From an uncultured Candidatus Poseidoniales archaeon (GTDB lineage Archaea; Thermoplasmatota; Poseidoniia; Poseidoniales; Poseidoniaceae), in assembly GCA_964526385.1 (NCBI GenBank), contig CAZGJD010000003.1:55225-119224 (forward strand): a DNA stretch of 64,000 nucleotides, given 5' to 3'. The position numbers and the translations under genes were made by a program. Below, piece after piece: positions 1 to 64,000 of this stretch. The notes beneath the pieces are model-generated. The model was not told the DNA's origin and did not search any database. It saw nothing but the letters and a program-made list of their open reading frames with translations. The number at the start of each line of letters is the position of its first letter. Positions within the stretch are counted from its first letter, which is position 1.

Positions 1-3000
1 TCTCCAAGCTGAGATGAAGAGATCTCCATTTCCCATGTTCCATCAGGTTTTACCGTGGTTGCATTAAGATAGATTTCGCCTTTTACCTTCTTTGCAGTAA
101 CTTGAGATCCTGGCAAACCAGTTCCTCTGAATTCAGCAGAGTCTTCGAAGACAACAATTCCCGAATCTACTCTTTGAGCACTAAATTGTACTCCCTTGAC
201 CATAAAGCTCACTGGGTACGAAACAGCAAGAGAATCATGGATATCTCTTGCCTCGATTATTACGTTGACCAAAGACCAATCAGAAATTTCTGAAGATATC
301 AAATATTTCGAGTTCATTGGATTATAGGTTAGTACTCCATCTGGAGATATTAGAATATGATCGAAGTAATCATCGTCTTCAACTGTTGCTGGGCTATCAT
401 AAACATTCCATGTGAAGTGCTGGGAAGAAGGACCTATTCCGTCTGAATCATTGAAGAAATCAAGTAAATTGATACTTGCACTCTCACACCTTTCGAAACT
501 TGAGGATTTTTCGTCACAAAATATTGTCATTGTATCTGGCCAATTATCTTCGTTAACAAATACAGGCGCAATATTGTCTGCTGCTGTCGGGTTATCGATA
601 ATTATTCGAACGCTTTCGATGTTTGAATAATCAATACCATCGTATGCCTTTACCCTTAGTTCGTATTGTTGATCATGAACTAGATCGCTAGTATCCCAGT
701 AGGTCGCCCAAGCACCATTTGACGCAAATGATGTAATAGGGTCAGGACCGTTGTTTAACTCAATACCGCTTGCTAGGTCGATTACACTAATCTCGAGACG
801 AGTTACTTGCCCATCGTTATCTCTTGCAACACCGCTAACCAATGTCTCTTCATCAGCTCTAATGACGTCCATAGGAAGTGGGTCACTAATTTGAACGATA
901 GGTATTCTGTTGTCGTTGTCGATGGTAATAGTAACTACATCTGGAGTGCATACATCGATTACCTCGCGACAGTAATTTGAATCACTTGCCCAAACAGTGA
1001 ATGTATAATCACCGCTTGGAAGGGCTGAGAAATTCCAAGAGTCGGCCCAGGTTGGTGCACCTCCACTTTCAGCGGCGTAGTTCGCCGAGTAGTTATTTGG
1101 CCCTACAACCGAAAACCAAATGTCTGCTATATCGCTACCCTGAACCCCTTGGTAACTATCAGATGCAGTGCCACTAAACAGAACTTCTTGCCCATCATGA
1201 GTTGATCCGTCAATAGGAGTTTCCAGATTAATTGTTGGAGGATTGATGTTTAATTTGAAAACTCTAGTAACTACTGTTGATTCATCTATACCATCTGTGG
1301 ACCTTACTCTGAAAGTAACATCATCCTCGAAGTGGTTTGCCATATCCCATTCAAAACTCCAGGACTTAAATGGCCAATTTGTCATTGTAACTTCTCCATT
1401 TGCACCTGAAGTGTCAGTAGCTTGATACCAATCTTGGCTACCATGTGGCTGAATTTCAACCTTCTTTACCTCTCCAAATTGACTAGAATAGGAGTCATAA
1501 TCACTGAAGTATGGTCCAGAATAGCCATCGTGTGCAGAGCCGGACAGGACTACGTTTCTTGCAAAGGATGTACCATCATGTTGAGAAACCATTACTGAAG
1601 GAGCCATGTTTGAGAGATGAACAACTTCATCCACCATACCGGTTAGATCGAAATCATGGGTCGATGTACCTTTTCCAAATTTAGATGCCTCGACAGAATA
1701 GCTTGGCATTTCCCTTCCACCAGATTGACAATCTGAGTCTTGGCCATCTTTGAGTGTGTCTCCATCATTATCGATGTAATCGCCACAGGAATTTTCTCCT
1801 GGGTCTGTCACGTCATGGTCCCAATTGGTGTCTATGTGGAAGTCTGACGGCAATGAAATCCACGGAGTATAACCATATGCGTCGGTTGTCAAATTGTAAA
1901 GCGAGCGACCTGTGGCATCTTTGATTTTGACTAGCGCTTCTCCCACTTGTGAGTTATCTGCCTTCACTTGATACCTTACTAATTCCGCTTGCTCTACTTG
2001 TACACCCCATGCTGTATTCTGGTTCTGAACATGTACCTTAGATCGGTCAAAATTCTGTACATCAGCAAACGTGAATGTGGTTGCATTAGCCTTCAATTCC
2101 ATTGAGAGTGGCATTCCTCTAGGAGGCCAATCAGCGGTTAATGGAACTGCAAGACACTCTGAAATATCTGTGTCACATTCTGCACCTTGCCATGAAAGTT
2201 GGACAGGATACAATGTGTTGTTTCCTGGGTCAGGAACTACTTCGCTTTGAATCGAAACACGCGATTCGGTTACGTTGTAAATCTGCGTTGCTCCTGAATA
2301 TGTATTGTCATTAAAGTAAGCGATTGAGCCATACTTGTTACCGTAGTTGTCATCATAATGAGAAATGTTAGCCGCAAAAGCATTTGCAGTCACTATATCG
2401 TTACCCTGTGCATTAACGATACCGCCTTTAATTCTAAATCCATCACCAATGCTATTTGTTACTATGTTGTTGATGAAAGTTGCAGATGACATATAGACAT
2501 GGAACGCAGGACAAGGGAAATCTCCGCCGTACATTGCTTGGGAACTACATGTACCTGAATTGTTAGAAATCTGGTTGTTTGCAAAATAAAGCCTTGATTT
2601 CGTTGGACTTGGAACATTCCAACCCTGATCTTTGTGATGGTATTCTCCAATCAAAACCGGTTCCTTTCCTGTATCAAGTATAGTATTATTTTCAGCAGAA
2701 ACATCTGATTCACCATATATCCAAAATCCGTTCCAACCGCCTATTGGTCCAATCGTATTGTGATTTGCGGTGACGTACGACGACCTAATTCCAAACCCTG
2801 AACCTTCAGCTGCACCAGATATTGTATTTCTGTTAGCAACTACAATCGCTTCATCGTACGCTGTAATTCCCGCACCTTCTGCGGTTGTAATCGAATTATC
2901 TTCTATGTAGAAAGTGTATTTTGTTGTACCAGTTGTTAGGTGAGAGTTTGTGTCGATTGCGTTACATTTTATGTCCATTGAGGAATTTGTTAGGTATCCG

Positions 3001-3875
3001 CTTGAAGATCGCAAAAATGCTCCATATGAGTTCTGAGATACTGTAATTGTATCCATTCTAACGAATGAATCCTCAAGGTAAATTGCAGACCTTCCACCGC
3101 CTTGGGAGCCACAGTCAGTTTCGGCACCTGTAAATGCGGAATTCAATATTTGCATCACAACAAGTCCTGCACCAGCTCCGTATGCTTGGATTGCAGCTCC
3201 TTGGAAACCTTCCTCATCAACGCCAACTTCGAAGGTGCCACCATCCAATGTAGGAGATGCGCCGTTAATTGCTAGAACGTTTGTTGTATTGATGTCAGTA
3301 AAACTTGGATTACTGACAGATAGCGATGCGCCATCGAAAACCAATGCGCCATACTTTACATTGCCCTGTCCTGTTATGTCTACTGGTATACCATATGCTC
3401 CATCGATTACGATGTGGTTCATTCTAGTAGCCGCTTGATCTATTGTTGAATCTATGTATATTCCTGAACCACAGGACAGATCTGGATTCCAAAGTCCCGT
3501 AACATAGCATCGAGATGTTAGGTTTCCACCTGGAGCATCGCCCCAAATGAACCTAATCGGAGAACCTGTACTTGCTTGCGTAGCACCGCAAGAGGAGTCT
3601 CCAGCGCAAATTGAACCTTGGATGTTGATGTTCTTATCGTAAGGAACGTTGATTGTAGTTCCCGCATTGATAATTAGTTTCGAGCCCCCAGAGATTAGCA
3701 AATCCCCGTCTAAATTGTGAACACCCATCCAAGTTTCTGTACCAGTTAAGGTGCCAGAACTTGTTTCATTTATCGCCGTTACAGGTGGAATCGTTGTTGC
3801 CATTGCCACAAATAGTGATAACATAAAAATGCTAACAATCCCAATGCTCTTTGTCCTCTGTGCTAAATCCGACAT
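1..3875 (-). CDS. large secreted cell-surface protein with right-handed parallel beta-helix (PbH1-like) repeats and Ig-like modules; start codon lies in the window, C-terminal end runs off the window edge
   Basis: A continuous minus-strand frame runs from ATG at about 3875 down to nt 1 with no stop, which is why it is absent from the ORF track. N-terminus MSDLAQRTKSIGIVSIFMLSLFVAMATTIPPVTA is a signal/anchor. Recurrent motifs NRNTISG, NHNTIGP, ENNTILD, ANNQISNN, INNIVTNS are typical of parallel beta-helix coils. Many N-x-S/T sequons. Confidence 0.6.
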   Translation of the reverse strand, partial: MSDLAQRTKSIGIVSIFMLSLFVAMATTIPPVTAINETSSGTLTGTETWMGVHNLDGDLLISGGSKLIINAGTTINVPYDKNINIQGSICAGDSSCGATQASTGSPIRFIWGDAPGGNLTSRCYVTGLWNPDLSCGSGIYIDSTIDQAATRMNHIVIDGAYGIPVDITGQGNVKYGALVFDGASLSVSNPSFTDINTTNVLAINGASPTLDGGTFEVGVDEEGFQGAAIQAYGAGAGLVVMQILNSAFTGAETDCGSQGGGRSAIYLEDSFVRMDTITVSQNSYGAFLRSSSGYLTNSSMDIKCNAIDTNSHLTTGTTKYTFYIEDNSITTAEGAGITAYDEAIVVANRNTISGAAEGSGFGIRSSYVTANHNTIGPIGGWNGFWIYGESDVSAENNTILDTGKEPVLIGEYHHKDQGWNVPSPTKSRLYFANNQISNNSGTCSSQAMYGGDFPCPAFHVYMSSATFINNIVTNSIGDGFRIKGGIVNAQGNDIVTANAFAANISHYDDNYGNKYGSIAYFNDNTYSGATQIYNVTESRVSIQSEVVPDPGNNTLYPVQLSWQGAECDTDISECLAVPLTADWPPRGMPLSMELKANATTFTFADVQNFDRSKVHVQNQNTAWGVQVEQAELVRYQVKADNSQVGEALVKIKDATGRSLYNLTTDAYGYTPWISLPSDFHIDTNWDHDVTDPGENSCGDYIDNDGDTLKDGQDSDCQSGGREMPSYSVEASKFGKGTSTHDFDLTGMVDEVVHLSNMAPSVMVSQHDGTSFARNVVLSGSAHDGYSGPYFSDYDSYSSQFGEVKKVEIQPHGSQDWYQATDTSGANGEVTMTNWPFKSWSFEWDMANHFEDDVTFRVRSTDGIDESTVVTRVFKLNINPPTINLETPIDGSTHDGQEVLFSGTASDSYQGVQGSDIADIWFSVVGPNNYSANYAAESGGAPTWADSWNFSALPSGDYTFTVWASDSNYCREVIDVCTPDVVTITIDNDNRIPIVQISDPLPMDVIRADEETLVSGVARDNDGQVTRLEISVIDLASGIELNNGPDPITSFASNGAWATYWDTSDLVHDQQYELRVKAYDGIDYSNIESVRIIIDNPTAADNIAPVFVNEDNWPDTMTIFCDEKSSSFERCESASINLLDFFNDSDGIGPSSQHFTWNVYDSPATVEDDDYFDHILISPDGVLTYNPMNSKYLISSEISDWSLVNVIIEARDIHDSLAVSYPVSFMVKGVQFSAQRVDSGIVVFEDSAEFRGTGLPGSQVTAKKVKGEIYLNATTVKPDGTWEMEISSSQLG

Positions 3876-4057
3876 AACATCGCCTCTAATCTCCGGATTC
3901 ACAACACCAACTTAACACATTGGTACAGATTTCAATTGGAAAGTATCAAAATTACTTTATAATATCATATATTTTTCTTCCAAAAATTAACATTGTATCA
4001 TATTCGAAATAAAATATCATTTTTAAATTCCTTTGATATTTGCACGCAGTAATACGT
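3876..4057 (-). promoter_or_regulatory. AT-rich intergenic spacer upstream of the beta-helix surface protein gene; candidate archaeal promoter
   Basis: About 180 nt of roughly 75% A+T between the subtilase stop and the start at ~3875. TATA-like elements on the minus strand (TATTATAAAG, TTTAAAAATG). No experimental support. Confidence 0.25.
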
Positions 4058-5287
4058 TTAACCAGATTGACAGGTCACATTCTCCTGTATTTCAGTTAGC
4101 CATCCCATTCCATTTATCACGCCATATCCTGATTTTGAATTGTGAGAAATTAGTCCATCATCAGTGATTGTGGAATTCATCAAGGCATATTTTACTTCAT
4201 CAATACAATCAATATTTTTATTCTTAAGATGTGGTTCTGATTCAAGAATTAATGCCAAAATTCCACCGACTAAAGCTGTCGAATCACTCGTTCCTGTCGA
4301 GGTATAATACTGATTATTATCTCCAGTAGATATTAAATCTACACCAGGTGCGATTATCTCAGGCTTCAAATTGGGATGCTCTCTTTCTTGACCATCAGAA
4401 TTAACGCTTTCACCCAAAGAGGAGCCTTCCCAAACCTTTCCATCCTTTTGTGAAGCCCCTACAGTGATTACTCCAGGGACATTAGACGGTGTAGTGACCC
4501 TTCCATCATCACCGTCACCACCATCATTACCAGCGGCTGCAACGACAAATATTCCCTTGCTTAATGCAACATTTACGGCGTTAACAGTTGGTCCATTCCT
4601 TGGAGAATTAGGATCGTTGACACCTCCTAACGATAATGAAATAATATCTGCCTCAAATGATTCCCAGCACCATTCTATTGCATTGGCCACAACTTCTTCA
4701 TTACCCGTGTTTCCACCTTCACCATCATCCCCGAGAGCAGCTGCCATTCCGAGTACGACATTTGGTGCCGCCCCCACCATGTAACCATCAGCGGCCACGA
4801 TTCCTGCCATCATTGTGCCATGTGCCAAAGAACCTCGGTCTACGGGTTCTTGGGAACCTGTTGTAAAATCTCTGAAAATTAATTCCAAATTTTCAAAATC
4901 GGAATGACTAGCATCAATCCCTGTATCAACCATACATAATCTAACTCCATCACCTGTTAGTCCAATGTCTTGTAAGTCTCTTGCCCCAGAATCTTCGTAT
5001 GCCCATTCCGACGTTGGAGGTGGGATCTCAAGCCAAAAAAACTCCGACTTTAGAAGTGCCCAAAAAAGAATTGTCAGAATAACAAAAATACCAGCATTAG
5101 CAATCCTCCGTGTATTACGTCGCCTAGCAGGTACTGTATGAACGGGTAATGGAGCCCATCCAACTACTTCAGACCTCCACCCGTCTTGATGCCCATTTGT
5201 GGAGGGGTCAACAGCAGAAACTATTCGGAAATCGGTAGGTTCCGGCATGAAATCAACGTTGTCAAGTTGATTGTCATCCCCCCACAT
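4058..5287 (-). CDS. membrane-anchored subtilisin-like serine protease (peptidase S8 family)
   Basis: Catalytic triad motifs in canonical order: MVDTGIDASHSDF (Asp), HGTMMAGIVAA (His), GTSDSTALVGGILAL (Ser). One N-terminal TM helix (GIFVILTILFWALL) after a 70-aa cytoplasmic leader. ATG start and TAA stop verified. Confidence 0.85.
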   Translation of the reverse strand: MWGDDNQLDNVDFMPEPTDFRIVSAVDPSTNGHQDGWRSEVVGWAPLPVHTVPARRRNTRRIANAGIFVILTILFWALLKSEFFWLEIPPPTSEWAYEDSGARDLQDIGLTGDGVRLCMVDTGIDASHSDFENLELIFRDFTTGSQEPVDRGSLAHGTMMAGIVAADGYMVGAAPNVVLGMAAALGDDGEGGNTGNEEVVANAIEWCWESFEADIISLSLGGVNDPNSPRNGPTVNAVNVALSKGIFVVAAAGNDGGDGDDGRVTTPSNVPGVITVGASQKDGKVWEGSSLGESVNSDGQEREHPNLKPEIIAPGVDLISTGDNNQYYTSTGTSDSTALVGGILALILESEPHLKNKNIDCIDEVKYALMNSTITDDGLISHNSKSGYGVINGMGWLTEIQENVTCQSG

Positions 5288-5369
5288 AGATGAACATACA
5301 TCGTATATCTATTGAAGATATGTCTCTAACTACATGGTAGTCAAAGCATATTTTAACAGAAATTTACAA

Positions 5370-8300
5370 TCAGAATCTACTAGAAGATCCCTTTCTGGCA
5401 ACCTTATATCCACCATACAATGCTAAGATTGTGAGCATGAATATAACTACAGTAATCCACGGGGATTCTTCGCCATCAGCTACGTTAGAGAATTTTCTCG
5501 AGAAGTCGACTGGCTCAACTGTTGAATCAAGTGGTGTATCGATGACATCCAATCGAACCCTTAGGTGTGCAGTTCCCGGAGGTAGGTCTGAGTATGAGAA
5601 TTCAGCCCACTCCACATCTTGTGCAGCGATTCTAATCGTGGTTTGCTGTGTTGGGTAATCGGTGCCTTCTTGAGATGCTTCGAGGTACACGATTACATCT
5701 CCTGTAGACAAGAATCCTGTGTTTTCAATTGGTACTCTAAAGATTCCATCCTGATTAGCAAACGCATCTGCATTTCTTGGCTCAATGCTCTCAGTCAAGA
5801 TAGTCAAATCTGCCACAGCAATTACAACCTCAGTTGAGGCGGTCTGGACTTCAAAGTCACCTTCACTTGTAGCCTCAAACGCTACATTACAATCATCCAA
5901 TGTCGAATTTGTTGGTGCAAATACTGTGAATGACTGACTCCTGTCATTGTTAGCAGCGATGGTGAGATTAGACAATTTAGGTGTGACATCCCATCCTGCA
6001 TCTACACATACTTGGGGTATTGATGAAGTAACCGAAACTGTATCATCACCGTTACCAAGGTTATCGACTCTTAAAGTAACAAGAACAGTTCCACCATCGG
6101 CAATACCGATAGATTCTGGTGCGTCTTCAAGGCTAATGTTGTAGATTTGGGGTACTCTCACAACTACTGTTTCTTCACTTAATCCACCTTCGGCTGTAAA
6201 TCTCATCTTGACTGTGTGACCATCATCATAGGTTATTGACTGGTTCTGCAATGGTAGAGTAATTCTAACATCAACCTGGTTTGTTAATACCTGATTTTCA
6301 TCTGAATTATTCTGGCCAATACCCATTGTAACATTGATGCTATCTACCCAGTTTCCGTCTTTATCCTTGAATTCAACAGACCAGAATTCTGAATCTTGGG
6401 TTAGGTCAAGTGAGCCAGATGTGCTGAAAACATCTTCAATTTCTGTACCATTGTAGATTAAGTTTAGAGTTAACTCGATGACCTCATAGCCATTAGAATC
6501 AGTTTCTGTAGCGGTTAAGTCGCCCAAGTCATCTACGGAATATGTGGCACCAGAGTTGACTGATTCGATGCTTACAGTAAGGTCTGAATCAACCTTCTTT
6601 GTAAATTGCATTTCCTTGTCTATCGCTGTGTCTTGGTCGATATCAACCACGATACCGGAAGAATAAGGCATGGTCAATTGTAGATCGTGTTGTATTGTTT
6701 CGAATTCACTTTCAAGGTCGACACAAGATTGACTTCCTTCACATGAAGGTAGAATTATGTTCAATTCTCCGTTAGTATCAAACGCTATGTCCCATTCAAC
6801 TTCATCTCCTAGAGAAATCGTAACGAATACATCTTCACCAACATCGCCTGCTGTTAGAACAGTGTTTTCTATGTCAGTCCACGAGCTTGTTAATGTCAAT
6901 CTTCCACCCTTTCGCATTTCAAGGTCAAGGGAAGCGCCTTCCTGAACTGATGCCTCGAGTAATCCAACAGCGATTCCTCCACCGTTGTCGTCTGTGTCAG
7001 TTCCTTCAACGTACACAATCCAGTTGCCCGGCATTATATCGTCAGACCAGGATAAGATGTCGTTTTCATAAACTAAGTTAGTAATCACAACAGGGTCTCT
7101 AACGATTCCAGATGCAGGGTATAGTGTGACGGTTGCGCCCTCCAATCTCATGGCTGTAGGAACGCTGTCAGTTACATTACCTGATACAGAAACTAGACCT
7201 GCAGTTAATTCAAGATCTCTGCTTTCATGCGTGTCATTAACAACATAAGCATATGTTGAGGAAGTTTCGTTCGTGTATGTTGCTGAATCAAATCCGGGTT
7301 TTTCAGCTTGCACATCGTAATCATCTCTGATTGGAACGAAGACTGACCAAACACCGTCTGCGTCTGTCTGCAATGTCCACTCCCATCCTCTTTCGGCTGT
7401 GACGTTAACGGTAGCATTTTCAACACCCTCCCCAGGTGATGGTAAGTCATCATCATTCAAATCCCAGAATATCTTTCCACCGATCAAAACGTGTTTGTTA
7501 ACTTCAACAACGCCAACATTCCAAATACCGTTTTCGAGATTGTCCGAGAGGTAAACTCCCTCTTCCAAAATCCACTGTTCGAGAGTTTCTGTTCTGTTGA
7601 GGTGTAGTGTCCAATCACCTGGCATTAGAACCTCTGAAATGTTTCCAAAGTTATCCGACGGGCCAAGACTTACATTACCTAAGCCTTCGTTGCTCACAGC
7701 GGTAATTCGGGTTGCTGTTACATTAACACCTGTAAACATCTCTTGTAATTGCATAGTAACCGGCATTGCAGTTTGTGTTTGCCAAACGATATCTCTCTCA
7801 GCTCCATTGAGGTCTAATACTCCTCTGAAGATTTCGGTTTCACCGCTATCGTCAGCGGTGAAATCCGCCACCTCAACATACCAGAATCCACCAGGCACAT
7901 ATTTTGCAAATGAACCATTTTCATCAGTATTGAGAGGATGGAAATCGTCACCGGCTTCATTCCTTAACCATACAGTTGAGTTCGAAAGTGCCATTCCACT
8001 TTCAGTAGTAACATTCCCTGTAACGAGATATTCAGGAATTATTGGTACTGATAGAGGTTCACCAGATGGACCCAATCCTAAATTCAGGTTTGGTATGAAG
8101 TCTGATTGCAGATAATAGTCAGTTGCATTTTCATCTGTTGGAAGAGTTGGTGACAACTCAATTGTATATTGACCGACAGACAATTCCAAAGTGACTTCTC
8201 CAGTTACTAAATCATAATCGTCTGGTGTAACCGTAGCATTGATTCCGATGCCACTCATTGTAACAATGTCAAATGCTGGCATTATCGCGCTTCCATTTTC

Positions 8301-11300
8301 CCATGTTCCGTCAGTAGTATCCAAGAATATTCTGAAAGTTACAGATACATTGTCTGGATTTGCAATCAAATCAACTGGTTCCATTTCATATCCAGAATTA
8401 TTTTTCACTACCGGTTCGACATTCATCAATTCATTAGAAACTGTATAAGTCCAGTTGCCTTTGTTCAAATTGAACGTAAACATGCCAGAGTTATCAAGTT
8501 GTGACCTCCACTCTAATCCATCGTCGTTTGTTGCTATGATTTCTATCGATTGGGAACCTGGTATTTCATTACTCCAAACAGCACCTGAGCCATTTGTCAA
8601 AGATTCCCTGATGTACACTGTTCCTTCTACATTTCCAGTATTTAGTAGGTATATGTTACCACTTTCGAGGTCTGGTGCATTTTCTACAAGTATTCCACCG
8701 GCATATGTTGAAGATCCGGAGAATCTGTCAGCTGTGACGTGGAAAACCATGTTCTCTGGTAATCGCATCGAGTAATTACCATTGAAATCAGATATTGTAT
8801 CGATGACAATTGAACCTGAACGAGCTTCTATCTTGACATTGCTTGCAGGCTCTATTGTTGCGTTAGATGGGTCATCCAGATAGACGTTGGTTAGATTCTC
8901 TAATGTTTCTCCATTATCCAATAACGTTTCGCCTTCTGCTCTGACGCTGTACAGCGTAGCATTAATCCAAACGCTTACAGAGTATGTTAAGTCGAACTCC
9001 ATATCCTCTGATTCTAAATCGAATTCATTCCACAAAACATATTCCTCGTCATTCTCATCGGAAACTATCCAACTTCCAGTGAATAATTCAACCGTCACAA
9101 TTCCATTCTCGTCAGAAACTGCAGTTTCGATAATTGGTAGTAAATCAGTGCTTTCTGTATTAGTAAAAGTCAATGTTCTATTGGATAAATCTAGGCCAGA
9201 ATCTCCTGCAAGCAGGTTAATTGTTACATCCTGTTTCAGTGGGATGAATGCTGCGAGTGAAATATTTTCTGAATCTTGGCCGACTGTGAAGTTCATCAGC
9301 ATTTCATACCAACCATCTCCATCAACATCAACTCTCCATTGGTATTCACCAGCAGCTATAGGACCATAACTGAAGTTACCTTCTTCATCAGTGATGATTT
9401 CTGCAATTGGTACATCTTCATCGATGTCTAAATCAAGAAGTTCAATCGTTTGATTTGGCAGTGGTTCTGGTGCTCCCGTATCGGTTGATTGAGTGAGTAG
9501 AGTATCCGCAAAGATAGAACCAGGTAGTACCATTTCTAGGTTGTTTGTTGGAGTCAGTCCAACTTCAACCGGGTCAGGTAGCAATACTTCTTTTCCATTT
9601 GGCATGATAGCTATCATGTTGTAAGTACCGGGTAATATTCCAGTCTTGTAGAACGAACCCGGGGCAACCATGTCACCCGAGAAAGTTCCCTCTCCGATGA
9701 ATAAACCAGTACCGTTTGCAGTTCCTATTCCTTCAAACAGACCTGTACCTTCGAAGGTTTCTCCGTCTAGATACTTAACTACCGTAACTGGCCCTTCAGC
9801 GGTCATCCTTCCAGTTGCATTTATTTCTCCCATGAAGTAATATGTGTCCGCTTCTTCTGTTAGACAAATTACGTGAGTAGAAGTTACTGTTTCGTTTTCT
9901 ACTGTTTCGTTGAATCTTGGTAGTTCAGGGCTAGAGGATTCGTTTGAATACTCACAAGATGGAATTGTATGTTCATAATCAACTGATGTTGCAACAATTG
10001 TTCCAGCACCACTGAATGTAGCACTAGCCGTGTACGACCTTCCATCGTCGACTATTCTTGTGAAATTACCTGTGAAACCTCTAACGATAGCAGGGTTACC
10101 TTGTGTGTCGAAAGAACCATTGTTGGTAAACAATACTTCACCGCTTCCTTGGATTATTCTCGAATCGCCGTCTTCAGTGGTGAATGAACCACTTGATGTT
10201 GATAGCGTGTAGTTCGAGGTCATACTCCAAATGTTCTTCAGGATGAAATCAATTCCATCTAATGCTTGTCCTTCGAATGATTCGTTGCCTGTCCAAGTAA
10301 CTGTTCCAGATATTCCACTTGAATCAACCGCAATATCGAAGGTTTCGTCGAAAGATGCTAATCTATCAGCTTGCTGACCTGTGATGTTGTAAGTTATTTC
10401 ACCCATCCAAGTCATGTTCGATACCTTTCCAAGAAGAGCGGTTATGGCGTTAGTTTCACGGTCTTCGTTAACATCAACCGTCAAATCACCTAGGCCACTT
10501 GAGTATTCGTTTGCTTGGAAGCTATCCTTAGCAACTGCATCGTCAAACTCACCTGCATATGCAGATGCTCTGATTTTACCAGCAGGCGCTATGAAACACC
10601 AATTTCCGTTCTCATCTGTGTCGGTATTACCGATTGGAATCCAGTATGTATCACTGTCAAGATCAGTTTCATCTTCTCCAGAGAATGCGTCTCTCTCTAA
10701 CAGTATCCTAACATCAGATAGTGGCAAACCATTGTCTGACATTGTTACTTGTCCGCAAATTTCAGCACCGGCATAATACTTCATTACTTTGACAAGGGTG
10801 TTTGAAGAACCAAGGCCGTCATTAGGGTCTTCAGCATTGTACCAGTTTGCAATCACCAAGTGGTTCATCATAGCACCAGGCATTGGTAATGCGTTGGTTA
10901 ATATTGAATTTGGAGTACCTGATTGTCCCCAGTGCTGTCCAGGTTGTTCAGTTGTTGCAAATCCAAGGTTCGGAGAACCATATCCAACGTAGGTTCTGGC
11001 AAGCATTGTATCAAAGAATGCTGGCTTGTGGTCAACTCTGACATCTACCAACTGTAGCGGGTCGAAGTCTTGACCTGCTTGTTGATTCAGGATATCCTTT
11101 GTCATTTCTTCATCGAACTCCTCTCGGGTCATTTCGTCATTGAATTGACCCCTTGAAGTCATGTAAACTTCATCCATGAAGGTTGAGAAGTCCTGACCTG
11201 ATAGAATTGAAACAGGTGCGAAAATACCTGTGGGGTTTCCGCCACTGTATTCAGAGTTGTAACTTCCACCACGAGGGTAAAGTTTTGTATCAACTGCCAA

Positions 11301-14300
11301 ATATCTAATTTCGTGGTCTCTGGTAATCAAATCACCTGGAGCTCCTTCGTAATCTTGAACAGAATAGACCGCATTGTTAGATAGGTCAGCGAACATTGTG
11401 TGGAGTGTGTCTGGATCCAATGATGAGGTTAACAATTGAGTGATTAGAGCGATTTTTGAATTTGTTCGGTGGATACCGGTACTTACAGAGTTAAATTCCT
11501 CGATTAGGTCTGAGGTATACCAATAATCTCCAACGATGTAGTGAGATGCTTCCATCTTCGTGTCAGCAGGTGACCTTACATTATTGTTGAATACAGATTC
11601 AGCATTAGCGAAATTCAAGTACGCGTCTCCCACACAGATGTCTACTTGCCCTTCATCAGGTATACACGGAATAATTTCTCCATCTTCGTAGACTTTGTAG
11701 ATCATTGGCCCATTGGTGTCAACAATTCCATCGACGATGTTGTAGCCTTGAGCAAGAACGACATCTCCATTGGTGTGGGTTACTTCGAATAGTCTTTCAA
11801 TGACATCATCTGACTCAAGATTTGTTTGAATCTTCACGAATTCAGCTACCTGCTCATCTGAGAGGTATTTACCGATTGTTTGAACAAACGATTTCGTGTG
11901 AACTCTGTTATCGTCACTTCCCACGTTGTAGATCATGTCTGCTTCTGACAATCTCCAGATGAACATCGAAACGAGGTCATCTTGGTTTCTTGACAAAAGC
12001 ATGTTACCTGCCGCAGGAATACCAGACTGGAAGTTGTCTGCTACTGATGGGTGGTCTCCAGTTTCAAGAGCTTGGAAACCATAATCCCACCACGATACGA
12101 ATGCAGGCTTATCGGAGTACTTCATCAAACACATATTTTCTGATGAGTCCCAATTTCCTGAGACATCATCACAAGCAGATTCCGATGTTACTCCAACGTG
12201 ATATACGTCCTGATTGGCTAACCATTCATAAGCCAAATTCCAACCTCTATCGTTGAATCCCGAACCAAACGAGCCTAGATACCATCTCGAATTGTCATCG
12301 TATGTTGAATCATCGAGTATTGAAAAACCAAAATCGTTCCACCTTAGGATGTCTGGAACTATGTTGTAAATTGTTTCATCCATGTTTGACTCATGAACTG
12401 TTGACGACGGCATTGCAGCGTCTAATCCATAACTTGCATGCTGAGAGAAAATAAGCATCAATACAAGACCAATTGCACTGAATTGTGGAGTTCTCCAAAC
12501 TGCTTTTCTTGCGTTGGTGATTCTCTCTCCAGGGGTTCTGATGCCCATTCTTCTCCATTTCTTTGCCATTTCACCGGCACCGCTTGCTCTCCAGAGTCCC
12601 GTGATACCCCACGCACCCATAACAGCCATTGCAGGTGCAGCGTTGAAGAGGAATCTTCCAGCTGACCAAGCCATGTATGATGCGATGAGAACCCACATAC
12701 CCAAAATTAGGTGAGGCTGATTTTTCTTTACTACTCCGTCCCACAAAGCAATGAATCCCATTACAATTGCAATAACGAAGACGATTGGTCCGAATGAAGC
12801 GAATAACTGGCCTCTACTCGGGGCACTCGCTTCCGCAATTGTTCCGAAAATCTTGTTCTTAGTAAAGTAACCTGAACCAGTGGTAAGCACTTCCCATGCG
12901 TTGGACATATCTGCTAATTGCAGTAAGTAAAGTACCAAACCAAAGACGAAACCACCAGTGAATAGAGAACCAAGGACCAGTAGCCATGGCTTGTCTCTAA
13001 ATCCAGTTGTAATCCAAGCTATCGCTAGTGTGAAAACAGCTATGAATAATAGCGGTTGTAATCCTGTTGAATTCCAAACCAGATCCAGCTGTGGGTGAGC
13101 ATAGAACGGGATTATCATGACGAAGATTGTTCCCAGCAATAGTAAATTGATTGTAGAGATTGTGGTGCTATCCTTCTTTCTCAACATGTTCATTGCAACC
13201 TGAACTACGTATGCAAGGAAGATAATTGCAGGTCCGTATACGAATCCTTTCCAACCCAATGCTACGATACCAAAACAGACACCTGCGGCTATGGCGTTCA
13301 TGGATGCAGTTCTCTTCTCCTTCATTACAACGCCAAGTGCGTTGTATATTCCGGAAGGCCAAGCATTTGTTGTTCGAGATAGTCTTTCATCTCCACCGTG
13401 TTTAATGGCACGCAGATAAAACATGAATGCTGCAGTCAAGAACAGCAAAACAAACGAATCGTGGTCAGCCATAGCCCAAGTTGATTTTTGAACGTGGGTC
13501 GGCATGAATGCAATTAACCAAGCCGCAATAACGCCAGCACCTTTACCGAAGTGGTCTTTTGCGATACCAGCCATTGGGAACACAATTAATGCACCGAAAA
13601 TTGCCGGTAGAGCAAGCATTGAATACCAAACAGCCTCGTCAGAGGACAAACCTAGGTTGGTCAATAGCATTGCAGCCATTGCCATAGACCATGAGAATAG
13701 AGGTGGTCTTGGATTGATACCTCCAACTGGATAGTTTCTGTCAGCATCCCATATCAAGTGTGCATTTTCTGCAATTACGTAGTCTACTACTCTCTTCATG
13801 TACCATGGGTCAGAACCTCCAGTTAAGTCCCATGATTCCAAACCGGAAGAATTCATTGAGGGCACGAGATACCACTGAATTCTGATTGCTAAGCCCGTGA
13901 TGAAAGCCATGAAAACCATGATTCCTGCCCAGTGATTGGACCAGAATACCTTAGCCTGACTTGGTTCGTGCGACTCACGATTTTTCCATCCACCGTATTG
14001 CTCGTGGGTTGCAAACCAATAGATCAAAACGCCGATGAAGAAGGTTATTCCAAACCAAATCCATACGGCCCAGGTTCCTTCAAGTCTGTCGCTTTCCCAG
14101 TGACTCGATTCATACAATGATGAAACGATGTATAGTAACCACATCGAACCTATAAACAAGGTCCTTGTGTACCATTTTTCAGCAGCCATCCAAGCACAGA
14201 CCAATGCTACAACACCAGTAAGTGCAGCAGGCCAGAATCCAATATATCCGTGATAATTGTCCAAGCCTGAGATTCCAAGAATATTTAGATCACCCAGTGT

Positions 14301-15029
14301 ACCGAAATAGTACAAAGTCAGAATGTGGGTTAAAGCCCATACTCCAAGTGCAATTTGCAGAGGAAGAGTAGCTTTGTTCCATTTTCCATCAAATGATTTG
14401 ATGTAGCCAAACCATCCTACATCGGTCGCAGGTGTTAGTACTCCTCGCAGTAGAACTGCAGCAAGTAATCCGAGTACTGTGAATATACTCCATGTACTGA
14501 AGAAGACATACCCCACAGCCTCTTGCCATGCTCCATTTCTTACATACTCTTCACCTTCGATTACCAACAAATTGGTTTGTGTATCCGCAAAGTTTGCTGC
14601 TGAAACAACAGCAGTCCACAGTCCGACCATGCTGAATACAAGGACGGTATTCCACTCATGTCTGCCACTGTTATCAAGAAGATATCCACCAAACATAGTC
14701 ACCAAGAAAATCGTGGCCACAAAGTTGGAATCTGCAACGCTTGCAACAACATTGGAGAGTATCAATGAAACAATCAATACAGCGAGGGAAACAGATGCTG
14801 TAGGGAATGTTATGATTTTTTTCTCACGCAGGTAGCGTGGTGTCATTGCCAATATTGCGCCTAAGGCAATCATAGCAAATGGTGTCATTTCATTCATATC
14901 CAGAACTAAACCAAAATCTAGTCCATAATCCGCTAACAGAGCCAACAAAATCGCTATGGGGGCTAATAGCCAACCAAGCATAGGTTCTGGGGCTCCAATT
15001 TTACTGTCGTTTTCTGTCGACATATTCAT
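5370..15029 (-). CDS. aglB: giant 3,219-aa membrane protein: extra N-terminal polytopic domain, then an AglB/STT3 oligosaccharyltransferase core, then ~2,100 aa of tandem carboxypeptidase-regulatory-like/Ig-like modules, then a C-terminal TM anchor
   Basis: Translation shows the STT3 EL1 signature DPWYMKR...IWDADRNYPVGG after a TM helix (about aa 420-455) and the catalytic FVSWWDYGFQ...VADNFQ motif (about aa 978, nt ~12081-12095). More than 20 predicted TM helices lie in the first ~1000 aa. The C-terminal two thirds carry repeats such as DEEGNFSYGPIAAGEYQWRV, TDENGSFAKYVPGGFWYVEV, SDFNGNYSMRLPENMVFHV. The chain ends in the TM helix VVIFMLTILALYGGYKVARKGSSSRF. Confidence 0.8.
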   Translation of the reverse strand: MNMSTENDSKIGAPEPMLGWLLAPIAILLALLADYGLDFGLVLDMNEMTPFAMIALGAILAMTPRYLREKKIITFPTASVSLAVLIVSLILSNVVASVADSNFVATIFLVTMFGGYLLDNSGRHEWNTVLVFSMVGLWTAVVSAANFADTQTNLLVIEGEEYVRNGAWQEAVGYVFFSTWSIFTVLGLLAAVLLRGVLTPATDVGWFGYIKSFDGKWNKATLPLQIALGVWALTHILTLYYFGTLGDLNILGISGLDNYHGYIGFWPAALTGVVALVCAWMAAEKWYTRTLFIGSMWLLYIVSSLYESSHWESDRLEGTWAVWIWFGITFFIGVLIYWFATHEQYGGWKNRESHEPSQAKVFWSNHWAGIMVFMAFITGLAIRIQWYLVPSMNSSGLESWDLTGGSDPWYMKRVVDYVIAENAHLIWDADRNYPVGGINPRPPLFSWSMAMAAMLLTNLGLSSDEAVWYSMLALPAIFGALIVFPMAGIAKDHFGKGAGVIAAWLIAFMPTHVQKSTWAMADHDSFVLLFLTAAFMFYLRAIKHGGDERLSRTTNAWPSGIYNALGVVMKEKRTASMNAIAAGVCFGIVALGWKGFVYGPAIIFLAYVVQVAMNMLRKKDSTTISTINLLLLGTIFVMIIPFYAHPQLDLVWNSTGLQPLLFIAVFTLAIAWITTGFRDKPWLLVLGSLFTGGFVFGLVLYLLQLADMSNAWEVLTTGSGYFTKNKIFGTIAEASAPSRGQLFASFGPIVFVIAIVMGFIALWDGVVKKNQPHLILGMWVLIASYMAWSAGRFLFNAAPAMAVMGAWGITGLWRASGAGEMAKKWRRMGIRTPGERITNARKAVWRTPQFSAIGLVLMLIFSQHASYGLDAAMPSSTVHESNMDETIYNIVPDILRWNDFGFSILDDSTYDDNSRWYLGSFGSGFNDRGWNLAYEWLANQDVYHVGVTSESACDDVSGNWDSSENMCLMKYSDKPAFVSWWDYGFQALETGDHPSVADNFQSGIPAAGNMLLSRNQDDLVSMFIWRLSEADMIYNVGSDDNRVHTKSFVQTIGKYLSDEQVAEFVKIQTNLESDDVIERLFEVTHTNGDVVLAQGYNIVDGIVDTNGPMIYKVYEDGEIIPCIPDEGQVDICVGDAYLNFANAESVFNNNVRSPADTKMEASHYIVGDYWYTSDLIEEFNSVSTGIHRTNSKIALITQLLTSSLDPDTLHTMFADLSNNAVYSVQDYEGAPGDLITRDHEIRYLAVDTKLYPRGGSYNSEYSGGNPTGIFAPVSILSGQDFSTFMDEVYMTSRGQFNDEMTREEFDEEMTKDILNQQAGQDFDPLQLVDVRVDHKPAFFDTMLARTYVGYGSPNLGFATTEQPGQHWGQSGTPNSILTNALPMPGAMMNHLVIANWYNAEDPNDGLGSSNTLVKVMKYYAGAEICGQVTMSDNGLPLSDVRILLERDAFSGEDETDLDSDTYWIPIGNTDTDENGNWCFIAPAGKIRASAYAGEFDDAVAKDSFQANEYSSGLGDLTVDVNEDRETNAITALLGKVSNMTWMGEITYNITGQQADRLASFDETFDIAVDSSGISGTVTWTGNESFEGQALDGIDFILKNIWSMTSNYTLSTSSGSFTTEDGDSRIIQGSGEVLFTNNGSFDTQGNPAIVRGFTGNFTRIVDDGRSYTASATFSGAGTIVATSVDYEHTIPSCEYSNESSSPELPRFNETVENETVTSTHVICLTEEADTYYFMGEINATGRMTAEGPVTVVKYLDGETFEGTGLFEGIGTANGTGLFIGEGTFSGDMVAPGSFYKTGILPGTYNMIAIMPNGKEVLLPDPVEVGLTPTNNLEMVLPGSIFADTLLTQSTDTGAPEPLPNQTIELLDLDIDEDVPIAEIITDEEGNFSYGPIAAGEYQWRVDVDGDGWYEMLMNFTVGQDSENISLAAFIPLKQDVTINLLAGDSGLDLSNRTLTFTNTESTDLLPIIETAVSDENGIVTVELFTGSWIVSDENDEEYVLWNEFDLESEDMEFDLTYSVSVWINATLYSVRAEGETLLDNGETLENLTNVYLDDPSNATIEPASNVKIEARSGSIVIDTISDFNGNYSMRLPENMVFHVTADRFSGSSTYAGGILVENAPDLESGNIYLLNTGNVEGTVYIRESLTNGSGAVWSNEIPGSQSIEIIATNDDGLEWRSQLDNSGMFTFNLNKGNWTYTVSNELMNVEPVVKNNSGYEMEPVDLIANPDNVSVTFRIFLDTTDGTWENGSAIMPAFDIVTMSGIGINATVTPDDYDLVTGEVTLELSVGQYTIELSPTLPTDENATDYYLQSDFIPNLNLGLGPSGEPLSVPIIPEYLVTGNVTTESGMALSNSTVWLRNEAGDDFHPLNTDENGSFAKYVPGGFWYVEVADFTADDSGETEIFRGVLDLNGAERDIVWQTQTAMPVTMQLQEMFTGVNVTATRITAVSNEGLGNVSLGPSDNFGNISEVLMPGDWTLHLNRTETLEQWILEEGVYLSDNLENGIWNVGVVEVNKHVLIGGKIFWDLNDDDLPSPGEGVENATVNVTAERGWEWTLQTDADGVWSVFVPIRDDYDVQAEKPGFDSATYTNETSSTYAYVVNDTHESRDLELTAGLVSVSGNVTDSVPTAMRLEGATVTLYPASGIVRDPVVITNLVYENDILSWSDDIMPGNWIVYVEGTDTDDNGGGIAVGLLEASVQEGASLDLEMRKGGRLTLTSSWTDIENTVLTAGDVGEDVFVTISLGDEVEWDIAFDTNGELNIILPSCEGSQSCVDLESEFETIQHDLQLTMPYSSGIVVDIDQDTAIDKEMQFTKKVDSDLTVSIESVNSGATYSVDDLGDLTATETDSNGYEVIELTLNLIYNGTEIEDVFSTSGSLDLTQDSEFWSVEFKDKDGNWVDSINVTMGIGQNNSDENQVLTNQVDVRITLPLQNQSITYDDGHTVKMRFTAEGGLSEETVVVRVPQIYNISLEDAPESIGIADGGTVLVTLRVDNLGNGDDTVSVTSSIPQVCVDAGWDVTPKLSNLTIAANNDRSQSFTVFAPTNSTLDDCNVAFEATSEGDFEVQTASTEVVIAVADLTILTESIEPRNADAFANQDGIFRVPIENTGFLSTGDVIVYLEASQEGTDYPTQQTTIRIAAQDVEWAEFSYSDLPPGTAHLRVRLDVIDTPLDSTVEPVDFSRKFSNVADGEESPWITVVIFMLTILALYGGYKVARKGSSSRF

Positions 15030-15166
15030 TTCCCTCTGTTTTTTTGTCCAGCCTTATGGCTGTAGCGTTGTGGCGACCAAAGGGCCCTTTTTATGCGTTC
15101 CCTACGGGTATTTCCACTGCAACCTGTAGGCCTTAATTTAAAACGTGTTACTGCGAGGTTGTTTTC

Positions 15167-16426
15167 TCAATTTTTATTTAGGGCCCTGTGACCGATATCT
15201 CGCCGATAATGTGAGCCGGATAACTCAATTTGCTCGATTAAAGAATAGGCCATGTTTGCTGCTTCTTGTAAATTTGAGCCAATTCCTGTACAGGAAAGAA
15301 CTCTTCCCCCGTTGGAAACCAATACACCACTCTCGTATTTTGTACCTGCATGGTTGACCCAACCTCTATCTGAATTCTTAGGAAGATTTCCAATTATTCT
15401 CCCTTTTTCAACCGAACCTGGATAATTTTCAGCCGCAAGAACAACAGTCATTGCATGATTGTTAGAAAATTGGACATTTAATTCCGACAAGGAATCTGTT
15501 GAAGCCGCTTTAAACATCTCACCCAAATCTGAATCAATCAGTGGTAGTGTTATTTGGCATTCAGGGTCTCCAAATCTTACGTTGAATTCTACGACATAGG
15601 GGTCTCCGTGAGAATCTATCATCAATCCACAGTAAAGTACGCCTCTGTAAGGAACTCTTTGTTTTGAAAGATAAGAGTGCATTGGTTTAACAACTCTTTC
15701 AACCGTTTTCATATGCACTTCTTCAGTGTATATTGGTGCCGGAGCGTAAGCTCCCATTCCTCCAGTATTACGACCTTTATCGCCTTCGAACTCTCTTTTG
15801 TGGTCTTGACTAGCGGGAAGGCAAACAAATCCACTCCTATCCATAACAACCAGCATACTTGCTTCCTCACCTGGCAAGAAATCCTCTAACAGAACTTGCC
15901 CGTCAGAATCAATTGATTGTTCAATAAATTCCTTTGCTTCATTTCGATTTTCAGTTACAACTACACCTTTACCTCCGGCGAGTACGTCTCTTTTGATGAC
16001 CCAAGGGTTTGACGAAAACTCATCAAGAGCACTTTCAATATCAGAATCCCTCTCGAGTACGTGGAATTTTGCAGTTGGGACCCCGTTCAATTCCATCACT
16101 TGCTTTGCGTGTAATTTGCTACCTTCCAATCTTGCTAAATTGGCAACTGGACCAAAACAAGGAATATCCATTTTTGCGAGCAGATCGGCTAAACCCTCAC
16201 ACAAAGGCGCCTCCGGACCAGCGATTACAAAATCAACATCTAACTGAAAGGCAAGATGTATTAGGTCTGAAACCTCTGAAAAATTATGGTTTGTCGCAAT
16301 GTCTGCCGTACCAGCATTTCCTGGAGCGCAATGAATCTCAGATACTGATTCACTTGCAGAAAGACCGAGACAAATGGCGTGTTCTCTGCCTCCGCCACCC
16401 ACCACTAATACCGACAATCCTGACAT
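15167..16426 (-). CDS. purD: phosphoribosylamine--glycine ligase (GAR synthetase)
   Basis: N-terminal MSGLSVLVVGGGGREHAICLGL is the classic PurD P-loop and the ATP-grasp body follows (about 420 aa). The track start at 16483 is an upstream alternative codon that would overlap the divergent neighbour, so the start was moved to the ATG giving MSGLSV. Confidence 0.9.
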   Translation of the reverse strand: MSGLSVLVVGGGGREHAICLGLSASESVSEIHCAPGNAGTADIATNHNFSEVSDLIHLAFQLDVDFVIAGPEAPLCEGLADLLAKMDIPCFGPVANLARLEGSKLHAKQVMELNGVPTAKFHVLERDSDIESALDEFSSNPWVIKRDVLAGGKGVVVTENRNEAKEFIEQSIDSDGQVLLEDFLPGEEASMLVVMDRSGFVCLPASQDHKREFEGDKGRNTGGMGAYAPAPIYTEEVHMKTVERVVKPMHSYLSKQRVPYRGVLYCGLMIDSHGDPYVVEFNVRFGDPECQITLPLIDSDLGEMFKAASTDSLSELNVQFSNNHAMTVVLAAENYPGSVEKGRIIGNLPKNSDRGWVNHAGTKYESGVLVSNGGRVLSCTGIGSNLQEAANMAYSLIEQIELSGSHYRRDIGHRALNKN

Positions 16427-16512
16427 ATCGCTTCCATCTATACGAGGCAAATAAGTCCATCTGAACGAATTTGTTCCATTCAATTCAAAGGCTTAGTTGT
16501 GCCCAAGCAATC

Positions 16513-17121
16513 ATGGGCGACTTCAATACCTTCGAGATGATGTTATTCACATTGTGGATTTATCTCCCAGGATTTTTGGTTAACACCTTTGCAATGATGT
16601 GGGGCAAGTGGCTGCCAAAAACTGGATATGGACCATGGCCAATAGATGGTGGTAAATTTCACAAAGATGGAAATCGTATTTTAGGAGACGGAAAAACTTG
16701 GAACGGACTTGTTGGTGGGTCATTAACCAGCGGATTGCTTTGTGTCTTGATGGTAAGCATACCAGAAAATTGGATATTCATTTCACCCGTTAATGGTTCA
16801 ACTGGCTGGGCTGCTAATGCATTTTTGCTGGGAACCTTCTTAGGATTTACAAGCCTAATCGGCGACTCAACTGGATCTTATTTAAAAAGGAGAAGAGGAA
16901 TGAAAAGAGAAGGGGATGTGTCGAGCAAAGCACCGTTATTAGATACTCTTCCTTTTGCAGTTTCAGTATTCATATTCGGTCAGATATTCTTAACCGAATC
17001 TGCTCACGGTAGTAGGGAATTAATCGTACCAATGATTCTACTGGTCGTAATCACTCCATTATTGCATAGGTCATTCAATCTGATTGGATACAAAATCGGC
17101 TGGAAAGATGTGCCTTACTGA
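16513..17121 (+). CDS. carS: candidate CDP-archaeol synthase (CarS, DUF46 family) membrane protein
   Basis: About 200 aa with 5 predicted TM helices and the motif GPWPIDGGKFHKDGNRILGDGKTWNGLVGG, which matches my recollection of the DUF46/CarS PIDGG...DGRRILGDGKTW signature. The track start at 16471 is TTG; the first ATG (MGDFNTF) is at 16513. Confidence 0.55.
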   Translation: MGDFNTFEMMLFTLWIYLPGFLVNTFAMMWGKWLPKTGYGPWPIDGGKFHKDGNRILGDGKTWNGLVGGSLTSGLLCVLMVSIPENWIFISPVNGSTGWAANAFLLGTFLGFTSLIGDSTGSYLKRRRGMKREGDVSSKAPLLDTLPFAVSVFIFGQIFLTESAHGSRELIVPMILLVVITPLLHRSFNLIGYKIGWKDVPY

Positions 17122-17166
17122 ACTTAACAGCGTTTCATTCATTTGCTATGAGTAAATCCCGTAACC

Positions 17167-18819
17167 ATGCGAAGAGCAGTTCTAATGTCTATATTGATAT
17201 TATTTAGCCTGAATTCGGTTTCTGCGACCGAATATGATTCTAATCAGAATCTAAGTACAAATGGTAACCTTTCAGGCAATCACACAGTAACAAACGAGGC
17301 TACTCTTGAAATTAGTGGGGATTATAATATTGAAGATGGGTCTAATTTTGTTGTCGAAGAGGGCTCAACAATGATAATTAGTGGAGAGATGAGTGCTAAC
17401 GCTCCACCTCAGTTGAATATTGACCCGCAGACAGAAATGGTTGTGCCAATCGGAAACTTAGGCTCTGAGGGAATTATGAGAATTATCTTCGCTGAGGAGG
17501 TATATTACAACATCACAATCGAAATCAATAACGATTCATATGAATGGAAAGGTGAGACTTTCAATTATACAATGGATATGGATGTTGATAATGTAGTAGT
17601 TAATTTCACGCACACTGGGTTTTGGTTGATTGCCATATCCGAAATCCAATTATCACCATCTGGAAGTACTCCAGAGATTAGAACACCAGATGTACTAACT
17701 GGGAACGGCACTTCTTACGTTATTCCTGACCGAAATAAAGCTTGGACAATTGACGTACACGGAGATTTAGAAGTTACAGGTAGCATCTATGGCGCAGAAA
17801 TAAATTGTTTTGGCAATTGTACATTTACAAATGCAGATTTAACGAGTACTGGTCCAATCAATGCATACGGTTCGTTGATTATTACCGACTCATCCCTTTC
17901 AGGAGGAATTTCTGACGAAGACATCATTGTCTGGGATGATGCAGAAATTTCGTGGGAGAATAGTATCGGCACAGGCGGGACAACTGACAATTGGATAAGA
18001 TTACTCAGCAGTAGAACAATTGGAGTTCAAAATAGCCATGTCTCTTTCAGAGGGTATGGATTAGGCTATGATGGGGTTAACTCTTCTCAGATAACTGATA
18101 ACTCCACAGGTGATTTCGAAAAATATGGAGACCATGTGATTGATATCGGTTACAATGAGCGAGTAAGAATCATCGAATGGCAGGATGGAAATGGCGACAT
18201 TCACCAAGAAAGTGCTACTGGTGAATTAGTTCTATCCACCCCTTGGGGGATTTACACAAAAACAATTGATGATTTGCCACGTGTTAACCACTTTGATTTG
18301 GACATAGATCTCCCATTGTTAAGTTTTGACAGCCTTGTTGAATCCGATGATGAAAACAGTGTCAATAGCAGGTTAGGAGTCATGGCTACTGTTTCAAATC
18401 AAGGTGATGTATCGGCTACTTTCCTCGTTGACTGCTTCTCTAATGGTGTTGAAGCTAATGTTGGAGTAAATGTTCCTTACACAGTTGATGCTGGTGACAC
18501 TATTGAAATCCCCTTGAATTGGGACTCAGCCGTAGAAGGAGAGTTAACTCTCGAGTGCAGTATATTTGTTCCATATCAGCTATACTCAATCGAAGTATTG
18601 GACTCATCAGCAAGTTCTGCAAGCAGTGGCGTTGTTACTTGGGAAGAAGCCGACGAAGATAGTTCAAGCATGATTATGCCTCTAGCAATGGGCATTGTTT
18701 TAGCCGTAGTGTGCTATGTGGGATTCATGATATATTCTCGAGCGAAAAATGAAATTGACTTCGAAACTGACTCAGATGATGTATCTGAATCTGATGATGA
18801 TGTGGGAACTATTGAATGA
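17167..18819 (+). CDS. secreted surface protein of unknown function with a C-terminal TM anchor and acidic tail
   Basis: Signal peptide MRRAVLMSILILFSLNSVSA. Threonine/asparagine-rich body with many sequons. C-terminal TM MIMPLAMGIVLAVVCYVGFMIY followed by SRAKNE and a D/E-rich tail. Confidence 0.5.
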   Translation: MRRAVLMSILILFSLNSVSATEYDSNQNLSTNGNLSGNHTVTNEATLEISGDYNIEDGSNFVVEEGSTMIISGEMSANAPPQLNIDPQTEMVVPIGNLGSEGIMRIIFAEEVYYNITIEINNDSYEWKGETFNYTMDMDVDNVVVNFTHTGFWLIAISEIQLSPSGSTPEIRTPDVLTGNGTSYVIPDRNKAWTIDVHGDLEVTGSIYGAEINCFGNCTFTNADLTSTGPINAYGSLIITDSSLSGGISDEDIIVWDDAEISWENSIGTGGTTDNWIRLLSSRTIGVQNSHVSFRGYGLGYDGVNSSQITDNSTGDFEKYGDHVIDIGYNERVRIIEWQDGNGDIHQESATGELVLSTPWGIYTKTIDDLPRVNHFDLDIDLPLLSFDSLVESDDENSVNSRLGVMATVSNQGDVSATFLVDCFSNGVEANVGVNVPYTVDAGDTIEIPLNWDSAVEGELTLECSIFVPYQLYSIEVLDSSASSASSGVVTWEEADEDSSSMIMPLAMGIVLAVVCYVGFMIYSRAKNEIDFETDSDDVSESDDDVGTIE

Positions 18820-18820
18820 A

Positions 18821-20164
18821 TCAGCATTCAGATGCTGGCTCACTATCTTGGCTTCCTTCGTTAGAATCCCAAAAGAATTCAATTCGTGAATCAGAGTTGG
18901 TATAGGTCTCTCCTAAATCATTGATTATCTTCACTTCAAAGATGTAGCAACCATCTCCACTGTAGAAATCATCTCTGTCAAGGATTGAAATATCGTTTGA
19001 ATAAGTCCCTGGCATTTGTACCCAACTGTAAGAAAACTCTCCCAATCCTGGAACTATTCCTTCTTCAGCTGTGATAGTGTCATAACTATATGTCTCTGAA
19101 CTACCTTTGAGGACTTTCAAACCAACTGTCCAATCTGATTCAACAGGTTTTGGTTCTACTCCTGTGAACATATTGTTATCAAAACCAAAGGAAGCATCAG
19201 GGTCTCCCATTCCGATGATCAACTCAACGTTGATTCCCGTGTAGGTTTTCTCTCCAGTTTCCGTATCTGTCGTAAACTTTTCATTGATTCTTACGAATCC
19301 AGTGTCAACCTCCCTGTTCATTAGGTGACTAAAATCAAAAGATGCTACTCCACCTTCGGACGTAACTACGACTTCATAAGTTAGGAGTTTATCCTCAGCC
19401 ATATCTTCTGAGTTTCCAATCCAAAAATCAACAAGTGGAACTGAATGGCTCCCTCTGTCAACATTTATTGTAGATTCATGATTTGCACTAACAGTACCAT
19501 CAACAACAATTTCTACTGTATACTCCATTCCAGTAGGTCCGAAGAATTTGAGATCGAGTTCATTGTTAGATCCGTCTAACTCTACGCTTGCTATTGTAAC
19601 ACCCCCGCCTGCTACAATAAACATTGTTCCAATCGATGCAGCGATGTATACCACAACTAACGCAATAGCGGAAAAACCAGCTTTTAGAGTGGTAAAATTA
19701 TCTGATAATTTATTGGAACCTGCATACAATCCCCAGCCTATTGCAATAATCAGGAAAGACAGGAATCTGTCGGTAATGGTAGCGTATATCCAGCCATCTT
19801 GTAGTACTTTGAAAAGGCTAAACAAGACGAAGATTACTGCTGCGATTTGCATTCCAATGATTATTTTCTTGTCATTATCTCTCCATTTGACAGCATCGTC
19901 TACAGTTCCACCTCCACCTGTTGCTACATTATTATCTGGTTTCGGGGATGGAGTTTTTTTATTCTCCACAGGTTTCTTTTCTGGCTCTGCTTTTTTCACT
20001 GGTTTTGGAGCTGGTTGAACCTTGGTTTCCTTTTCCGCAGATTTCTTGCCCATTTCGTACGCACTGATAATTGCAGATGGGTCATTTACAACCTTAGAAC
20101 CAACGTTGTCGCCTTGATGTACAGAATCTTTGTATTCGTTTGCTTTATCCAAAAGTCCACTCAT
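18821..20164 (-). CDS. polytopic membrane protein of unknown function with a K/P-rich N-terminal region and an extracytoplasmic C-terminal beta-rich domain
   Basis: ATG verified. N-terminal about 110 aa is lysine/proline-rich (KPVKKAEPEKKPVENKKTPSPKP). Four predicted TM helices. A C-terminal domain of about 230 aa has no recognisable motifs. Confidence 0.45.
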   Translation of the reverse strand: MSGLLDKANEYKDSVHQGDNVGSKVVNDPSAIISAYEMGKKSAEKETKVQPAPKPVKKAEPEKKPVENKKTPSPKPDNNVATGGGGTVDDAVKWRDNDKKIIIGMQIAAVIFVLFSLFKVLQDGWIYATITDRFLSFLIIAIGWGLYAGSNKLSDNFTTLKAGFSAIALVVVYIAASIGTMFIVAGGGVTIASVELDGSNNELDLKFFGPTGMEYTVEIVVDGTVSANHESTINVDRGSHSVPLVDFWIGNSEDMAEDKLLTYEVVVTSEGGVASFDFSHLMNREVDTGFVRINEKFTTDTETGEKTYTGINVELIIGMGDPDASFGFDNNMFTGVEPKPVESDWTVGLKVLKGSSETYSYDTITAEEGIVPGLGEFSYSWVQMPGTYSNDISILDRDDFYSGDGCYIFEVKIINDLGETYTNSDSRIEFFWDSNEGSQDSEPASEC

Positions 20165-20256
20165 AACCTCACCACTGCTAAATCATTACGATAACTTATG
20201 CGTTATCAATACAACCCTTTTACGGGGCAGTTTAAGTGATATTTGGTATGTTGATT

Positions 20257-21210
20257 TTACAATCCGGGTGCAGACTCGAGCCATTCGGCTTCGTCATCAT
20301 CATCATCTTCGTCAGACCTACGTTTTGCAATAACTGCCGCTGCGAATCCAAGCATTGCTAACGAAGGAATCAATTCGAAACCTGGAAGATATACACCACG
20401 AACGTAGATAGTGATCATTTGGGACATGGAATTACATCCACCTGTTTCATATCTACAAGAGAATTCTGAAATTGCTTCGAATTCTAGAGTGTAATATTCG
20501 TCAGTCCAACCTTGGTTCTTAGGAGTTCTTACCATGACTCTAACCTTCTGAGGTGCTGCCATTCCGTCGATTTCAACAGCAACCATTGGTATTGAAATTT
20601 GGAATCCACTTTCTTCGAGTTTGTCCCTGGAAGCATCTGTAACTCCGACCTTGAACTTATCAGCCCAGTTTCCTTGGTTGTAAACCTTAAACTCAAAGTT
20701 GTGATCGGTCTTAGGAGATAGTTGCAAGAATGGCTCAGTAGCTTCTACCTGAAGTCTACTAAATTGAAGGATGTTGATAATCATCTGAACTTGTGATTCA
20801 GCGATGTTTGGTGGTGGTGCACCGTTTGCTTCAACCACTGTAGCAGTTACGATTAGATTTCTACCTGACATTGTCATTCTCTGGTCTGCTCTAACCGTAG
20901 TCTGGAATTCAGATTCTGCGTTTGGTCCAAGAGAGATAGTACCTGGGGCAGCAACAACAAGTCCGTCAGCCGAAACTTGAATTTGTATTCTTTCAGCGTA
21001 TGTGTTTGGATTTGTAACCTTACAGTTTGCGAATCCAGTCAGGGTTGCTCCTGGGTAAACAGGTACGTCTACCGCACCACTTGGATTCGGAGATAGACAC
21101 TGCAAATCGACTGCAGGAACAGATAACTGGGCCTGTGCAGGAGTAGCCATCACGAGAATGCTAGCCATGTATACCGCAAGTAAGAACAAAGAACGTCTCA
21201 AAGCCTTCAT
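20257..21210 (-). CDS. secreted surface protein with a signal peptide and a PGF-CTERM-like C-terminal anchor
   Basis: The ATG at 21210 gives the signal peptide MKALRRSLFLLAVYMASILVMATPAQAQ (the track start at 21375 is further upstream). C-terminus PGFELIPSLAMLGFAAAVIAKRR followed by the acidic tail SDEDDDDDEAEWLESAPGL. Confidence 0.5.
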   Translation of the reverse strand: MKALRRSLFLLAVYMASILVMATPAQAQLSVPAVDLQCLSPNPSGAVDVPVYPGATLTGFANCKVTNPNTYAERIQIQVSADGLVVAAPGTISLGPNAESEFQTTVRADQRMTMSGRNLIVTATVVEANGAPPPNIAESQVQMIINILQFSRLQVEATEPFLQLSPKTDHNFEFKVYNQGNWADKFKVGVTDASRDKLEESGFQISIPMVAVEIDGMAAPQKVRVMVRTPKNQGWTDEYYTLEFEAISEFSCRYETGGCNSMSQMITIYVRGVYLPGFELIPSLAMLGFAAAVIAKRRSDEDDDDDEAEWLESAPGL

Positions 21211-21355
21211 ACCTTCACCTATATCCAAGCCACAATCTCGACCCTCATAACCATTTTGGGGACTTGCCTTTACGAAATGGACATCAGTGAGTCTTTCGAT
21301 TAAACCACATATTGATATGATATCTCTATTTCGGTAGGGTTGAGAGGAATAAAAT

Positions 21356-21802
21356 ATGGATGATAAAAATCTCATTATCGCAGAAGCACACTGTGACGGA
21401 CCGTGTGGTGTCTACGACCCATCAAGCGCACGAATCGCTGGAGAAGCAGTCCAGTCGATGACGAACAAAATGTTGGCACTAACCTGCCCGTCCACAGAGG
21501 ATGGCCCAGCAATGGCAGCATACCTAAACACAATGTCAAGATACGCAGCTATCAAGGAAGAAGAAGCACAGAAGTGTAAGGATGAAATTCTTGTTCTATG
21601 GACAGACTTTTTCAAGCCCCAGCACCTTGAGGCAAATCCAAACTTGCACGACACATTTTGGAAAGCAGCCAAACTATGTTCAGCCTGCAAGGTTGAGGTT
21701 TCCGCTGAACACGCACAGGAACTCATGGACGCAATCGAAGAAATTCACGGAATGTTTTGGGCTGCCAAGGGACGTGAAGTTACTTGGATAAGAGCATCAT
21801 AG
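21356..21802 (+). CDS. sodN: nickel-containing superoxide dismutase precursor (NiSOD)
   Basis: An 11-aa propeptide MDDKNLIIAEA is followed by the Ni-hook HCDGPCGVYDPSSARIA (Streptomyces NiSOD mature N-terminus is HCDLPCGVYDPA). Downstream LWTDFFKPQHLEANPNLH...FWAAK parallels the Streptomyces LWSDYFKPPHFEKYPELH...FWETK. Confidence 0.9.
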   Translation: MDDKNLIIAEAHCDGPCGVYDPSSARIAGEAVQSMTNKMLALTCPSTEDGPAMAAYLNTMSRYAAIKEEEAQKCKDEILVLWTDFFKPQHLEANPNLHDTFWKAAKLCSACKVEVSAEHAQELMDAIEEIHGMFWAAKGREVTWIRAS

Positions 21803-22080
21803 ACGTCAAGATATCTGGCGATTCAATGTGGCCGTCATTCGTAGACGGCGACGTAGTAGAATTTGAAAGTATGAAAGATCAAATTGTAAATCTAGAAGAT
21901 ATTATTGTATTTAATCACCCTCTGAAACGTGATGTTATCTGTATTAAAAGAGTAAAAAGAATCTCTGACAACAGGTATTTCGTTGAAGGGGATAATCCTG
22001 ACCCTACTTCCTCAGAAGATTCTCATAATTTTGGTCTAATCGACAGAAAAAACATTCTTGCAATTTTGCAAAATGAATAG
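21784..22080 (+). CDS. sodX: NiSOD maturation peptidase (SodX, truncated signal-peptidase I / S26 family)
   Basis: GDSMWPSF (Ser nucleophile box), ICIKRVKRI (Lys box) and VEGDNPD (GDN box) in 98 aa. Starts with TTG at 21784, overlapping the sodN 3' end by 19 nt. It lies immediately downstream of sodN, as in bacterial sodN-sodX pairs. Confidence 0.75.
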   Translation: MDKSIIDVKISGDSMWPSFVDGDVVEFESMKDQIVNLEDIIVFNHPLKRDVICIKRVKRISDNRYFVEGDNPDPTSSEDSHNFGLIDRKNILAILQNE

Positions 22081-22089
22081 TGAAAAAGG

Positions 22090-22162
22090 TGGACCCGGAG
22101 GGACTTGAACCCACGACCGCCCGGTTATGAGCCGGGTGCTCCACCAACTAAGCTACAGGTCC
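22090..22162 (-). tRNA. tRNA-Met (anticodon CAT), elongator type or possibly tRNA-Ile2; CCA not encoded
   Basis: Minus-strand sequence GGACCTGTAGCTTAGTTGGTGGAGCACCCGGCTCATAACCGGGCGGTCGTGGGTTCAAGTCCCTCCGGGTCCA folds as a cloverleaf. Acceptor 7 bp with one U-G; D-stem GCTT/GAGC; anticodon stem CCCGG/CCGGG with loop CTCATAA; T-loop TTCAAGT; discriminator A. The T-stem has one U-U mismatch. G1-C72, so not an initiator. Confidence 0.85.
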
Positions 22163-22173
22163 GACTTGCCGAC

Positions 22174-23463
22174 TCAACAGGTTGGTAGTCTTGACTGTGA
22201 CGGTTTGATTACCTCTCTCGCTACATGCTCACATTCATCTCTGACATCTTCTGGAATGAAAATCAGAGCAAGTTCAGATGAGAGGACTAGACTTTGAATT
22301 AAAGGAGAATGTTCGACAACATCTCTGCCATCTTCCAAAATTATGCCTTGGCTATATGGCTTGTATCCCTTCTTTCTAATACTCGAAATAATTATTTCTT
22401 CTTCGCTATATCCTGAATTTTTCACAATTGGTTTGATTTTCTCAATTACAATAGAACTCATTTCTTCGGTCAAATCTGAAATTCTTATCGATTTATGGTA
22501 ATCTTTCCGTGAGACGAGCTTGTCGGCATATTTAGCTAATTCATCATCATTTGATTCAGACCAATCCATCAATACTGAGTTGATATCTGCATCAGTCAAT
22601 TTTACGTAATCTTTGACAGATAATTCATCATTACATAACATATTCCATAGCGAATTTGTGAGTTTTAATTTTCCATCGATTGCGAGTTTTCTCGCTCTGG
22701 ACAATACACGTATCAGGTATTCTTGTGTTAACTGATTCACCTTGTGAAAATAAACCTGATTGTACATGTGATATCTTGTTACCAAATAGGCCTCAATTGC
22801 AGGAAGACCCCACTTTTTTGCATATAATCGTCCATCCTCGTTGACCCTTAGTGCTCTAATTACTCGAGATGAGTCAAAACCACCTATTTGAGCGCCAGTA
22901 TTTGCCTGGTCCCTAATCATGTAGTCCATCCGATCAACATCTAATTGACTACTGATTATTTCTTTTAGGAATGGAGGGATTTCTTGGCCATTACACTCAG
23001 ATTTTCCCGAATACAAAGCGAACAATCTTTCTGTCCTGTCATCCCCCAAAATTTCTCTCAAAGCCTTACCGATATCTGTTTCTGTGGACTCAAGTATCTT
23101 TTTTCCCCAATCCTCATGAGAATGAAATGTTGCAAATACCTTATCCGACTCCAATAAATGTGAAAATGGTGGATGACCAATATCGTGAAGTAAGGCGCCG
23201 ATAGATACTAATTCCGCATCTTCATTAGAAATTATGCCGGGTTGAACTTCGGATAAGTGCTCGCATAATTTCACAGCTAAATGGTATGCACCTAGACTGT
23301 GAGAGAACCGGTTGTGAGTTGCTGCTGGAAATACATAATGACAAGTAGCTAACTGCTGTATATTTCTCAATCTTTGGAATTCCTTGGTATCTATCAGTTT
23401 AGAGATGTGACTTGGAATGAGGATGTCGCGATGGATTTCATCTCTAATCACCCTGTCCCTCAT
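22174..23463 (-). CDS. HD-domain phosphohydrolase, SAMHD1/dGTPase-like dNTP triphosphohydrolase family (COG1078)
   Basis: HD motifs HNRFSHSLGAYHLAVKL and ALLHDIGHPPFSHLLE. Length about 430 aa. The N-terminal MRDRVIRDEIHRDI resembles COG1078 starts. The track start at 23490 is TTG; the ATG at 23463 is preferred. Confidence 0.7.
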   Translation of the reverse strand: MRDRVIRDEIHRDILIPSHISKLIDTKEFQRLRNIQQLATCHYVFPAATHNRFSHSLGAYHLAVKLCEHLSEVQPGIISNEDAELVSIGALLHDIGHPPFSHLLESDKVFATFHSHEDWGKKILESTETDIGKALREILGDDRTERLFALYSGKSECNGQEIPPFLKEIISSQLDVDRMDYMIRDQANTGAQIGGFDSSRVIRALRVNEDGRLYAKKWGLPAIEAYLVTRYHMYNQVYFHKVNQLTQEYLIRVLSRARKLAIDGKLKLTNSLWNMLCNDELSVKDYVKLTDADINSVLMDWSESNDDELAKYADKLVSRKDYHKSIRISDLTEEMSSIVIEKIKPIVKNSGYSEEEIIISSIRKKGYKPYSQGIILEDGRDVVEHSPLIQSLVLSSELALIFIPEDVRDECEHVAREVIKPSQSRLPTC

Positions 23464-23538
23464 GGACTTCCGTTTCGTCTCTAATATCAAGTCCTTTCCC
23501 TACCAAAGTGATATTGATTTAGAGGATTTGGAGGTGGC

Positions 23539-25350
23539 ATGAGCGAAGCCACTGGGCCGAAGGATACGGCCGAGGAGAGCATTACTAAAACAGACCAAAC
23601 ACAAATGGATATTGACAGTGTTTTCAACAAATATGACGAAAATTCTGATGGTAAAATCCAGCATAGTGAGTATGTAGAAGTTCACGGTTCCGGCACTGGT
23701 GGAGGAGTTTCTGGCATTCTTGACCGACTGCTTGATGACAGTCCGGAACTCCGAGGGCAGAGGCTTTGGGTGATGTTTTCGATATCAATTGTATTAGTAG
23801 CAGCCCTAAATGCATATGCAATGGTCCGTGAACCTGAACTGGTTGCCATTGAGGACTTAGTTCAACATTCAAATGAAGTAGTATCCATTAAAGGAAGTGT
23901 AGTTTCTTGGGTTGAAGACCCTTATTCATCTGGAGAAGATAGAGTGAATATTTTGGTCGAAGACTCAACCGGAGTCGCTCAATTAAGGTGGTATAATTTT
24001 GCTGAAATTCCGATGCTTGGAACAGAAATAAAAGTAACGGGTGACGTGATTGTTTACAATGGTAAAATATGGATACAAGCCATCGGAAGTGGAGCTGTAT
24101 CTTGGGATGAAGCCGATGTTCCAGAAGCGCCTGAACTCACAATTTCAGCAATTGCAAAGGCGCCGGAGGATTATATGGGTGATACGGTAACCGTTTCCGG
24201 ATACATTTCGAAACCTGTTAATCCTGATTCTACTTTCACATCACTCACTTTGAGGGACCACCCCTCCTATGGTATGCAAGAATATCAAATGAACATGATT
24301 ATTCATTCAGCACCCGGCCAATGGTTAGAATCCGGACAAAAAGTTGAGGTCACCGCAACATTAGATTACTCAGAAAAATATCTTCAGTGGTCAATGCATG
24401 TTCAAGGTCCTGAAATCAGAGTTGTTCGAACTCATGAACCGGTTCCGACAAAAATTGGTTGGTCTAATTATCAAACATGGTCATACAATTCTGGTGCTTT
24501 GATTATTATTGAGGGGATGATTGATGATGATGAAATAATAGAGCCAAATGGAGATCTAAGAGCATGTTTATTGAATACTCCTGACCTTACTGATTATCAA
24601 GGAGAAGTTGTGACTTATGGTGGAAGACTTGTTTGGTCCACATCCTATGCCGGTTGGTGCGTAGATTCTACCAGTTCATCATCTATTCAACTCCTTGACA
24701 TAACGGATGCTGAAAACATCCTAGGATATCTTTCAATGAATCCAAAATCAACTTTTGACGAGGTTGAAAATAGTACTAGGTACCTGATTTCAGGTGTAGT
24801 TTCTGGCTCATACTTAATGAGCGAAAATGGAGATACAAAAATATCCATTGCTGATGCTGTGTATCCTAACACACTCACGAAAATGGATGCCTATGTCCCA
24901 GTTGGACAACATTCAGGATGGCTAGAAGACGGACAAGAAATAGTTGCAAATGTTTCAATTTCTTGGAATAGTAACTCTAACGAATTCCAACTTATTGTAT
25001 ATGATTTGGTGCTAACTGGAGATACTCCAGAACCCAATCCATATGATTTAGCAGATGGTGCTCCACAATTTTATGACCTGAATAAGATAACTAGTATCGT
25101 AGGTAATGTTGTCGAAATTGATGGTGCAACATACCTGCAAAAAGAAGGCGGTGAGCAAAAAATTGTGATTGATATAGACCCAACGTCTATTGGATTGAAT
25201 TCATATCACGAAGGTCTGACATTGAAGTGGATTGGTCGATTGATTGAAATGCCGGATGATGTAACTCTATCCCACTATTACGTGCTTAGTGATGCGGATG
25301 TAGTGGACATGGACGGCAATGGGATTGCCGACGACGCTGAAGATTTGTGA
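23539..25350 (+). CDS. single-pass membrane protein with an N-terminal cytoplasmic EF-hand Ca-binding loop and a large extracytoplasmic beta-rich domain
   Basis: A canonical EF-hand loop DENSDGKIQHSE has D1, N3, D5, G6, I8 and E12 all in place. TM helix LWVMFSISIVLVAALNAYAMV. About 500 aa extracellular. An SD-like GGAGGTGGC precedes the ATG. Confidence 0.5.
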   Translation: MSEATGPKDTAEESITKTDQTQMDIDSVFNKYDENSDGKIQHSEYVEVHGSGTGGGVSGILDRLLDDSPELRGQRLWVMFSISIVLVAALNAYAMVREPELVAIEDLVQHSNEVVSIKGSVVSWVEDPYSSGEDRVNILVEDSTGVAQLRWYNFAEIPMLGTEIKVTGDVIVYNGKIWIQAIGSGAVSWDEADVPEAPELTISAIAKAPEDYMGDTVTVSGYISKPVNPDSTFTSLTLRDHPSYGMQEYQMNMIIHSAPGQWLESGQKVEVTATLDYSEKYLQWSMHVQGPEIRVVRTHEPVPTKIGWSNYQTWSYNSGALIIIEGMIDDDEIIEPNGDLRACLLNTPDLTDYQGEVVTYGGRLVWSTSYAGWCVDSTSSSSIQLLDITDAENILGYLSMNPKSTFDEVENSTRYLISGVVSGSYLMSENGDTKISIADAVYPNTLTKMDAYVPVGQHSGWLEDGQEIVANVSISWNSNSNEFQLIVYDLVLTGDTPEPNPYDLADGAPQFYDLNKITSIVGNVVEIDGATYLQKEGGEQKIVIDIDPTSIGLNSYHEGLTLKWIGRLIEMPDDVTLSHYYVLSDADVVDMDGNGIADDAEDL

Positions 25351-26861
25351 GAGTGTTTGTTATGGATGCCTTTTTCGCTGAAATGGGATGGATGCTTTTT
25401 GCACTATTCCTCGGCGTATGCATTGGCTCTCTTACTGGTTTAATTCCAGGTTTCCACGTAAACAACGTAGCATTAATCCTTCTTGGAATATCACCTGCCC
25501 TACTCGCAATAGGAATCCCACTTTCGGCCGCAGCGGGAATCATCGTTTCAACAGGAATAGTCCACACATTCTTGAACTACATACCCTCTGCATTGATTGG
25601 AGCGCCCGGCGCAGATACAGCACTGTCGCTACTACCCGGCCATAGGATGCTATTATCTGGTAATGCTCCTCGAGGTGTTGCATATTCAGCTAGGGGTAGC
25701 CAACTTGGATTATTCCTGTCACTACCACTTATCGTTGCTGCAAGAATAGCCTTTGGACCTGAACTTGGTTTTTACGACCATCTGCGTAGTGCTCTTCCAT
25801 TCGTTTTATTGTCGATTTCAATTCTACTTATTGCAACAGAAACCACCAGACTAGATTTTCCGGATTGGATTCAAAAAGCATCAGGTGGTAAGTTAGGTAA
25901 TGATTCTAGATTTGCAGGATACATTGCTGCCACATCTTTCTTCCTTCTTACTGGATTGTATGGCTGGGGAATCTTCAACCTTCCAGTAACCTCACCAGTT
26001 GGAATGCCAGGCGCAGGATTACTACTTCCAGCACTAGGCGGATTATTTGGTATTGCAAATTTGCTTGACATTTACGCTACGACTTCTGAAATACCGCCTC
26101 AAAAGGAAGATTGGGAGCTGCCTGCTTCTGGGCCACTAGTGGTTCCATGTTTCCTATCTTCTTGCGCTGGTGCTGCAATGGGTGTTCTACCGGGGATGAC
26201 TGCTGCTCAAGCGACTGTTTTAGTTATGGGAGGACGAAATGTCGCTGCTAAAATTCAGGGTAAAGAAGGATATGGTCTTGATTGGGAGACTAGAAAACTC
26301 ACGGAAATGACCGATGAAGAATTACTTGCTTTGGCAAGAGCGGAAGCCGCAGGAGAAGGGGAGAGCCCTCACACTAAGCAAGACCTCGAAATTATTGCCC
26401 TGTTGTCTGCCACTAACACCGCTGTTACGGTTATGGTACTCGGATTCCTGTACATCATAGGAAGGTCAAGGTCAGGAGCAACTCTCGCTTTGAAGCAAAT
26501 GTACCCAATTGATACGTGGAGTGGACTACACCCCACAACCGATTTTATCAGGCTAATAGCAATTACAATCGCGGCAGGAATCATCGCAGTTCCACTCATG
26601 AAACACGTAGGCAAAGGTATTTTGCAACTTCATGAAGCGGTACCGCTACAGTCAATGGTCCTTGGCGTGGTTATTTTCATTGTAGTATTGGTCTGGCTCT
26701 CGTGTGGTTGGGTTGGCATGATTGTCTTAATCGTTGGAACAATACTTGGGCTAATCCCCCCAAGAATCGGGATTAGGCGTTCTCATGCTATGGGTATAAT
26801 CATCGTACCAATCATGATCTACACCTTTGCTCAAAAATACGATGCATTTGGATTCCTTTGA
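25347..26861 (+). CDS. polytopic membrane protein, TctA-family (DUF112) candidate transporter
   Basis: About 16 predicted TM helices. The N-terminal pattern GSLTGLIPGFHV...GAPGADTALSLLPGHRMLLSGNAPRGVAYSARGSQLG resembles the TctA GxLxGxLPGIG...NLPGEAASAVTCLDGYPLARQGRAGxALG signature. GTG start overlaps the upstream stop (GTGA); the first ATG is at 25362. Confidence 0.5.
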   Translation: MRVFVMDAFFAEMGWMLFALFLGVCIGSLTGLIPGFHVNNVALILLGISPALLAIGIPLSAAAGIIVSTGIVHTFLNYIPSALIGAPGADTALSLLPGHRMLLSGNAPRGVAYSARGSQLGLFLSLPLIVAARIAFGPELGFYDHLRSALPFVLLSISILLIATETTRLDFPDWIQKASGGKLGNDSRFAGYIAATSFFLLTGLYGWGIFNLPVTSPVGMPGAGLLLPALGGLFGIANLLDIYATTSEIPPQKEDWELPASGPLVVPCFLSSCAGAAMGVLPGMTAAQATVLVMGGRNVAAKIQGKEGYGLDWETRKLTEMTDEELLALARAEAAGEGESPHTKQDLEIIALLSATNTAVTVMVLGFLYIIGRSRSGATLALKQMYPIDTWSGLHPTTDFIRLIAITIAAGIIAVPLMKHVGKGILQLHEAVPLQSMVLGVVIFIVVLVWLSCGWVGMIVLIVGTILGLIPPRIGIRRSHAMGIIIVPIMIYTFAQKYDAFGFL

Positions 26862-26917
26862 TTACAAATTTAATTTTCAACACAATATTTGCAGGAACTA
26901 AAATCATAGAAATGACA

Positions 26918-27970
26918 TCATGATTTATTCTTTGAAATAATCTCATCATGTAATTTCAGATTCAGCAAAACTTCTCCGAAATCTCTTGCATATGCGCACA
27001 ATCTTCTAACAGATTCGGATAGTCTGAATAACAAAAGGTCATGCTTTGTCATCTTTCTACCTTCAATTAATTCATCTTCGTATTGGCTAATTTGAATTTG
27101 GGCCTTTTTCAATTCATGACGTGCTTCTTCGATTTCAAATGAGTTTCTGGTTCTGATGTTTATCATTAATTTCTTGATTGCTTCTTGCCATACTATTAGC
27201 TGAGTTATTGGAGATTTTCCCCTATCTAATTTTACATTATTTGCTGTTGTTATCAACTTAGCCATGTGGGTAGCATGGTCCATCATTCTCTCCAATGAAG
27301 TTGCAAGGTTAGAGTGCTCAACTGCTTGATTTCTAGCCAATTTTAGTGCTGAAGCTACTAAATGAGAATTTAGCGCAATGCTAACTTGTCTTTCTACTAG
27401 GTAAAGTAAAGCATCAACTTCTGATTCCTTATCATCCACATCATTGAGTACTTCAATTTCAAGACCATCAGATATCGAAATAATATCTCTTGTTACTGAT
27501 GTTAGTAATGAATACATTCTGTTTATGCTCGAGATTAGAGGCATTTCAGCAGCACTGATCAAACTAATCAAATCAATCCGCCGGTCTGTTTCATTCATCA
27601 TTTCAAAACCACGAGTGTTCTTCAAGAACCTTCTAATCTGTTTATGGAGCAAACGATCAATATCACTTTTGTATACGACTCTAATATTGTTTACTCCAGC
27701 AAGATAGGCGCCCATCAAATGGTCATGAAGAGATTCGTCCGGTATATTTTCTAGGTTAATTGTCACAACTTTTTCGGTATTTTGGAGAAGTTGTAATGGA
27801 GTTAATCTCAACGCACCACTGGGTCTCCAATCGATTCTAATTCCATCACGAGGTTTTAGTTTCATCTGGTCAACCCAGGTTTTTGGAAGACTAACTGTAT
27901 ATGTTGCTCCACCAGTAAGTTGCACCTTGCGGACTTCTATATCACCAGGCCCGTAATCCATTGTACTCAT
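26918..27970 (-). CDS. phosphate-uptake regulator: N-terminal AbrB/SpoVT swapped-hairpin DNA-binding domain fused to PhoU domains
   Basis: N-terminal IEVRKVQLTGGATYTVSLPKTWVDQMKLKPRDGIRIDW is typical of archaeal AbrB-PhoU regulators. The C-terminal helical PhoU-like repeats are divergent from the PiT gene. The track start at 27988 is TTG (checked); the ATG at 27970 is preferred. Confidence 0.7.
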   Translation of the reverse strand: MSTMDYGPGDIEVRKVQLTGGATYTVSLPKTWVDQMKLKPRDGIRIDWRPSGALRLTPLQLLQNTEKVVTINLENIPDESLHDHLMGAYLAGVNNIRVVYKSDIDRLLHKQIRRFLKNTRGFEMMNETDRRIDLISLISAAEMPLISSINRMYSLLTSVTRDIISISDGLEIEVLNDVDDKESEVDALLYLVERQVSIALNSHLVASALKLARNQAVEHSNLATSLERMMDHATHMAKLITTANNVKLDRGKSPITQLIVWQEAIKKLMINIRTRNSFEIEEARHELKKAQIQISQYEDELIEGRKMTKHDLLLFRLSESVRRLCAYARDFGEVLLNLKLHDEIISKNKS

Positions 27971-28043
27971 ATCTTCTAATATTGACAACTATATAGATTA
28001 CATGGGCTTTAGGTGATATACTGTTTTCTTTTGAGGAAACAAT

Positions 28044-30161
28044 ATGGAACCAGTAACAATGGTTGTTATCGGCTTGGCTTTGATTGTTTGTGCTTATATG
28101 GCATGGAACATAGGGGCAAATGATGTTGCAAACGCAATGGGAACTTCGGTTGGTTCGAAAGCACTAACGCTTAAGCAAGCGGTGATTATTGCCGCTGTTT
28201 TCGAATTCGCTGGAGCATTTTTTGCCGGTGATGCTGTCACTAAAACAGTTAGGAAGGGCATCTTAACGGTTGATTTCTCAACTGTAACTCAAGAGATTTC
28301 CCAAGATATTGCGTTTGGATTTATTGCTGCTATGATGGCGGCTGCAGTTTGGCTAACTATCGCCACAAGAATGGGTCTTCCAGTATCTACCACACACTCG
28401 ATTATCGGAGGAATAATTGGTGTTGGATTGGTATTAGAAGTCGATCACAATGCAGAATATATCGATTGGGAAGTAGTGCAAAAAGTGGTCATGAGTTGGG
28501 TCGCTAGCCCACTTATGGGTGGACTTCTCGCCTTCTTTTCTTATTGGATTATCAAAAAGACCATCCTCGACGCAGAAAATCCCGAACAAAGGTCGATGTG
28601 GTTAGCTCCTATTCTTGCATTCCCAACTTTCTTTGTTCTAGGCCTAGCACTGCAATTCAAGGCATTGAAAGGATTCTTTGCAAGAGCTGAATCAAATGGC
28701 TGGATAGAAGACAAGACTTCGTGGCTTCCCGCTAAAGAAAATGGAGTATGGGATCCATTTGCAGAGGCAGCTTGGCTCCCAATTAATTCCCTAATTCTAG
28801 CTGCAGTTATTGGCGCATTAGGTTCATTGAGCCTTTACATGGTTTTGAAGAAAATTGACATCAATGAAGAAAGCAAAGGATTCAAAGGCGTGGAGAGAAT
28901 TTTCGTATGGCTACAGATTATTACCGCAGCGTATGTGGCATTTGCACACGGAGCTAACGACCGTTCGAATGCTATTGGACCTATGGCTGCAGTTTGGCAA
29001 GTATTGTCAAATGATTCAGGCATGCTAATGGAACAAGCCGATATCCCTCTCTGGTTAGTTCTGCTTGGTTCAGCAGGTATTGCAATTGGTGTGATGACTT
29101 GGGGATGGAGAGTTATGGAGACTGTTGGAAAGAAGATTACAGAAATCACACCAACACGTGGATTCGCTGCCGAATTTGGTGCTGCAACGACAATCTTGGT
29201 TTTCTCAATGCCTTTCTTGGCAGTACCTGTTTCAACAACCCACACACTAGTTGGTGCTGTTGTCGGCGTAGGTTTAGCTGGTGGAGCAAAGGCAGTAGAT
29301 TTCAGAGTATTTGGAAAGATTGCAGCATCCTGGGTCGCAAGCGTCCCTGTAGCGGCATTCGGTGCAGCAACAATCTACATCGCTTCAGGCGGAGATAATC
29401 TCAAAATGATTATCCTGCTACCGATTGCTTTCGCAGCAGTAGGAATTGCCATGTGGAGAACACGAGGTGGGGAAATCCATGTCGAGGAAGCATTATCGGA
29501 TGCTGGAAGTTCTGAAAAAGGAGAAACACCATTTGAGTTATTCCATAAACACGCTGTTGCGGTCGAAGCAACTGTTTCCCACATGTTAGATGCGGTCAAC
29601 AAAACCGCCAGTGGTGAAGATGCAAGTGATGAAATCAAGGCTACAGTAGAAGCGGAGTTAGATGCAGACAATATCAAAACTGAACTGAGAGATATGATGC
29701 AGGATACCGACATAAGATTGATTGTTTCAATGGATGATTTCTTGAGAATGCTGTCGAGGCAGGATAGAATTGCTGACTATGCTCAGAATGTTGCTGAACA
29801 ATTGAGTTTCAGAAAATTATACGATAACAAAGAAGCAAGAGAAATGCTGGTTGAGATGGCAGAAGCTGTTTCTGCGACAGTCGCAATATACGAAGACACC
29901 GTTGAGTCTTTGAGAGACTTATCTCTTGGTGGAGAAACCAGAATTGCAAAGCGCAAGATAATGGAATTGATCAAGGAAGTCAACCTGAAGGAGCACGAAG
30001 CAGATGAAGTTGAAGCAAAGGCCGCTGCTCATGTATTTTCTACAGGCGATGATGATGCTTTGGCTGCAATGCACATGTACAGAGTTCTTCAGAGAATGGA
30101 TGACGTGGCGAATGCATGTGAAAAGGCGGCTAACGCATTAATTCCTCTATTGACCAAATAA
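28044..30161 (+). CDS. inorganic phosphate (or sulfate) permease of the PiT family fused to a C-terminal PhoU-like domain
   Basis: The PiT signature GANDVANAMGTSVGS appears near the N-terminus and the repeat GANDRSNAIGPMAA in the second half. About 10 TM helices. A C-terminal soluble helical region of about 200 aa resembles PhoU. A TATA-like CTATATAGA sits about 50 nt upstream and a GAGGA SD-like element lies just before the ATG. Confidence 0.85.
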   Translation: MEPVTMVVIGLALIVCAYMAWNIGANDVANAMGTSVGSKALTLKQAVIIAAVFEFAGAFFAGDAVTKTVRKGILTVDFSTVTQEISQDIAFGFIAAMMAAAVWLTIATRMGLPVSTTHSIIGGIIGVGLVLEVDHNAEYIDWEVVQKVVMSWVASPLMGGLLAFFSYWIIKKTILDAENPEQRSMWLAPILAFPTFFVLGLALQFKALKGFFARAESNGWIEDKTSWLPAKENGVWDPFAEAAWLPINSLILAAVIGALGSLSLYMVLKKIDINEESKGFKGVERIFVWLQIITAAYVAFAHGANDRSNAIGPMAAVWQVLSNDSGMLMEQADIPLWLVLLGSAGIAIGVMTWGWRVMETVGKKITEITPTRGFAAEFGAATTILVFSMPFLAVPVSTTHTLVGAVVGVGLAGGAKAVDFRVFGKIAASWVASVPVAAFGAATIYIASGGDNLKMIILLPIAFAAVGIAMWRTRGGEIHVEEALSDAGSSEKGETPFELFHKHAVAVEATVSHMLDAVNKTASGEDASDEIKATVEAELDADNIKTELRDMMQDTDIRLIVSMDDFLRMLSRQDRIADYAQNVAEQLSFRKLYDNKEAREMLVEMAEAVSATVAIYEDTVESLRDLSLGGETRIAKRKIMELIKEVNLKEHEADEVEAKAAAHVFSTGDDDALAAMHMYRVLQRMDDVANACEKAANALIPLLTK

Positions 30162-30255
30162 GGATGAATGCATTGATTTGATTCAGTAAGTTGTTTCTGG
30201 GTTTTATAGAAGAAAGCATCAAAACCCTACACTTATCCGACATAGTGATGCTAAT

Positions 30256-33200
30256 ATGACTGCAAGGGCTATTTCACTAATTGTCATACTCTTATTGGCA
30301 CCTGTTTCAATCTTGATTGAGCCAATAGAAGCAGGCGTTTCTGGGAGGGCATTGGCTTGCTCAGGCTCGGTATGCCTAAACGAGGCTTTACCGAATCCAA
30401 GTGGATATGATGATGCAACATGGCCTAATGGAGAATGGATGGAGATTCATAATTCAGGGTCTACAGCAATTGATATTCTAAATTGGGAACTCGAAAATAA
30501 AGCAGGAAAGATTCTACAATTCAATTCGACGACAATAGTCGGCTTTGAAAGTGGCAATTCATCGACCTGGACAATTTCACCTGGTGAGTATATGGTAATT
30601 GCAAGAAATGGATATGGTAATTTCTACTTGACAAATTCATTCGATTACATAACTATGACAGACGCATCTGGCAACTTCAAAGACCAAGCCTCTTGGAATT
30701 CAACATCGTCTGGCGTCAGCTTAGAAGAGGATTCAGCAAACTCGATGAACGATTGGATTCCAACCAACACACCAACCCCAGGATCGGCAAATAGTCAAGC
30801 AACTGGACCTGTTTACACTGGAGTATTGTTCAATGAAGTTATGGCAAACCCATTCTTTTCTGAGGATAATTCTTCATGGCCGGGCGGTGAGTGGATTGAA
30901 CTGCACAACGAAGGCACATCAGATGTAGATTTGACAGGATGGACAATCGTTGATAATGCTGGAAATAATATCCCCCTAAATGAATCACACTTAATAGGAA
31001 ATTCCAATATCATAGTAGCTGGAGGATACAGGGTTATTGCAGTCAATTCATCCAATGCATGGGGTGTTTTGAATAACGGAGCAGAAAGTTTGCGATTGAC
31101 CATTGCAAATGGTTCCACCACAGACCAAATTTCTTGGACTGATACCGTTGCTGGATTTTCATCAGAAGAACTCGCAGATGGTTCTTGGTTCGTAACTTCT
31201 TATCCATCACCCGGAACTGAAAACCCTAACCTTTGGACAAATATTGTTGACATGCAATCTGACGTTGTAATTACCGAGGTATTGGCTAATTCATCTAGAG
31301 ATGGATTCGCATATCCGGAAGGAGAATGGGTGGAATTGCACAACACAGGAAATACAGACTGGGACCTAGCTGACTGGAAAATAAGAGACGGAATGGGAAA
31401 TTTGACTCATATCAATATTGGAAATCTGGTAATGAATAATTCGCAACCAGGGACAATTATTGCAGCAGATTCTAGAAGACTCGTTCAATTTTCAGAATTG
31501 GTGACATTATGGAACCAGTATAACCATTTAATGCTGGAAGACCCTACTGGGAATGTCGTTTACAAAGCATGGTGGGATTCTGACCCTGGATTAAACAACT
31601 CTTTGATTGAGGCCCAAAATCCAGATCTTCCTTGGGTTATAGCGAGTTGGCCAACACCCGAAAATCCAGAACCAGGCACTACTTCGATTGTTGGAGATAT
31701 AGCATTCAATGAAATATTCCCCGACGCAATAGGAAACGATACCGATGTTTGGCCAAATGGTGAATGGATTGAATTGATTAACACAGGTACTCAATCAGTA
31801 GATATCGCAAATTGGTACTTTTCATCAGGTTCGAGAAATTTCAATATTAACGTAATTCAACTACCTGAAAAAGATAGTACGACAATAAACCCGGGTGAAA
31901 TTTTCGTTGTCGCCATAAATGGAACACAGAGTTTCTACCTAAAGAACACCGCACCTGATACAATTGAACTAAGGAATTCTGCAAATCAAATTGTTTCAAC
32001 AATAACTTACAACAAAACAACAGAAGGAGAATCGCTTTGGTATTGGAATAACGACTGGACTCAAGCACCTTATCCAACCCCTAATCAGCCGAACCCGCAA
32101 ACTTCTCCTTACGCTGGAGATGTTAGCATAGAAATTACCGAGGTGCTAGCCCACTGTTCTTCCGACACTATCACGCCGTTAGACGATTGGATTGAAGTCA
32201 ATAATACTGGAGGCCAAGCGATTGATTTGAATGCGTGGAGATTAATTTCTGGAGACGGTGATCTAATTCATGCAAGGTCTGACCGATTGTACAATTCAAT
32301 CAACACTCTAATCCAGCCTGCAGACAGAAAAATAATCACTGCTCCGAACTGGTTTATCAGTGGCCTCGGCGATTCAGTAACCCTCGAGGACCCTGATGGA
32401 AACGTCGTTGATTCTGTTGTTTGGACGACTGTCACTGATTGTAAAACAATGGACTCAGATGGCGAGGTATTACCTTGGCCAACGCCCGGTTATGAGGAAC
32501 CTGATATTTCCTCATACGCAGGTCCAGAAGACCTCGTTTTTAGTAGATTCATGTTCCAAGAATCAAGTGCTTCAACCAATGATGAATTCTTTGAGATAAC
32601 AAACATCGGAAATCGAACCGCCGTAATGACCGGCTGGACCGTAACAAAAACAACAACTAGTGGACAATCATTCAATGGTACATTCAATTCCTTATTCATA
32701 GATTCAGGGAATTCAGTTATCATCAGCCCAGATGCAAGTGCTGTTAAGGCAATGGAACAATCAACAATTGTTAATGCAGAGGATGTAATGGATTTCCCAG
32801 TTTGGCTTCCTGACAGTGGTTCTACAATACAATTGATTTCTCCACTTGGGGTAGTTGCTGACACTTTCGTATATGGCAACGGACCAACTGACCTTGTTGG
32901 ATGGTCCGGTCCAGCGATTAGTGAACCTGTAACAACTGTGGATAGAATTCTGTATATTCGTGGCGATGGTTGTGGAAACTTGGTTGACACAAACCAATCC
33001 GCTGATTGGGAGATTAGGTGGTCGGTTGCAGGGGCTTCACACTTCTGTGGTATTAACTCATTTTCAGACAACGCAAACGTTACGCCGTTGATTGCACCAG
33101 AAGCAGGTTTAGACAATGTTGTTTCGATGATTAATGATGCTCAACAAAGCATACACGTACACATTTACCAACTGCATCATGTTAACCTCGCTTATGCATT

Positions 33201-35013
33201 AATTCAAGCACAGACTAGAGGGGTCGAAGTGACGGTAGTTATTCACGAGCCTGAAAATTGGTGGTCTCAAAGCGAGATTTCTCAAAGTAGAGGCATAGCA
33301 TATGAATTAGAAAATTCCGGTGTAGATGTCCTGCAATTCTCATCATCTTCATCCTCACCATACCAGTACCTTCACTCCAAAGTATCAGTAGTGGACGATG
33401 AAGTCGTTTGGTTCGGTTCTGGTAATTGGAAATCTTCCAGTATGCCAGCAGATAATCGTGGCAATCGAGACTGGGGTATAATCATCGAGAGTTCTGATTT
33501 AGCGCAAATCGTCCTTGAAAGGATAACATTTGATGAAGACCCAAGCCAACTCCATGTTGAAGATTCCACATTTACACAACCCGCATCGGGTTCATATGAA
33601 TCTCCAATTGAATACGTACCAACAAACATCAAACAACCTATGCTTGAATCTGTAAATGGGGAATTGTTGACCTGTCCAGATGATTGTGTACAAGGACTTG
33701 CGGAATTGATTCAATCCGCAGAATCCGAAATCTTGCTATCCTTGCAATATTTCGAAATGGACTGGTATTGGGGTTGGCAAACAAACCCCCTCCTCGAATC
33801 CTTGGAGGATGCTGCTGAGAGAGGTATAACAATACGCATGGCAATCAATCAACACTACGTAAATGAAAATCCTGGGATAAGAGAAGCAGTGAATGAGTTA
33901 AACAGTTGGCAAGGTGATGTTGAAGCAGTCCTCATGTCTGAAAACGAAACTGTCCGAAAACTTCACAACAAAGGTATGATTATCGATGGAGAAATTGTCT
34001 TAGTTTCCAGTATCAACTGGGGTGATAACTCAATTCTAAGAAATAGGGAGATGGGAATCGCAATTGAGAACGCAAACATCGCTGCCGTTTACGAACAGTC
34101 ATTCTGGGAAGACTGGAATAGAATGGATACCTACACAGATACGGATATTGATGGAATTCCAGATTATTGGGAGCTAGAAAATGGGTTGGACAGAACCATG
34201 GATGACAGTGGGCTCGACAATGATAATGACGGAATTACTAACCATGGAGAATTTACATATGGTTCAGATCCAAACTCGAACGATAGCGATGGAGATTGTA
34301 TTCTTGATGGGGATGAGGTAATTTGGGCGTCACAAACAACAGGAGTTACAGCAAGCAATGCTCTCTTGCTTGAGGATGCAGATCTAGATGGGTTAAAGGA
34401 TAGTGAAACACTTGGTTGCAAACCTGAAATTCAAGGAGAAATCATGGATGAAGATGACGACGGAGTGGTTGATTCTGAAGATGATTGCCCCAATACTGCA
34501 ACTGGCGACCAAGTTAATTCAGATGGCTGTTCACCTGAACAGATTACTCAACCTGTAAACAATAATGATGCAGATGAGGACGGGATTCCAGATGATGAAG
34601 ATGAATGTCCGAACACACCCCCAGAAACGGCTACAGATACACAAGGATGTTCCAGTGAGCAAAATAAGGAACAATCTTCAGATGATTCCCAAGGTAGTAA
34701 TGATTCCAGTGGGTTAAACTTCATGATAGTTTTAATCGTAATTGGCACAATCATTTGTGGAGGTGCACTGTTCGTTCTATTGAGGAATCCAACACCACAG
34801 GTTGACGTTTTGGAAGGTATAGATGATGATTCTAAGTCGTATGAAATGCCAGTTTTGGACGGCACTAACGAAGTAGAAAATCAAGGAGGAATAGATATGA
34901 GTAAATTCCCAGGATGGGACACTAGTCAAGTTGAGCGTTACCTAGAATCTGGGTGGACCGAGGAACAACTATCTGAATGGTATCAGCAACAAATTGAGGA
35001 AAATTCCGCATAA
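30256..35013 (+). CDS. 1,585-aa secreted surface protein: signal peptide, at least 5 lamin-tail-domain (LTD) repeats, a phospholipase-D-family (two HKD motifs) phosphodiesterase/nuclease domain, thrombospondin-type-3-like Ca-binding repeats, and a C-terminal TM anchor
   Basis: Signal peptide MTARAISLIVILLLAPVSILIEPIEAG. LTD-like repeats EVMANP...WPGGEWIELHNEGTSDVDLTGWTIVDNAGN, EVLANS...EGEWVELHNTGNTDWDLADWKIRDGMGN and three more. HKD motifs HSKVSVVDDEVVWFGSGNW (nt ~33361-33430) and HNKGMIIDGEIVLVSSINW (~33961-34020). D-rich repeats DTDIDGIPD, DNDNDGITNHGE, DSDGDCILDGDE, DEDDDGVVDSEDDCPNT. TM helix MIVLIVIGTIICGGALFVLL. Confidence 0.75.
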   Translation: MTARAISLIVILLLAPVSILIEPIEAGVSGRALACSGSVCLNEALPNPSGYDDATWPNGEWMEIHNSGSTAIDILNWELENKAGKILQFNSTTIVGFESGNSSTWTISPGEYMVIARNGYGNFYLTNSFDYITMTDASGNFKDQASWNSTSSGVSLEEDSANSMNDWIPTNTPTPGSANSQATGPVYTGVLFNEVMANPFFSEDNSSWPGGEWIELHNEGTSDVDLTGWTIVDNAGNNIPLNESHLIGNSNIIVAGGYRVIAVNSSNAWGVLNNGAESLRLTIANGSTTDQISWTDTVAGFSSEELADGSWFVTSYPSPGTENPNLWTNIVDMQSDVVITEVLANSSRDGFAYPEGEWVELHNTGNTDWDLADWKIRDGMGNLTHINIGNLVMNNSQPGTIIAADSRRLVQFSELVTLWNQYNHLMLEDPTGNVVYKAWWDSDPGLNNSLIEAQNPDLPWVIASWPTPENPEPGTTSIVGDIAFNEIFPDAIGNDTDVWPNGEWIELINTGTQSVDIANWYFSSGSRNFNINVIQLPEKDSTTINPGEIFVVAINGTQSFYLKNTAPDTIELRNSANQIVSTITYNKTTEGESLWYWNNDWTQAPYPTPNQPNPQTSPYAGDVSIEITEVLAHCSSDTITPLDDWIEVNNTGGQAIDLNAWRLISGDGDLIHARSDRLYNSINTLIQPADRKIITAPNWFISGLGDSVTLEDPDGNVVDSVVWTTVTDCKTMDSDGEVLPWPTPGYEEPDISSYAGPEDLVFSRFMFQESSASTNDEFFEITNIGNRTAVMTGWTVTKTTTSGQSFNGTFNSLFIDSGNSVIISPDASAVKAMEQSTIVNAEDVMDFPVWLPDSGSTIQLISPLGVVADTFVYGNGPTDLVGWSGPAISEPVTTVDRILYIRGDGCGNLVDTNQSADWEIRWSVAGASHFCGINSFSDNANVTPLIAPEAGLDNVVSMINDAQQSIHVHIYQLHHVNLAYALIQAQTRGVEVTVVIHEPENWWSQSEISQSRGIAYELENSGVDVLQFSSSSSSPYQYLHSKVSVVDDEVVWFGSGNWKSSSMPADNRGNRDWGIIIESSDLAQIVLERITFDEDPSQLHVEDSTFTQPASGSYESPIEYVPTNIKQPMLESVNGELLTCPDDCVQGLAELIQSAESEILLSLQYFEMDWYWGWQTNPLLESLEDAAERGITIRMAINQHYVNENPGIREAVNELNSWQGDVEAVLMSENETVRKLHNKGMIIDGEIVLVSSINWGDNSILRNREMGIAIENANIAAVYEQSFWEDWNRMDTYTDTDIDGIPDYWELENGLDRTMDDSGLDNDNDGITNHGEFTYGSDPNSNDSDGDCILDGDEVIWASQTTGVTASNALLLEDADLDGLKDSETLGCKPEIQGEIMDEDDDGVVDSEDDCPNTATGDQVNSDGCSPEQITQPVNNNDADEDGIPDDEDECPNTPPETATDTQGCSSEQNKEQSSDDSQGSNDSSGLNFMIVLIVIGTIICGGALFVLLRNPTPQVDVLEGIDDDSKSYEMPVLDGTNEVENQGGIDMSKFPGWDTSQVERYLESGWTEEQLSEWYQQQIEENSA

Positions 35014-35051
35014 GATTCACAAAGGAGTGCTGTTATCCCTGTCTGAGTCAC

Positions 35052-35801
35052 ATGGTGTTTAGACAAAGCAACCCCGCCCTGAATCCAAATTATTTCCGTG
35101 GAGAAATGGGCACAGAAACGATGTCAATTGAAGGAACGATTAGTAAAACCTTGACACTACTTAGCCTTGTAGGTATATCGGCATTAGTCGCATATTCTCT
35201 ATGTCTACAAAATCCCGCATACGGTGGGATGATGATAATCGGTGGCGGTGTAGGTGGATTTATACTCGCTCTCATTATCATCCTAACACGCCCATCTCAA
35301 CCACAGGTTTTGATGAGTATGTATGCCCTACTGGAAGGATTATTTGTTGGTGCATTCTCATTTATGGTTGAGCATTACTATTTGGGTGGCAGTGACGGTG
35401 TCGTTCTACAAGCATTAGCTGGAACAATCGGTGTTTTCATTACTATGCTGACTCTTTACAGAATGAGAATAATTCAGCCAACTGAGAAATTCACTTTGGC
35501 GGTTGTCTCTGTTGGTTTTGCAATCATGATGATTTACATGTTCAACTTCATGTTGAGTTTCATGGGTGCAAGCATTCCTTTCATCCACAGTAATGGTGCT
35601 ATCGGAATCGGAATTAGCGTAGTTTTTACCGGAGTTGCAGCCCTATTCCTTATCCTCGATTTCGGTGTAATCGAAAACGGAGTAAAGCACGGTGCTCCCA
35701 AAAATATGGAATGGTACGGCGCTTTTGGCTTAGTGATAACCCTTATCTGGCTTTACATTGAGATGTTGAAATTAATCGCTAAACTAAATTCTCGTGATTA
35801 A
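35052..35801 (+). CDS. 7-TM membrane protein, possibly of the Bax-inhibitor-1/YccA family
   Basis: About 249 aa with 7 predicted TM helices. The C-terminal YGAFGLVITLIWLYIEMLKLIAKL resembles the BI-1 C-terminal motif. Assignment is by overall architecture only. Confidence 0.4.
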   Translation: MVFRQSNPALNPNYFRGEMGTETMSIEGTISKTLTLLSLVGISALVAYSLCLQNPAYGGMMIIGGGVGGFILALIIILTRPSQPQVLMSMYALLEGLFVGAFSFMVEHYYLGGSDGVVLQALAGTIGVFITMLTLYRMRIIQPTEKFTLAVVSVGFAIMMIYMFNFMLSFMGASIPFIHSNGAIGIGISVVFTGVAALFLILDFGVIENGVKHGAPKNMEWYGAFGLVITLIWLYIEMLKLIAKLNSRD

Positions 35802-35802
35802 A

Positions 35803-36735
35803 ATGACAAGATCACTTACCGTTTGTAATCTATCCGATTACAGAGCTGGAGGAAAAAGACGTGACGACTTCATAAATTCTCTAGGGGAGGCTTTACAGGA
35901 CATTGGATTTTTCGCATTGACAGGCCACGGGATAAGCACTGAAGCAATACAGAAATCCTACAATGTGGCTGAGGAATTCTTCAGTCTGCCTCAAGAAACC
36001 AAATCAAAATATGAACAATCCACAATCTCAAGACAGAGGGGTTACACTCCTTTCGGTGTTGAGCATGCTAAAGATAATCCAGCGCCCGACCTGAAAGAGT
36101 TTTGGCAAACTGGAAGAACAGTTGATGACGAAAATTTCCCAAAAAATATTTGGCCAGAGGAAGCAGTTGGATTTGAGGATTCGATTGATGGACTTTACCA
36201 AGCCATGGAGTCGATGAGCCTCGAATTACTATCAGCCGCTTCTGTATTTCTCGGTAAAGATGCTAATTGGCTACCTTCCATGGCGGAAAACGGTAACACA
36301 ATTCTGCGAGTAATCCACTATCCAGCTCTAGGCGATAATGCACCAGAAGGTGCAGTAAGAAGCGCAAAACACGAAGATATCAACCTCATAACCCTCTTGG
36401 TAGGTGCTACAGCCGACGGATTACAAGTTATGGACCACGATGGGACCTGGATTGAAGTTGAAGGGAATCACGACCATATCATCGTAGATAGTGGAGACAT
36501 GTTACAAAACTTGACTAATGGATTGTTCAAATCTACAACTCATAGAGTAATAAATCCTCCAGACAATCACACAGATAGATACTCGATGCCGATGTTTGTT
36601 CATCCAAGAAACGAAATTGACCTAACTCCACTTCCAGAATTTGTCGCTCAAACGGGTGGAGAAGTGCTTTACGATTCGATTAATGCTGGAGACTATCTTC
36701 ACCAGAGACTCGTTGAGATAGGTTTGGCTTCTTAG
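35803..36735 (+). CDS. 2-oxoglutarate/Fe(II)-dependent dioxygenase (isopenicillin-N-synthase-like, DIOX_N plus 2OG-FeII_Oxy)
   Basis: HxD...H facial triad context HYPALGDNAPEGAVRSAKHEDINLITLL ... LFKSTTHRVINP with R-x-S. Track start at 35794 is GTG; the ATG at 35803 follows the upstream stop directly. Confidence 0.75.
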   Translation: MTRSLTVCNLSDYRAGGKRRDDFINSLGEALQDIGFFALTGHGISTEAIQKSYNVAEEFFSLPQETKSKYEQSTISRQRGYTPFGVEHAKDNPAPDLKEFWQTGRTVDDENFPKNIWPEEAVGFEDSIDGLYQAMESMSLELLSAASVFLGKDANWLPSMAENGNTILRVIHYPALGDNAPEGAVRSAKHEDINLITLLVGATADGLQVMDHDGTWIEVEGNHDHIIVDSGDMLQNLTNGLFKSTTHRVINPPDNHTDRYSMPMFVHPRNEIDLTPLPEFVAQTGGEVLYDSINAGDYLHQRLVEIGLAS

Positions 36736-36743
36736 GTGTGAAT

Positions 36744-37997
36744 ATGCTTTCGATGCCTTCCATAATAGAGAAGAAAAGAGATGGTATTGAACTTTCAAAT
36801 GAGGATTTCATATTTATTTGTGAAAAAATAGAAACTATTCCAAGAGAACAACTTGGCGCCTTTTTGATGGCTTGTCAAATTAATGGATTAACAAATAAAG
36901 AAACTACAAATTTGACTTTGGCTATGCTTAACTCAGGTGAAAAATTTCCAACAGAGACAAACCGTGTAGACAAGCATTCAACGGGCGGAGTAGGTGACAA
37001 GATGAGCATCATACTTGCACCCGCACTAAGAGCTTGTGGAGCAGTAGTTCCAATGTTAGCGGGAAGAGGTTTAGCACACACAGGAGGGACTATCGATAAG
37101 TTAGAATCAATCCCGGGATTCAACACGGGTCTCTTACTTGAAGAAATGGCAACAAATCCATGCTTCATTTCCAGACAAACTGAAGAGATTGCTCCAGCAG
37201 ACAAGATACTATATTCGATTCGGGATATAACGGGAACTGTACCTCAAATAGGTTTGATAACGGCTTCTATTATCTCAAAAAAAGCGGCTGAAGGGCTGGA
37301 AAATTTGGTCCTCGACGTTAAATGTGGCAAAGCCGCATTCATGAAAAACCATAATGACGCAAAAGCGCTTGCTAAATCTATGGTTGCTACCGGCAACTCT
37401 CTTGGAATGAAAGTGACTGCTCAAATCACTGAAATGAACAATCCAATTGGGAAAATGTTGGGAAATAGCCACGAAATTGTAGAGTGTATTCAATGCTTGA
37501 AAAATGAGGGACCTAATGACACGATGGAATTGGTTTATTCACAAGCCAACAGCCTAGGATACGACATCAGGGAGGTTATCAAAAATGGAAAGGCACTTGA
37601 TGAATTTAAATCAATGTGCATCCGACAAGGAGTTACACATGATACGGTTGAAAAATTGGTTTCTGATCCTTGGTCGGTTCTGAAAAGAAGCCCAATAAAA
37701 TCCGAGATTGTATCTAGCACCTCTGGTTTTTTGACCTCAATCGATGCTTATGAGGTAGGTATGATTCTTTGTGAATTAGGTGCGGGAAGGACCGGGTCCT
37801 CCCAGAAGATTAACCACGGGGTTGGGTGTAAACTCACCAAAAATATTGGAGATTTTGTTGAGCAGGGGGAAATACTGTTGGAACTTGATTCGGAATATGA
37901 AATTTCTGAGGATTTCCTCGAATCAATCCGTAGTGCCGTGATTATTTCTGATAAGGTTCCTGAAATCAAAAGCAGAATTATAGAAATTATATCCTAA
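36744..37997 (+). CDS. deoA: thymidine / pyrimidine-nucleoside phosphorylase
   Basis: N-terminus MLSMPSIIEKKRDGIELSNEDFIFI aligns with E. coli TP [25 protein letters not shown]. Signature DKHSTGGVGDKMSIILAPALRACGAVVPMLAGRGLAHTGGTIDKLESIPGF. About 418 aa, so the short TP/PyNP form rather than archaeal AMP phosphorylase. Track start at 36738 is GTG. Confidence 0.85.
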   Translation: MLSMPSIIEKKRDGIELSNEDFIFICEKIETIPREQLGAFLMACQINGLTNKETTNLTLAMLNSGEKFPTETNRVDKHSTGGVGDKMSIILAPALRACGAVVPMLAGRGLAHTGGTIDKLESIPGFNTGLLLEEMATNPCFISRQTEEIAPADKILYSIRDITGTVPQIGLITASIISKKAAEGLENLVLDVKCGKAAFMKNHNDAKALAKSMVATGNSLGMKVTAQITEMNNPIGKMLGNSHEIVECIQCLKNEGPNDTMELVYSQANSLGYDIREVIKNGKALDEFKSMCIRQGVTHDTVEKLVSDPWSVLKRSPIKSEIVSSTSGFLTSIDAYEVGMILCELGAGRTGSSQKINHGVGCKLTKNIGDFVEQGEILLELDSEYEISEDFLESIRSAVIISDKVPEIKSRIIEIIS

Positions 37998-38051
37998 TAA
38001 ATCCTTTTTACAATGGATGGTATCATATAGGAATTGCTTTTCGGGTGTCTT

Positions 38052-38124
38052 GCCGATTTAGCTTAGTTGGTGGAGCGTGGGACTGTTAATCCCAAGGTCA
38101 TGGGTTCGAGCCCCATAATCGGCG
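38052..38124 (+). tRNA. tRNA-Asn (anticodon GTT)
   Basis: GCCGATTTAGCTTAGTTGGTGGAGCGTGGGACTGTTAATCCCAAGGTCATGGGTTCGAGCCCCATAATCGGCG. Perfect 7-bp acceptor stem; anticodon stem TGGGA/TCCCA with loop CTGTTAA; T-arm ATGGG-TTCGAGC-CCCAT; discriminator G. Its D-arm is identical to that of the tRNA-Met gene. Confidence 0.9.
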
Positions 38125-38216
38125 TAATATATTACACCCAACTTGGAATCAATTGATATAATCTAGATTTTTTAATATAGAATGGTGTTAAATATTACCG
38201 TAATTTACTATAATAC

Positions 38217-38714
38217 ATGGACATTGCAATCGAGGCGGCAGTTCTTGCGGCTAAGACTTTGTTTAGCGCATATGGAGGATATTCCACTAAGAGTGCTATA
38301 GAAGATGACCAAAGTTTCAGAAACGAAATTGAACGTAGACTAAAGACAATCAAAAGGCATGTTGAGAATATCCAAACGACTGCACATGAAGAAAAAATGC
38401 GAGACGCTCGTGACATTAGCGAGAGTTTACTAAGCATAATCCACCAATCTATTGACGATACAAAAATGTCAATCAGCAAACAAGCACTTCACTCTATCAA
38501 TTCAAACCTCAATCGCAAGGCAAAAAAGAAGCTTGTTGAGCACGACCTCGAGACCCTTGAAAGATTGGTCAAGGTAACAAATCAGGTAAACGAAGTTCAG
38601 GAATTGATGTTTGATTCAGATGAGGGTGAAGTAAAGAAAAATCTTCGTTCTTTGAAACAAAATTTAACTGGAGCGAGAAATCATTTCTCGCATAGAAATG
38701 TGATACTGGAGTGA
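38217..38714 (+). CDS. small all-helical/coiled-coil protein of unknown function; first gene of a three-gene coupled operon
   Basis: 165 aa, no TM. Heptad-like charged sequence. AT-rich upstream region with TATA-like TTTAATATA / TTACTATAATA. Its stop lies 6 nt before the next start. Confidence 0.4.
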   Translation: MDIAIEAAVLAAKTLFSAYGGYSTKSAIEDDQSFRNEIERRLKTIKRHVENIQTTAHEEKMRDARDISESLLSIIHQSIDDTKMSISKQALHSINSNLNRKAKKKLVEHDLETLERLVKVTNQVNEVQELMFDSDEGEVKKNLRSLKQNLTGARNHFSHRNVILE

Positions 38715-38719
38715 GAAAA

Positions 38720-40060
38720 ATGAACTATAAATGGCGAACAAACCCGGCGGTAATTGCACAATATGTGATGGACAAACACGTACCCAATGGTAGCAAAATT
38801 GTTCTGAAACCAAATGAAGCATGTGTTGTACTTGAAGGAGGAAGAGTAGCAGGAATTGCTACACAAACAGAAATGGAAATCAACCCAAGATTAGGAGCAA
38901 TTTCAAGATTCTTTGGCAAACAGAATCCTTCACGCTCTTTCTTGTTTGTATTCCTTGGACCTCATGATGTCATGCTACCCCTAAATGGGAAGACAAGTGA
39001 TGGACAGCAAGTACAAGGAATGGGATTCATTCGAATCATGTTCGACCGTGAATCTTGCCCAAAGTTACTTCAAATGGCTGCTAAAGGAACAACTACTGTT
39101 ACATTGGCAGATATTTCTCGTAGTTTAATCCAAGAGGCGACAACCAAAATCAATCAGGACATTCTAAATTCTGTAACTTTGGAACAACTTAGATCCGATG
39201 TGAATGTTAGCAAGGATATCTCTTCCACATTGCAAATAGCATTGAGAAATACTGCGGCATCTTATGGATTTAGCATTTCATCCGCTTGGTCTAACTGGAT
39301 GGATACTGAAACTGAGAGGTTGGATAAAATGCAGGTTGACCTAGAAAATCTTGCTCGTAAGAACCACCTTATGGGAGAAAACGAGCAAGAGCACGCTGAC
39401 AAAGTTCTCTCCAGTCAAATTCGTAAATTCGAATTACTGCATAATCTACACGTTGCTGAACTAACTGCGGACGCAAAGAAAAATGCGGCCGCTGAGTTAG
39501 CGCAGATTGAAGCAAATATCGAAGTTGACAGGGCCAAGTGGAACCAAATTCGTGACCAAGAAGTAAGACAAGCAAATCACTCCGCAGAACTTCATGCGAT
39601 TAGAAGAGACGAGCAACTGGCTGAATCTTTGCACGCTATTGAACTTGCAAGAAATCAACTCGATGTAAAACAAATGGAAATCGACCAAAATTTTGCTAAT
39701 CAGGAACGACAACAACAAATGGCACAAGATAATGTCAAATTTGCACATGATCTTGAACAAGACAAACTTGATTCCAAGACAAATAGAGCAATGGACATGT
39801 TTGCTCAGGTGCAGGAAAACAAGCGAAAGAGAATGGAAATGGATGCAAACCGAGAGCAAGATAGACTGCAAACCCAATCTGATATGAGCAACAAAATGTT
39901 GGACACCTTAGCAAATATCGCTAGTTCAACTAACGATAGTCAAGTTGCAATCGAGGCGCTAAAACAACTTTCTGAACTGAGAAAATCAGACGTAAAAGCT
40001 TCATCTGATGCATATACAACTGAATCAGAAAAAAGTGGTGATGAAGACCCAAAAGTGTGA
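38720..40060 (+). CDS. SPFH/band-7 (flotillin-like) domain protein with a long C-terminal coiled coil, no TM segment
   Basis: N-terminal KIVLKPNEACVVLEGGRVAGI...TEMEINPRLGAI...NGKTSDGQQVQGMGFIRIMFDR parallels the flotillin/SPFH PNEALVVSGG...QRISLEIMTLQP...TKDN...VAQVKI pattern. The C-terminal ~250 aa have flotillin-like charged coiled-coil repeats (AELAQIEANIEVDRAKWNQIRDQE...). Track start 38711 is GTG; the ATG at 38720 is preceded by GGAGTGAG. Confidence 0.5.
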   Translation: MNYKWRTNPAVIAQYVMDKHVPNGSKIVLKPNEACVVLEGGRVAGIATQTEMEINPRLGAISRFFGKQNPSRSFLFVFLGPHDVMLPLNGKTSDGQQVQGMGFIRIMFDRESCPKLLQMAAKGTTTVTLADISRSLIQEATTKINQDILNSVTLEQLRSDVNVSKDISSTLQIALRNTAASYGFSISSAWSNWMDTETERLDKMQVDLENLARKNHLMGENEQEHADKVLSSQIRKFELLHNLHVAELTADAKKNAAAELAQIEANIEVDRAKWNQIRDQEVRQANHSAELHAIRRDEQLAESLHAIELARNQLDVKQMEIDQNFANQERQQQMAQDNVKFAHDLEQDKLDSKTNRAMDMFAQVQENKRKRMEMDANREQDRLQTQSDMSNKMLDTLANIASSTNDSQVAIEALKQLSELRKSDVKASSDAYTTESEKSGDEDPKV

Positions 40061-40686
40061 ACGAAAGTGAGGCTGCTGGTTCAGTCTCTCTTTCTGATAA
40101 CGTGATTAACGATAGCGTAATCAATATTTATTACGGGTCAAAAGAAGAGAATTTGACCGAAGAGGAAAAAATCAATGATTTCCGAAGAAGAATCAAAAAT
40201 TCTACTAAATCAAACAACATTGCTAGAGAATTGGATTCAATAGCTGTCGAGTTAAAAAAGCAAATTGCCGATTTATCACCCGATGGCTTGAACTCATCTT
40301 GCGTCCCATATCTCTCTCTTCTGGGATTGTGTAACTCTAGACGTGGAAAACTTAACGAAATGAAAGAAAATATCGAACAGGCTTTGAAAATTGACCCACA
40401 CGATGAACAAGCAAACTTGGTTTTTGGTGAACATTATTTCGACTTATATCAGCGCTTGACGAGTAAATCAGACCAGCAGGGCGCGATGAATATGGGTATT
40501 TTCCACTACAGGGATGTTTGGAATAATGCAGTCAATTTGGGGGCGAAAAACAATGCTGGCTATCATTTGTGTATCTTATTAGTAGAACGAGGCGACTTGA
40601 ATGAAGCCAGACAAATCAAAGAAGAAATATTAGCAAATATTTCAAATCCCGAAGGAAGAAAACGAATTGAATCAATAGACATTTGA
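40057..40686 (+). CDS. TPR-like helical repeat protein of unknown function
   Basis: GTG start overlapping the upstream TGA (GTGTGA). 209 aa. The C-terminal half has TPR-like helix pairs (ALKIDPHDEQANLVFGEHYFDLYQRL; GYHLCILLVERGDLNEARQIKEEIL). Confidence 0.4.
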   Translation: MNESEAAGSVSLSDNVINDSVINIYYGSKEENLTEEEKINDFRRRIKNSTKSNNIARELDSIAVELKKQIADLSPDGLNSSCVPYLSLLGLCNSRRGKLNEMKENIEQALKIDPHDEQANLVFGEHYFDLYQRLTSKSDQQGAMNMGIFHYRDVWNNAVNLGAKNNAGYHLCILLVERGDLNEARQIKEEILANISNPEGRKRIESIDI

Positions 40687-41490
40687 TCATAATTTTGCAA
40701 TCAACAAACTGCAATTATCTGTGCTCCCTCTATCCAGAGCATTCTGAACCATCAAGACTGGGATATTGTTGATACCTTCTACTAAAGAAGGAACTTCAAG
40801 GCCGTTTTCGGTGTGCAGTGGGCCCCAAACTCCATCACAACAAATTATGACGATACAATCCTTAGTTAGAGAAATTTCTTGGATTTGAGGTTTGCATTCA
40901 TTTTCACTTCCTAGGGACATTGTTAATACATTACTTCCGTGAGTTGATTCAACTTCGTGCAGTTTGATATATCCTGCTCTTACCATTTCTCCCGTCATCG
41001 AGTGGTCTTCACTTAACAAGTTCCATCCGTTTGCAGTAGAGTAATACATCCTTGAATCTCCAACGTGAACTAAATCAGACCACGCCACAGTACCATCTTT
41101 ACTCTTGAAAACTATTAGCGATGTTAGAGTTGAACCACTTTTTCCACCCTCGACTATGCCAACATATTCGACTGATTTGTTGGCTAATTGCACACATAAA
41201 TCCCAGGATTGTTTTCTTTGTTCAAAAATTGTACCTTGGGTGAAACCTCTTGAGATGTATTCCACAACGTCAGTAAAGGCGAGTCCTGCGTTTTCGCTGG
41301 CCTTTTCTCCGCTTGTCCCACCTCCCATTCCATCGAGAAGGCTATAGCAAAACAATACCCCGTCTTCTCTTTCAAAAGAGGTTGAAATTATGAAATCTTC
41401 ATCTTTTGGGCGTAGTCCGGTTACTGATTCAGCAAAGGTATTTGCCGTTGTGACCTTAACTCTATTATCCAAAATATCACCTATTGCCAA
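40687..41490 (-). CDS. PP2C-family (PPM) Ser/Thr protein phosphatase
   Basis: Metal-binding motifs LLDGMGGGTSGEKAS, CCDGVWGPL and the C-terminal GSTDNCSLLI. The TTG start at 41490 overlaps the 3' end of the upstream kinase gene by 10 nt. Confidence 0.8.
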   Translation of the reverse strand: MAIGDILDNRVKVTTANTFAESVTGLRPKDEDFIISTSFEREDGVLFCYSLLDGMGGGTSGEKASENAGLAFTDVVEYISRGFTQGTIFEQRKQSWDLCVQLANKSVEYVGIVEGGKSGSTLTSLIVFKSKDGTVAWSDLVHVGDSRMYYSTANGWNLLSEDHSMTGEMVRAGYIKLHEVESTHGSNVLTMSLGSENECKPQIQEISLTKDCIVIICCDGVWGPLHTENGLEVPSLVEGINNIPVLMVQNALDRGSTDNCSLLIAKL

Positions 41491-43820
41491 GTTGTATAGT
41501 CACTTGATGCTGAAGACTGGTTTGTCTGAATTTGACCACCTTGATTTCTTAAAATCTGCTGGAATTCTGAGACCGTTTGAATTCGTTGTTCGTTTCTTGG
41601 CCAAGCGGACCTAATCATCAAATCGGCTAACCAAACCGGAGAGCCTAAACTTATCATCTCATTCTTTTCCATTTCAGTAATTATAGTAGGAGGAACTTTG
41701 TACGTCATAAGGTAATACAAACACTTACCCAAACTGTAAACATCTGTGAAAGGACCTGAAACCCCAGAATCTCTTTCTGGAGCGGTCCAGGTTCCGCTTC
41801 CACCTCTTGTTACGCTGATGTCACTTCCAGTAGCAACTATTTTTGCAAGGCCGAAGTCGATTACAATCGGTCCTCGTTCAGGATGTACAATTATGTTATG
41901 AGGTTTCAAGTCTCTGTGATAAATTGGTTCTGGCAACGATGCCATGTAGATTAATGGCTCACAGGATTGATCTAACAATTCAATAATTCTCTCAAGTGGT
42001 ATAGTCGCATTCATCTTCTTACATTGTTCAACCGTTTCTTGTAATGAACCACCGGGAATGAATTCCTGAATCAAAACGGTTGTTTGTGCACCTTCTGGAC
42101 TATTCGAATATCCATGAGTGATGTATTTCGGTAGCCTCTCATGTGCCAACTGCGTTAGTAATTCGCATTCACCCAACATTTTCTGATTCGATACGCTGAA
42201 CGGATTAAATCGGTTGTGAGATTCCTTCCATGCAACTACCTGTCTAGTCGTAGTGTGCGTTGCTCTGTAAACGTCCGCCATACCTCCTTGAGCAATTAAT
42301 TCATGTCTGGTATATACAACCAAATTTGGGTCTGCATTAGCGCCAATTTTACTGCCTGAATTTGTTTGAGTGTTAGCGTATTGTGCAGTATTTGCTGCTG
42401 AGTAATTCGATGTGCTTGATATAGCGCCCTCCGATTGTAATAAACTGTAGGCATCATTCATGTCTTGCTGTGCACTTGCCGTCAAAGAACGACTCGGCTG
42501 ACCGGTTTGGAAATTAGTTGGCGTTTGTTGTTGATAGGCAGTCGATGGAGTACTTGCTACAGACTGTGTTTGGTTAACATAACTTGGGTAGGATACTGAA
42601 CCATAATCTTGCTGAGTATACTGATATTGCTGAGCTATGGGCTGTCCTTGTGTTGTAATAACTTGATTAGATTGGAATAAATTAGGCCTAGTTAGGTCTT
42701 GATGATTTTTTAATTTCTTAATTTCCGTGTAAAAATTATTATGATTTACAATAAATAAAATCCAAGTAAAGAACAATACACCAAACCCTATTACAATATT
42801 TGTAATATAATATTCATCATCACCATATAGACTATACCAACTACACCTCTCGTTTTCAGACCCGTAAGGAGTGTAATAATGTTCACAATCTACCCAAAGG
42901 TTCTCTATGAAAATAATATCCATAGATACACTTGCTATCATAATGATCAATATTAAACGTTGACCAAAGTTACCATATTCTACGGCCTTTAATTGATTTT
43001 TAGTGGTAATAAAAGGATAACAAGATACTGCTAAGAGTGCGACCAAGACGAATACTAATAAAATTTCATCGCCAAACAAAAGAGAAATCGGGAAAATACA
43101 TAAACAGTAAACGATCAACATTTTCCATCCTTGTAATAATCCCTTGAATGTGTTGTTTTCTTTGCTGTGAACAAGTCTAGTAAAAATCTGTTTTGTTATT
43201 ATATGTCTAATGATTAAAACAAACGCAACAATAAAAGCAAAAATTCCTAGCGTGATAAAACCAAACACAAAATTCGGATAGTAGTAAGCATATTCATACG
43301 CATTATAATCAGTAGAACTGAGTGTGAAAAAGGTAAAATTTAACCACCATATGAAAATCCATAATATAGCAACATTCAGGATTTTAATGGAAGTTGAATT
43401 GAAGTGAAATTCGATACCTTCTACTGAAGCATGCAGTAAAAGAAGCCTGCGGTGCTCTTCCATTGCAAACGGGATTATCATTAAATTGATTAGAGGAATA
43501 AAAGCCATTGCAAAGAGAAATTTTTGAAAATCCCCCCTCACACCTAATTTTACGAGATAATTCATCTTGTTTGAAAGTGAAATACAATACGCCATACCAA
43601 ACAAGTAGGATGGTATCATCCACCATCCGAAATTTCCTATAACCCAGAAGGTGATAAAAGCAAAAATTACAGTGTTAACCGGTAAGTGTACAATTCTTAA
43701 ACTATCCTTGATGTATGATGTTTCTCCCTGCTGAAACTGTTGAAGAGGGTAAGGCTTGATAACTTGGTTATTTGTCAAAATGGTCTGATGAGAGAACATT
43801 TGTTGACCTGCTGGAATCAT
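41481..43820 (-). CDS. Hanks-type Ser/Thr protein kinase with a ~370-aa N-terminal polytopic membrane domain and a Q/Y/T-rich linker
   Basis: Kinase subdomains LIAQGGMADVYRATH...VAWKE (G-loop/VAIK), HRDLKPHNIIV (catalytic loop), DFGLAKI, GTWTAPE. The N-terminal half has at least 9 TM helices. The track start at 43829 is TTG (checked); the ATG at 43820 is preferred. Confidence 0.85.
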   Translation of the reverse strand: MIPAGQQMFSHQTILTNNQVIKPYPLQQFQQGETSYIKDSLRIVHLPVNTVIFAFITFWVIGNFGWWMIPSYLFGMAYCISLSNKMNYLVKLGVRGDFQKFLFAMAFIPLINLMIIPFAMEEHRRLLLLHASVEGIEFHFNSTSIKILNVAILWIFIWWLNFTFFTLSSTDYNAYEYAYYYPNFVFGFITLGIFAFIVAFVLIIRHIITKQIFTRLVHSKENNTFKGLLQGWKMLIVYCLCIFPISLLFGDEILLVFVLVALLAVSCYPFITTKNQLKAVEYGNFGQRLILIIMIASVSMDIIFIENLWVDCEHYYTPYGSENERCSWYSLYGDDEYYITNIVIGFGVLFFTWILFIVNHNNFYTEIKKLKNHQDLTRPNLFQSNQVITTQGQPIAQQYQYTQQDYGSVSYPSYVNQTQSVASTPSTAYQQQTPTNFQTGQPSRSLTASAQQDMNDAYSLLQSEGAISSTSNYSAANTAQYANTQTNSGSKIGANADPNLVVYTRHELIAQGGMADVYRATHTTTRQVVAWKESHNRFNPFSVSNQKMLGECELLTQLAHERLPKYITHGYSNSPEGAQTTVLIQEFIPGGSLQETVEQCKKMNATIPLERIIELLDQSCEPLIYMASLPEPIYHRDLKPHNIIVHPERGPIVIDFGLAKIVATGSDISVTRGGSGTWTAPERDSGVSGPFTDVYSLGKCLYYLMTYKVPPTIITEMEKNEMISLGSPVWLADLMIRSAWPRNEQRIQTVSEFQQILRNQGGQIQTNQSSASSDYTTWQ
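41700..41935 (-). repeat. near-identical nucleotide segment shared by the two kinase paralogs (copy 1)
   Basis: 41701-41935 and 44101-44335 align at about 90% nucleotide identity, including a perfect 46-mer (TACAAACACTTACCCAAACTGTAAACATCTGTGAAAGGACCTGAAA). Confidence 0.7.
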
Positions 43821-43877
43821 GTCCCTCAATCTATGCTAACCCTCTATCACATAAATTGATTTCCGACATTATGCCTA

Positions 43878-46007
43878 TCAAGACCAAGTGGTAAAGTCAC
43901 CTGAAGATATACTTTGACTCCTGTCAAATGAAAGATTACCCTTCGAATGCAATATTTCATTGAAATGACGCACGGTCTGTATTCTTTGGTCATGAACTGG
44001 CCAAGCTGCGTTCAGCATCAAATCAGCTAACCAATCTGGTGCGCCATTTTGAATCATTTCTTGTTTTTCTCTATCGGTTACAATCGTTGGAGGAACTTTG
44101 TATGTTATCAGGTAATACAAACACTTACCCAAACTGTAAACATCTGTGAAAGGACCTGAAATTCCTGAATCCCTTTCTGGAGCGGTCCAGGTTCCACTTC
44201 CTCCTCTTGTTACGCTGATGTCACTTCCAGTAGAAACTATTTTTGCCAATCCGAAATCGATCAGTACCGGGCCTCTGTCAGGATGAACGATTATGTTATG
44301 AGGTTTCAAGTCTCTGTGGTAAATTGGTTCATCCAGGGTGGCCATGTAAATTAGTGGCTCACAGGTTTTACCTAGCAGATCTATAATCCTGTCTTGTGGG
44401 ATTATAGCACCCATTTTTCTACACTGTTCGATTGTTTCTTGAAGGGAACCTCCTTCGATGAACTCCTCAATGAGTACGAACTTTTCTTGACCAAAGTCTG
44501 CTGAAACAGAACCCCTTGCTATGTATTTTGGAAGCCGTGGATGTTCTAAAAATTCGAGAAGTTCACATTCTCCGTCGATTTTCATATTCGATACATTAAG
44601 TGGATTAAAATCACCATGGGCTTCTTTCCATACAACTTGATTTCTCGTTGTTTTATTTATTGCCGCATAGACATTAGCCATTCCGCCTTTTGCAATAAGT
44701 TCCTGCTTCTCATACACCGATAAACCATCTGTCAAATCTTTGATGGGATTGGTGTTTGTGTTATCGTTTCTTGTAGGATTTAAATCCTTCAATTCCGGCG
44801 CCTCAATGCGTGGTGTGGAAATAGAGTTGACGGCCGAATTGATTAGGCTGTTAGATTCTGTTTGGATATTATTTGACTCGTCTTTTGTATCCATGCCATT
44901 TGCTACTAGCAACTTCTGATGTTGTAAGTCTAAATTTCTATGAGTATTTGCAATTGCGATTAAAACACACAATAGCAAAGCACTGTGAATTAAAATTATT
45001 ATCAGTTCAAGATCTGAAATTTGAAAATCAAGTTCTGAACTTGCCTGATATGTATAGTAGCCCTTCCATTCATAAACATATAATGGCGTAAAAAATAGAA
45101 TAATTACCAAAAACAATAACTTGAGACTAAAATCCATTAAATTGCTATTTGAATAAACTCTGGAGAAATTTTTTGTGAAGTACAAGTAAATTAAAACCGA
45201 TGTCTCAGAGAGGAAATATGCATATACAATACTGGTTAATTGTGATTGCATCATATTTTCGATATTAAATAAATCTGGCATAATTATGTAGTAAAATGTA
45301 AACAATGCAGTAAACAATGTAAAAACAAACAAGTCAATTGAAGAACTAACCTCCTCACCATGTTCAAACCATGATGCTGTCTGCTGTTGAATAACAAAAT
45401 GAATAAGTATTGAAAAAGATATTAATAAAATCCCAAAAATGGTCGAAAGGTTGGATTCTCCAATCTCTTCTTGATACCAATCTAAATTTACAGATAAAAT
45501 TAAAGCAATAAAAGTAGACAAAACTAGAACGTAATTTAATGCTGTAATCCAATTCCTACCGAAATTGAAATCCAATTCTTCAGCAGAGCAATGCAGATGA
45601 ATTAGCCTTCTATACTCGTCATAAGCAAATGGTATAATTAATAAATTCATTAGGGGTATGAATGCTATCCACTTCAAAGAATCTTTGAGATACCGTCTAT
45701 CAGGCATTATAGCTAATTTATCAAATCTGTAATATATTGATAATGCCAAAACCAATCCAAAAATATACGCTGATATGTAAAAAAACCAAAAAAATCCAAC
45801 CAAAATCGTTGATAGAAATACAAAGGTAGGCGTATCAATGAACTTATCTTGTTGCTTAAATGAGTTTTTGATAGACGTAATTTCCAATTCTGTGAATTGA
45901 GCTAGGTCATAATTTGTAAAAACAGAAGATTTGGAATCCGATAACGATTCCCCTCTCCCTTCGATGTAGGAAAAACGATTTGCTTCCATGTAAATTCCTC
46001 TAATCAT
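43878..46007 (-). CDS. paralogous Hanks-type Ser/Thr protein kinase with an N-terminal polytopic membrane domain
   Basis: The kinase domain is about 85-90% identical to the upstream kinase at the protein level (HRDLKPHNIIVHPDRGPVLIDFGLAKIVSTGSDISVTRGGSGTWTAPERDSG). The membrane domain shares the motif IAFIPLMNLLIIPFAYDEYRRLIHLHCSAEELDFNF (kinase 1: AFIPLINLMIIPFAMEEHRRLLLLHASVEGIEFHF). Confidence 0.85.
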   Translation of the reverse strand: MIRGIYMEANRFSYIEGRGESLSDSKSSVFTNYDLAQFTELEITSIKNSFKQQDKFIDTPTFVFLSTILVGFFWFFYISAYIFGLVLALSIYYRFDKLAIMPDRRYLKDSLKWIAFIPLMNLLIIPFAYDEYRRLIHLHCSAEELDFNFGRNWITALNYVLVLSTFIALILSVNLDWYQEEIGESNLSTIFGILLISFSILIHFVIQQQTASWFEHGEEVSSSIDLFVFTLFTALFTFYYIIMPDLFNIENMMQSQLTSIVYAYFLSETSVLIYLYFTKNFSRVYSNSNLMDFSLKLLFLVIILFFTPLYVYEWKGYYTYQASSELDFQISDLELIIILIHSALLLCVLIAIANTHRNLDLQHQKLLVANGMDTKDESNNIQTESNSLINSAVNSISTPRIEAPELKDLNPTRNDNTNTNPIKDLTDGLSVYEKQELIAKGGMANVYAAINKTTRNQVVWKEAHGDFNPLNVSNMKIDGECELLEFLEHPRLPKYIARGSVSADFGQEKFVLIEEFIEGGSLQETIEQCRKMGAIIPQDRIIDLLGKTCEPLIYMATLDEPIYHRDLKPHNIIVHPDRGPVLIDFGLAKIVSTGSDISVTRGGSGTWTAPERDSGISGPFTDVYSLGKCLYYLITYKVPPTIVTDREKQEMIQNGAPDWLADLMLNAAWPVHDQRIQTVRHFNEILHSKGNLSFDRSQSISSGDFTTWS
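44100..44335 (-). repeat. near-identical nucleotide segment shared by the two kinase paralogs (copy 2)
   Basis: See copy 1. This is the catalytic-loop to activation-loop coding region of the second kinase. Confidence 0.7.
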
Positions 46008-46057
46008 AACCTATACATCATCCATTTAAAAGAATAGAAGATAAAATCATGTTTCGA

Positions 46058-46075
46058 TTTTTTTTATATAGGATA
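46058..46075 (+). promoter_or_regulatory. candidate archaeal TATA box (TTTTTTTATATAGG) in the divergent intergenic region
   Basis: TTTATATA lies about 33-40 nt upstream of the ATG at 46103, consistent with a near-leaderless transcript. AT-rich divergent spacer between kinase 2 (minus) and the 46103 gene (plus). Confidence 0.35.
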
Positions 46076-46102
46076 TAAATAATAGAATTTGATAATTATA
46101 AT

Positions 46103-46879
46103 ATGGGCGATGATGATAACGACATCATTAGCCCTGATGGGCACTACCGCTGGAATGGAGAAGAATGGGAATTAATCGACATTGTTAAAACACTTGAAAA
46201 AATTTCTCAGGAAACATCAGAAACTTTGAATGAAGAATTTCAAACTAATGAACCAAATCAAGAAACTGAAACGATAACTCAAGAATCAATTTCGTTAAGC
46301 GAAAGTGAATCAAGTCATGGTATTTTGGGTGATTTCTTCAATAAGTTACTTTCTAAAGAAAAAACCGCTCTGAAATTCATCCTTCTAAACTGGTGGGGAT
46401 GCTTAGTTTTAATTCTGATATGTTTCAATGTAATTTCAATTGGTTCTGTTTACGTAGATCCATGGGACCCGTTTGAAGCAGTATTTTATTTCGGCTCAGA
46501 GAGATGTGCTTGGGATTCTACACCCTGTTTTGAAAATCTTGATATTTTCTCGATGAATTATACTTTCCGAATTTTTGTCTTTATTTCGTTGTTCATGTAC
46601 CTAATTAGTTTCTACTTGAATGTCTATTCACTTGCGGAAGGTTCACACCCATCAAAAGTAAATCTGAATTTTTCCATTGCTGGTAATCTCATGTTGATAT
46701 TTTCTGCACTTTACTACTACAATTCTAACATTTTAGATAGAATTGAAATTACTACAGGATGGTCGTCTTTCAATTTTAGACCCATGATTGGCATTCATCT
46801 TTTGCTACTAACGGGAATTTACTCTTTAGTTTACAATCTAATATTTTGGAAACATACTAAAGAAAATCCAATCATTTGA
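46103..46879 (+). CDS. membrane protein of unknown function with an acidic N-terminal cytoplasmic region
   Basis: 258 aa. The N-terminal 90 aa are E/T/Q-rich, followed by about 5 TM helices. No recognisable motifs. Confidence 0.4.
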   Translation: MGDDDNDIISPDGHYRWNGEEWELIDIVKTLEKISQETSETLNEEFQTNEPNQETETITQESISLSESESSHGILGDFFNKLLSKEKTALKFILLNWWGCLVLILICFNVISIGSVYVDPWDPFEAVFYFGSERCAWDSTPCFENLDIFSMNYTFRIFVFISLFMYLISFYLNVYSLAEGSHPSKVNLNFSIAGNLMLIFSALYYYNSNILDRIEITTGWSSFNFRPMIGIHLLLLTGIYSLVYNLIFWKHTKENPII

Positions 46880-46886
46880 TTCGGAT

Positions 46887-48275
46887 TTATTTTTTCTTAC
46901 CTAGACAATTCCGCAAGCAAGATTCAAGATCACTGAATGTGAATTCAAATCCAGATTCAATTAGCCTATTAGGACGTACATCCTGTCCATCTAAAACGAG
47001 TTTTTGACCCATTTCACCAAATAAAATTTTGATGACGAAACCAGGCAGGGGAGCGAAAGCTGGTCTTCTTAGAACTTTACCCAAGGTCTTAGCAAATGTC
47101 TTTTGATTAACTGGAGTTGGTGCACACAAATTGTAAGGTCCAGACGAATTCTCATCCATCATCAGGTGATGTATTGCATAAATTTCGTCGTCGAGTGAAA
47201 TCCAGGATTGCATCTGCTTACCTCCGCCTACCGGACCACCAGCACCGAATTTCGCAGGAAGCAATAGTTTTGCAAGGGCACCACCAAGAGGGGATATTAC
47301 GATTCCCGTCCGCAATAGTGAAACTCTGATACCAGCAGAACTTGCTGGTTTGGTTGAATCCTCCCATTCTCTACAGATTTCAGCAAGTATGTCATCTCCA
47401 GTTTTGGAATTTTCATCTAAAACTTCAGTTCCTCTATTCCCATAAAAGCCAACAGCAGAACCACATAAAAACGACTTTGGAGGATTTTTTAATCCGGCCA
47501 AGATCTTCGATAGGTTTGTAGTTGGTATTACTCTACTGTCTCGAATTAACTTCTTTCTTTTAGTGGACCATCTCTTGTCTCCAATTCCAGCACCTGCTAG
47601 GTGAATTATAGCGTCAAAATCTTCAAATGTTCCCTCGATGATTTCACCTGTTAAATCGTTCCAAACTACAGTCTTGTCCTTGTTGACATCCTTCGGTAAT
47701 TTTGTTGTTGGTCGAACTAAACGATGAACATTGTGACCTGCCGCCTCGAGAAAGGCACACAGTTGGAGTCCAATCATGCCTGTTGATCCAGAAACTAATA
47801 CTCTCTGTCTTGGTAGGTGACTTGTCTTTTTGATTTGGTTAAGGTCGTTAAGCACTATATCTGTTCGATACTTAAACATCTGAATCATTCGCGGTTTAAC
47901 GCTAAATGGTGCTGACCATCCAGTCAAGAAATGTAAAGGCAATTTATATTCGACATTATCATTTACAATGGTTGAATCGCCATCTTTTTCAAAAGTGTGT
48001 CGATGGTTCCATGCTCCAAATGGGCCTTTCACCATTCTATCAGAAAAACCGATACCGTGTTTTACAGAATGATGACGTGCAAGCCAGGTACGCTTGATAG
48101 GGCCTATGCTCACCTTGAAGATCGTTTCTTCGCCATCTTTTAGTCCACCAGCTTGGATGGGGTCGATTCCTTCCCACTCAGGCATGATTCTACGGAATGC
48201 ACCTGGACTGTCGTACCAGTTCCAAATTTCTTCAATGTTGGCGTTAAACTTAGCCTTGTGATTGAAAACTGCCAT
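46887..48275 (-). CDS. fusion of an N-terminal SRPBCC (polyketide-cyclase/START-like) domain and a C-terminal YfcH-type NAD-dependent epimerase/dehydratase (TIGR01777-like, with DUF1731-like tail)
   Basis: First ~150 aa MAVFNHKAKFNANIEEIWNWYDSPGAFRRIMPEW... are SRPBCC-like. Rossmann motif VLVSGSTGMIGLQLCAFLEAAGHNVHRLVR follows, then a C-terminal region typical of YfcH proteins. Confidence 0.65.
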   Translation of the reverse strand: MAVFNHKAKFNANIEEIWNWYDSPGAFRRIMPEWEGIDPIQAGGLKDGEETIFKVSIGPIKRTWLARHHSVKHGIGFSDRMVKGPFGAWNHRHTFEKDGDSTIVNDNVEYKLPLHFLTGWSAPFSVKPRMIQMFKYRTDIVLNDLNQIKKTSHLPRQRVLVSGSTGMIGLQLCAFLEAAGHNVHRLVRPTTKLPKDVNKDKTVVWNDLTGEIIEGTFEDFDAIIHLAGAGIGDKRWSTKRKKLIRDSRVIPTTNLSKILAGLKNPPKSFLCGSAVGFYGNRGTEVLDENSKTGDDILAEICREWEDSTKPASSAGIRVSLLRTGIVISPLGGALAKLLLPAKFGAGGPVGGGKQMQSWISLDDEIYAIHHLMMDENSSGPYNLCAPTPVNQKTFAKTLGKVLRRPAFAPLPGFVIKILFGEMGQKLVLDGQDVRPNRLIESGFEFTFSDLESCLRNCLGKKK

Positions 48276-48279
48276 TTTT

Positions 48280-49839
48280 TCACCTCTTCTCGTAATTTAT
48301 TTTCACAGAATTTGCTAGTTGAGATTGGAATAAAGTAGATTGTCTTGATGATGGGTTTGAATATGTTTCAACATACTTTCTAGTTTTGAATTTTCGTTTC
48401 GTAGAATCTGTCGTCATACACCTAATTTTTCCATAAACTGGTCTTTCCGTCCATCCCCTGTCGAATTTACCTAAGACCCAGCCTATCCCAGTGTAGGTAT
48501 TGGGATCCCTTCCGTCAAGGCCCCATTTATCATTTAGTTCAATCATGTAATCCATAGCAATTTGCGCATTAGGAGTCCACTCGAGTATTTTCTTACCCCA
48601 CAGCATTCTTAGATAATTGTGAATGATTCCGTCATTTTTTAATTGGCACTGTGCAGCATTCCACAATTCATCATGAGTCTCACCATTCTCAAATTCTTCA
48701 AGGGTATACAAATATGGCCTCTCGTCATGTTCATGTTCCTTCAGAGTGGTTTTTGCCCAGTCAGGAAGTGATTCATATGAATCATGATTTTCGTTTTGAG
48801 CACAATGTAAGAATCCTAAATCTCTCCATGTGATAACCTGATCTAAGAATGATTCCACGTCCTTGGGTAGCCCCCACCATCCACTTCTTCTACCATCATT
48901 TGGCGGAGTAATGTGCATTATGTCCCAATTGTATTTCTCAAAAATTTCTCTCAAAATTTGGTGAGCGCTGATGTGTCCAAAGTGGAGGTAGGGCGAAAGA
49001 CCACTAGACCCGTTTAATTCTGGTTCATTTCTATTATCTCCATATCTCTCTAATCGATTGTGGAGGAAATCATTCCATTTCTTTACGGCCTCTGTAGTGC
49101 CTCCTTTGACATGATTAACTGGGTAAACGGAGTGATCTATGGAAAGTACAGAAAGTGCATTTTCTCCAATTTTATCTGGCTCACATACTCTCCAAAGGAA
49201 TTCATAAGGTGTAATAGGAGTATCACTGGCCTCGAATATTTTCTGGACTATTCCATAGTCCAATTTTTCTAGATTAGAAGCTTTCTCAAGTGGTTTGGGT
49301 TCTGGGAATTCCGCCAGGTGGTCGGTAATGGTTTTGTGGAGGTGCCTGCGAAGTGAATATGCGGTCGTAAAACTCTTTTCAGTGTGGTTATGAGCCATGA
49401 ATCCGTTGCTATCAACGACGTGAACTTCACAACCGGCCATTTTGATTGCGAGTTCCTTAACTTTTCTAGGATAGTATGACGGATAGTCATCAATCACCAG
49501 ACATTCGGCGAATTCCATCCATTTAGAAAGTAGACCCTTTGCTTCATTCGGTTTAGTTTCCACATAAGGAACGTAGGTGACGTTAGAATCTTCGAATATT
49601 TTCTTGTTCGATAACATACCCTGAATCACGAAAGTGTGTATTCTATCATTTGCATACTTGTGACCAATAGCTAAGGGCTCTACTACAACAAGCGGTAGTT
49701 TCTTCTTTTTGGCAAGGGATATAGCATGCTCTAGACTGTGGTTGTAGAAGGCCCTCCTGGAGGAAATCATCCAGTAAACTACACAGTCTCCAGGAGTTTT
49801 GGTCTCCCCAAAAGTTTCCAGTCTTGATCCAGGTATCAT
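48280..49839 (-). CDS. phr: class II CPD deoxyribodipyrimidine photolyase
   Basis: N-terminal CVVYWMISSRRAFYNHSLEHAISLA resembles the class II (V)VYWM(S)RDQR(V/A)xDNWAL start. The C-terminal FAD-binding WNAAQCQLKNDGIIHNYLRMLWGKKILEW matches the class II WNAAQ...MHxYxRMYWAKKILEW signature. Confidence 0.85.
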   Translation of the reverse strand: MIPGSRLETFGETKTPGDCVVYWMISSRRAFYNHSLEHAISLAKKKKLPLVVVEPLAIGHKYANDRIHTFVIQGMLSNKKIFEDSNVTYVPYVETKPNEAKGLLSKWMEFAECLVIDDYPSYYPRKVKELAIKMAGCEVHVVDSNGFMAHNHTEKSFTTAYSLRRHLHKTITDHLAEFPEPKPLEKASNLEKLDYGIVQKIFEASDTPITPYEFLWRVCEPDKIGENALSVLSIDHSVYPVNHVKGGTTEAVKKWNDFLHNRLERYGDNRNEPELNGSSGLSPYLHFGHISAHQILREIFEKYNWDIMHITPPNDGRRSGWWGLPKDVESFLDQVITWRDLGFLHCAQNENHDSYESLPDWAKTTLKEHEHDERPYLYTLEEFENGETHDELWNAAQCQLKNDGIIHNYLRMLWGKKILEWTPNAQIAMDYMIELNDKWGLDGRDPNTYTGIGWVLGKFDRGWTERPVYGKIRCMTTDSTKRKFKTRKYVETYSNPSSRQSTLFQSQLANSVKINYEKR

Positions 49840-49847
49840 CCAAACAC

Positions 49848-50361
49848 CTATGTAACTAACTTTGAGTGTCTATTCATGCTGTAAACGTAGTAGGATTGGC
49901 CAGATTTCGAAAGTGGCTTTCTTGGCTGAATCGACATTCTAAATCCACTAAGCCCTTCGATTGCGAGGTTGTGCATGGTTTCAGATATCCATTCTAATGA
50001 TTGGAGTTGATTTAGAGAGAACCAATCGTATTCGGTTATTTCATTGCTCTCATGTCCGTCTTTTTTAGTTTCGATGTTAACATCGTAGCACAAGAAAACC
50101 GCAGGTATTCCATTGTTAGTAGTGGACCTCACTGCGGCTAAACCAATAATCGAGCCAGTCGAGCCGGTTTCCTCAATCAACTCCCTGAGGACAGCCGCCT
50201 CGGGGCTTTCATCGGCTTCGACATAACCCTTGGGAAGTCCCCACTTTCCGGCATAGTTTCCTGATGCTTCTTTCACGAGTAGGATTCTTGATTCATCAAT
50301 TACCCTTGCAGCGACTCCCAAATCGCAAGATTTACTGTCCATGTAGGAACGTGAATTCATT
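49848..50361 (-). CDS. Nudix hydrolase
   Basis: Nudix box GKWGLPKGYVEADESPEAAVLRELIEETG (GX5EX7REUXEEXGU). The track start at 50423 would sit 3 nt from the divergent ribA start, so an internal ATG (50361 MNSRSY or 50343 MDSKSC) is more likely. Confidence 0.8.
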
Positions 50362-50373
50362 GATATATATACC
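50362..50373. promoter_or_regulatory. palindromic TATATATA element between the divergent Nudix and ribA genes; candidate shared or bidirectional TATA box
   Basis: TGATATATATAC lies about 27 nt from the ATG at 50343 (leaderless Nudix transcript) and about 55-60 nt upstream of the ribA ATG at 50427. Confidence 0.35.
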
Positions 50374-50426
50374 ACCGTTTTTTTCCGTTCAGCAAAATAA
50401 CGAGATATTATAACCTCCGTCAATTA

Positions 50427-51041
50427 ATGCTGCTCATGCTCAGCAGAAGCAACAGCAGGAAGAAAGTAGAGGCGGACGCAGAATTGCCAACCAAGTTTGG
50501 CAACTTCAGGATCAAGGCGTTCATTGACCCGATTACATCAAAAGAACACGCGCTACTTTACACCGGAAAAGACCTAGATGCAACACCGTTGGTTAGGATT
50601 CACTCAGAATGTTTAACTGGAGACGCATTTGGGAGTCTCAAATGCGATTGTGGGCCACAGTTGGAGGCTGCAATGATGGAAATCCAAGATAGAGGTTGTG
50701 GGGCCATAGTTTACCTCCGACAAGAAGGAAGAGGAATCGGACTCTATGCAAAAATGCAAGCATACGCACTTCAGGACGAAGGACTCGACACTCTCGACGC
50801 AAATTTAGAATTGGGGCTACCCGCTGATGCAAGAACATATGAGTTCGCTGCCGAGATGTTAAAATCGATAGGTTTCAACAAGGTTAACCTGATGACAAAC
50901 AACCCAGAGAAAAGAAGCCAACTCGAAGCAAACGGCATAGAAATCACTTCAAGAATCCCTATCATTGTTGGGACGTGCGAGTACAATATTCAATATCTCA
51001 AGACAAAAGCCAATAGAATGGGTCATATCTTAAGAGTTTAA
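50427..51041 (+). CDS. ribA: GTP cyclohydrolase II (bacterial-type RibA)
   Basis: RIHSECLTGDAFGSLKCDCGPQL (zinc Cys triad) and YLRQEGRGIGLYAKMQAYALQD match E. coli RibA RVHSECLTGD / CDCG / YLRQEGRGIGL almost verbatim. The N-terminus aligns with the E. coli KLPTPWGDF region. Confidence 0.9.
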   Translation: MLLMLSRSNSRKKVEADAELPTKFGNFRIKAFIDPITSKEHALLYTGKDLDATPLVRIHSECLTGDAFGSLKCDCGPQLEAAMMEIQDRGCGAIVYLRQEGRGIGLYAKMQAYALQDEGLDTLDANLELGLPADARTYEFAAEMLKSIGFNKVNLMTNNPEKRSQLEANGIEITSRIPIIVGTCEYNIQYLKTKANRMGHILRV

Positions 51042-51050
51042 GGAGATATT

Positions 51051-51518
51051 ATGTCCACCTCAATACTTGGCCAAATTGCACCTGATTTTACACTGCAAGC
51101 AGACGATGGTTCAATGTTTGATAGCACAACGCTACACGGTAAATGGAGAGTGATTTTTTTCTACTCTCGACACAATTCTCCAACGTGCAAAAGAGGATGC
51201 CTCAACTTTAAAGAACAATATGATCTCTTCAAATCCTCAGGATGTGAAATTATCGGTGTAGGGCCTGGTTCCTTTGAAAAATTGAAAGATTTCAAGAAAT
51301 CGATAGGAGACCTCCCGTTCCCTCTTGTAGCAGATGTTGACAGAGCGGTTGGTGAGTCTTACAATATTCCCCTTCACCTTGGTAAATTTCCGTCAAAATC
51401 ATCTTTCGTTATTGGCCCAGATAACAAGGTCCACTACGTATATGACTGGCTTTTCAGACCAAGAAGGCACGTAGCTAAGATACTTGCAGAGTTATCATCG
51501 GTTTCAGGAGGAAAATGA
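51051..51518 (+). CDS. thioredoxin-fold thiol peroxidase / redoxin (AhpC-TSA/Bcp-like)
   Basis: 155 aa. FFYSRHNSPTCKRGC has a Cys pair in the position of the peroxidatic/resolving cysteines of Bcp-type peroxiredoxins. GGAG SD-like element before the ATG. Confidence 0.5.
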   Translation: MSTSILGQIAPDFTLQADDGSMFDSTTLHGKWRVIFFYSRHNSPTCKRGCLNFKEQYDLFKSSGCEIIGVGPGSFEKLKDFKKSIGDLPFPLVADVDRAVGESYNIPLHLGKFPSKSSFVIGPDNKVHYVYDWLFRPRRHVAKILAELSSVSGGK

Positions 51519-52919
51519 ATGTGGGAAGATTTGTTGTATGAATCCGGACTTAACGAACGTGAAGTCAATTCAATTATGATACTTGGAAATAATCCAAAGA
51601 TGAAAGCATCAGAATTGGCAAAAGAACTGAAGACAACAAGATTAGATGCCTACAATAGTTTGTCCAGACTACAAGAAATGGGAATAGTTACAGTCACGGC
51701 AGATCGGCCAATGCTGTTTTCCAGTATGAACGTCTTAGAAGCAATCAAACACATAATAGAAATGCGAAAACAACAGTTGGCACGACTCACTGAAGGCTAT
51801 GAAGATTTGTCAAAGAATGTCAAGAGCAAATCTCCAGTAAGTAGCAGACCCCAATCCAGCGCAAACGACCCTCGTTTCGCTGTCTTGAAAGAACGCTCTC
51901 ACATCTATAACCGATTGAAAAAAATGGCTGATGAATGTGAAGAGAGGTTAGTACTAATGCTTGGCCAATACGGAATCTTACATTTGTGTAGGAATCCTAA
52001 TGCTCTCGAAGCGGTTAATACAGCTGCAACTAGGGGTTCAGTGGTTCAGATAATTACCCAACTCGATAGCAAAACTGTAAGGTTTTTCCGAGAGTTAAAC
52101 GACAGTGTTGAAGTCAAGCATTCAAATGATTTAGAATCGCTTGGATTTGTCAAAGATAAATCCGAGGTCGTTCAATATCTGAACATCGAAGACAATCCTG
52201 TTGGACGAGGAAAGGATGATGCTGCCTTAGTGATTGAATCTGCTGCATTTGCAGAATCTCACATGAATCTTATCGACACCATCTGGGAGAATGCCGTTGC
52301 ATTTGAAACAGCTGTAGTTCGATTTACTGAAAATAAAATCAACGACCCTCTTAAGTTAACAATTGGTGAAGGGTCTTTCTTGAAAAATGTCACATCGGCT
52401 TTGGGAATAACAGATGAACTTCCAGAAGATGACACTCCATTCGACCCTGAAGCATTTTTCGCAGCTGGCCAACAGGTCAATGACGCAAGGAAGAGTTTAT
52501 CCGAGGGTAAATTGTCAAATTTGAAAATATTAGGCATCGACATGGCTCTAATGCTCAGACAAATTGGCAATAGAGTTGGTCATGAGATATCATTTTCACT
52601 TAGAAAAATCGAGAACGACATAGAATTTCTCGATGAAATAATGGATTGGTGGGAATATGCCGGGTTGGGTAACTTGCAGTACGATGTCGACCCAACCTTC
52701 CACGTAAAAGTCGGATTAAACCACCCGCCAGTAGAAGATCCGGATGCGCTCCCTATGTGGGAAATGGATGACGGAATTATCGAGGGCGCTTTAAGACACA
52801 GGTTCTCAAAAGACGAGGACATCGTCATTAATCGAACCAAGGGTTCCGGTGACTCACATGATTTATGGAACTATATGATAGTTAAACAAGATCAAGAATC
52901 AACTGAATTGGAAGATTAA
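51519..52919 (+). CDS. transcriptional regulator with an N-terminal TrmB-like winged-helix domain and a large C-terminal domain of unknown function
   Basis: The N-terminal GLNEREVNSIMILGNNPKMKASELAKELKTTRLDAYNSLSRLQEMGIVTV is TrmB-type wHTH. The ATG follows the upstream stop directly. Confidence 0.45.
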   Translation: MWEDLLYESGLNEREVNSIMILGNNPKMKASELAKELKTTRLDAYNSLSRLQEMGIVTVTADRPMLFSSMNVLEAIKHIIEMRKQQLARLTEGYEDLSKNVKSKSPVSSRPQSSANDPRFAVLKERSHIYNRLKKMADECEERLVLMLGQYGILHLCRNPNALEAVNTAATRGSVVQIITQLDSKTVRFFRELNDSVEVKHSNDLESLGFVKDKSEVVQYLNIEDNPVGRGKDDAALVIESAAFAESHMNLIDTIWENAVAFETAVVRFTENKINDPLKLTIGEGSFLKNVTSALGITDELPEDDTPFDPEAFFAAGQQVNDARKSLSEGKLSNLKILGIDMALMLRQIGNRVGHEISFSLRKIENDIEFLDEIMDWWEYAGLGNLQYDVDPTFHVKVGLNHPPVEDPDALPMWEMDDGIIEGALRHRFSKDEDIVINRTKGSGDSHDLWNYMIVKQDQESTELED

Positions 52920-52929
52920 GTCTGAAACG

Positions 52930-52942
52930 CTACTATATATAT
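52930..52942 (+). promoter_or_regulatory. candidate archaeal TATA box (CTATATATAT) for a leaderless transcript of the UbiB-like gene
   Basis: The TATA-like element is centred about 27 nt upstream of the ATG at 52964. Confidence 0.4.
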
Positions 52943-52963
52943 CAACTCACCAACCTTAGTGCC

Positions 52964-54259
52964 ATGCGTCTGTTGACATTATACAAGTTTAGCAAGGAAC
53001 TAAGGGGGAACAGACCTGTCGACATTGACAAGATCCAATCCATGGGTCTGCTAGCGGTTAAGTTAGGACAAATTTGCGCTTTGCGACCTGATTTAATTGA
53101 CCCTGATAGGTGTATACAACTACAGCAATTGTACAGTAGAGCCCCGTCTGTGCCAGCGGAAGACTTTGACAATCTTCTTCGAAAACATACTTCACCTGAT
53201 TTTAGAGATAACTTCAACAAAATCGAGAACAAGCCATTTGCTGCCGCAAGCATAGGCCAAATCCACAGGGCTGAGTTGAAGGACGGAACTAAAGTTGTAA
53301 TCAAAATCATAAAATCAGATTTCCGAAAAACATTCATCCGTGATGTTAAGAAAATGAAGCGTTGGGTAAGAATGGGCCTATTCTTTAATCCAAAATTGAA
53401 GAAGGTTGGCAATCCTATCGGTCTATTGTCTCACATTGAAGATTACACCTTGAGAGAGTTAGATTTAATGAATGAGATAAACGGAAAAGAAAGATTGGAA
53501 CAACTTGCGGAGGATTACTCAGCATCATTCCCAATGCCAAAACTCCGCTTTCCAAAGATATGGAAAGATTTGTCGAATAGTAATGTTTTGGTGATGGAGG
53601 AAATTACATATCCAACCCTAGAATCACACCTCAACAAATCCTCCATGGAATGGGATGACATGTTGCAATTGTTCAGAATACACGGCGCCTACATGTTTGG
53701 GTTGGGTGTTTTCCATGGAGACCTTCATCCAGGAAACGCAATGATGGATTCAAAAGGAAACTTCACATTCATCGACACAGGAGCAATATGTGAAGCACCA
53801 GAACACGTAAGAAAAGCACTGTTTGGATTTTTCTTTTTCTTAGCCAAAGGTGAATTGAAGAACGCTTTCGACGCAATGTTAACAATGGCAGACGTTGAAC
53901 CAGTGGGTGAAACTCTACAAACCTATTACGACTCTATGAATGAATTATATGACGGATTTGTCGGTACTTCAGTAAGCGAAGTATCCTTAACTCAACAGAT
54001 GATGAAGACAGTAAAAGCAGCGGTCTTAGCTGGATGTTCTTTTGGAGATGAAGCGTTTCCTATCATCAGGTCATTGATGTACATGGATGGTATGGTTTTG
54101 AAAGGTTTCCCTGATGTTGATTTAATTTCAGCGATGGGTCCGTACTTGGATGAATTTGCTACACTAATAGACATTAACACCCTTCTAGAAAGGTCAAATC
54201 CAAATTCAAAATTACTGTTGAATAAAAACCGAACTTTAAATGCTAACACGGCACCGTGA
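52964..54259 (+). CDS. UbiB/ABC1-family atypical protein kinase (aarF domain)
   Basis: FNKIENKPFAAASIGQIHRAELKDGTKVVIKI (ABC1 lysine motif) and HGDLHPGNAMMD (catalytic motif). Confidence 0.8.
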   Translation: MRLLTLYKFSKELRGNRPVDIDKIQSMGLLAVKLGQICALRPDLIDPDRCIQLQQLYSRAPSVPAEDFDNLLRKHTSPDFRDNFNKIENKPFAAASIGQIHRAELKDGTKVVIKIIKSDFRKTFIRDVKKMKRWVRMGLFFNPKLKKVGNPIGLLSHIEDYTLRELDLMNEINGKERLEQLAEDYSASFPMPKLRFPKIWKDLSNSNVLVMEEITYPTLESHLNKSSMEWDDMLQLFRIHGAYMFGLGVFHGDLHPGNAMMDSKGNFTFIDTGAICEAPEHVRKALFGFFFFLAKGELKNAFDAMLTMADVEPVGETLQTYYDSMNELYDGFVGTSVSEVSLTQQMMKTVKAAVLAGCSFGDEAFPIIRSLMYMDGMVLKGFPDVDLISAMGPYLDEFATLIDINTLLERSNPNSKLLLNKNRTLNANTAP

Positions 54260-54264
54260 TTCTC

Positions 54265-55878
54265 ATGTCCACCGAAAAACAACCTTCAGTCGCTATTATT
54301 GGAGCAGGGCCCGGTGGGCTAGCATCAGCACTTCTACTCGCAAAATCGGGTGTCAGAGTCACCGTTTTCGAACGCTCAGCAAGCGTTGGAGGCAGGAACA
54401 AAGTTTTCGAGAGAGATGGTTACAAATTCGACCTCGGCCCAACATTTTTCCACTATCCAGAAGTAATCGAAGACATATTCCAAGCAATCGGAAGGGATGC
54501 GCACGAAGAATTGAAACTAAAGAAACTTGACATCAATTACAGACTGATCTTTGGACAAGGGGGAAGTCTAGACTGCACTAGTAACACTGAACAAATGTGC
54601 GAAAGAATTGAAGCACTATCAGGAAAGAAAAATGCTGACGCATTCTTGAAATATCTCCAAGATAACCTAAACAAACTCAACAAATCAAAGCAATGTTTGC
54701 AAGAGCCATGGTTTGGCCCTACAGACTTACTTTCCAAGAGGGCTATGAGAGTTGCTGGAGTCTTGAGGCCTACTCGCTCAGTAGCTAAGGATTTGATGAA
54801 ATTATTCGACGATGATAGGTTGATGTTGGCAATGTCTTTCCAAACAAAATACCTTGGGATGTCACCATTCAACTGCCCAAGTTTATTCACCATGCTTGCC
54901 TTTTTAGAATACGAATACGGCATATTCCATCCAATGGGCGGTTTAGGTAGCGTCTCGGAAAGGATGGGCCAGATTGCAAGAGACATGGGTGTAGAATTCA
55001 GAATGAACGAAGAAGTCAAGAGCGTCATTATGGATAAAAAAACCATTAAAGGAATTGTTACTGACAACGGTTCCTTTTACGCTGACAAGGTAGTAATGAA
55101 TGCAGATTTTGCTCAAGGAATGACTAAGTTGTTCCCGGACAATCTTAGAAAGAAGTGGTCAAACAAGAAACTGGATAACAAGAAATATTCCTGTTCAACA
55201 TTCATGCTTTATCTCGGTGTTAACAAGACATTCGACGACCTCCCTCACCACCAAATTTACGCCTCAAAGGATTATGTTTCCAACCTTGAGGATATAGAAG
55301 TACATCACAGATTAACTTGGGACGACCCTTCTGTTTACGTCCAAAACGCATGTGTAACTGACCCTCAACTCGCTCCAGAAGGTTGCTCAACAGTGTACGC
55401 CCTGGTACCTGTATCACACATACATGACAATATTGACTGGTCTAAAGAGAAAGATTCATTCAGAGACAGAATCGTAGACCAAATCGAAGAGAAATTAGGT
55501 TTCGAAGGGCTTCGTGAAAATATCGCATCGGAACTAGTCATCACTCCAGAAGACTGGGGAGAGCACTGTTATCGTGGCGCTGTGTTCAACTTAGCACACG
55601 GACTTGACCAGATGTTATGGAAGAGACCCAAGAATGAATTTGACGAGATAAAGAACCTGTACCTGGTTGGTGGAGGAACCCACCCAGGTAGTGGATTACC
55701 GGTCATATACGAATCAGCAAGAATCAGTTCCAAACTCCTGCTTGACAGTCTAGGCATAATACCAGATTGGAACGGAGTCGATACGTGGTTTGACAGCAGA
55801 AAGCGAAGAACAAAATCCAACAAATCAGCAATTGCTTCGGCTAACGAACTCAACAAGGGTAACCCAACCCAATCATAG
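54265..55878 (+). CDS. crtI: phytoene-desaturase-family FAD-dependent oxidoreductase (CrtI-like)
   Basis: N-terminal VAIIGAGPGGLASALLLAKSGVRVTVFERSASVGGRNKVFERDGYKFDLGPTFFHYPEVIEDIFQAIG parallels CrtI VVIGAGFGGLALAIRL...[31 protein letters not shown]. Track start at 54256 is GTG overlapping the upstream TGA. Confidence 0.75.
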   Translation: MSTEKQPSVAIIGAGPGGLASALLLAKSGVRVTVFERSASVGGRNKVFERDGYKFDLGPTFFHYPEVIEDIFQAIGRDAHEELKLKKLDINYRLIFGQGGSLDCTSNTEQMCERIEALSGKKNADAFLKYLQDNLNKLNKSKQCLQEPWFGPTDLLSKRAMRVAGVLRPTRSVAKDLMKLFDDDRLMLAMSFQTKYLGMSPFNCPSLFTMLAFLEYEYGIFHPMGGLGSVSERMGQIARDMGVEFRMNEEVKSVIMDKKTIKGIVTDNGSFYADKVVMNADFAQGMTKLFPDNLRKKWSNKKLDNKKYSCSTFMLYLGVNKTFDDLPHHQIYASKDYVSNLEDIEVHHRLTWDDPSVYVQNACVTDPQLAPEGCSTVYALVPVSHIHDNIDWSKEKDSFRDRIVDQIEEKLGFEGLRENIASELVITPEDWGEHCYRGAVFNLAHGLDQMLWKRPKNEFDEIKNLYLVGGGTHPGSGLPVIYESARISSKLLLDSLGIIPDWNGVDTWFDSRKRRTKSNKSAIASANELNKGNPTQS

Positions 55879-55886
55879 GTGATATC

Positions 55887-56882
55887 ATGAATAACCAATT
55901 GATTGATGATTCCTACGCACATTGCAAACAGATTTGTAAGAGTGCTTCAACAACATTCTACAGTTCATTCTCAGCACTTGACCATGAAAGGAGAAAAGCA
56001 GTTCATTGTGTATATGCATTGTGCAGATGGATCGATGATATAGTCGACGGAGATGACGAACCCATTGTGCAAATTACAGAGGATTTGAAAAACCAAACAG
56101 CACTACGCAATCAAGCTTTGAAAGAAATACACTCTGGAAGAGAACTCTCAAATCCTGAAGACGTACATGAACAACGGTTGATGGCTTTAGTTGACATTAG
56201 AAATAATCTTTACAAAGCATCCAAGGGTGAGATTATCTCAACAGACCATCCTATTTTCATTGCGCTACAGGATGTCTTCACTCGATATCCAATCAGGGTT
56301 CAAGATTTTGAAACCGTCATTGAAGGAATGGAAGATGATTTATTCTCAGTTCAATGTAATACGTGGGACGAATTGAGAGCTTACTGCTACAAAGTAGCAT
56401 CTGCAGTAGGTCTAATTCTAATCGAAATTTACGGTTATGAAGATAGAGCAGCAAGATTACACGCAATAGATTTGGGAATTCAAATGCAACTTATCAATGT
56501 ACTAAGGGATATTTCTGAAGACCTTGAAAGAGGACGTGTCTATCTCCCGATTGAAGTTCTTGCACAACACAATATCGAAATCTCAGATTTGTCTAACGCA
56601 AACTTAGCTCAAAATCCGTCTTGGAAGTCATTCATGAGAGAATACCTCGAAGTGGTAAGACAACACCAAACATCAGCAATGCACTTGTTTGAATTCCTCG
56701 ACTCTAAATCAAGGGTCCAACCCAAAATAATGCAAGACGCTTACTCAAAGATATTCGATGACATAATTCGAAGATCAGGAGACATATTTTCCACTCCTAT
56801 CGACTTATCTAAAATGTCAAAGATGTCTCTATGGATGAAGATTAACTATTTGAAAATCAGATCTAAGATAACAACAGATTAG
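55887..56882 (+). CDS. crtB: phytoene synthase (squalene/phytoene synthase family)
   Basis: SYAHCKQICKSASTTFYSSFSALDHERRKAVHCVYALCRWIDDIVD includes the first Asp-rich motif. The second region is YCYKVASAVGLILIEIYG...LGIQMQLINVLRDISEDLERGRVYLP. Confidence 0.85.
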   Translation: MNNQLIDDSYAHCKQICKSASTTFYSSFSALDHERRKAVHCVYALCRWIDDIVDGDDEPIVQITEDLKNQTALRNQALKEIHSGRELSNPEDVHEQRLMALVDIRNNLYKASKGEIISTDHPIFIALQDVFTRYPIRVQDFETVIEGMEDDLFSVQCNTWDELRAYCYKVASAVGLILIEIYGYEDRAARLHAIDLGIQMQLINVLRDISEDLERGRVYLPIEVLAQHNIEISDLSNANLAQNPSWKSFMREYLEVVRQHQTSAMHLFEFLDSKSRVQPKIMQDAYSKIFDDIIRRSGDIFSTPIDLSKMSKMSLWMKINYLKIRSKITTD

Positions 56883-56890
56883 GTGATATT

Positions 56891-57118
56891 ATGCAGTGTA
56901 ACATAGACGCAAAAGGAAAAGCAGCACGACTCAAATTAGGAATTCTTACATTGATTGGCGCATTAGCGCTAACGGTTATTACCGCAGCAGGTATTGTTGA
57001 AGGAAGCATCTGGTGGTTAATGGCTGGAGGTGCGGCATTCGGTGGTGCTTTCGCAATATTTGAAGCTAGAGCAGGCTGGTGCGTAATTAGAGCAATGGGA
57101 ATTAAAACACCGTTGTGA
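56891..57118 (+). CDS. small membrane protein, DUF2892 (YgaP-like) family
   Basis: 75 aa with two TM helices and a C-terminal RAGWCVIRAMGI resembling the DUF2892 GWCP motif. Confidence 0.45.
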   Translation: MQCNIDAKGKAARLKLGILTLIGALALTVITAAGIVEGSIWWLMAGGAAFGGAFAIFEARAGWCVIRAMGIKTPL

Positions 57119-58066
57119 TTATTCCCACTCTATTGTACCTGGTGGCTTGTGAGTGATATCATAAACTACTCTGTTCACTGAGCCTTTTACAGCATTGGTA
57201 ATTCTCGTGCTTATCTTTGCAAGAATATCATGAGGAATTACAGAATATCTTGCAGACATTCCATCGAGAGACTGAACTGCTCTCACAACAACGGTTTCTC
57301 CGTATGCTCTGACATCGCCATGTACTCCAACAGATCTAACTGGAAGTAGCGCTGCAAAGTATTGCCAGGGCAATTCTATCTTACCTTCTGCGGCGGCTAA
57401 TTCTAATTCTTCTTCGACGATTGCACATGCCTCACGAACAATCTGTACTCTTTCGGGAGTAAGTTCACCAAGACACCTAACTGCTAATCCAGGACCAGGG
57501 AATGGTTGTCTTTCTGCTACTTTTATCTCAAGCGTCCTTGCAAGTTCTCTAACCTCGTCTTTGTACAAATCACGAAGTGGCTCGACTACTTCCAAAGTCA
57601 TGTCTTCGGGAAGGCCACCCACATTGTGATGGCTTTTGATGGTGTCACGGACTCCTCCACCCGATTCAATCCAATCTGGAGCAATTGTCCCCTGAACGAG
57701 ATACTTGGCGCCAACCTTTGCCTGTTCATCTTCAAAAATTCTAATGAATAATTCCCCGATAATCTTTCGCTTTTGTTCAGGGTCTGTTATTCCTTTCAAT
57801 GCTTCGAAATACCTGTCTTCAGCAAAGACTGTTGTGAGATTCAATCCGTGAGCTGCAAGCATTTCTTGGATTTCCTCAGTCTCATTTTTCCTCATTAATC
57901 CAGTATCGACATATACACAATGCAATTTATCACCAATCGCTTGATTAGCGATCACTGCTGCGACAGTAGAATCAACTCCACCACTGCAAGCAATAATTGC
58001 GATATCATCTATTTCATTACGCATTTTTTCTGCTGATTCTTCGATGAATGCAGAAGCATCGAACAT
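57119..58066 (-). CDS. guaA: GMP synthase (glutamine-hydrolysing) subunit B, ATP-pyrophosphatase subunit of the archaeal split enzyme
   Basis: PP-loop IIACSGGVDSTVAAV and the full GMPS C-terminal dimerisation region (VVYDITHKPPGTIEWE). About 315 aa with no glutamine amidotransferase domain, as in the archaeal two-subunit GuaA. Confidence 0.9.
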   Translation of the reverse strand: MFDASAFIEESAEKMRNEIDDIAIIACSGGVDSTVAAVIANQAIGDKLHCVYVDTGLMRKNETEEIQEMLAAHGLNLTTVFAEDRYFEALKGITDPEQKRKIIGELFIRIFEDEQAKVGAKYLVQGTIAPDWIESGGGVRDTIKSHHNVGGLPEDMTLEVVEPLRDLYKDEVRELARTLEIKVAERQPFPGPGLAVRCLGELTPERVQIVREACAIVEEELELAAAEGKIELPWQYFAALLPVRSVGVHGDVRAYGETVVVRAVQSLDGMSARYSVIPHDILAKISTRITNAVKGSVNRVVYDITHKPPGTIEWE

Positions 58067-58067
58067 C

Positions 58068-58574
58068 TCAAGCCCTACCGTTTACTTCAGCATCCATTTG
58101 CTTAACCTTCTCAATTTGATCAAGCTTGTTTTGTTTTAGTGCATCAGCATACCGTGGGAATTTTAGGGCTAAAATCTGTGTTGCGAGATATCCTGCGTTA
58201 TCACCCCTGTCGACACCAACGGTTGCAGAAGGTACGCCTGGTGGAAGTTGGGCTATGGACAGTAAACTGTCAAATGGTACCTTTCCACCACAGGGAACAC
58301 CAATTACTGGCTTTGTTGTTAGTGATGCGACAGCACCGGGAAGCGCTGCTGCTAATCCCGCCATAGCGATAAATACCGAACAACCGTCAGCCTCTGCGTC
58401 TTTTACGATTTGTTCAACAAAGGCAGGAGACCTGTGAGCGCTTGCGACCCTTAATTGATATGGGACATCAAACATCTCCAAAATTTTCGTACATTTTTCA
58501 GCTATTGGCAAGTCAGACTTTGAACCGAGTAGTATAGTTACGTCCATGCCCATTGTCGGAAATCGGTAGTTCAT
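58068..58574 (-). CDS. purE: N5-carboxyaminoimidazole ribonucleotide mutase
   Basis: VTILLGSKSDLPIAEKC...VASAHRSPAFV...IAMAGLAAALPGAVASLTTKPVIGVPCGG matches the PurE consensus. The stop is 1 nt from the guaA-B start. The track start at 58577 is TTG; an ATG at 58574 or 58553 is more likely. Confidence 0.9.
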   Translation of the reverse strand: MNYRFPTMGMDVTILLGSKSDLPIAEKCTKILEMFDVPYQLRVASAHRSPAFVEQIVKDAEADGCSVFIAMAGLAAALPGAVASLTTKPVIGVPCGGKVPFDSLLSIAQLPPGVPSATVGVDRGDNAGYLATQILALKFPRYADALKQNKLDQIEKVKQMDAEVNGRA

Positions 58575-58652
58575 CAACGTGCCGAATGGGGATTTTCAAA
58601 TTTGGAACCATAAAGGGTGAAAATGGAACACAAATCAAAAAATCAAAGAAAT

Positions 58653-59192
58653 TTACTCTTCGTCAGAAAAAACAGACAGGGGTTCATCGGATTCAATGTA
58701 AATTTTGTCACCTTCTTTGACTCCTCTAACAATATTTTTACCAATCCTGAATAGTGGCCTTGCCGCCCATTTGGTGTGGAAAAACCTTGCAGATTCTATC
58801 ATTGGAATTGGCTTTTTAGGGTCCCATTCTAATCGATAAGCCTTCCCAGATATTGCGGATAACATTGCAGCGGTTCTGTAATTTATTGTCCAAACAGATA
58901 TGGCTACTATCACTTGAACAATCTCAGGAGGTTGGAAGAATAAACCGAATGCAGCAAATGGTGAAATTAGTAATATTGCGAAATCGACTCTACCAGGAGA
59001 TATTGTAGCTCCAATCCACACAGCAATTAATGAAATCATAATTCCACTTGCCAACATAGCAGGTACGAGCAGGCCTCTGCCTTGGTAAATAAGAAGACAG
59101 CCTCCAACAAGGGGTAGGAGTGACCACGCCATAGGGAAGAGCATCTTCGGACCTGGGCCATCGAGCTTTACCTCATGCCAGTCCATGTACAT
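58653..59192 (-). CDS. small membrane protein of unknown function
   Basis: About 3 TM helices and a C-terminal soluble region (RIGKNIVRGVKEGDKIYIESDEPL). No recognisable motifs. Confidence 0.35.
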   Translation of the reverse strand: MYMDWHEVKLDGPGPKMLFPMAWSLLPLVGGCLLIYQGRGLLVPAMLASGIMISLIAVWIGATISPGRVDFAILLISPFAAFGLFFQPPEIVQVIVAISVWTINYRTAAMLSAISGKAYRLEWDPKKPIPMIESARFFHTKWAARPLFRIGKNIVRGVKEGDKIYIESDEPLSVFSDEE

Positions 59193-59226
59193 CCTAGCGA
59201 GTAGCCGATTTCAATAATTTGTAAGA

Positions 59227-60729
59227 TTACTCTTCGTCAAATGGATAAGAAAGAGTAAGATTTCTCGCAGCATACACCTCATCCACTCTTCTAACTTTAG
59301 TCGTCACAGGAGCCTCATGAAGTACTTCAGCATCCATTTGAATTACTTCAACAAATTTCTCTGCAAACTCATCTAAGGTCTCTTTTGATTCAGTTTCTGT
59401 TGGCTCAACCATCATACACTCTGGAACTACTAGAGGGAAATATACCGTTGGAGCCATATATCCTTGGTCAAGAAGGCCTTTCGCAACATCCATTGCTCCT
59501 ACGCCGTTTTTCTCTTTGAGTGGAGCCATGGATATCGTAAACTCGTGTTTGACGACTTCTATTGGAGCCCCATCACAGAATAAATCGGAGACTCCTTGGG
59601 CCTCTGCGACATCAATTATTCTCTTACGAAGATAATTAGCATTCAAAACTGCATGGTCGGACATTGTTCTCAAATCTTTGCCGTATCTTCTGTAATATGC
59701 CCAACATCGAATAACAGCACCACTATTACCATGCCATTGTTGTACTTTTCCGATGCTATTTTCAGGGGTTCTCCAATAGTACCACCAAATATCATTGATT
59801 AGTGTAACTTTGTCACCCTCAGATACCTTCCTTCTATCGGCGACCGGGCCAGGAAGGAATTCCGCAAGGTGAGATTTAACACCGATTGGGCCAGAACCTG
59901 GACCTCCGCCTCCATGGGGTTGACTGAATGTTTTGTGTAGGTTGTAATGAACAGCATCGAAGCCCATAAGGCCGGGTGAAGTCCTTCCTAGGATAGCATT
60001 GAAATTCGCTCCATCATAGTACATTTGTCCACCTACTGAATGAACAATTTCAGACGCTTGTGCGATGTCCGCCTCAAAAATCCCGAGTGTGTTAGGATTT
60101 GTGATCATCATAGCAGCAGTATCTTCACCGACTACGGCTTTTAATGCGTCAAGGTCTATTCTTCCATCATCACGACTAGGGATTTCGATTATTTCGAAAC
60201 CACACATGTTGGCGCTTGCGGGGTTGGTTCCGTGTGCTGAGTCTGGAACAATCACCTTTGTTCTTTGCGACTCGCCACGTTTCCTGAAATATTCCTGTAT
60301 ACACCTAATTGCAGTAAATTCACCCTGCGCTCCAGCCACAGGCTGTAAGGTGACTGCATCCATTCCTGCACAGATTGCTAACATATCCTGCATTTCATAG
60401 AAAATAGCCAACGTTCCCTGAACATGGTGATCTGGTTGTAATGGATGGATATCTGCAATTCCGGGTAATTGGGCTATCACCTCATTGATTCTTGGATTAT
60501 GCTTCATTGTGCAAGACCCTAAAGGATAAAATCCAGTGTCAATTCCAAAGTTTCTACTCGATAGCCATGTATAATGGCGGACCATTTCTGGTTCTGATAA
60601 TCTTGGCCATCTTGGCAACTTCTTTCTTTTGAGCCCGCTTGAGATTTTTATTGAATCTGCAGGAGCTATAGGAGCGGGTTGGGAATATCCTTGGCCCTCG
60701 GCACCGAAATGTTCGAAGAGATGACTCAT
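59227..60729 (-). CDS. gcvPB: glycine dehydrogenase (decarboxylating) subunit 2, P-protein C-terminal half
   Basis: The LGSCTMKHNPRINE motif and the PLP-dependent fold are present. The ATG overlaps the gcvPA stop (ATGA). Confidence 0.9.
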   Translation of the reverse strand: MSHLFEHFGAEGQGYSQPAPIAPADSIKISSGLKRKKLPRWPRLSEPEMVRHYTWLSSRNFGIDTGFYPLGSCTMKHNPRINEVIAQLPGIADIHPLQPDHHVQGTLAIFYEMQDMLAICAGMDAVTLQPVAGAQGEFTAIRCIQEYFRKRGESQRTKVIVPDSAHGTNPASANMCGFEIIEIPSRDDGRIDLDALKAVVGEDTAAMMITNPNTLGIFEADIAQASEIVHSVGGQMYYDGANFNAILGRTSPGLMGFDAVHYNLHKTFSQPHGGGGPGSGPIGVKSHLAEFLPGPVADRRKVSEGDKVTLINDIWWYYWRTPENSIGKVQQWHGNSGAVIRCWAYYRRYGKDLRTMSDHAVLNANYLRKRIIDVAEAQGVSDLFCDGAPIEVVKHEFTISMAPLKEKNGVGAMDVAKGLLDQGYMAPTVYFPLVVPECMMVEPTETESKETLDEFAEKFVEVIQMDAEVLHEAPVTTKVRRVDEVYAARNLTLSYPFDEE

Positions 60730-62108
60730 ACAGTCACCTCCTTTGATGGAGATTCACACCATATCGAAATTTGGGCGCACAGCATGTCGATATCCTTTGC
60801 AGAAGTCTGGTCACTTACGGATACAAGCATCCAATTTTCTTTATCGGGATACCAATTTGAGAGGTCAAATCCACCGATAACCCCTCTATTGTCAAGATAA
60901 TCTAGACAATCAGAGGCACTTCCGGGTAATTCAATAACAAATTCATTGTAGTGGTCCACTGAATGATGTGGAAGATTGATTCCATCAATTTGACTAATCT
61001 TCTCAATTGCCAATTGACATGCAGCCATATTCCTTTCCGCAAGTAATTCTAAACCCTCAGGACCAAGTAAAGACATGTGCATTGCGCCCATTAGTGCAAT
61101 CAGTGTTTCATTTGTACAGATATTAGATGTGGCTCGATGCCTTCTAATATGCTGTTCTCTTGTTGAAAGTGTTAAACAAAATGCTTCATTTCCATCTACA
61201 TCTATTGATTTACCAACAATTCTACCGGGCATTTGGCGCAAGTAATCTTTGGAACAGGCGAAAATGCCGTAGAGTGGCCCACCGTAGGTAATAGGTGAAC
61301 CGAGTGCTTGTCCTTCCCCCACTACAATATCCGCATCATAATTTCCAGGGGCTTCCACTAATCCAAGACTTACCGGAGCCACACCTACAATGAATGCTGT
61401 ATTAGGTCCAATTATTTCTTTCACTTTTGTTAATCCCTCGTCAAGAATTCCCAAAGGATTTGGCTGTTCTAAGTATACACCGCAAGAACCTTCGGCTTCA
61501 GCAAGGGAATCTAGGTTTAGAGTTCCATCTTCGTTGTGTTTTATCTTCTTGATTATAACTCCGCCACCTTGACTGTAATTTTCGATTACTGATACTCTTG
61601 AAGGTGGGATTAACTCACTGATATAGACAGTGTCTTTTTGAGTAGCCTTCTTATTATGAATACGAATTGAACATGTTAATGCTTCTGCAGCCGCTGTAGA
61701 GGCGTCATAAACTGAAAGATTTGAAACTTCGAGCCCGACTAATTCTGAAATTAGGGTTTGGAATTCCCACATAGCCTGTAACATACCCTGACTTACCTCT
61801 GGCTGATATGGAGTGTAAGAGGTCAGGAATTCCCCCCTCGTAACGAGTTGGAATATGCTTGCAGGGACATAATTACGATTTAAGCCAGCACCAAGGAAGC
61901 TAACTCGGTCCCCAAGTGCGATATTTGCACCAAGCAATCTTCTCGCATCAGCAATTATTTCTTCTTCTGTTTGAGGAGGTGGAAGGGGTAGTTCGGTGTT
62001 CATCCTCACTGCTTCCGGAATGTCCGAAAACAAATCATCCATCGAGTTCATTCCAAGTGATTCTAGCATTGCTTTTTCGCGCCCAAGGTTAGGTAATTGG
62101 TCGACCAT
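60726..62108 (-). CDS. gcvPA: glycine dehydrogenase (decarboxylating) subunit 1, P-protein N-terminal half
   Basis: MVDQLPNLGREKAMLESLGMNSMDDLFSDIPE is a typical GcvPA N-terminus. The track start at 62144 is TTG (checked); the first ATG is at 62108. Confidence 0.9.
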   Translation of the reverse strand: MVDQLPNLGREKAMLESLGMNSMDDLFSDIPEAVRMNTELPLPPPQTEEEIIADARRLLGANIALGDRVSFLGAGLNRNYVPASIFQLVTRGEFLTSYTPYQPEVSQGMLQAMWEFQTLISELVGLEVSNLSVYDASTAAAEALTCSIRIHNKKATQKDTVYISELIPPSRVSVIENYSQGGGVIIKKIKHNEDGTLNLDSLAEAEGSCGVYLEQPNPLGILDEGLTKVKEIIGPNTAFIVGVAPVSLGLVEAPGNYDADIVVGEGQALGSPITYGGPLYGIFACSKDYLRQMPGRIVGKSIDVDGNEAFCLTLSTREQHIRRHRATSNICTNETLIALMGAMHMSLLGPEGLELLAERNMAACQLAIEKISQIDGINLPHHSVDHYNEFVIELPGSASDCLDYLDNRGVIGGFDLSNWYPDKENWMLVSVSDQTSAKDIDMLCAQISIWCESPSKEVTV

Positions 62109-62226
62109 ACACTCCCCGCCAACCCTTGCGTATCGCGTACCCAAAATGAATGTTGGTTTGTCAATACTTATTTTGCGTCAGAACTAAGCCAGTAATTTTC
62201 TGCCCCTTAAATGTAGCAAATAGCCT

Positions 62227-64000
62227 TCAGTCTTGCCATTTTGTCCAAGAACCATCAGCGTTTTGATACCAATTTGTGCCGTCATTCGCTCTGAACCAAT
62301 TTGTACCGCTTTCATCTGGATCTAAATAATCTCCACCGGGTAAGTCTTCCCAAGATTCTACAGTATTTGCATCATTAATTCCAGGTTCATCTTCTGAATC
62401 TTGGCTCTCTGGGGAAGAAGACCCTTCCTCAGGAGGTGGAATTCCGGTTTTGGCAGGACCCTTCTTTTTCAGTGGTGGTTTTGATCCCTTTTTCATTAAT
62501 ACAACAATAGTACCCGCAAGTGCGGCTACGATAACTCCACCAATGGCCCCAAAGATTACCACGTTATCGATTCCACCTGATGCGTCATCAATATTCGTAT
62601 TCGAAGTATCATCGGTCTTTCCACCATCGCTAGGTTCGGTCAATAGACAACCTGGATAATTCACTTCGTCGTCGAATCTGCCATCAGGTACTTGGTCTGG
62701 GCACATGTCAGCATTTGTAGCGCCTTCTATGAATACACCAGGCCATGATTCATCCCTTGATTCATTCCAATCAGAATTACCCCAATTATCTCCAAAGCCA
62801 TCTTCATCAGAATCAAACCATTGAGTTGCATCAAATATGAACATATCAGGACCATAACCAAGGGAATCCCACTTGCTCACACTCCAATATGGGTCGGGGT
62901 CTGAATATCCGTCTCCGTCGAAGTCAGGACAACCAAATCTATCGATTGTTGAGGTTCCCTCATCATCACCACAGAAATCGAACTGGTATCCGACATTATT
63001 ATCTCCAAAGCCGTCCCCATCAATATCTGACCATTGTGTTATATCGTCGCTGAAGGCATCTGCACCCATTTCAACCGTCCATGAAATCTCTGGGTCTGAA
63101 TAACCATCACCATCAGAGTCGATACATCCTACCCTATCTGTGGAAGAGTTACCATAGAATAGTGGACATTCGTCTGGATTATTCCCTAATGGATTGTCAC
63201 CAAAGCCGTCCCCGTCACCATCATTCCATTGTGTTTCATCCTGGAAGAATGCGTCCTCTGCGTCAGCTACGCCATCTTCATCGAAATCAGGGCATCCCTT
63301 CATTCCAATAGTGGCTGAACCTTCCTCCAATGGACAGAAATCGATTAAATCGCTGAATCCGTCATTGTCATCGTCAGTGTCTTCTCTGTCATCTAAACAA
63401 CCATCAGCATCGTTATCATTGGTCGTGTTTCTTGTCCAGTTTATGATTCCTTTTTCGCATCCATCTGCTTCATTCGTGACCCCATCATTGTCGTTGTCAT
63501 TGTCTTCTAAGTCATTCTTGCAACCATCAAAATCCCAATCCGTATTTTGTGTTGAATTCCAATCTATTTCACCTCTTGGACACAAATCTAACGTATCGTT
63601 TACACCGTCATTATCGTCATCAGCATCCTCTTCAGCATCATCGTAACATCCATCACTATCCCTGTCAGTTTGGGATTCCGAAGTCCAATTTAATTCACCC
63701 ATTGGACATGAATCCGCCGAGTCACTAATTCCATCAGAGTCATCATCCCCATCACAAAGGTCACCCACGTTGTCTAAGTCATAATCCTCCTGGTTTGGAT
63801 TGACTAAGTACTGGCAATTGTCTTCTAGGTCAGGAACGGTGTCACCGTCATCGTCAAGGTCTTCATCTTCGTCTCTACAGCCATCTCCGTCCAAGTCGGT
63901 TGAATTTACATCTCCAGACCAGCCCAATACACCTGTCTGGCAGTTATCGTCTAGGTCACTCACTCCATCGTTGTCATCGTCAGTATCTTCATCAGCGTCC
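62227..64000 (-). CDS. acidic surface protein with tandem thrombospondin-type-3-like Ca-binding repeats and a C-terminal TM anchor; N-terminus lies beyond the window end
   Basis: Repeats of the form DSDGDGYSDPE, DFDGDGYSDPD, DIDGDGFGDN, DGDGDGFGDNP, DDDNDGVNDTLDLCP. TM helix VVIFGAIGGVIVAALAGTIVVLM followed by KKGSKPPLKKKGPAK. The frame is still open at nt 64000. Confidence 0.6.
   Translation of the reverse strand, partial: DADEDTDDDNDGVSDLDDNCQTGVLGWSGDVNSTDLDGDGCRDEDEDLDDDGDTVPDLEDNCQYLVNPNQEDYDLDNVGDLCDGDDDSDGISDSADSCPMGELNWTSESQTDRDSDGCYDDAEEDADDDNDGVNDTLDLCPRGEIDWNSTQNTDWDFDGCKNDLEDNDNDNDGVTNEADGCEKGIINWTRNTTNDNDADGCLDDREDTDDDNDGFSDLIDFCPLEEGSATIGMKGCPDFDEDGVADAEDAFFQDETQWNDGDGDGFGDNPLGNNPDECPLFYGNSSTDRVGCIDSDGDGYSDPEISWTVEMGADAFSDDITQWSDIDGDGFGDNNVGYQFDFCGDDEGTSTIDRFGCPDFDGDGYSDPDPYWSVSKWDSLGYGPDMFIFDATQWFDSDEDGFGDNWGNSDWNESRDESWPGVFIEGATNADMCPDQVPDGRFDDEVNYPGCLLTEPSDGGKTDDTSNTNIDDASGGIDNVVIFGAIGGVIVAALAGTIVVLMKKGSKPPLKKKGPAKTGIPPPEEGSSSPESQDSEDEPGINDANTVESWEDLPGGDYLDPDESGTNWFRANDGTNWYQNADGSWTKWQD

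Follow-up and report, generated by a model that had tools for sequence, protein, structure and literature searches.

The AglB, PglB and STT3 oligosaccharyltransferases (OSTs; GT-C fold, CAZy family GT66) transfer a dolichol-phosphate-linked glycan to the asparagine of N-X-S/T sequons at the outer face of the cytoplasmic membrane. To our knowledge, AglB is the only type of N-glycosylation enzyme in archaea. The characterised AglBs have about 600 to 1,050 aa, 13 transmembrane (TM) helices and a free C-terminus. The Poseidoniales are uncultured and count among the most abundant archaea of the surface ocean, and many members of their phylum, the Thermoplasmatota, have no conventional wall. We have analysed a 64,000-nucleotide stretch of Poseidoniales DNA (the window), which encodes an AglB about three times as long as any biochemically characterised AglB known to us. 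We found no description of this giant AglB in the literature on AglB, on Poseidoniales/Marine Group II or on Thermoplasmatota.

The giant aglB gene is intact and conserved in Poseidoniales

A preliminary description of the window had reported a single ORF of 3,219 codons encoding a three-part membrane protein with a terminal TM anchor. The frame was indeed open throughout, and the three-part architecture and anchor were conserved across more than 120 full-length protein clusters (Table 1). A second ATG located two codons in would give the 3,217-aa form stored in databases, in which one entry (P0001) is 100% identical to the window protein. The clusters, obtained from JGI, ENA, NCBI, Logan and Tara, ranged from 3,138 to 3,245 aa and aligned end to end with the query at 44 to 100% identity and 99 to 100% query coverage, the alignment being collinear with few gaps. 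The same fusion was thus present in related Poseidoniales genomes, and the attribution to this order in the preliminary description is correct. None of hundreds of independent assemblies had a stop or frameshift that would separate an AglB of ordinary size from a surface-protein gene. Among species-representative genomes, a relative of residues 1-1100 was encoded at 409 loci, and the 80 that were retrieved all appeared to be from Poseidoniales. The three-part layout is common to all Marine Group II archaea sampled.

Comparison of the window gene with its homologue L006 gave dN/dS values between 0.013 and 0.075 in all seven segments, with 0.03-0.05 across the putative core/tail junction. The whole length of the giant AglB is under purifying selection. 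In situ transcription of an MGIIb aglB has been reported (PMC9723583).

Table 1. Features of the giant aglB gene and its downstream neighbours (window coordinates)
Feature	Residues (aa)	Position (nt)	Strand	Remarks
Giant aglB/STT3 gene		5370..15029	(-)	3,219 codons + stop, complete
N-terminal extension	1-357	13959..15029	(-)	~10 predicted TM helices
STT3/AglB transmembrane core	358-875	12405..13958	(-)	PF02516, TIGR04154, 3WAJ, Foldseek
First acidic motif, external loop 1	G404-G-S-D407-P-W-Y410	13800..13820	(-)	
Second acidic motif	D522-H523-D524	13458..13466	(-)	Unchanged in 120/120
TIXE motif, external loop 5	T730-I-A-E733	12831..12842	(-)	
Extracellular soluble domain around/after WWDYG	876-1410	10800..12404	(-)	Mixed alpha/beta (AF2)
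WWDYG	980-984	12078..12092	(-)	Unchanged in 120/120
Extracellular tail	1411-3185	5475..10799	(-)	Beta-sandwich array, acidic, sequon-rich
Choice-of-anchor T-like membrane-proximal module	2936-3064	5838..6224	(-)	NF041740 second half
C-terminal TM helix + basic cytoplasmic tail ending KGSSSRF	~3190-3210 (helix)	5373..5462	(-)	
Signal-anchored extracellular S8 subtilase	409 aa	4058..5287	(-)	PF00082, E 1e-39
Secreted right-handed beta-helix protein		3..3875	(-)	Signal peptide; PF13229 Beta_helix, synteny

The STT3/AglB core retains the catalytic motifs

The Pfam STT3 model (PF02516) matched aa 406-802 with 65.6 bits, well above its cut-off of 24.5. The NCBIfam model TIGR04154 (archaeo_STT3), which describes the archaeosortase A system-associated OST subfamily, aligned with aa 370-1015 (profile positions 2-572 of 831, E 5e-50); its score of 170.6 bits was far under the subfamily cut-off of 450. 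The best Foldseek matches of the core were the Archaeoglobus fulgidus AglB (AfAglB), human STT3A/B and yeast Stt3, with E values of 6e-5 to 2e-3 and TM-scores of ~0.3, obtained with an AF2 model that has low confidence over the core (mean pLDDT of 56.6 for aa 1-1100). Pfam, NCBIfam, Foldseek and the alignment with AfAglB (PDB 3WAJ) agreed, including in the placement of the WWDYG region within the STT3 family. On these matches, the window protein is classified as a member of the STT3/AglB family, as first proposed. The motifs originally quoted in its support (DPWYMKR, IWDADRNYPVGG, DEEGNFSYGPIAAGEYQWRV, TDENGSFAKYVPGGFWYVEV and the C-terminal VVIFMLTILALYGGYKVARKGSSSRF) were all found in the translation.

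The GGSD407PWY motif aligned with GGND47PWY of AfAglB, and the external loop 1 catalytic acidic residue is D47 in AfAglB and D56 in PglB. Residues 405-410 were unchanged in all 120 full-length sequences, which reach down to 44% identity. D522-H523-D524 aligned with the D-H-H triplet (NDHH) and T730-I-A-E733 with TIAE of 3WAJ, the T, A and E of the latter motif being invariant in the 120 sequences and position 731 being either I or V. The WWDYG region was aligned with 3WAJ, 3VU0 and 3VGP; the motif is present as described, but at aa 980-984 (nt 12078-12092) and not at ~978 (nt ~12081-12095). D407, D522-H-D524, T730-x-A-E733 and WWDYG were also kept in relatives of 2,000-2,800 aa (see below). 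In STT3/AglB enzymes, a DK or MI motif completes the pocket for the +2 Ser/Thr. An invariant D1018-x-x-(A/S)-M1022-F-x-W was found 34-45 residues after WWDYG, with the alignments to solved AglBs ending before or inside it and no DxxK or MxxI register being recognised. The core was the most conserved region of the protein, with an identity to the query of 0.62-0.74.

A block of about ten predicted helices precedes the core

The AfAglB (3WAJ) alignment begins at ~aa 359-398 and, therefore, about 360-370 aa precede the STT3 core, in line with the ~370 aa of polytopic sequence announced in the preliminary description. The AF2 model placed ten helices in this block (residues 16-37, 45-69, 77-99, 102-120, 124-150, 165-193, 219-244, 265-283, 287-307 and 321-341), mostly with a pLDDT of ~60-90 and in agreement with hydropathy. 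According to the positive-inside rule, the N-terminus is probably cytoplasmic. The block had zero Pfam or NCBIfam matches and no PDB match in the Foldseek search, and hhalign revealed neither a 5+5 internal duplication nor likeness to the STT3 core. A 14-sequence profile of the block matched Poseidoniales fragments only. We have also considered a DMT/EamA-like or flippase origin, for which no supporting evidence was obtained. The apparent stand-alone N-extension genes on long contigs (P0396, P0399) are frameshift-fragmented calls in long-read assemblies.

The soluble domain is followed by a long beta-sandwich tail

Apart from the membrane core, no part of the protein was more conserved than the soluble domain. 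Its profile matched the AglB C-terminal domain structures 3VU0 and 3VGP (E ~1e-6), a weak match to Pfam AglB_core-like was seen at aa 929-1015, and the mean identity of homologues to the query was 0.62-0.69 over aa 1201-1500. The sequence beyond the catalytic domain had been viewed as ~2,100 aa of tandem carboxypeptidase-regulatory-like and Ig-like modules. A giant tail does follow the catalytic domain, but the array is shorter (~1,770 aa), because the ~430 aa after WWDYG (to ~aa 1410) are not beta-sandwich but have the mixed alpha/beta structure that ordinary AglBs show in their soluble domain.

The tail has a pI of ~4 and comprises roughly 15-20 diverged beta-sandwich domains, transthyretin/CnaB-like at first and then CARDB-like. 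Its fold matches included pilin/adhesin stalks, transthyretin, NOMO2 and the SlaB S-layer stalk. Pfam detected only about four CarboxypepD_reg (PF13620) units, near aa 1853, 2059, 2336 and 2533, which passed the gathering score and had the matching fold, and the remaining modules were recognisable by profile or fold alone. Carboxypeptidase-regulatory-like domains are thus present, whereas sequence repeats are not: self-BLASTP of the whole protein returned no internal repeat at E<=1, and when one CarboxypepD_reg unit was compared with the tail by hhalign, any additional copies were weak. Hence, the tail is not a recent tandem-repeat expansion. NOMO-like arrays (PF22902, PF22904, PF23194) scored below gathering (20.6 bits vs. 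27 for PF22902), and a profile match to NOMO2 (9C7V_B) was obtained with an E of 0.0024. AF2 modelling, which was confined to residues before aa 2050, placed a helical stretch of lower confidence at aa ~1497-1533, after the first beta-sandwich.

N-glycosylation sequons occurred in the tail at 2.1-2.4 times the shuffled expectation, an excess that may reflect composition or local bias, and 13 of them (N1538, N1548, N1606, N1772, N1859, N1922, N2023, N2146, N2245, N2301, N2371, N2452 and N2478) were kept in at least 80% of the homologues.

Near the membrane, aa 2936-3064 matched profile positions 117-248 of 259 of the choice-of-anchor T model NF041740 (E 1.7e-8), with 34 bits being below the cut-off of 70; some homologues had CARDB or NPCBM_assoc matches. 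A full-length choice-of-anchor T member (NF041740, 301 bits) is encoded by a separate gene of the window (20257-21375). When the end of the tail was compared directly with this neighbouring protein by BLASTP, no significant match was obtained.

The chain ends in a conserved TM anchor

The final TM helix and basic tail of the preliminary description were recovered, with all 120 homologues having a hydrophobic 17-mer among their final 45 aa. The Poseidoniales proteins terminate in RF, KF or PF, and the C-terminus of the window protein had neither a PGF motif nor a match to PGF-CTERM-type models. Surface glycoproteins that are processed by archaeosortases are tagged with a P-G-F-like motif, a hydrophobic helix and a cluster of basic residues. 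A P(G/S/E/A)F motif was present in the last 40 residues of 18-23 of the 201 shorter giant relatives, and a hydrophobic stretch and basic cluster followed in the endings that were checked by eye or model. Some relatives of 2,000-2,800 aa passed the cut-offs of Loki-CTERM (23.6 and 25.9 bits vs. 19.9) and Heimdall-CTERM (25.3 vs. 24).

The gene neighbourhood is conserved

Across Poseidoniales, purD is followed by giant aglB and then by the genes for a membrane-anchored S8 protease and a secreted beta-helix protein. This order was seen in every retrieved locus whose sequence reached far enough downstream, with the S8 subtilase gene lying directly downstream of giant aglB. In the window, the gaps are 82 nt between giant aglB and the S8 gene and about 180 nt between the S8 and beta-helix genes. 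The beta-helix gene runs past the window edge, and its L081 orthologue encodes 1,431 aa. Other Thermoplasmatota giants adjoin large surface proteins or lie near an S8 peptidase, with an S8 gene also being near the Methanomassiliicoccales giant. The giant AglB probably has the S8 protease and the beta-helix protein as partners or substrates. Among the window ORFs scanned, no further gene of an agl or glycosyltransferase pathway was found.

Shorter giants occur across the Thermoplasmatota

Hundreds of AglBs of 2,000-2,800 aa with a tail and an anchor were found in Methanomassiliicoccales and in other Thermoplasmatota MAGs, the public annotation of such proteins being a generic "STT3 domain-containing protein." In these relatives (e.g., P0284 on CP070739.1, P0137 and P0215), the core was 29-38% identical to the query. 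The order of parts is that of the window protein: the AglB core is followed by CarboxypepD_reg/SdrD_B/NOMO-like arrays, then by a CARDB/NPCBM_assoc module and lastly by a C-terminal TM helix that carries a basic tail. In contrast to the Poseidoniales proteins, these relatives have no N-terminal extension, which brings their WWDYG to ~aa 565-820, and their tails are ~500-1,000 aa shorter. Archaeosortase-type PGF-like endings occur in a minority of them and are absent from the Poseidoniales proteins. Tail similarity to the query was detected by phmmer in few of the relatives.

Judged by this distribution, the fusion is not peculiar to the source genome or to Poseidoniales and is common across Thermoplasmatota MAGs, and the tail-plus-anchor design is widespread in the phylum and probably ancestral. 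By the same comparisons, the N-terminal block and the ~3,200-aa size are the only Poseidoniales-specific features. The Poseidoniales would have added the N-terminal helices and ~500-1,000 further residues to the ancestral design.

Proposed role of the giant AglB and alternative explanations

We consider it fairly probable that the protein is an active AglB carrying its own extension as a double-anchored, probably self-glycosylated surface stalk. The membrane core (aa ~358-875) and the WWDYG soluble domain would transfer the glycan onto sequon asparagines. The acidic extracellular tail would form an arch or stalk anchored in the membrane at both ends, would probably itself be N-glycosylated, likely by its own catalytic domain, and would probably be part of the glycoprotein cell envelope. 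The transferase would thereby be kept physically integrated with surface-layer assembly. We infer the stalk role of the tail, and the permanent tethering of the enzyme to it is an assumption.

An artefact, in which a chimeric join or missed frameshift fuses an ordinary AglB to a downstream surface-protein gene, has nothing in its favour beyond the fragmentation of some public gene calls, and these stem from assemblies with frameshifts in many adjacent genes. With full-length ORFs in more than 120 independent clusters, the 409 loci encoding a relative of residues 1-1100 and the low dN/dS over the putative junction, we regard this explanation as already refuted by the comparative data and give it practically no credence. 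It is very improbable, too, that the STT3 part is a dead relic whose only remaining task is to anchor a structural surface protein in the membrane. The score far under the TIGR04154 cut-off and an unrecognisable DK/MI motif would fit such a relic, but the four catalytic motifs are invariant over the 120 sequences, bar the I/V at position 731, and no region is more conserved than the core. A further alternative is that one chain is cut after export, plausibly by the neighbouring S8 subtilase, into an AglB of ordinary size and a C-terminally anchored surface glycoprotein, with the fusion serving only co-expression and cis-glycosylation. The S8 peptidase immediately downstream in all loci reaching far enough, and near the Methanomassiliicoccales giant too, is compatible with such processing. 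So are the helical stretch at aa ~1497-1533 and the likeness of the tail to a stand-alone surface protein (choice-of-anchor-T-like module, anchor, archaeosortase-type signals of relatives). Nevertheless, no natural split-gene version was found; the apparent separate pieces lie in error-prone long-read assemblies in which purD and other genes are fragmented as well. No conserved cleavage motif was identified, and conservation is unbroken over the junction (identity of 0.56-0.69 for aa 1200-1600). We hold this processing to be rather improbable.

Instead of building the envelope, the tail and extra helices might replace the accessory subunits of the eukaryotic OST. They would then catch secreted substrates that are still unfolded and keep them close to the active site, or dock the enzyme to the Sec translocon. 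We deem such a substrate-handling platform unlikely: the NOMO likeness concerns a very common fold and stays under the family cut-offs, ~1,770 aa far exceed the length required to reach the active site, and a displayed surface protein is suggested by the many sequons and the acidity of the tail and by the archaeosortase-type endings of relatives. The double-anchored stalk could also be taken further, in a reading that we put forward only tentatively and think doubtful. In Poseidoniales and much of the Thermoplasmatota, the N-glycosylating enzyme itself would be a principal structural element of the envelope, a self-glycosylating arch of ~350 kDa anchored at both ends that spaces or scaffolds the surface layer and works in concert with the products of its neighbouring genes, the S8 protease and the beta-helix protein. 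The 10-helix block would handle the lipid-linked glycan, e.g., in flipping or recycling of the dolichol carrier, and a single polypeptide would thus make up a "glycosylation plus envelope" machine.

As a universally conserved, syntenic gene of ~9.7 kb joins an N-glycosylation enzyme to a giant surface stalk, its product is a strong candidate for a central part of the envelope. It offers a concrete target for metaproteomics and cryo-ET and for the design of antibodies or probes. Across a whole archaeal phylum, the catalytic OST subunit has gained very large covalent accessory parts. As the shorter versions occur in Methanomassiliicoccales, an order with cultured members, the proposal may be open to testing, provided that the gene is present in cultured strains.

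Comparison with known systems

The closest characterised enzyme is AglB-L of A. fulgidus (PDB 3WAJ/3WAK/5GMY/7E9S), with an alignable TM core, the same catalytic motifs and an extracellular soluble domain; the other characterised archaeal AglBs (P. furiosus, H. volcanii, M. voltae) belong to the same family. Compared with all of these, the window protein adds about ten predicted N-terminal helices, ~1,770 extracellular residues and a TM helix at the C-terminus, which would be the 24th of the chain. The catalytic subunit of the eukaryotic OST, STT3A/B, is homologous to the window core, but the additional membrane and lumenal parts of that complex are separate polypeptides, unlike those of the window protein. 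We have seen no homology of the window protein to ribophorins or Ost subunits, and the covalent accessory parts represent an independent route to an OST with accessory domains, for which eukaryotes use separate subunits. NOMO, in the BOS complex of the ER, resembles the tail in having a long chain of transthyretin-like domains that closes with a single TM helix and a short stretch in the cytoplasm, a likeness at the level of fold that remains below Pfam cut-offs.

The tail modules resemble Gram-positive pilin/adhesin stalks, the transthyretin domains of the carboxypeptidase D/NOMO type and CARDB domains. Pilin and MSCRAMM stalks (SdrD B repeats, TIE, BcpA, RrgB, SpaA) and SlaB are, however, stand-alone proteins with one anchor and without an enzyme domain. 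The Haloferax volcanii S-layer glycoprotein and the PGF-CTERM archaeosortase substrates are likewise large and acidic, with a C-terminal hydrophobic anchor, and are N-glycosylated, as the tail of the window protein probably is. Compared with the H. volcanii S-layer glycoprotein, the window protein lacks the PGF motif and a CTERM model match and, unlike it, is covalently continuous with the glycosylating enzyme.

STT3 identity of the giant AglB

The Pfam STT3 family (PF02516) matched the giant AglB over aa 406-802 with 65.6 bits (cut-off, 24.5), and the NCBIfam model TIGR04154 (archaeo_STT3) aligned to aa 370-1015 with an E value of 5e-50, the score being far under the 450-bit cut-off of this subfamily. 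By phmmer and the family profile, the core aligned with the A. fulgidus AglB-L structures (3WAJ/5GMY) and with isolated AglB C-terminal domains (3VU0, 3VGP). GGSD407PWY paired with GGND47PWY of AglB-L, D522-H-D524 with its D-H-H triplet (NDHH) and T730-I-A-E733 with its TIAE, W980WDYG984 being the fourth signature matched. The residues of all four catalytic signatures were unchanged in 120/120 full-length sequences, except for I/V at position 731. The AF2 model of aa 1-1100 was mediocre (mean pLDDT, 56.6), and its top PDB matches were AglB and eukaryotic STT3. By the criteria tested, the giant AglB is, and works like, an STT3-family AglB, with no confident assignment of a DK/MI motif. The PF02516 match, the structure alignments and the invariant motifs confirmed the preliminary description, which had placed the WWDYG region in this family; every sequence string quoted there was found in the translation.

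A single conserved gene

Among 5.8 billion proteins searched, more than 120 clusters of 3,138-3,245 aa spanned 99-100% of the query with 44-100% identity. Their sources were assemblies of JGI, ENA, NCBI, Logan and Tara, under the names Candidatus Poseidoniaceae, Poseidoniales or "Euryarchaeota archaeon." Scanning one genome per GTDB species revealed relatives of residues 1-1100 at 409 loci. The 80 loci fetched all had the Poseidoniales gene order and carried MGIIa, MGIIb or broader archaeal labels, with one exception: L055 (NZEQ01000036.1), deposited as "Verrucomicrobiales bacterium ARS100" with the full gene order, looks like a mis-binned contig. In the MAG SAT94 (L007, L069; PAJN01) there were two divergent copies, 76% and 53% identical to the query; these look like a mixed bin and not paralogues.

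The 120-sequence alignment was collinear with few gaps, identity to the query being 0.30-0.74 per 100 residues. Compared with the closest relative (L006, 3,219 aa), dN/dS was 0.013-0.075 in all seven segments, N-terminal extension, tail and terminal anchor among them. As judged from these sequences, all parts of the protein are under purifying selection. Separate N-terminal genes were considered and rejected: the database has a few short, apparently "stand-alone" N-terminal products, but these are encoded on long-read contigs in which frameshifts break the whole neighbourhood, purD among the genes affected. In two pilon-polished long-read assemblies (L084, L085), the giant gene was called as 4-12 fragments and purD, among others, was also split; gene-length statistics from such assemblies would overlook the giant AglB. 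The aglB of an MGIIb genome was transcribed and differentially abundant in a metatranscriptome study (PMC9723583).

Domain organization

Parts of the giant AglB (aa) and genes of the window (nt)
Feature	Position	Strand	Description	Basis
N-terminal extension	aa 1-357		ten predicted helices	AF2, hydropathy
STT3 membrane core	aa 358-875		highest conservation in the protein	120-sequence alignment
Soluble region with WWDYG	aa 876-1410		mixed alpha/beta	AF2, profile alignment
Tail	aa 1411-3185		beta-rich array	Pfam, profile, AF2
Terminal TM helix	aa ~3190-3210		followed by KVARKGSSSRF	
Giant aglB	5370-15029	-	one ORF, 3,219 codons	
S8 subtilase	4058-5287	-	signal-anchored; directly after giant aglB	
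Secreted beta-helix protein	3-3875	-	signal peptide; >1,290 aa (1,431 aa in L081)	
Choice-of-anchor T protein	20257-21375	-	372 aa, full-length	301 bits
Nickel superoxide dismutase	21356-22080	+	Ni-hook HCDGPCGVYDP	
Lamin-tail/PLD-like protein	30256-35013	+	1,585 aa	
Kinase region	40687-46007	-	two large Ser/Thr protein kinases, of 782 aa and 709 aa, each with its kinase domain at the C-terminus	

The N-terminal extension was modelled with pLDDT mostly ~60-90 over aa ~15-310. Its basic loops (65-71, 195-219, 284-289 and 348-359) point, by the positive-inside rule, to an N-in, C-in topology, from which the chain would enter STT3 TM1 in the correct orientation. The extension had no family match in Pfam or NCBIfam, no internal duplication, no likeness to the STT3 core and no fold match in the PDB; homology searches gave no homologue outside Poseidoniales. 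The position of the soluble region matches that of the C-terminal globular domain in ordinary AglBs.

CarboxypepD_reg (PF13620) scored 81.2 bits (cut-off, 32.3), with tail units near aa 1853, 2059, 2336 and 2533 and additional weak copies by profile comparison; self-comparison of the giant AglB gave no sequence-level repeats. The AF2 model of aa 880-2050 was confident over aa ~1420-2020 (pLDDT mostly 70-91), and Foldseek matched it to tandem CnaB/transthyretin-like stalk domains (E 2e-11 to 1e-4), the modelled tail resembling those of TIE, SdrD, PitA, BcpA, RrgB and SpaA. The last module (aa 2936-3064) is similar to part of the NCBIfam "choice-of-anchor T" domain, and homologues have CARDB or NPCBM_assoc matches. 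The tail is acidic (pI ~4.05) and contains 46 N-X-S/T sequons, against 21.6 expected by shuffling (family mean, 45 vs 18.6); 13 sites are kept in at least 80% of homologues. A hydrophobic terminal segment was present in 120/120 homologues, the Poseidoniales proteins ending in RF, KF or PF. The C-terminus of the window protein had no match to the CTERM sorting models scanned.

Gene neighbourhood

The order purD, giant AglB, S8 subtilase, beta-helix protein was found in every fetched locus reaching far enough downstream. At 46-78% identity, the beta-helix protein is better conserved than the AglB tail. In a Methanomassiliicoccales genome, a CARDB protein follows the giant AglB, and the other strand encodes an S8 peptidase ~2 kb downstream. 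In a Thermoplasmata MAG (L083, 1-7762), the giant AglB P0137 is immediately downstream of genes for 8,356-aa and 1,077-aa Ig/PKD-type proteins. No further agl pathway genes were among the window ORFs scanned. Several related loci (L081 2290-2901, L084 2266-2823 and L085 1961-2575) have a gene of the scramblase family (PF03803) ~7 kb upstream of aglB; none was found at the corresponding place in the window.

In the choice-of-anchor T protein, an archaeosortase-like C-terminal signal (PGFELIP...AKRR) precedes an acidic extension, which is unusual; the score against Heimdall-CTERM was 20 bits, under the cut-off. This suggests that the window organism uses PGF-type sorting, though not on the AglB tail. 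A small S24/S26-type peptidase gene overlaps the end of the nickel superoxide dismutase gene (Sod_Ni is found in orthologous loci) and presumably encodes its maturation protease. In the 1,585-aa protein, two PLD-like phosphodiesterase domains accompany six lamin-tail domains (PF00932, E 1e-70), a pairing unusual for an archaeon. The kinase region, in which a weak PP2C-like phosphatase lies next to the kinases, is low in GC (0.35-0.37 vs ~0.42) and may be an acquired island.

Shorter relatives in Thermoplasmatota

An exhaustive HMMER search with query aa 1-1200 revealed a second tier of 2,000-2,800-aa proteins beyond the ~3,200-aa family, with 29-38% identity over query aa ~360-1040. They lack the N-terminal extension, and their WWDYG lies at ~aa 565-820. 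A long tail and, at the C-terminus, a basic-tailed TM helix are present in nearly all of them. Their Pfam order matches that of the giant AglB: STT3, AglB core, several CarboxypepD_reg/SdrD_B/NOMO-type units, and CARDB or NPCBM_assoc. Named sources were "Thermoplasmata archaeon," "Methanomassiliicoccales archaeon" and "Thermoplasmatota archaeon" MAGs, some with megabase-scale contigs. By this distribution and the shared architecture, the design of oligosaccharyltransferase (OST), giant stalk and anchor is both old and widespread among Thermoplasmatota, and the ten N-terminal helices and the extra length are the Poseidoniales-specific elaboration.

Archaeosortase-processed surface glycoproteins carry a tag in which P(G/S/E/A)F precedes a hydrophobic segment and a cluster of basic residues. 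About one-tenth of the second tier has P(G/S/E/A)F within the last 40 residues, and the endings checked continue in this tripartite way. A subset (P0140, P0177, P0284, P0290 and ~15 others) passes the NCBIfam Loki-CTERM or Heimdall-CTERM cut-offs, falling just short of PGF-CTERM. These endings would make the OST itself an archaeosortase substrate.

Proposed function and alternatives

As read from the translation, the protein joins an STT3/AglB core, in which every recognisable catalytic residue is present, covalently to a beta-sandwich array and a terminal TM helix. AglB/PglB/STT3 cores bind a dolichol-phosphate-linked glycan and a sequon chain extracellularly and move the glycan to Asn; the giant core would do the same. 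That it is an active AglB encoded by a single conserved gene seems almost certain. A chimeric join or missed frameshift, raised in the preliminary description, is excluded by the full-length clusters, the loci, the collinear alignment, the dN/dS values, the broken-assembly origin of the short products and the transcription report, and the chance of an assembly or annotation artefact is negligible. A catalytically dead enzyme, set beside the invariant signatures, is very improbable.

The tail would lie outside the cell, held at both ends, and would be glycosylated, probably in cis. It may form part of a glycoprotein envelope or place the enzyme within it, with the downstream-encoded S8 protease and beta-helix protein as candidate partners or substrates. 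This envelope-stalk role is tentative; the combined reading, with the active, single-gene AglB, is moderately favoured. The tail might instead serve substrate capture or translocon docking, by analogy with eukaryotic accessory subunits or NOMO, which we consider rather unlikely. Less likely still is that the neighbouring S8 protease splits it off post-translationally.

Comparison with known AglBs

Database annotation of giant AglBs is generic only, and no description was found in the literature searched, outside which most subscription journals fall, so that an earlier one may exist. An order-wide, phylum-rooted fusion of an OST to a giant surface stalk in Poseidoniales, one of the ocean's most abundant archaeal groups, would surprise specialists and is directly testable. 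The enzymology is as expected for an AglB. Unlike characterised AglBs, the giant AglB has ~24 TM helices and both termini in the membrane region, and it is ~3 times longer than any of them known.

Follow-up and report, generated by a model that had tools for sequence, protein, structure and literature searches.

A sodN-sodX gene pair for nickel superoxide dismutase and its predicted maturation protease in a Marine Group II archaeon

Results

The window, by which we mean the whole 64-kb stretch of DNA that was analysed, carries two overlapping genes on the forward strand that together occupy 0.75 kb. The upstream gene, sodN (21356..21802, + strand), encodes a nickel superoxide dismutase (NiSOD) precursor of 148 aa, with a mature form of 137 aa, and was identified by Pfam, NCBIfam and PDB matches. 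Its translation starts with an 11-residue leader or propeptide, MDDKNLIIAEA (codons 21356..21388, + strand), which places A-x-A directly before His12 and is followed by HCDGPCGVYDPSS and the remainder of the mature protein. The Ni-hook HCDGPCGVY occupies residues 12-20 (21389..21415, + strand), and both the translation and the phmmer alignment identify its mature His1, Cys2, Cys6 and Tyr9. The reading frame opens one codon before the ATG at 21356, which leaves this ATG as the sole possible start. SodN scored 155.3 bits against Pfam PF09055 Sod_Ni (E 1.5e-45, cut-off 25) and 183.6 bits against NCBIfam TIGR02753 sodN (cut-off 90), and phmmer matched His12 to residue 1 of the mature Streptomyces NiSOD (1q0d/1t6u, E 2.7e-21) in an alignment that spans the full length of the solved Streptomyces chain. 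In the best 80 related loci the hook HCD[G/A]PCGVY was found without exception (80/80), and each of them also has A-x-A before the His, as AEA (67 loci), ASA (6), AQA (3), ADA (2), ATA (1) or AFA (1). Judged by family and motifs, SodN is thereby confirmed as a genuine nickel superoxide dismutase, and the original prediction of an 11-residue propeptide followed by HCDGPCGVY was correct. The short leader would have to be removed for maturation, and this removal is itself predicted. NiSOD subunits are four-helix bundles that assemble into hexamers. SodN structures have been predicted for Marine Group II (MGII) by Qu et al. 2023 (PMC10783094).

The second gene, sodX (21784..22080, + strand), begins with a TTG codon and overlaps the 3' end of sodN with its 5' end by 19 nt. 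Family matches, alignment and an AlphaFold model all describe its 98-aa product as a minimal soluble S26-family Ser/Lys peptidase. The translation agrees with the overlapping, TTG-initiated SodX with GDSMWP, KR and GDN that had been predicted: the boxes are GDSMWP (Ser14, codon 21823-21825), IKRV (Lys55-Arg56, with the Lys55 codon at 21946-21948, likewise on the + strand) and GDN (residues 69-71). They align with their counterparts in SpsB and other signal peptidases, and Ser14, Lys55-Arg56, Gly69-Asp70-Asn71 and Asp79-Ser80-His81-Asn82 are invariant across 42 SodX sequences. The top NCBIfam family for the window protein was TIGR02754 sod_Ni_protease, with 59.0 bits (E 4.7e-16), a score that just misses the curated cut-off of 63.25; this family was matched by all 42 of the 42 SodX relatives, with a top E-value (4.7e-20) better than that obtained with the signal peptidase I models. 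The match to Pfam Peptidase_S26 (41.1 bits) lies above the cut-off of 22.9. The AlphaFold model is all-beta with a pLDDT of 75.2, and its top PDB matches, SpsB and LepB, are type I signal peptidases (TM-scores of 0.78-0.79 when normalised to the query). Sequence and model together suggest that SodX is a dedicated NiSOD maturation protease with a predicted role in cleavage, and the invariant A-x-A site in front of the SodN hook fits the S26 specificity of SodX and is predicted to be where it cuts.

At related loci, ATG or GTG start codons stand in register with the TTG of the window, so that the TTG start is backed by comparison across loci, which is a small addition of the present work. Public annotations frequently differ at this point. 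Ten public gene calls (P0123-P0132) open at the internal Met15 and thereby lose the catalytic Ser, the truncated form being annotated as an 84-aa 'hypothetical protein', and one JGI call labels a SodX relative 'phage repressor protein C'. In archaea, TTG-start sodX is often shortened, with loss of the catalytic serine, or overlooked by gene callers, and sodX calling in a Prochlorococcus MAG suffers from the same problem. Surveys that count genomes 'lacking sodX' may therefore undercount the gene.

Several elements flank the pair. A candidate archaeal promoter for sodN, a TATA-like element CACATATTGATATG (21306..21319, + strand), is proposed from conservation and by extrapolation from the Streptomyces and cyanobacterial families: in 14 loci that share the context, columns near CACAtgTTGATATG, which lie 37-50 nt before the sodN ATG, are almost invariant. 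A Shine-Dalgarno-like GAGAGG (21342..21347, + strand) was read from the sequence 9-14 nt upstream of the sodN start, and an AGAGG(G/A)AT block is kept in type-A loci (context A below). Further upstream, an intergenic block of 37 nt (21236-21272) is almost invariant and present only in loci that share the upstream neighbour gene; given this restriction, it is probably the promoter or leader of that gene and not of sodN. The block showed no supported RNA structure on either strand and no Rfam match. On the 3' side, a tRNA-Met(CAT) gene (22088..22162, - strand), detected by ARAGORN and Rfam, has its 3' end 7 bp from the sodX stop codon. The same tRNA was found 3' of sodX in 12 of 14 genome loci of this context and in 28/28 metagenome loci that have this tRNA plus the left flank. 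It is a conserved neighbour that stands outside the enzyme system.

The host is a Marine Group II (MGIIa) archaeon of the Poseidoniales, Poseidoniaceae. The archaeal context that had been predicted was confirmed by a CDP-archaeol synthase gene (16471-17121) and a gene for an STT3/AglB-type giant protein (5370-15029), and the loci closest to the window pair are labelled Poseidoniaceae/Poseidoniales. The predicted lack of an Fe/Mn SOD in the window also held: none was found among the Pfam matches of all window ORFs of at least 150 aa, and tblastn with an approximate E. coli SodA sequence as query gave a best E-value of 0.78 in the window. Pfam matches of the window ORFs of at least 150 aa included no Nik, NiCoT, HupE/UreJ or CbiMNQ protein, and tblastn with a His-rich membrane protein encoded at a Prochlorococcus sodN-sodX locus gave no match in the window, nor anywhere up to 6 kb from any of the 80 archaeal loci. 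That these cells need a supply of nickel is a fair inference.

At least 581 species-level genomes contain a SodN relative. Identity is 79-96% for the best 80, nearly all of which are labelled Poseidoniales, Poseidoniaceae, Thalassarchaeaceae or with older MGII names. Among the best 120 protein-database matches to SodN (78-90% identity), all that carry an organism name belong to MGII archaea. Wherever the contig continues, sodX lies directly downstream of sodN (78/78 loci). The pair is therefore order-wide in Poseidoniales and, being a standard published MGII enzyme of probable old bacterial acquisition and mainly vertical inheritance since, ordinary for this genome. The original prediction had described NiSOD as known mainly from bacteria, a statement that was outdated, as NiSOD in MGII has been described by Sutherland et al. 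2021 (bioRxiv 10.1101/2021.01.12.426412) and Qu et al. 2023 (PMC10783094).

Phylogenies were computed by neighbour joining (NJ) with a numpy-based bootstrap of 200 replicates; as distance trees built from 137 or 92 columns, they give no more than a rough picture. MGII SodN was monophyletic in 198/200 bootstraps. It is ~60% identical to a Prochlorococcus-type clade versus 42-49% to other representatives, and Prochlorococcus emerged as the name of the nearest non-archaeal relatives when the closest 50%-identity representative was used as seed for a further homologue search. MGII and Prochlorococcus-type sequences alone formed a group in 57/200 replicates, and together with two additional representatives, one of them from EukProt, in 46/200. 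The donor is disputed between Sutherland et al. 2021 (10.1101/2021.01.12.426412) and Qu et al. 2023 (PMC10783094), Marinisomatota versus Cyanobacteria; both our rough NJ tree and the ranking by identity point to the picocyanobacterial type as the nearest, and a sister relation between MGII and picocyanobacteria receives no more than moderate support from the SodN tree. Inside MGII this tree is poorly resolved and may be compatible with some intra-order transfers. Of the idea that the pair was acquired horizontally, a bacterial origin remains plausible from the sequence comparison, with one archaeal clade at ~60% identity to picocyanobacteria, while its supposed unusualness found no support, given the number of genomes that carry the pair. 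SodN homologues proved to be widespread and mainly vertically inherited in this lineage, as indicated by the linkage to sodX, clade-specific contexts and monophyly, which is the result that the original prediction had itself listed as counting against it.

Composition was compared with that of the other genes in the window (40 genes) using GC, GC3 and the codon adaptation index (CAI), together with a sliding GC profile. The GC content of sodN is 0.474 (z +2.1), the highest among the 40 window genes scored, and that of sodX is 0.350 (z -2.0); the CAI relative to the other window genes is within range for both. As sodN is GC-rich and sodX GC-poor, the deviations run in opposite directions and there is no coherent foreign signal in 21356-22080. 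We thus rejected composition as evidence of recent transfer. The high GC of sodN may be a last trace of foreign descent, or it may stem from high expression or strong constraint.

The pair sits amid housekeeping genes in three main conserved, clade-specific contexts, represented by 14, 44 and 12 loci. In context A, tRNA-Met(CAT) lies 2-11 bp 3' of sodX; in context B, tRNA-Lys(CTT) lies 0-30 bp 3' of sodX; and in a third context, tRNA-Ala(CGC) is found ~190 bp upstream of sodN. The junction between sodX and the tRNA is variable, with insertions of ~0.7 kb at several A and B loci, and three Thalassarchaeaceae loci carry the cassette in the opposite orientation with respect to the flanks. In a tree built from SodN and SodX joined together, most loci cluster by context, but among the context types A, B, C and D strict monophyly holds for D alone. 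A Pfam scan of window ORFs of at least 150 aa revealed no integrase or mobility gene near the pair, and the window contains no att-like repeat of the tRNA-Met 3' end and no other repeats around the pair. No empty site was detected when metagenome contigs were scanned for exact matches to the tRNA-Met: all 30 of 30 matches came from the same clade and had the pair, a result that bears on this clade only.

Two alternative readings concern the nature of the genes themselves. If the frame downstream of sodN were a generic or degenerate S24/S26 peptidase fragment, or no gene at all, instead of the NiSOD protease, this would agree with its TIGR02754 score below the curated cut-off, its TTG start, the ten public calls without the catalytic Ser and the single 'phage repressor protein C' label. 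We regard this as very unlikely, since the frame is kept 3' of sodN in 78/78 loci with invariant Ser, Lys and GDN box at an overall identity of merely 40-80%, relatives start in register with the TTG, TIGR02754 is the best family and is matched by all 42 relatives, the predicted fold is that of type I signal peptidases and the presumed substrate SodN bears the A-x-A site that these enzymes prefer. An assembly or binning error that joined a bacterial contig to archaeal DNA can be given next to no credence as an explanation of the locus. It could draw on three of the 80 related loci (L028, L044 and L078), whose bins bear the labels Verrucomicrobiales, Salinimicrobium or Deltaproteobacteria. L028 and L044 have flanks typical of Poseidoniales, which puts the fault on contaminated bins; the flanks of L078, from the 'Deltaproteobacteria' bin, encode beta-oxidation enzymes, an aldehyde dehydrogenase and a T2SS-F-like domain, compatible with an archaeal or a bacterial host. 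Moreover, the window pair lies within a contiguous 64 kb alongside the CDP-archaeol synthase and archaeal-type STT3 genes, and identical synteny recurs in many independent assemblies.

The other two readings concern how the pair arrived. A small genomic island, gained recently and by this lineage only, would accord with the gap of 7 bp between the end of sodX and a tRNA 3' end, where elements classically integrate, with sodN topping the scored window genes in GC and with the bacterial origin of the family. Yet across the clade, 14 species-level genomes and 28 metagenome contigs have the pair at the same place, other Poseidoniales have orthologues of 79-90% identity, and archaeal SodN is monophyletic and merely ~60% identical to its nearest bacterial relatives; with neither an integrase nor a repeat of the tRNA 3' end in the window, and with a GC-poor sodX that shares no foreign signature with sodN, a recent island is highly improbable. 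Less improbable, though still unlikely, is that the module moved several times within Poseidoniales by insertion at tRNA 3' ends, as a tRNA-associated cassette whose inheritance was not strictly vertical. Three conserved contexts with a different tRNA beside the pair in each, the variable sodX/tRNA junction with its insertions in A and B, and the three inverted Thalassarchaeaceae loci all point in this direction, as does some signal of horizontal transfer inside the MGII NiSOD tree according to Qu et al. (PMC10783094). Against it stand the lack of an integrase, att-like repeat or mobility gene nearby and of an empty site in the scans described above, the stability of contexts inside clades and the grouping of same-context loci in the SodN+SodX tree; furthermore, tRNA adjacency may reflect rearrangement breakpoints or chance in compact genomes. 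We put forward only as a long shot that sodN-sodX is a minimal two-gene antioxidant cassette that was relocated repeatedly at tRNA-Met, tRNA-Lys and tRNA-Ala 3' ends. If true, tRNA-targeted mobility could also explain the crossing between cyanobacteria and archaea, a transfer that could have run from archaea to cyanobacteria.

Discussion

Based on the gene identity, motifs, fold, linkage, distribution and monophyly reported above, we consider it very likely that sodN-sodX is an MGII two-gene NiSOD operon which was acquired from bacteria in a single ancient inter-domain transfer and has been inherited mainly vertically since. In the proposed mechanism, for which cleavage by SodX, nickel binding, enzyme activity and translational coupling are extrapolated from the Streptomyces and cyanobacterial families, sodN would give rise to an inactive cytoplasmic precursor with an 11-residue leader. 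The position of the sodX TTG start, 19 nt inside sodN, makes translational coupling of the two genes probable, and sodX would yield a ~98-aa type-I-signal-peptidase core that has no anchor and carries a Ser14/Lys55 dyad. SodX would cleave after Ala9-Glu10-Ala11 (A-x-A), so that His12 becomes the new N-terminus. Nickel would then be ligated by the N-terminal amine thus freed, the backbone amide of Cys2 and the thiolates of Cys2 and Cys6, joined axially by the imidazole of His1 when the metal is Ni(III), and the Ni-hook would cycle between Ni(II) and Ni(III) to convert superoxide into O2 and H2O2. The H2O2 would subsequently be cleared by a peroxiredoxin, for example the product of the AhpC/TSA gene at 51051-51518. 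Concerning its history, an ancestor of the Poseidoniales would have gained the pair once from a bacterial pool whose nearest extant relatives are marine picocyanobacterial NiSODs, and the pair would since have descended mainly vertically, with few relocations between conserved chromosomal contexts.

This MGIIa archaeon would thus rely on a nickel enzyme for superoxide defence, which fits the iron-poor surface ocean in which such cells live. A nickel SOD links MGIIa cells to the marine nickel cycle, as has already been argued in the literature for the group as a whole, and the practical value of re-examining the locus lies in the annotation of TTG-start sodX.

Comparison with known systems

That MGII archaea have NiSOD, and that it came from bacteria, has been published before. 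Qu et al. (Microbiol Spectr, PMC10783094) reported NiSOD as the sole SOD in all eight MGIIa and four MGIIb clades, and concluded that MGII acquired it early from bacteria, with vertical inheritance afterwards. The protein described here belongs to the same family and lineage, in an MGIIa genome with a NiSOD and no Fe/Mn SOD in 64 kb. Sutherland et al. 2021 and Qu et al. 2023 are both silent on sodX, on the cleavage site and on the surrounding genes; the present analysis adds the universal sodN-sodX linkage, the A-x-A site preceding the His, the conserved contexts and the recurrent tRNA adjacency.

With the SodN-SodX systems of Streptomyces coelicolor and S. seoulensis, the archaeal pair has in common an N-terminal leader, whose cleavage is predicted for MGII, the HCxxPCGxY motif and a dedicated small downstream S26-type peptidase. 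The mature Streptomyces sequence aligns with the MGII protein from end to end at ~42% identity. In contrast to Streptomyces, however, the archaeal SodN carries an insertion of 12 residues behind helix 1 (positions 42-53 of the protein, TCPSTEDGPAMA) as well as a CSAC motif, both of which are shared by MGII and Prochlorococcus-type NiSODs. The archaeal leader has 11 residues and ends in AEA; that of the Streptomyces NiSOD is 14 residues long, and the Streptomyces enzyme is regulated by Nur or nickel.

The picocyanobacterial sodN-sodX(-sodT) systems of Prochlorococcus and Synechococcus contain the nearest SodN (~60%), which shares both the insertion and a C-terminal ...KAS/RAS tail. At a Prochlorococcus MAG locus (L085), sodX likewise starts with TTG directly 3' of sodN, and its product is ~40% identical to MGII SodX. 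Differences are a cyanobacterial leader of ~20 residues, longer than the archaeal one, and, immediately 3', the gene for the 223-aa His-rich membrane protein that found no MGII homologue in our searches, which we take to be a putative Ni permease, the sodT of the cyanobacterial literature.

Finally, SodX resembles the type I signal peptidases E. coli LepB and S. aureus SpsB in its Ser/Lys dyad, its core beta fold (TM 0.78 to SpsB) and its boxes B-E (GDSMxP, KR, GDN, S-x-DS), and SodN resembles their substrates in having Ala at -1 and -3. At ~98 aa, SodX differs from these enzymes in lacking both the membrane anchor and the large beta-domain II, and, unlike theirs, its predicted substrate is cytoplasmic, so that the leader removed would be a short maturation peptide and not a secretion signal.

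The window encodes a nickel superoxide dismutase and its putative maturation peptidase

We found sodN at 21356-21802 (+), encoding a 148-aa protein with the N-terminus MDDKNLIIAEA-HCDGPCGVY, and sodX at 21784-22080 (+), which begins with a TTG codon 19 nt inside sodN and encodes 98 aa with GDSMWP, KR and GDN boxes; genes, 11-residue propeptide and motifs thus lie where the original prediction had placed them. The sodN frame opens one codon upstream of the ATG at 21356, which is therefore the sole available start, so that the leader comprises exactly 11 residues. SodN matched Pfam Sod_Ni with 155.3 bits in a profile search and NCBIfam TIGR02753 with 183.6 bits (cut-off 90), and in a search of solved structures its His12 aligned with residue 1 of mature Streptomyces NiSOD (1q0d, E 2.7e-21). 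Both the Ni-hook, HCD[G/A]PCGVY, and the A-x-A tripeptide directly before the His were invariant in 80/80 loci, these being the best species-level loci with a SodN relative.

For SodX, the top family was TIGR02754, 'nickel-type superoxide dismutase maturation protease' (59.0 bits, E 4.7e-16; cut-off 63.25), and Pfam Peptidase_S26 scored 41.1 bits (cut-off 22.9). TIGR02754 was matched by all 42 SodX relatives, with a better top E-value than signal peptidase I models. Ser14, Lys55-Arg56, Gly69-Asp70-Asn71 and Asp79-Ser80-His81-Asn82 were invariant in these 42 proteins, the overall identity of which went down to ~43%. The AlphaFold model of SodX (pLDDT 75.2) had its best PDB matches in the type I signal peptidases SpsB and LepB (TM 0.78-0.79, query-normalised).

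Comparison of loci sharing the same context supports TTG as the probable sodX start: at the equivalent position, 11 codons ahead of GDSM and 19 nt into sodN, most have ATG, one has GTG and the two closest have TTG. Gene callers often cut archaeal sodX to 84 aa, and several public entries (P0123-P0132, for example 'hypothetical protein VW862_03755') begin at Met15 and appear as 'hypothetical proteins' without the catalytic serine, while sodX is already named in some JGI annotations. Similarly, a Prochlorococcus MAG locus (L085) contains a TTG-initiated 118-aa sodX ORF at 3496-3852, where no gene was called. sodX ORFs overlooked in this way might account for part of the sodN genomes recorded in the literature as 'lacking sodX', for instance the ten cyanobacterial strains in PMC8346466.

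The pair resides in a Poseidoniaceae genome

Among genomes, the best-matching loci bear the labels Candidatus Poseidoniaceae, Poseidoniales or 'MGIIa-K1'; in the top one SodN is 96% and the upstream neighbour 99% identical, and an identical SodN occurs on a metagenome contig. We therefore assign the window to a Marine Group II (MGII) archaeon of the Poseidoniaceae (MGIIa). The archaeal context, part of the original prediction, is further borne out by a CDP-archaeol synthase gene (16471-17121). A giant 3219-aa ORF (5370-15029, -) carries an N-terminal STT3 (AglB-type oligosaccharyltransferase) domain and a very long C-terminal region with a CarboxypepD_reg-like domain, and an open frame of at least 1303 codons at the left end (1-4057, -) may run off that end. 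The window also holds purine, riboflavin, glycine-cleavage and carotenoid genes, a peroxiredoxin and two Ser/Thr kinases. Besides NiSOD, genes tied to oxidative stress or light are the AhpC/TSA peroxiredoxin (51051-51518) and a paired amine-oxidase-type flavoprotein (possibly phytoene desaturase) and phytoene/squalene synthase (54256-56882). As predicted, no Fe/Mn SOD was found within the 64 kb, and no recognisable nickel transporter was present among the window ORFs of at least 150 aa.

Elsewhere, a 1585-aa protein (30256-35013, +) combines six lamin-tail (LTD) with two PLD-like phosphodiesterase domains. The segment 40687-46879, low in GC (0.31-0.35 at 43-47 kb vs ~0.42 elsewhere), may be more recently acquired or fast-evolving; it encodes large Ser/Thr protein kinases of 782 and 709 aa, a weakly matching PP2C-like phosphatase and an unassigned 258-aa ORF (GC 0.336).

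sodN-sodX is widespread in Poseidoniales and occupies a few conserved contexts

A search of 5.8 billion proteins gave 4771 SodN relatives, the best 120 of which were 78-90% identical; all entries among these 120 that bear an organism name are labelled as MGII archaea (Poseidoniaceae, Thalassarchaeaceae, 'Euryarchaeota', 'Methanobacteriota'). In GTDB contigs (one genome per species), at least 581 stretches encode a SodN relative, and the best 80 of these loci (79-96% identical) are almost all labelled Poseidoniales or carry an older MGII name. Three of the 80 belong to bins labelled Verrucomicrobiales (L028), Salinimicrobium (L044) and Deltaproteobacteria (L078, a SAG). Since the flanks of L028 and L044 are typical of Poseidoniales, these two bins are probably contaminated; those of L078 are unique, with beta-oxidation genes, an aldehyde dehydrogenase and a T2SS-F-like protein. 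In 78 of the 80 loci sodX comes immediately after sodN, and the other two contigs end 55-68 bp past sodN.

Sorted by their neighbours, the 80 loci show a small number of conserved arrangements. In type A, which comprises the window and 14 of the loci, the pair is flanked by a secreted-protein gene on one side and by tRNA-Met and HD-phosphohydrolase genes on the other, all three on the opposite strand. In type B (44 loci) the neighbours resemble, by eye rather than by Pfam, a carbamate-kinase-like gene, an Asn/Asp-tRNA synthetase and ribose-5-phosphate isomerase; in type C (12 loci, several labelled Thalassarchaeaceae) they resemble, again by eye, a phosphoglycerate-dehydrogenase-like gene and an aminoacyl-tRNA synthetase. 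A fourth group comprises 7 loci. Within type C, the orientation of sodN-sodX between the same two flanking genes is reversed in L060, L063 and L080 vs L037, L039, L043 and L071.

The upstream neighbour in the window was listed mechanically as a 372-aa ORF overlapping the sodN start (20257-21375, -). Translation more likely starts at 21210 with MKALRRSLFLL...; AGGTGA lies before this Met and a signal-peptide-like segment after it, and the divergent intergenic region would then span 145 bp. The protein had no Pfam match, and its C-terminal part consists of a hydrophobic stretch and an acidic tail. Upstream of sodN, a conserved CACAtnTTGATATG element (21306-21319) and the Shine-Dalgarno-like GAGAGG (21342-21347) suggest that the gene has its own promoter and ribosome-binding site. 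Between the two genes lies an almost invariant block of ~37 nt, TCTCGACCCTCATAACCATTTTGGGGACTTGCCTT (21236-21272), the core motif of which occurs in 12 of the 14 type-A loci within variable flanking sequence; neither strand yielded a supported RNA structure, and nothing in Rfam matched. Because loci of other contexts lack the block, it probably serves the secreted-protein gene as promoter, operator or leader.

In three different conserved contexts a tRNA gene adjoins the pair. In 12 type-A loci tRNA-Met(CAT) follows sodX at a distance of 2-11 bp (22088-22162, -, in the window); 42 type-B loci have tRNA-Lys(CTT) 0-30 bp past sodX, and in the fourth group (7 loci) tRNA-Ala(CGC) precedes sodN by ~190 bp. 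Several loci of types A and B bear ~0.7-kb insertions at the sodX/tRNA junction; those of L002, L068, L069 and L077 include a 203-aa ORF. Adjacency to three tRNAs and the junction insertions would fit past relocation of the module in association with tRNA genes, but neither an integrase nor an att-like repeat was found, and metagenome contigs matching the tRNA-Met sequence, all from the same clade, yielded no empty site. We consider such relocation improbable.

A probable ancient transfer followed by mainly vertical inheritance

The pair had been read as a horizontal acquisition. Its composition has no coherent foreign signature: against a window mean GC of 0.41, sodN is high (0.474; GC3 0.442, z ~ +2) and sodX low (0.350, z ~ -2), and the CAI of both against the window's other genes is unremarkable. 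In a neighbour-joining tree of mature SodN, 198/200 bootstraps united the archaeal proteins in a single clade, the internal branches of which were very short. Closest to it was Prochlorococcus-type NiSOD (~60% identity), and other 50%-cluster representatives and Streptomyces reached 42-49%; placement of the archaeal proteins as sister to picocyanobacterial NiSOD was no more than moderately supported. In the tree of SodN plus SodX, loci of the same context mostly group: type-A loci branch off basally as a grade, and the fourth group is nested in type B as a clade with 100% support. Strict monophyly does not hold for types A, B and C. Taken together, composition, contexts and trees indicate one ancient inter-domain transfer with mainly vertical inheritance since. 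An ancient bacterial origin is plausible, but sodN-sodX is neither unusual in Poseidoniales nor recently acquired, and vertical descent is the outcome that the original prediction had set against its own reading.

MGII NiSOD is already known from two publications, neither of which mentions sodX. Sutherland et al. 2021 (bioRxiv 10.1101/2021.01.12.426412) reported Poseidoniales NiSOD as an inter-domain transfer nested among Marinisomatota. Qu et al. 2023 (Microbiol Spectr, PMC10783094), surveying 250 MGII genomes, found NiSOD as the sole SOD in all eight MGIIa and four MGIIb clades and Fe/MnSOD alone in other MGIIb clades, placed the MGII NiSOD clade sister to Cyanobacteria, and inferred early transfer followed by vertical descent. 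Of the two placements, the cyanobacterial one fits our identity ranking and rough tree better. NiSOD has also been described in another Thermoplasmatota order (Sheridan et al. 2022).

Proposed maturation and comparison with known NiSOD systems

Sequence, motifs, fold, linkage and conservation of sodN-sodX are established by the present analysis; from the Streptomyces and cyanobacterial systems we infer SodN proteolysis, metal binding and activity. SodN would be produced as a pro-enzyme, with SodX probably translationally coupled to it via the 19-nt overlap. SodX would remove the 11-residue leader after Ala11, and the new N-terminal His, Cys2 and Cys6 would form the nickel site. S26 peptidases prefer alanine at -3/-1, which the invariant A-x-A|H site would suit. 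The mature enzyme is predicted to dismutate superoxide in the cytoplasm, and the peroxide may be cleared by peroxiredoxins such as the AhpC/TSA protein.

At the Prochlorococcus locus L085, a His-rich 223-aa multi-pass membrane protein, the putative Ni permease 'sodT', directly follows sodX (3842-4513, -). A homologue was found neither in the window nor within 6 kb of sodN in the 80 Poseidoniales loci; the MGII nickel import route is therefore not evident here. Relative to Streptomyces NiSOD, archaeal SodN carries 12 additional residues behind the first helix (residues 42-53; 21479-21514), and in MGII this insertion itself contains a Cys (LTCPSTEDG). This insertion is common to the archaeal and Prochlorococcus-type proteins, and a C-x-x-C motif (CSAC within KLCSACKV; CSAC at ~21674-21685) likewise distinguishes Prochlorococcus and aligned MGII SodN from the Streptomyces enzyme.

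Follow-up and report, generated by a model that had tools for sequence, protein, structure and literature searches.

LTD-PLD, a protein encoded in the window (the whole stretch of 64,000 nucleotides that was analysed), is assigned to the PLD (HKD) phosphodiesterase superfamily on the agreement of motifs, domain models and predicted fold. Judging from its predicted topology it is most likely an ectoenzyme anchored as a type-I protein on the surface of a Poseidoniaceae archaeon, and comparison of its sequence and gene neighbourhood suggests that it probably is a metal-independent surface nuclease for the salvage of extracellular DNA. Because six LTDs (lamin tail domains) are carried by a Nuc-like phosphodiesterase, and because the gene belongs to a conserved operon with thymidine-salvage enzymes and a membrane protein of DNA-binding-like, tandem-OB type, the digestion of DNA for food appears to be the most likely function; extracellular DNA would most likely be degraded, and possibly RNA as well. 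A search of the literature in the searchable library found no published description of the protein.

Marine Group II is an abundant group of surface-ocean archaea without cultured members, so that its diet is largely inferred from genomes. The window belongs to Candidatus Poseidoniaceae (Marine Group II), where full-length orthologues of LTD-PLD are common. More than 120 of these are available, with 41-78% identity, and those that are named belong to Ca. Poseidoniaceae; in addition, a protein 100% identical to LTD-PLD exists (P0001). Here we present the architecture of the protein and the conservation of its gene neighbourhood, together with the explanations considered for its function.

Domain architecture and predicted topology

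The gene is a real, complete open reading frame with an ATG start, and its product consists, from the N- to the C-terminus, of a Sec-type signal peptide, six LTDs, a two-HKD PLD module, an acidic stalk, a TM helix and a 75-aa tail (Table 1). Cleavage of the signal peptide is probable after IEA. The C-terminal TM anchor claimed in the initial annotation was confirmed by hydropathy and is present in 118 of 118 full-length orthologues; together with the signal peptide and with domains of surface type in relatives, this helix supports the claim made there of a surface-tethered phosphodiesterase. The conserved tail beyond the TM helix had gone unmentioned. Its motif FPGW...YL..GW...Q was found in 94 of the 118 orthologues, and no family was matched by the tail in a Pfam search.

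Table 1. Features of the LTD-PLD gene, its product and its neighbours in the window.
Feature	Position (nt)	Strand	Basis and remarks
HD + HD_assoc_2 protein, dNTP triphosphohydrolase-like, divergent neighbour	22174..23490	-	domain matches
603-aa single-pass membrane protein, about five tandem OB-like beta-barrels, upstream	23539..25350	+	AF2 and Foldseek
TctA-family transporter, upstream	25347..26861	+	Pfam, E=6.6e-41; 10/10 loci
Pi cassette, PhoU and AbrB/MazE-type regulator	26918..27988	-	Pfam
Pi cassette, PiT (PHO4) transporter fused to PhoU_div, directly upstream of LTD-PLD	28044..30161	+	Pfam
Promoter-like element of the LTD-PLD gene: TTTATA (30203-30208), then AAGAAAGCATCAA (30210-30222)	30203..30222	+	read from sequence
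LTD-PLD gene	30256..35013	+	complete ORF, 1585 aa
Signal peptide, aa 1-26, hydrophobic core ISLIVILLLAPVSILI	30256..30333	+	hydropathy
LTD1, aa 36-176	30361..30783	+	Pfam and own-repeat HMM
LTD2, aa 188-320	30817..31215	+	Pfam and own-repeat HMM
LTD3, aa 334-469	31255..31662	+	own-repeat HMM, 54 bits; Pfam, six stretches overall
LTD4, aa 479-610	31690..32085	+	Pfam and own-repeat HMM
LTD5, aa 620-745	32113..32490	+	own-repeat HMM, 38 bits
LTD6, aa ~760-925, divergent, abuts PLD module	32533..33030	+	own-repeat HMM; AF2 model
PLD half 1, aa 930-1095; HKD motif 1 = H1040-K1042-D1047, nt 33373-33429	33043..33540	+	Pfam
PLD half 2, aa 1126-1292; HKD motif 2 = H1237-K1239-D1244, nt 33964-34020	33631..34131	+	Pfam
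Acidic TSP3-like stalk, aa 1293-1480	34132..34695	+	six DxDxDG motifs, two CPNT...GC cysteine pairs
C-terminal TM anchor, aa 1487-1510	34714..34785	+	hydropathy
Conserved 75-aa tail, predicted cytoplasmic	34786..35010	+	motif FPGW...YL..GW...Q
BaxI_1 family 7-TM protein, 38 nt past the LTD-PLD stop	35052..35801	+	E=2.9e-66; 10/10 loci
2OG-Fe(II) oxygenase, 8-nt overlap with BaxI	35794..36735	+	9/10 loci
Thymidine / pyrimidine-nucleoside phosphorylase, bacterial type, 2 nt past the oxygenase	36738..37997	+	10/10 loci

Pfam LTD (PF00932) matches the protein in six stretches with 235 bits (E=1.4e-70), far above the cut-off of 34.3, and an HMM built from three repeats of LTD-PLD itself likewise delimits six copies, the last of them divergent, where at least five LTD-like repeats had been proposed. 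An LTD was found in 46 of 59 distant relatives, and in the family consensus its end lies immediately ahead of the start of the PLD module. The unit of LTD and two HKD halves is the conserved core common to distant relatives, the other surface domains being variable; ectoproteins of this kind are widespread in other archaea (Thermoplasmatota, ANME-1).

The PLD module is matched in two stretches by Pfam PLDc_2 (PF13091; E=1e-40, 139.1 bits, cut-off 27), and Pfam PLDc is also above threshold (29.8 bits, cut-off 21.9). Both complete HKD motifs of the initial annotation were found again, HSKVSVVDDEVVWFGSGNW at aa 1040 and HNKGMIIDGEIVLVSSINW at aa 1237; they follow the pattern HxK(x)4D(x)6G(S/G)xN (aa 1040-1058 and 1237-1255), and all six catalytic residues are invariant in 51 of 51 orthologues and in 145 family members. 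An NRE motif stands after the second HKD motif, and its counterpart in the first half, the family motif GNRxWG, is aligned by profile with NNRENV of Zucchini/MitoPLD. The AF2 model of aa 750-1300 (LTD6 and PLD module; pLDDT 90.3, pTM 0.86) consists of a beta-sandwich followed by a bilobal alpha/beta PLD fold with the two HKD halves face to face. Foldseek delivered 142 matches of this model in the PDB at E<=1e-3, and the best 50 listed are all of the PLD fold.

D and E make up 29% of the residues of the stalk. The TSP3-like repeats claimed for this region are suggested by motifs (six DxDxDG and two CPNT...GC pairs) and fail at the HMM threshold, with 17.3 bits for Pfam TSP_3 and 16.8 bits for the Binary_toxB Ca-binding domain, both under the 25-bit cut-off; the term 'TSP3-like' would therefore apply to the motifs and not to the HMM. 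One orthologue has a precomputed PF18884 (TSP3_bac) annotation. From its sequence we infer that the stalk would bind calcium.

Conserved gene neighbourhood

Ten orthologous loci were compared: the window, L001-L006 and L090-L092. LTD-PLD lies in a conserved, closely packed block. The genes follow each other in the order dNTPase-like HD protein, tandem-OB membrane protein, TctA, LTD-PLD, BaxI, oxygenase (nine of ten loci) and thymidine phosphorylase. The HD + HD_assoc_2 gene occupies the same place in all eight loci that reach that far (window, L002, L003, L005, L006, L090-L092). The 603-aa OB protein, with a TM segment at about aa 76-96, has a counterpart of like size and position in ten of ten loci; Pfam OB-fold matches are sub-threshold. 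Its AF2 model is moderately confident (pLDDT 71, 75-87 inside domains; pTM 0.36), and the best approximately 40 Foldseek matches of the model are tandem-OB DNA binders (CST, POT1, HIN-200, RPA, TEBP and LEF-3; E = 1e-9 to 1e-5). For the oxygenase the nearest characterised structure is thymine dioxygenase 5c3p (E=1e-39, 140 bits), the top match 3oox being uncharacterised. The phosphorylase scores 405 bits with NF004490 (cut-off 269) versus 161 bits with the AMP phosphorylase model (cut-off 535).

The position of LTD-PLD directly downstream of a PiT/PhoU module, as first described, was confirmed in the window, but the association with phosphate is not conserved: only four of the ten loci have a Pi-uptake cassette next to LTD-PLD, and the gene has a promoter-like element of its own. 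The cassette has the PiT form in the window and L006, is replaced by PstS/PstCAB-PhoU in L001 and L004, and is absent from L002, L003, L005 and L090-L092 (six loci). Two different Pi importers appear, from the sequences, to have been inserted at one site in the subclade that includes the window. The distance from the end of TctA to the start of LTD-PLD is 3-20 nt in five of the six loci without the cassette, and 141 nt in L091. The element AAGAAA[G/C]CATCAA also lies upstream of the orthologues at L001, L004 and L006, preceded at L001 and L004 by a hairpin and T-run after pstS; the corresponding stretch of the window (Table 1) may act as promoter. When the Pi promoter region was compared with that of LTD-PLD, no regulatory motif in common was found.

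The conserved neighbours point to the salvage of DNA and deoxynucleosides more strongly than to phosphate as such, and they lend no support to a phospholipid substrate. The earlier interpretation is partly supported: the surface phosphodiesterase is retained, and the emphasis moves from phosphate to such a salvage. Neither a 5'-nucleotidase nor a phosphatase nor a recognised nucleoside transporter was found among the genes of the window. The recurrent neighbours of the distant relatives, a rhomboid protease (its gene directly 3' of the LTD + 2xHKD gene), a signal-peptide peptidase and a Na/Ca exchanger, are uninformative with respect to nucleic acids.

Relatives of the PLD module and alternative functions

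In a uniform test, in which one family profile was scored against each HKD half of reference proteins, Nuc-type nucleases reached 64-77 bits per half, E. coli ClsB 34-40 and ClsA 21-37; clustering with cardiolipin synthases, raised in the initial annotation as a point against a nuclease or PLD hydrolase, was thus not observed. A PDB search with a single sequence ranked NucT first (2.6e-10). The profile search of the PDB yielded 89.6 bits for SpPLD (7e0m), 74.7 for Nuc, 71.9 for MitoPLD/Zucchini and 61.9 for NucT, followed by the poxvirus nicking-joining enzyme and PLD3/4 (43-55 bits); lower scores went to lipid PLDs (about 33-35 bits; Streptomyces PLD about 30-35) and to phosphatidylserine synthases (26-48). 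Among the NCBIfam models DrmC scored 82.9 bits, NucT 56 and cardiolipin synthase 40.5. All curated equivalog models (NucT, DrmC, Cls) remain below their own cut-offs, the NucT models with 41-56 bits versus 211-351, and LTD-PLD is accordingly a member of none of these families. As far as sequence goes, the module is nearer to nucleases of the Nuc, NucT, Zucchini and PLD3/4 type than to cardiolipin synthases. In source annotations, relatives of LTD-PLD are labelled 'cardiolipin synthase-like'.

The nearest families by sequence, with 62-77 bits per HKD half, are Nuc (pKM101/Salmonella), NucT (Helicobacter pylori) and Zucchini/MitoPLD, which have in common with LTD-PLD the motif HxK(x)4D...GSxN and a subsequent N-R/S-E element. 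Nuc and NucT are exported enzymes, and catalysis of the Nuc/NucT/Zucchini type is metal-independent and proceeds via phospho-histidine. These proteins are small and homodimeric with one HKD motif, whereas LTD-PLD has two halves fused in one chain and possesses six LTDs, the acidic stalk and a membrane anchor.

The best structural matches are PLD3 and PLD4, mammalian lysosomal 5'-3' exonucleases whose substrate is single-stranded nucleic acid (Foldseek E ~6e-20 to 1e-19; TM on target 0.62-0.66). Like the modelled LTD-PLD, they are single-pass membrane proteins whose two HKD halves form a compact unit within one chain on the non-cytoplasmic face, but their anchor is N-terminal (type II) instead of C-terminal, and LTDs and TSP3-like stalk are absent. 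With 15-18% identity and profile scores below those of Nuc and Zucchini, the likeness is not of orthology level. SpPLD of Serratia plymuthica is also a compact two-HKD enzyme (~390 aa) with a GS-type motif, yet soluble, bacterial and without LTDs or anchor (~15% identity in the structural alignment); its authors report nuclease-like loops, ask whether SpPLD is a nuclease and hold the substrate open (PMC8004604). ClsA and ClsB share two HKD motifs per chain with LTD-PLD; their per-domain profile score is half that of Nuc, and they work on the membrane lipids of their own cell, whereas prediction places the LTD-PLD module outside the cell, on a stalk.

The alternative that survives best, although we regard it as unlikely, is a phospholipase D at the cell surface, or some other phosphodiesterase for lipids or glycerophosphodiesters, with the LTDs as spacers or adhesion domains; the targets of such an enzyme would be the phospholipids of particles, of vesicles or of other cells, and its products head groups or phosphatidic acid. 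The host archaeon is a heterotroph thought to eat lipids and proteins, and HKD chemistry is common to true PLDs. Foldseek gives significant matches to human PLD1/2 and Moritella PLD (E about 1e-16 to 5e-18), and since PLD1/2 (E ~5e-18) come near the values of PLD3/4, the fold leaves the substrate class open between nucleic acid and lipid. By TM on target, the compact module (~370 aa) nevertheless agrees more closely with PLD3/4, F13 and SpPLD (0.61-0.71) than with the lipid PLDs, which are larger (0.42-0.48), and the family profile favours Nuc, Zucchini and NucT over lipid PLDs and synthases (21-48 bits), even though 7e0m, the top profile match, is deposited as a phospholipase D and relatives bear the label mentioned above. 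A membrane-directing role has been proposed for prokaryotic LTDs (PMC6085458). The ectodomain of LTD-PLD is very acidic (D+E 15.6% versus K+R 3.6%; LTDs 12.9% versus 3.4%), which is compatible with a lipid substrate and, to judge from the sequence, unfavourable for DNA binding unless Mg or Ca bridges the charges; the OB-fold neighbour is likewise acidic, and the trait is common to all secreted proteins in the window. E. coli clsB, too, is near genes of the Bax1-I family, but the conserved genes that share the operon with LTD-PLD encode enzymes of thymidine and thymine as well as an OB-fold protein, and the catabolism of lipids or head groups is not represented among them. The PLD reaction on a phospholipid liberates no phosphate, so that a lipid substrate leaves the inserted Pi cassette unexplained.

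It is quite improbable that LTD-PLD serves chiefly for structure or adhesion at the surface, with the LTD array and a calcium-binding stalk fastening the cell to particles or to other cells and with the PLD module as an accessory that acts on another phosphodiester or phosphoanhydride polymer, such as polyphosphate or a teichoic-acid-like or capsular phosphodiester polymer, or that processes the cell's own envelope. Relatives do join the module to PKD, CARDB, Big, cohesin and SdrD-type surface domains, but these vary around the conserved core. In the distant orthologue clade, LTD1 shows the highest conservation of all domains (57% identity versus 48-51% for the PLD halves); the strict invariance of the six HKD residues throughout the family argues for a conserved catalytic function. 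Other giant surface proteins are encoded in the window, and the coupling of distant relatives to intramembrane proteases suggests processing of envelope or anchor. As to other polymers, weak PP_kinase_C_1 matches occur in 9 of 59 relatives, while the operon context is nucleoside-related and no alternative polymer is positively supported.

A cardiolipin or other phosphatidyl-transfer synthase, or a DISARM DrmC-like defence nuclease, is extremely improbable and already contradicted by predicted topology and curated cut-offs: relatives carry COG-style names of this kind and DrmC models top all named families (NCBIfam 82.9, PADLOC 92.2 bits), but DrmC remains below its cut-off of 133, TIGR04265 (cardiolipin synthase, cut-off 290) and the ClsB model (28.9 bits, cut-off 281) fail by far, and the module is predicted to be extracellular, where neither CDP-DAG or PG donors nor phage DNA are available. 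No DISARM partner (helicase, DUF1998 protein or methylase) was found among the genes of the window.

Proposed role in DNA salvage

If LTD-PLD is a surface nuclease, as we think probable, the stalk, stiffened by seawater calcium, would keep the catalytic module away from the membrane, and the LTD arm, possibly with the neighbouring OB-fold protein, would capture polymeric DNA. Both HKD halves would build one active site that cuts phosphodiester bonds without a metal ion, and the intermediate would be a phospho-histidine, formed covalently at H1040 or H1237. The cleavage products would be processed further by other enzymes and then taken up; the phosphorylase of the same block would cleave thymidine, and the resulting thymine may undergo oxidation by the T7H-like oxygenase. 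Insertion of the Pi cassette in the subclade of the window would fit DNA as a phosphorus source there.

Association of LTDs with extracellular nucleases has precedents. Deletion of the LTD lowers the in-vitro activity of ExeM (PMC6085458), Hvo_1477, a lipoprotein with SNase and LTD, is required for growth of Haloferax on eDNA (PMC3929857), and a large protein with nucleic-acid-binding, nuclease and LTD domains is known from Izemoplasma (PMC8289736). ExeM/Xds and Hvo_1477 resemble the candidate nuclease LTD-PLD in bearing an LTD on a surface or membrane-associated enzyme, but they have one LTD instead of six and a metal-dependent catalytic domain, EEP in ExeM and SNase in Hvo_1477, instead of the PLD type; Pfam and NCBIfam searches with LTD-PLD gave no EEP or SNase domain. 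OB-fold regions are part of the chain in ExeM, whereas at the LTD-PLD locus OB folds are located on a separate membrane protein of the same gene block. LTD-bearing extracellular nucleases are already known, and a PLD-type catalytic module on such proteins would be a new variant.

Only tentatively, the Poseidoniaceae block from the OB protein to the phosphorylase may be regarded as a dedicated system for extracellular DNA capture and salvage. In such a system DNA would be bound on the outside of the cell, by the OB protein as well as by the LTD arm, and digested by the metal-independent PLD-type nuclease; import would involve TctA and/or BaxI, and thymidine would be converted inside the cell. 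DNA would then serve as a defined supply of food and phosphorus to an archaeal group that ranks among the most abundant of the surface ocean. The wider LTD + 2xHKD family in Thermoplasmatota and ANME-1 would in that case represent archaeal ectonucleases not recognised as a class before, and the rhomboid protease whose gene lies immediately 3' may cut their membrane anchor.

Were the substrate a lipid, LTD-PLD would still represent a well-defined family of archaeal surface phosphodiesterases. As a nuclease, it would add the metal-independent PLD/Nuc type as a fourth catalytic fold among LTD-bearing extracellular nucleases and would correct the 'cardiolipin synthase-like' labels on hundreds of archaeal proteins. 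Much organic phosphorus and nitrogen is stored in dissolved DNA, and a surface DNase of this kind would give Marine Group II archaea a concrete and testable route into this pool.

Domain architecture and orthologues of LTD-PLD

LTD-PLD, a protein combining lamin tail domains (LTDs) with a two-HKD phospholipase D (PLD) module, was described in the initial annotation as a surface protein, and its open reading frame is complete (see table). The LTD repeats score well above the Pfam threshold (PF00932, E=1.4e-70, 235 bits vs a gathering score of 34.3); at least five had been counted, and the actual number is six. They were placed with an HMM made from three of the protein's own repeats, by which LTD6 is a divergent copy. 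PLDc_2 is matched in two stretches (PF13091, E=1e-40, 139 bits vs 27), and both HKD motifs originally quoted are found, at aa 1040 and aa 1237. Residues 1293-1480 contain 29% D+E, six DxDxDG motifs and two CPNT...GC cysteine pairs. The repeats resembling thrombospondin type 3 proposed here hold at motif level but not at HMM level (TSP_3, 17.3 bits, below the cut-off of 25), so 'TSP3-like' is a motif-level description only. Hydropathy indicates a signal-like hydrophobic segment at the N-terminus and, as annotated, a C-terminal membrane anchor (one helix, aa 1487-1510), followed by a 75-aa tail.

The ectodomain is strongly acidic (15.6% D+E vs 3.6% K+R), as is the nearby OB-fold membrane protein. 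All secreted proteins of the window are acidic (net -0.09 to -0.12 per residue), whereas the cytoplasmic ones lack this trait. With both proteins so acidic, DNA binding would need divalent-cation bridging.

A search of 5.8 billion proteins delivered one match of 100% identity and, at 41-78% identity, more than 120 full-length orthologues of 1500-1690 aa, named, where names are given, 'lamin tail domain-containing protein [Candidatus Poseidoniaceae archaeon]', 'Euryarchaeota archaeon' or 'cardiolipin synthase-like'. The C-terminal helix is kept in all 118 full-length orthologues. The tail, predicted to be cytoplasmic, has no Pfam family match; it carries the motif FPGW...YL..GW...Q, in fuller form FPGW(x)YL..GW...Q(L)..(W/Y)Y, in 94 of the 118 and could be where a partner in the cytoplasm docks.

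Features of the window and of compared loci
Feature	Position	Strand	Remarks
Subtilase gene	4058-5287	-	adjoins giant AglB-type ORF
Giant AglB-type ORF	5370-15029	-	3219 aa; STT3/AglB oligosaccharyltransferase N-terminal region at aa 406-802
OB-fold membrane protein	23539-25350	+	603 aa; Pfam OB-fold matches sub-threshold; one TM near aa 76-96
PhoU + AbrB/MazE fusion	26918-27988	-	equivalents in L001, L004 and L006; divergent from PiT-PhoU_div or pstS
LTD-PLD gene	30256-35013	+	ATG start, 1585 codons
LTD1-LTD6 of LTD-PLD	aa 36-176, 188-320, 334-469, 479-610, 620-745, ~760-925		own-repeat HMM
Tail after TM helix	34786-35010	+
Oxygenase and phosphorylase	35794-37997	+	oxygenase closest to fungal thymine-7-hydroxylase, 2 nt 5' of bacterial-type thymidine phosphorylase
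Probable strain-specific island	38217-46879
Distant relative, example	L022:4834-7362		signal peptide, two LTDs, 2xHKD, C-terminal TM helix
Rhomboid/peptidase neighbourhood, examples	L054:5880-6860, L032:3832-4758, L056:9435-10394
E. coli K-12 clsB region (L088)	819000-826000		ybhP(EEP)-clsB-ybhN, adjoining two Bax1-I genes, ybhL and ybhM

Position within the PLD superfamily

In a single-sequence search the closest PDB sequences are NucT (2.6e-10), SpPLD 7e0m, Nuc and MitoPLD. The family profile scores highest against 7e0m (89.6 bits), Nuc (74.7), mouse and human MitoPLD/Zucchini (71.9 and 67.3) and NucT (61.9), followed by the PLD3/PLD4 exonucleases and a poxvirus nicking-joining enzyme; lower ranks go to lipid PLDs from Streptomyces and elsewhere (about 30-35 bits), phosphatidylserine synthases (26-48) and PPK. 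The post-HKD motif of the family (GNRxWG, NRExG) aligns with NNRENV of MitoPLD in profile alignments. In a like-for-like comparison, profiles of the N and C halves gave 64-77 bits for a single-domain plasmid Nuc-type protein vs 34-40 per domain for E. coli ClsB and 21-37 for ClsA; the module thus stands apart from cardiolipin synthases, as expected of the phosphodiesterase initially proposed. The tblastn matches among annotated plasmids are two-HKD 'PLD-like' proteins and small single-HKD proteins of conjugative enterobacterial plasmids, with no cardiolipin synthase among the 30 matches listed. On these sequence and profile scores the module is nearer to the nuclease branch than to the synthase or lipid-PLD branches.

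The AlphaFold2 model of LTD6 plus the PLD module (aa 750-1300) is confident (pLDDT 90.3, pTM 0.86). Foldseek against the PDB places the PLD3/PLD4 5'-exonucleases first (E ~6e-20, TM on target 0.62-0.66), with 7e0m ranking among them, and then human PLD1/2 (E ~5e-18, TM on target ~0.45) and vaccinia F13. Those who solved 7e0m describe loops like those of nucleases and raise the question of whether the enzyme is one (PMC8004604). The model confirms that the module is a compact, two-lobed PLD enzyme, and its fold leaves the substrate undecided, PLD1/2 trailing PLD3/4 by only about two orders of magnitude in E-value. Hydrolysis of lipids or other phosphodiesters would be compatible with this fold; given the profile scores, we consider it unlikely. 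That LTD-PLD serves mainly in adhesion or structure, its enzyme being accessory, appears quite improbable, the six HKD residues being invariant across 51 of 51 orthologues. In favour of this reading, conservation in the distant orthologue clade is highest in LTD1 (57% identity vs 48-51% for the PLD halves). Cardiolipin synthase and the DISARM protein DrmC are rejected, the former by half-profile scores, both by predicted extracellular topology, DrmC also by the lack of partner genes in the window, and both by the curated NCBIfam equivalog models, where LTD-PLD stays under every cut-off although DrmC is the top named score (DrmC 82.9 bits, NucT 56.1, cardiolipin synthase 40.5, ClsB 28.9).

Searched alone, the HKD module (aa 926-1295) matches 163 cluster representatives at E<=1e-30, a number that rises to 4807 at E<=1e-3 (exhaustive HMMER). 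A Pfam census of 59 out of 145 distant relatives (~26-35% identity in the module) found an LTD in 46, and many also have PKD, CARDB or Big domains. Because of this frequency, and because in the family consensus an LTD ends immediately before the PLD module, LTD + 2xHKD is taken as the conserved core. A scan of one genome per GTDB species with an 11-sequence alignment subset of these relatives yielded 511 encoding stretches. The best 80, ranked against a distant relative, are all archaeal, mostly Thermoplasmatota or 'Thermoplasmatales' MAGs; the rest are a few titled Methanobacteriota, Euryarchaeota or archaeon, ANME-1/Methanophagales and one Methanosarcinales. Among 118 distant relatives, 89 have an N-terminal hydrophobic segment and 66 a TM helix within the last 60 residues.

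The neighbourhoods of 80 distant loci (L007-L086) contain no recurrent phosphate or nucleoside genes; those that recur encode a rhomboid protease, a signal-peptide peptidase and a Na/Ca exchanger, and are uninformative for function. The rhomboid gene lies 3' of LTD + 2xHKD on the same strand in 70 of the 80 loci (Thermoplasmatota, ANME-1); the gap, typically -54 to +2 nt, suggests that the two are translationally coupled. On the opposite strand a presenilin-type signal-peptide peptidase follows in 67, and the exchanger occurs in 34. In these relatives the rhomboid may release the enzyme by cleaving its C-terminal anchor.

Gene neighbourhood

LTD-PLD lies, as initially annotated, directly downstream of a phosphate module, a PiT transporter fused to PhoU_div and preceded by a divergent PhoU + AbrB/MazE-type gene. 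Comparison of the window with nine orthologous loci (L001-L006, L090-L092) gave the conserved order HD + HD_assoc_2, a 570-620-aa protein, TctA, LTD-PLD, BaxI, a 2OG-Fe(II) oxygenase and a pyrimidine-nucleoside phosphorylase. The dNTPase-like HD gene, on the opposite strand, is present in all eight loci with sequence reaching that far; the oxygenase is absent from L092. In the window, the last four genes are spaced by +38, -8 and +2 nt.

The phosphate (Pi) cassette between TctA and LTD-PLD occurs in only four of the ten loci, all within a subclade of 61-100% identity, as PiT-PhoU_div in the window and L006 and as PstS + PstCAB-PhoU in L001 and L004, each with the same PhoU + AbrB-type gene. 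It is missing from L090 (57% identity) and from every locus at 41-43%. TctA ends 3-20 nt before LTD-PLD in five of the six cassette-free loci (141 nt in L091); in the cassette-free loci the six genes on the shared strand resemble a single operon. The four cassette-bearing loci have in common a promoter-like element specific to LTD-PLD, seen by eye (TTTATA, then AAGAAA[G/C]CATCAA), preceded in L001 and L004 by a hairpin and T-run after pstS. In a comparison of the PhoU/PiT divergent region with the LTD-PLD upstream region across four loci, ten regions in all, no 8-mer recurred in four or more of them, so Pho co-regulation of LTD-PLD is unsupported. At the PhoU-AbrB/MazE gene itself, a sequence around CTATATAGATTACATGGGCT is common to the intergenic regions in the window and in L006; the protein and this sequence may be the repressor and operator of an archaeal phosphate regulon.

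The OB-fold protein, named only 'hypothetical protein' in the sources, adjoins TctA in all Poseidoniaceae loci examined. Its AF2 model, of moderate quality (pLDDT 71 overall, 75-87 inside domains), has about five beta-barrels, and the best ~40 Foldseek matches are the tandem-OB DNA binders CST, POT1, HIN-200, RPA, TEBP, Teb1 and LEF-3 (E=1e-9 to 1e-5). The protein is single-pass, and its acidic N-terminus has a weak EF-hand match; some homologues reach 750-800 aa, with a precomputed PF02037 match.

The phosphorylase passes the thymidine phosphorylase model NF004490 (405 bits vs 269) and is far from archaeal AMP phosphorylase (161 bits vs 535). For the oxygenase the top PDB match is the uncharacterised 3oox, and the best characterised relative is the fungal thymine dioxygenase 5c3p (E=1e-39, 140 bits), a lead from sequence rather than an assignment. 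The two enzymes may form an archaeal salvage pair leading from thymidine through thymine to an oxidised pyrimidine. No phosphatase, 5'-nucleotidase or recognised nucleoside transporter was found within the window. The E. coli clsB gene near Bax1-I genes parallels the archaeal order of PLD-family gene then BaxI, and the PLD-family/BI-1-like pairing may be coincidence or recurrent.

The window also encodes a CDP-archaeol synthase and the giant STT3/AglB-type protein, unusually large for its type, which has CarboxypepD_reg and prealbumin-like beta-sandwich domains in addition. These genes and the names of the LTD-PLD orthologues mark the window as part of a Marine Group II (Poseidoniales) chromosome. 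Between the thymidine phosphorylase and an epimerase gene it holds ~8.7 kb more than L004 and L006, probably a strain-specific island, with three ORFs without family match, a PP2C-like phosphatase, two Ser/Thr protein kinases (782 and 709 aa) and one further ORF without family match; GC is 0.35-0.37 at 42-48 kb vs ~0.42 elsewhere.

Proposed mechanism and significance

The most likely role of LTD-PLD, and in our judgement a fairly probable one, is that of a surface nuclease acting on extracellular DNA. What is observed is the domain order, the predicted topology, the conservation of the catalytic residues, the affinity to PLD-type nucleases and the conserved gene block; the mechanism below is built on these. 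The protein would be exported and held in the membrane by its C-terminal helix, with a calcium-loaded acidic stalk raising the PLD module off the membrane. Polymeric DNA would be held by the six outward-reaching LTDs jointly with the OB-fold membrane protein encoded nearby. A single active site, made up of both HKD halves, would cut the phosphodiester bonds via a phospho-histidine and without a metal ion. Products would be processed and imported, with TctA and BaxI as candidates; thymidine would be cleaved by the co-encoded phosphorylase and thymine possibly oxidised by the T7H-like enzyme. The phosphate importer and PhoU-type regulator, probably inserted beside the gene in the window's subclade, would fit a use of DNA to supply phosphorus.

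LTD-bearing extracellular nucleases and PLD-type nucleases are already known separately. ExeM of Shewanella combines an LTD, an OB-like region and EEP, and deletion of the LTD lowers in-vitro activity (PMC6085458); the Haloferax lipoprotein Hvo_1477 (SNase + LTD) is needed for growth on extracellular DNA (PMC3929857); and in Izemoplasma a DNA-degradation locus encodes a large protein that joins an LTD to nuclease and nucleic-acid-binding domains (PMC8289736). In these three the LTD accompanies nucleases of folds other than PLD. The literature searched, which covered few subscription journals, contained no description of an LTD + PLD-type combination or of DNA use by Marine Group II. Four features appear undescribed: the pairing of LTDs with a PLD-type nuclease, an arm of six LTDs, two HKD halves fused on an archaeal ectoprotein that has a C-terminal anchor, and a conserved operon that also encodes thymidine enzymes and an OB-fold membrane protein. 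The role we infer for LTD-PLD would correct a widespread mis-annotation and bear on how an abundant uncultured ocean archaeon feeds.
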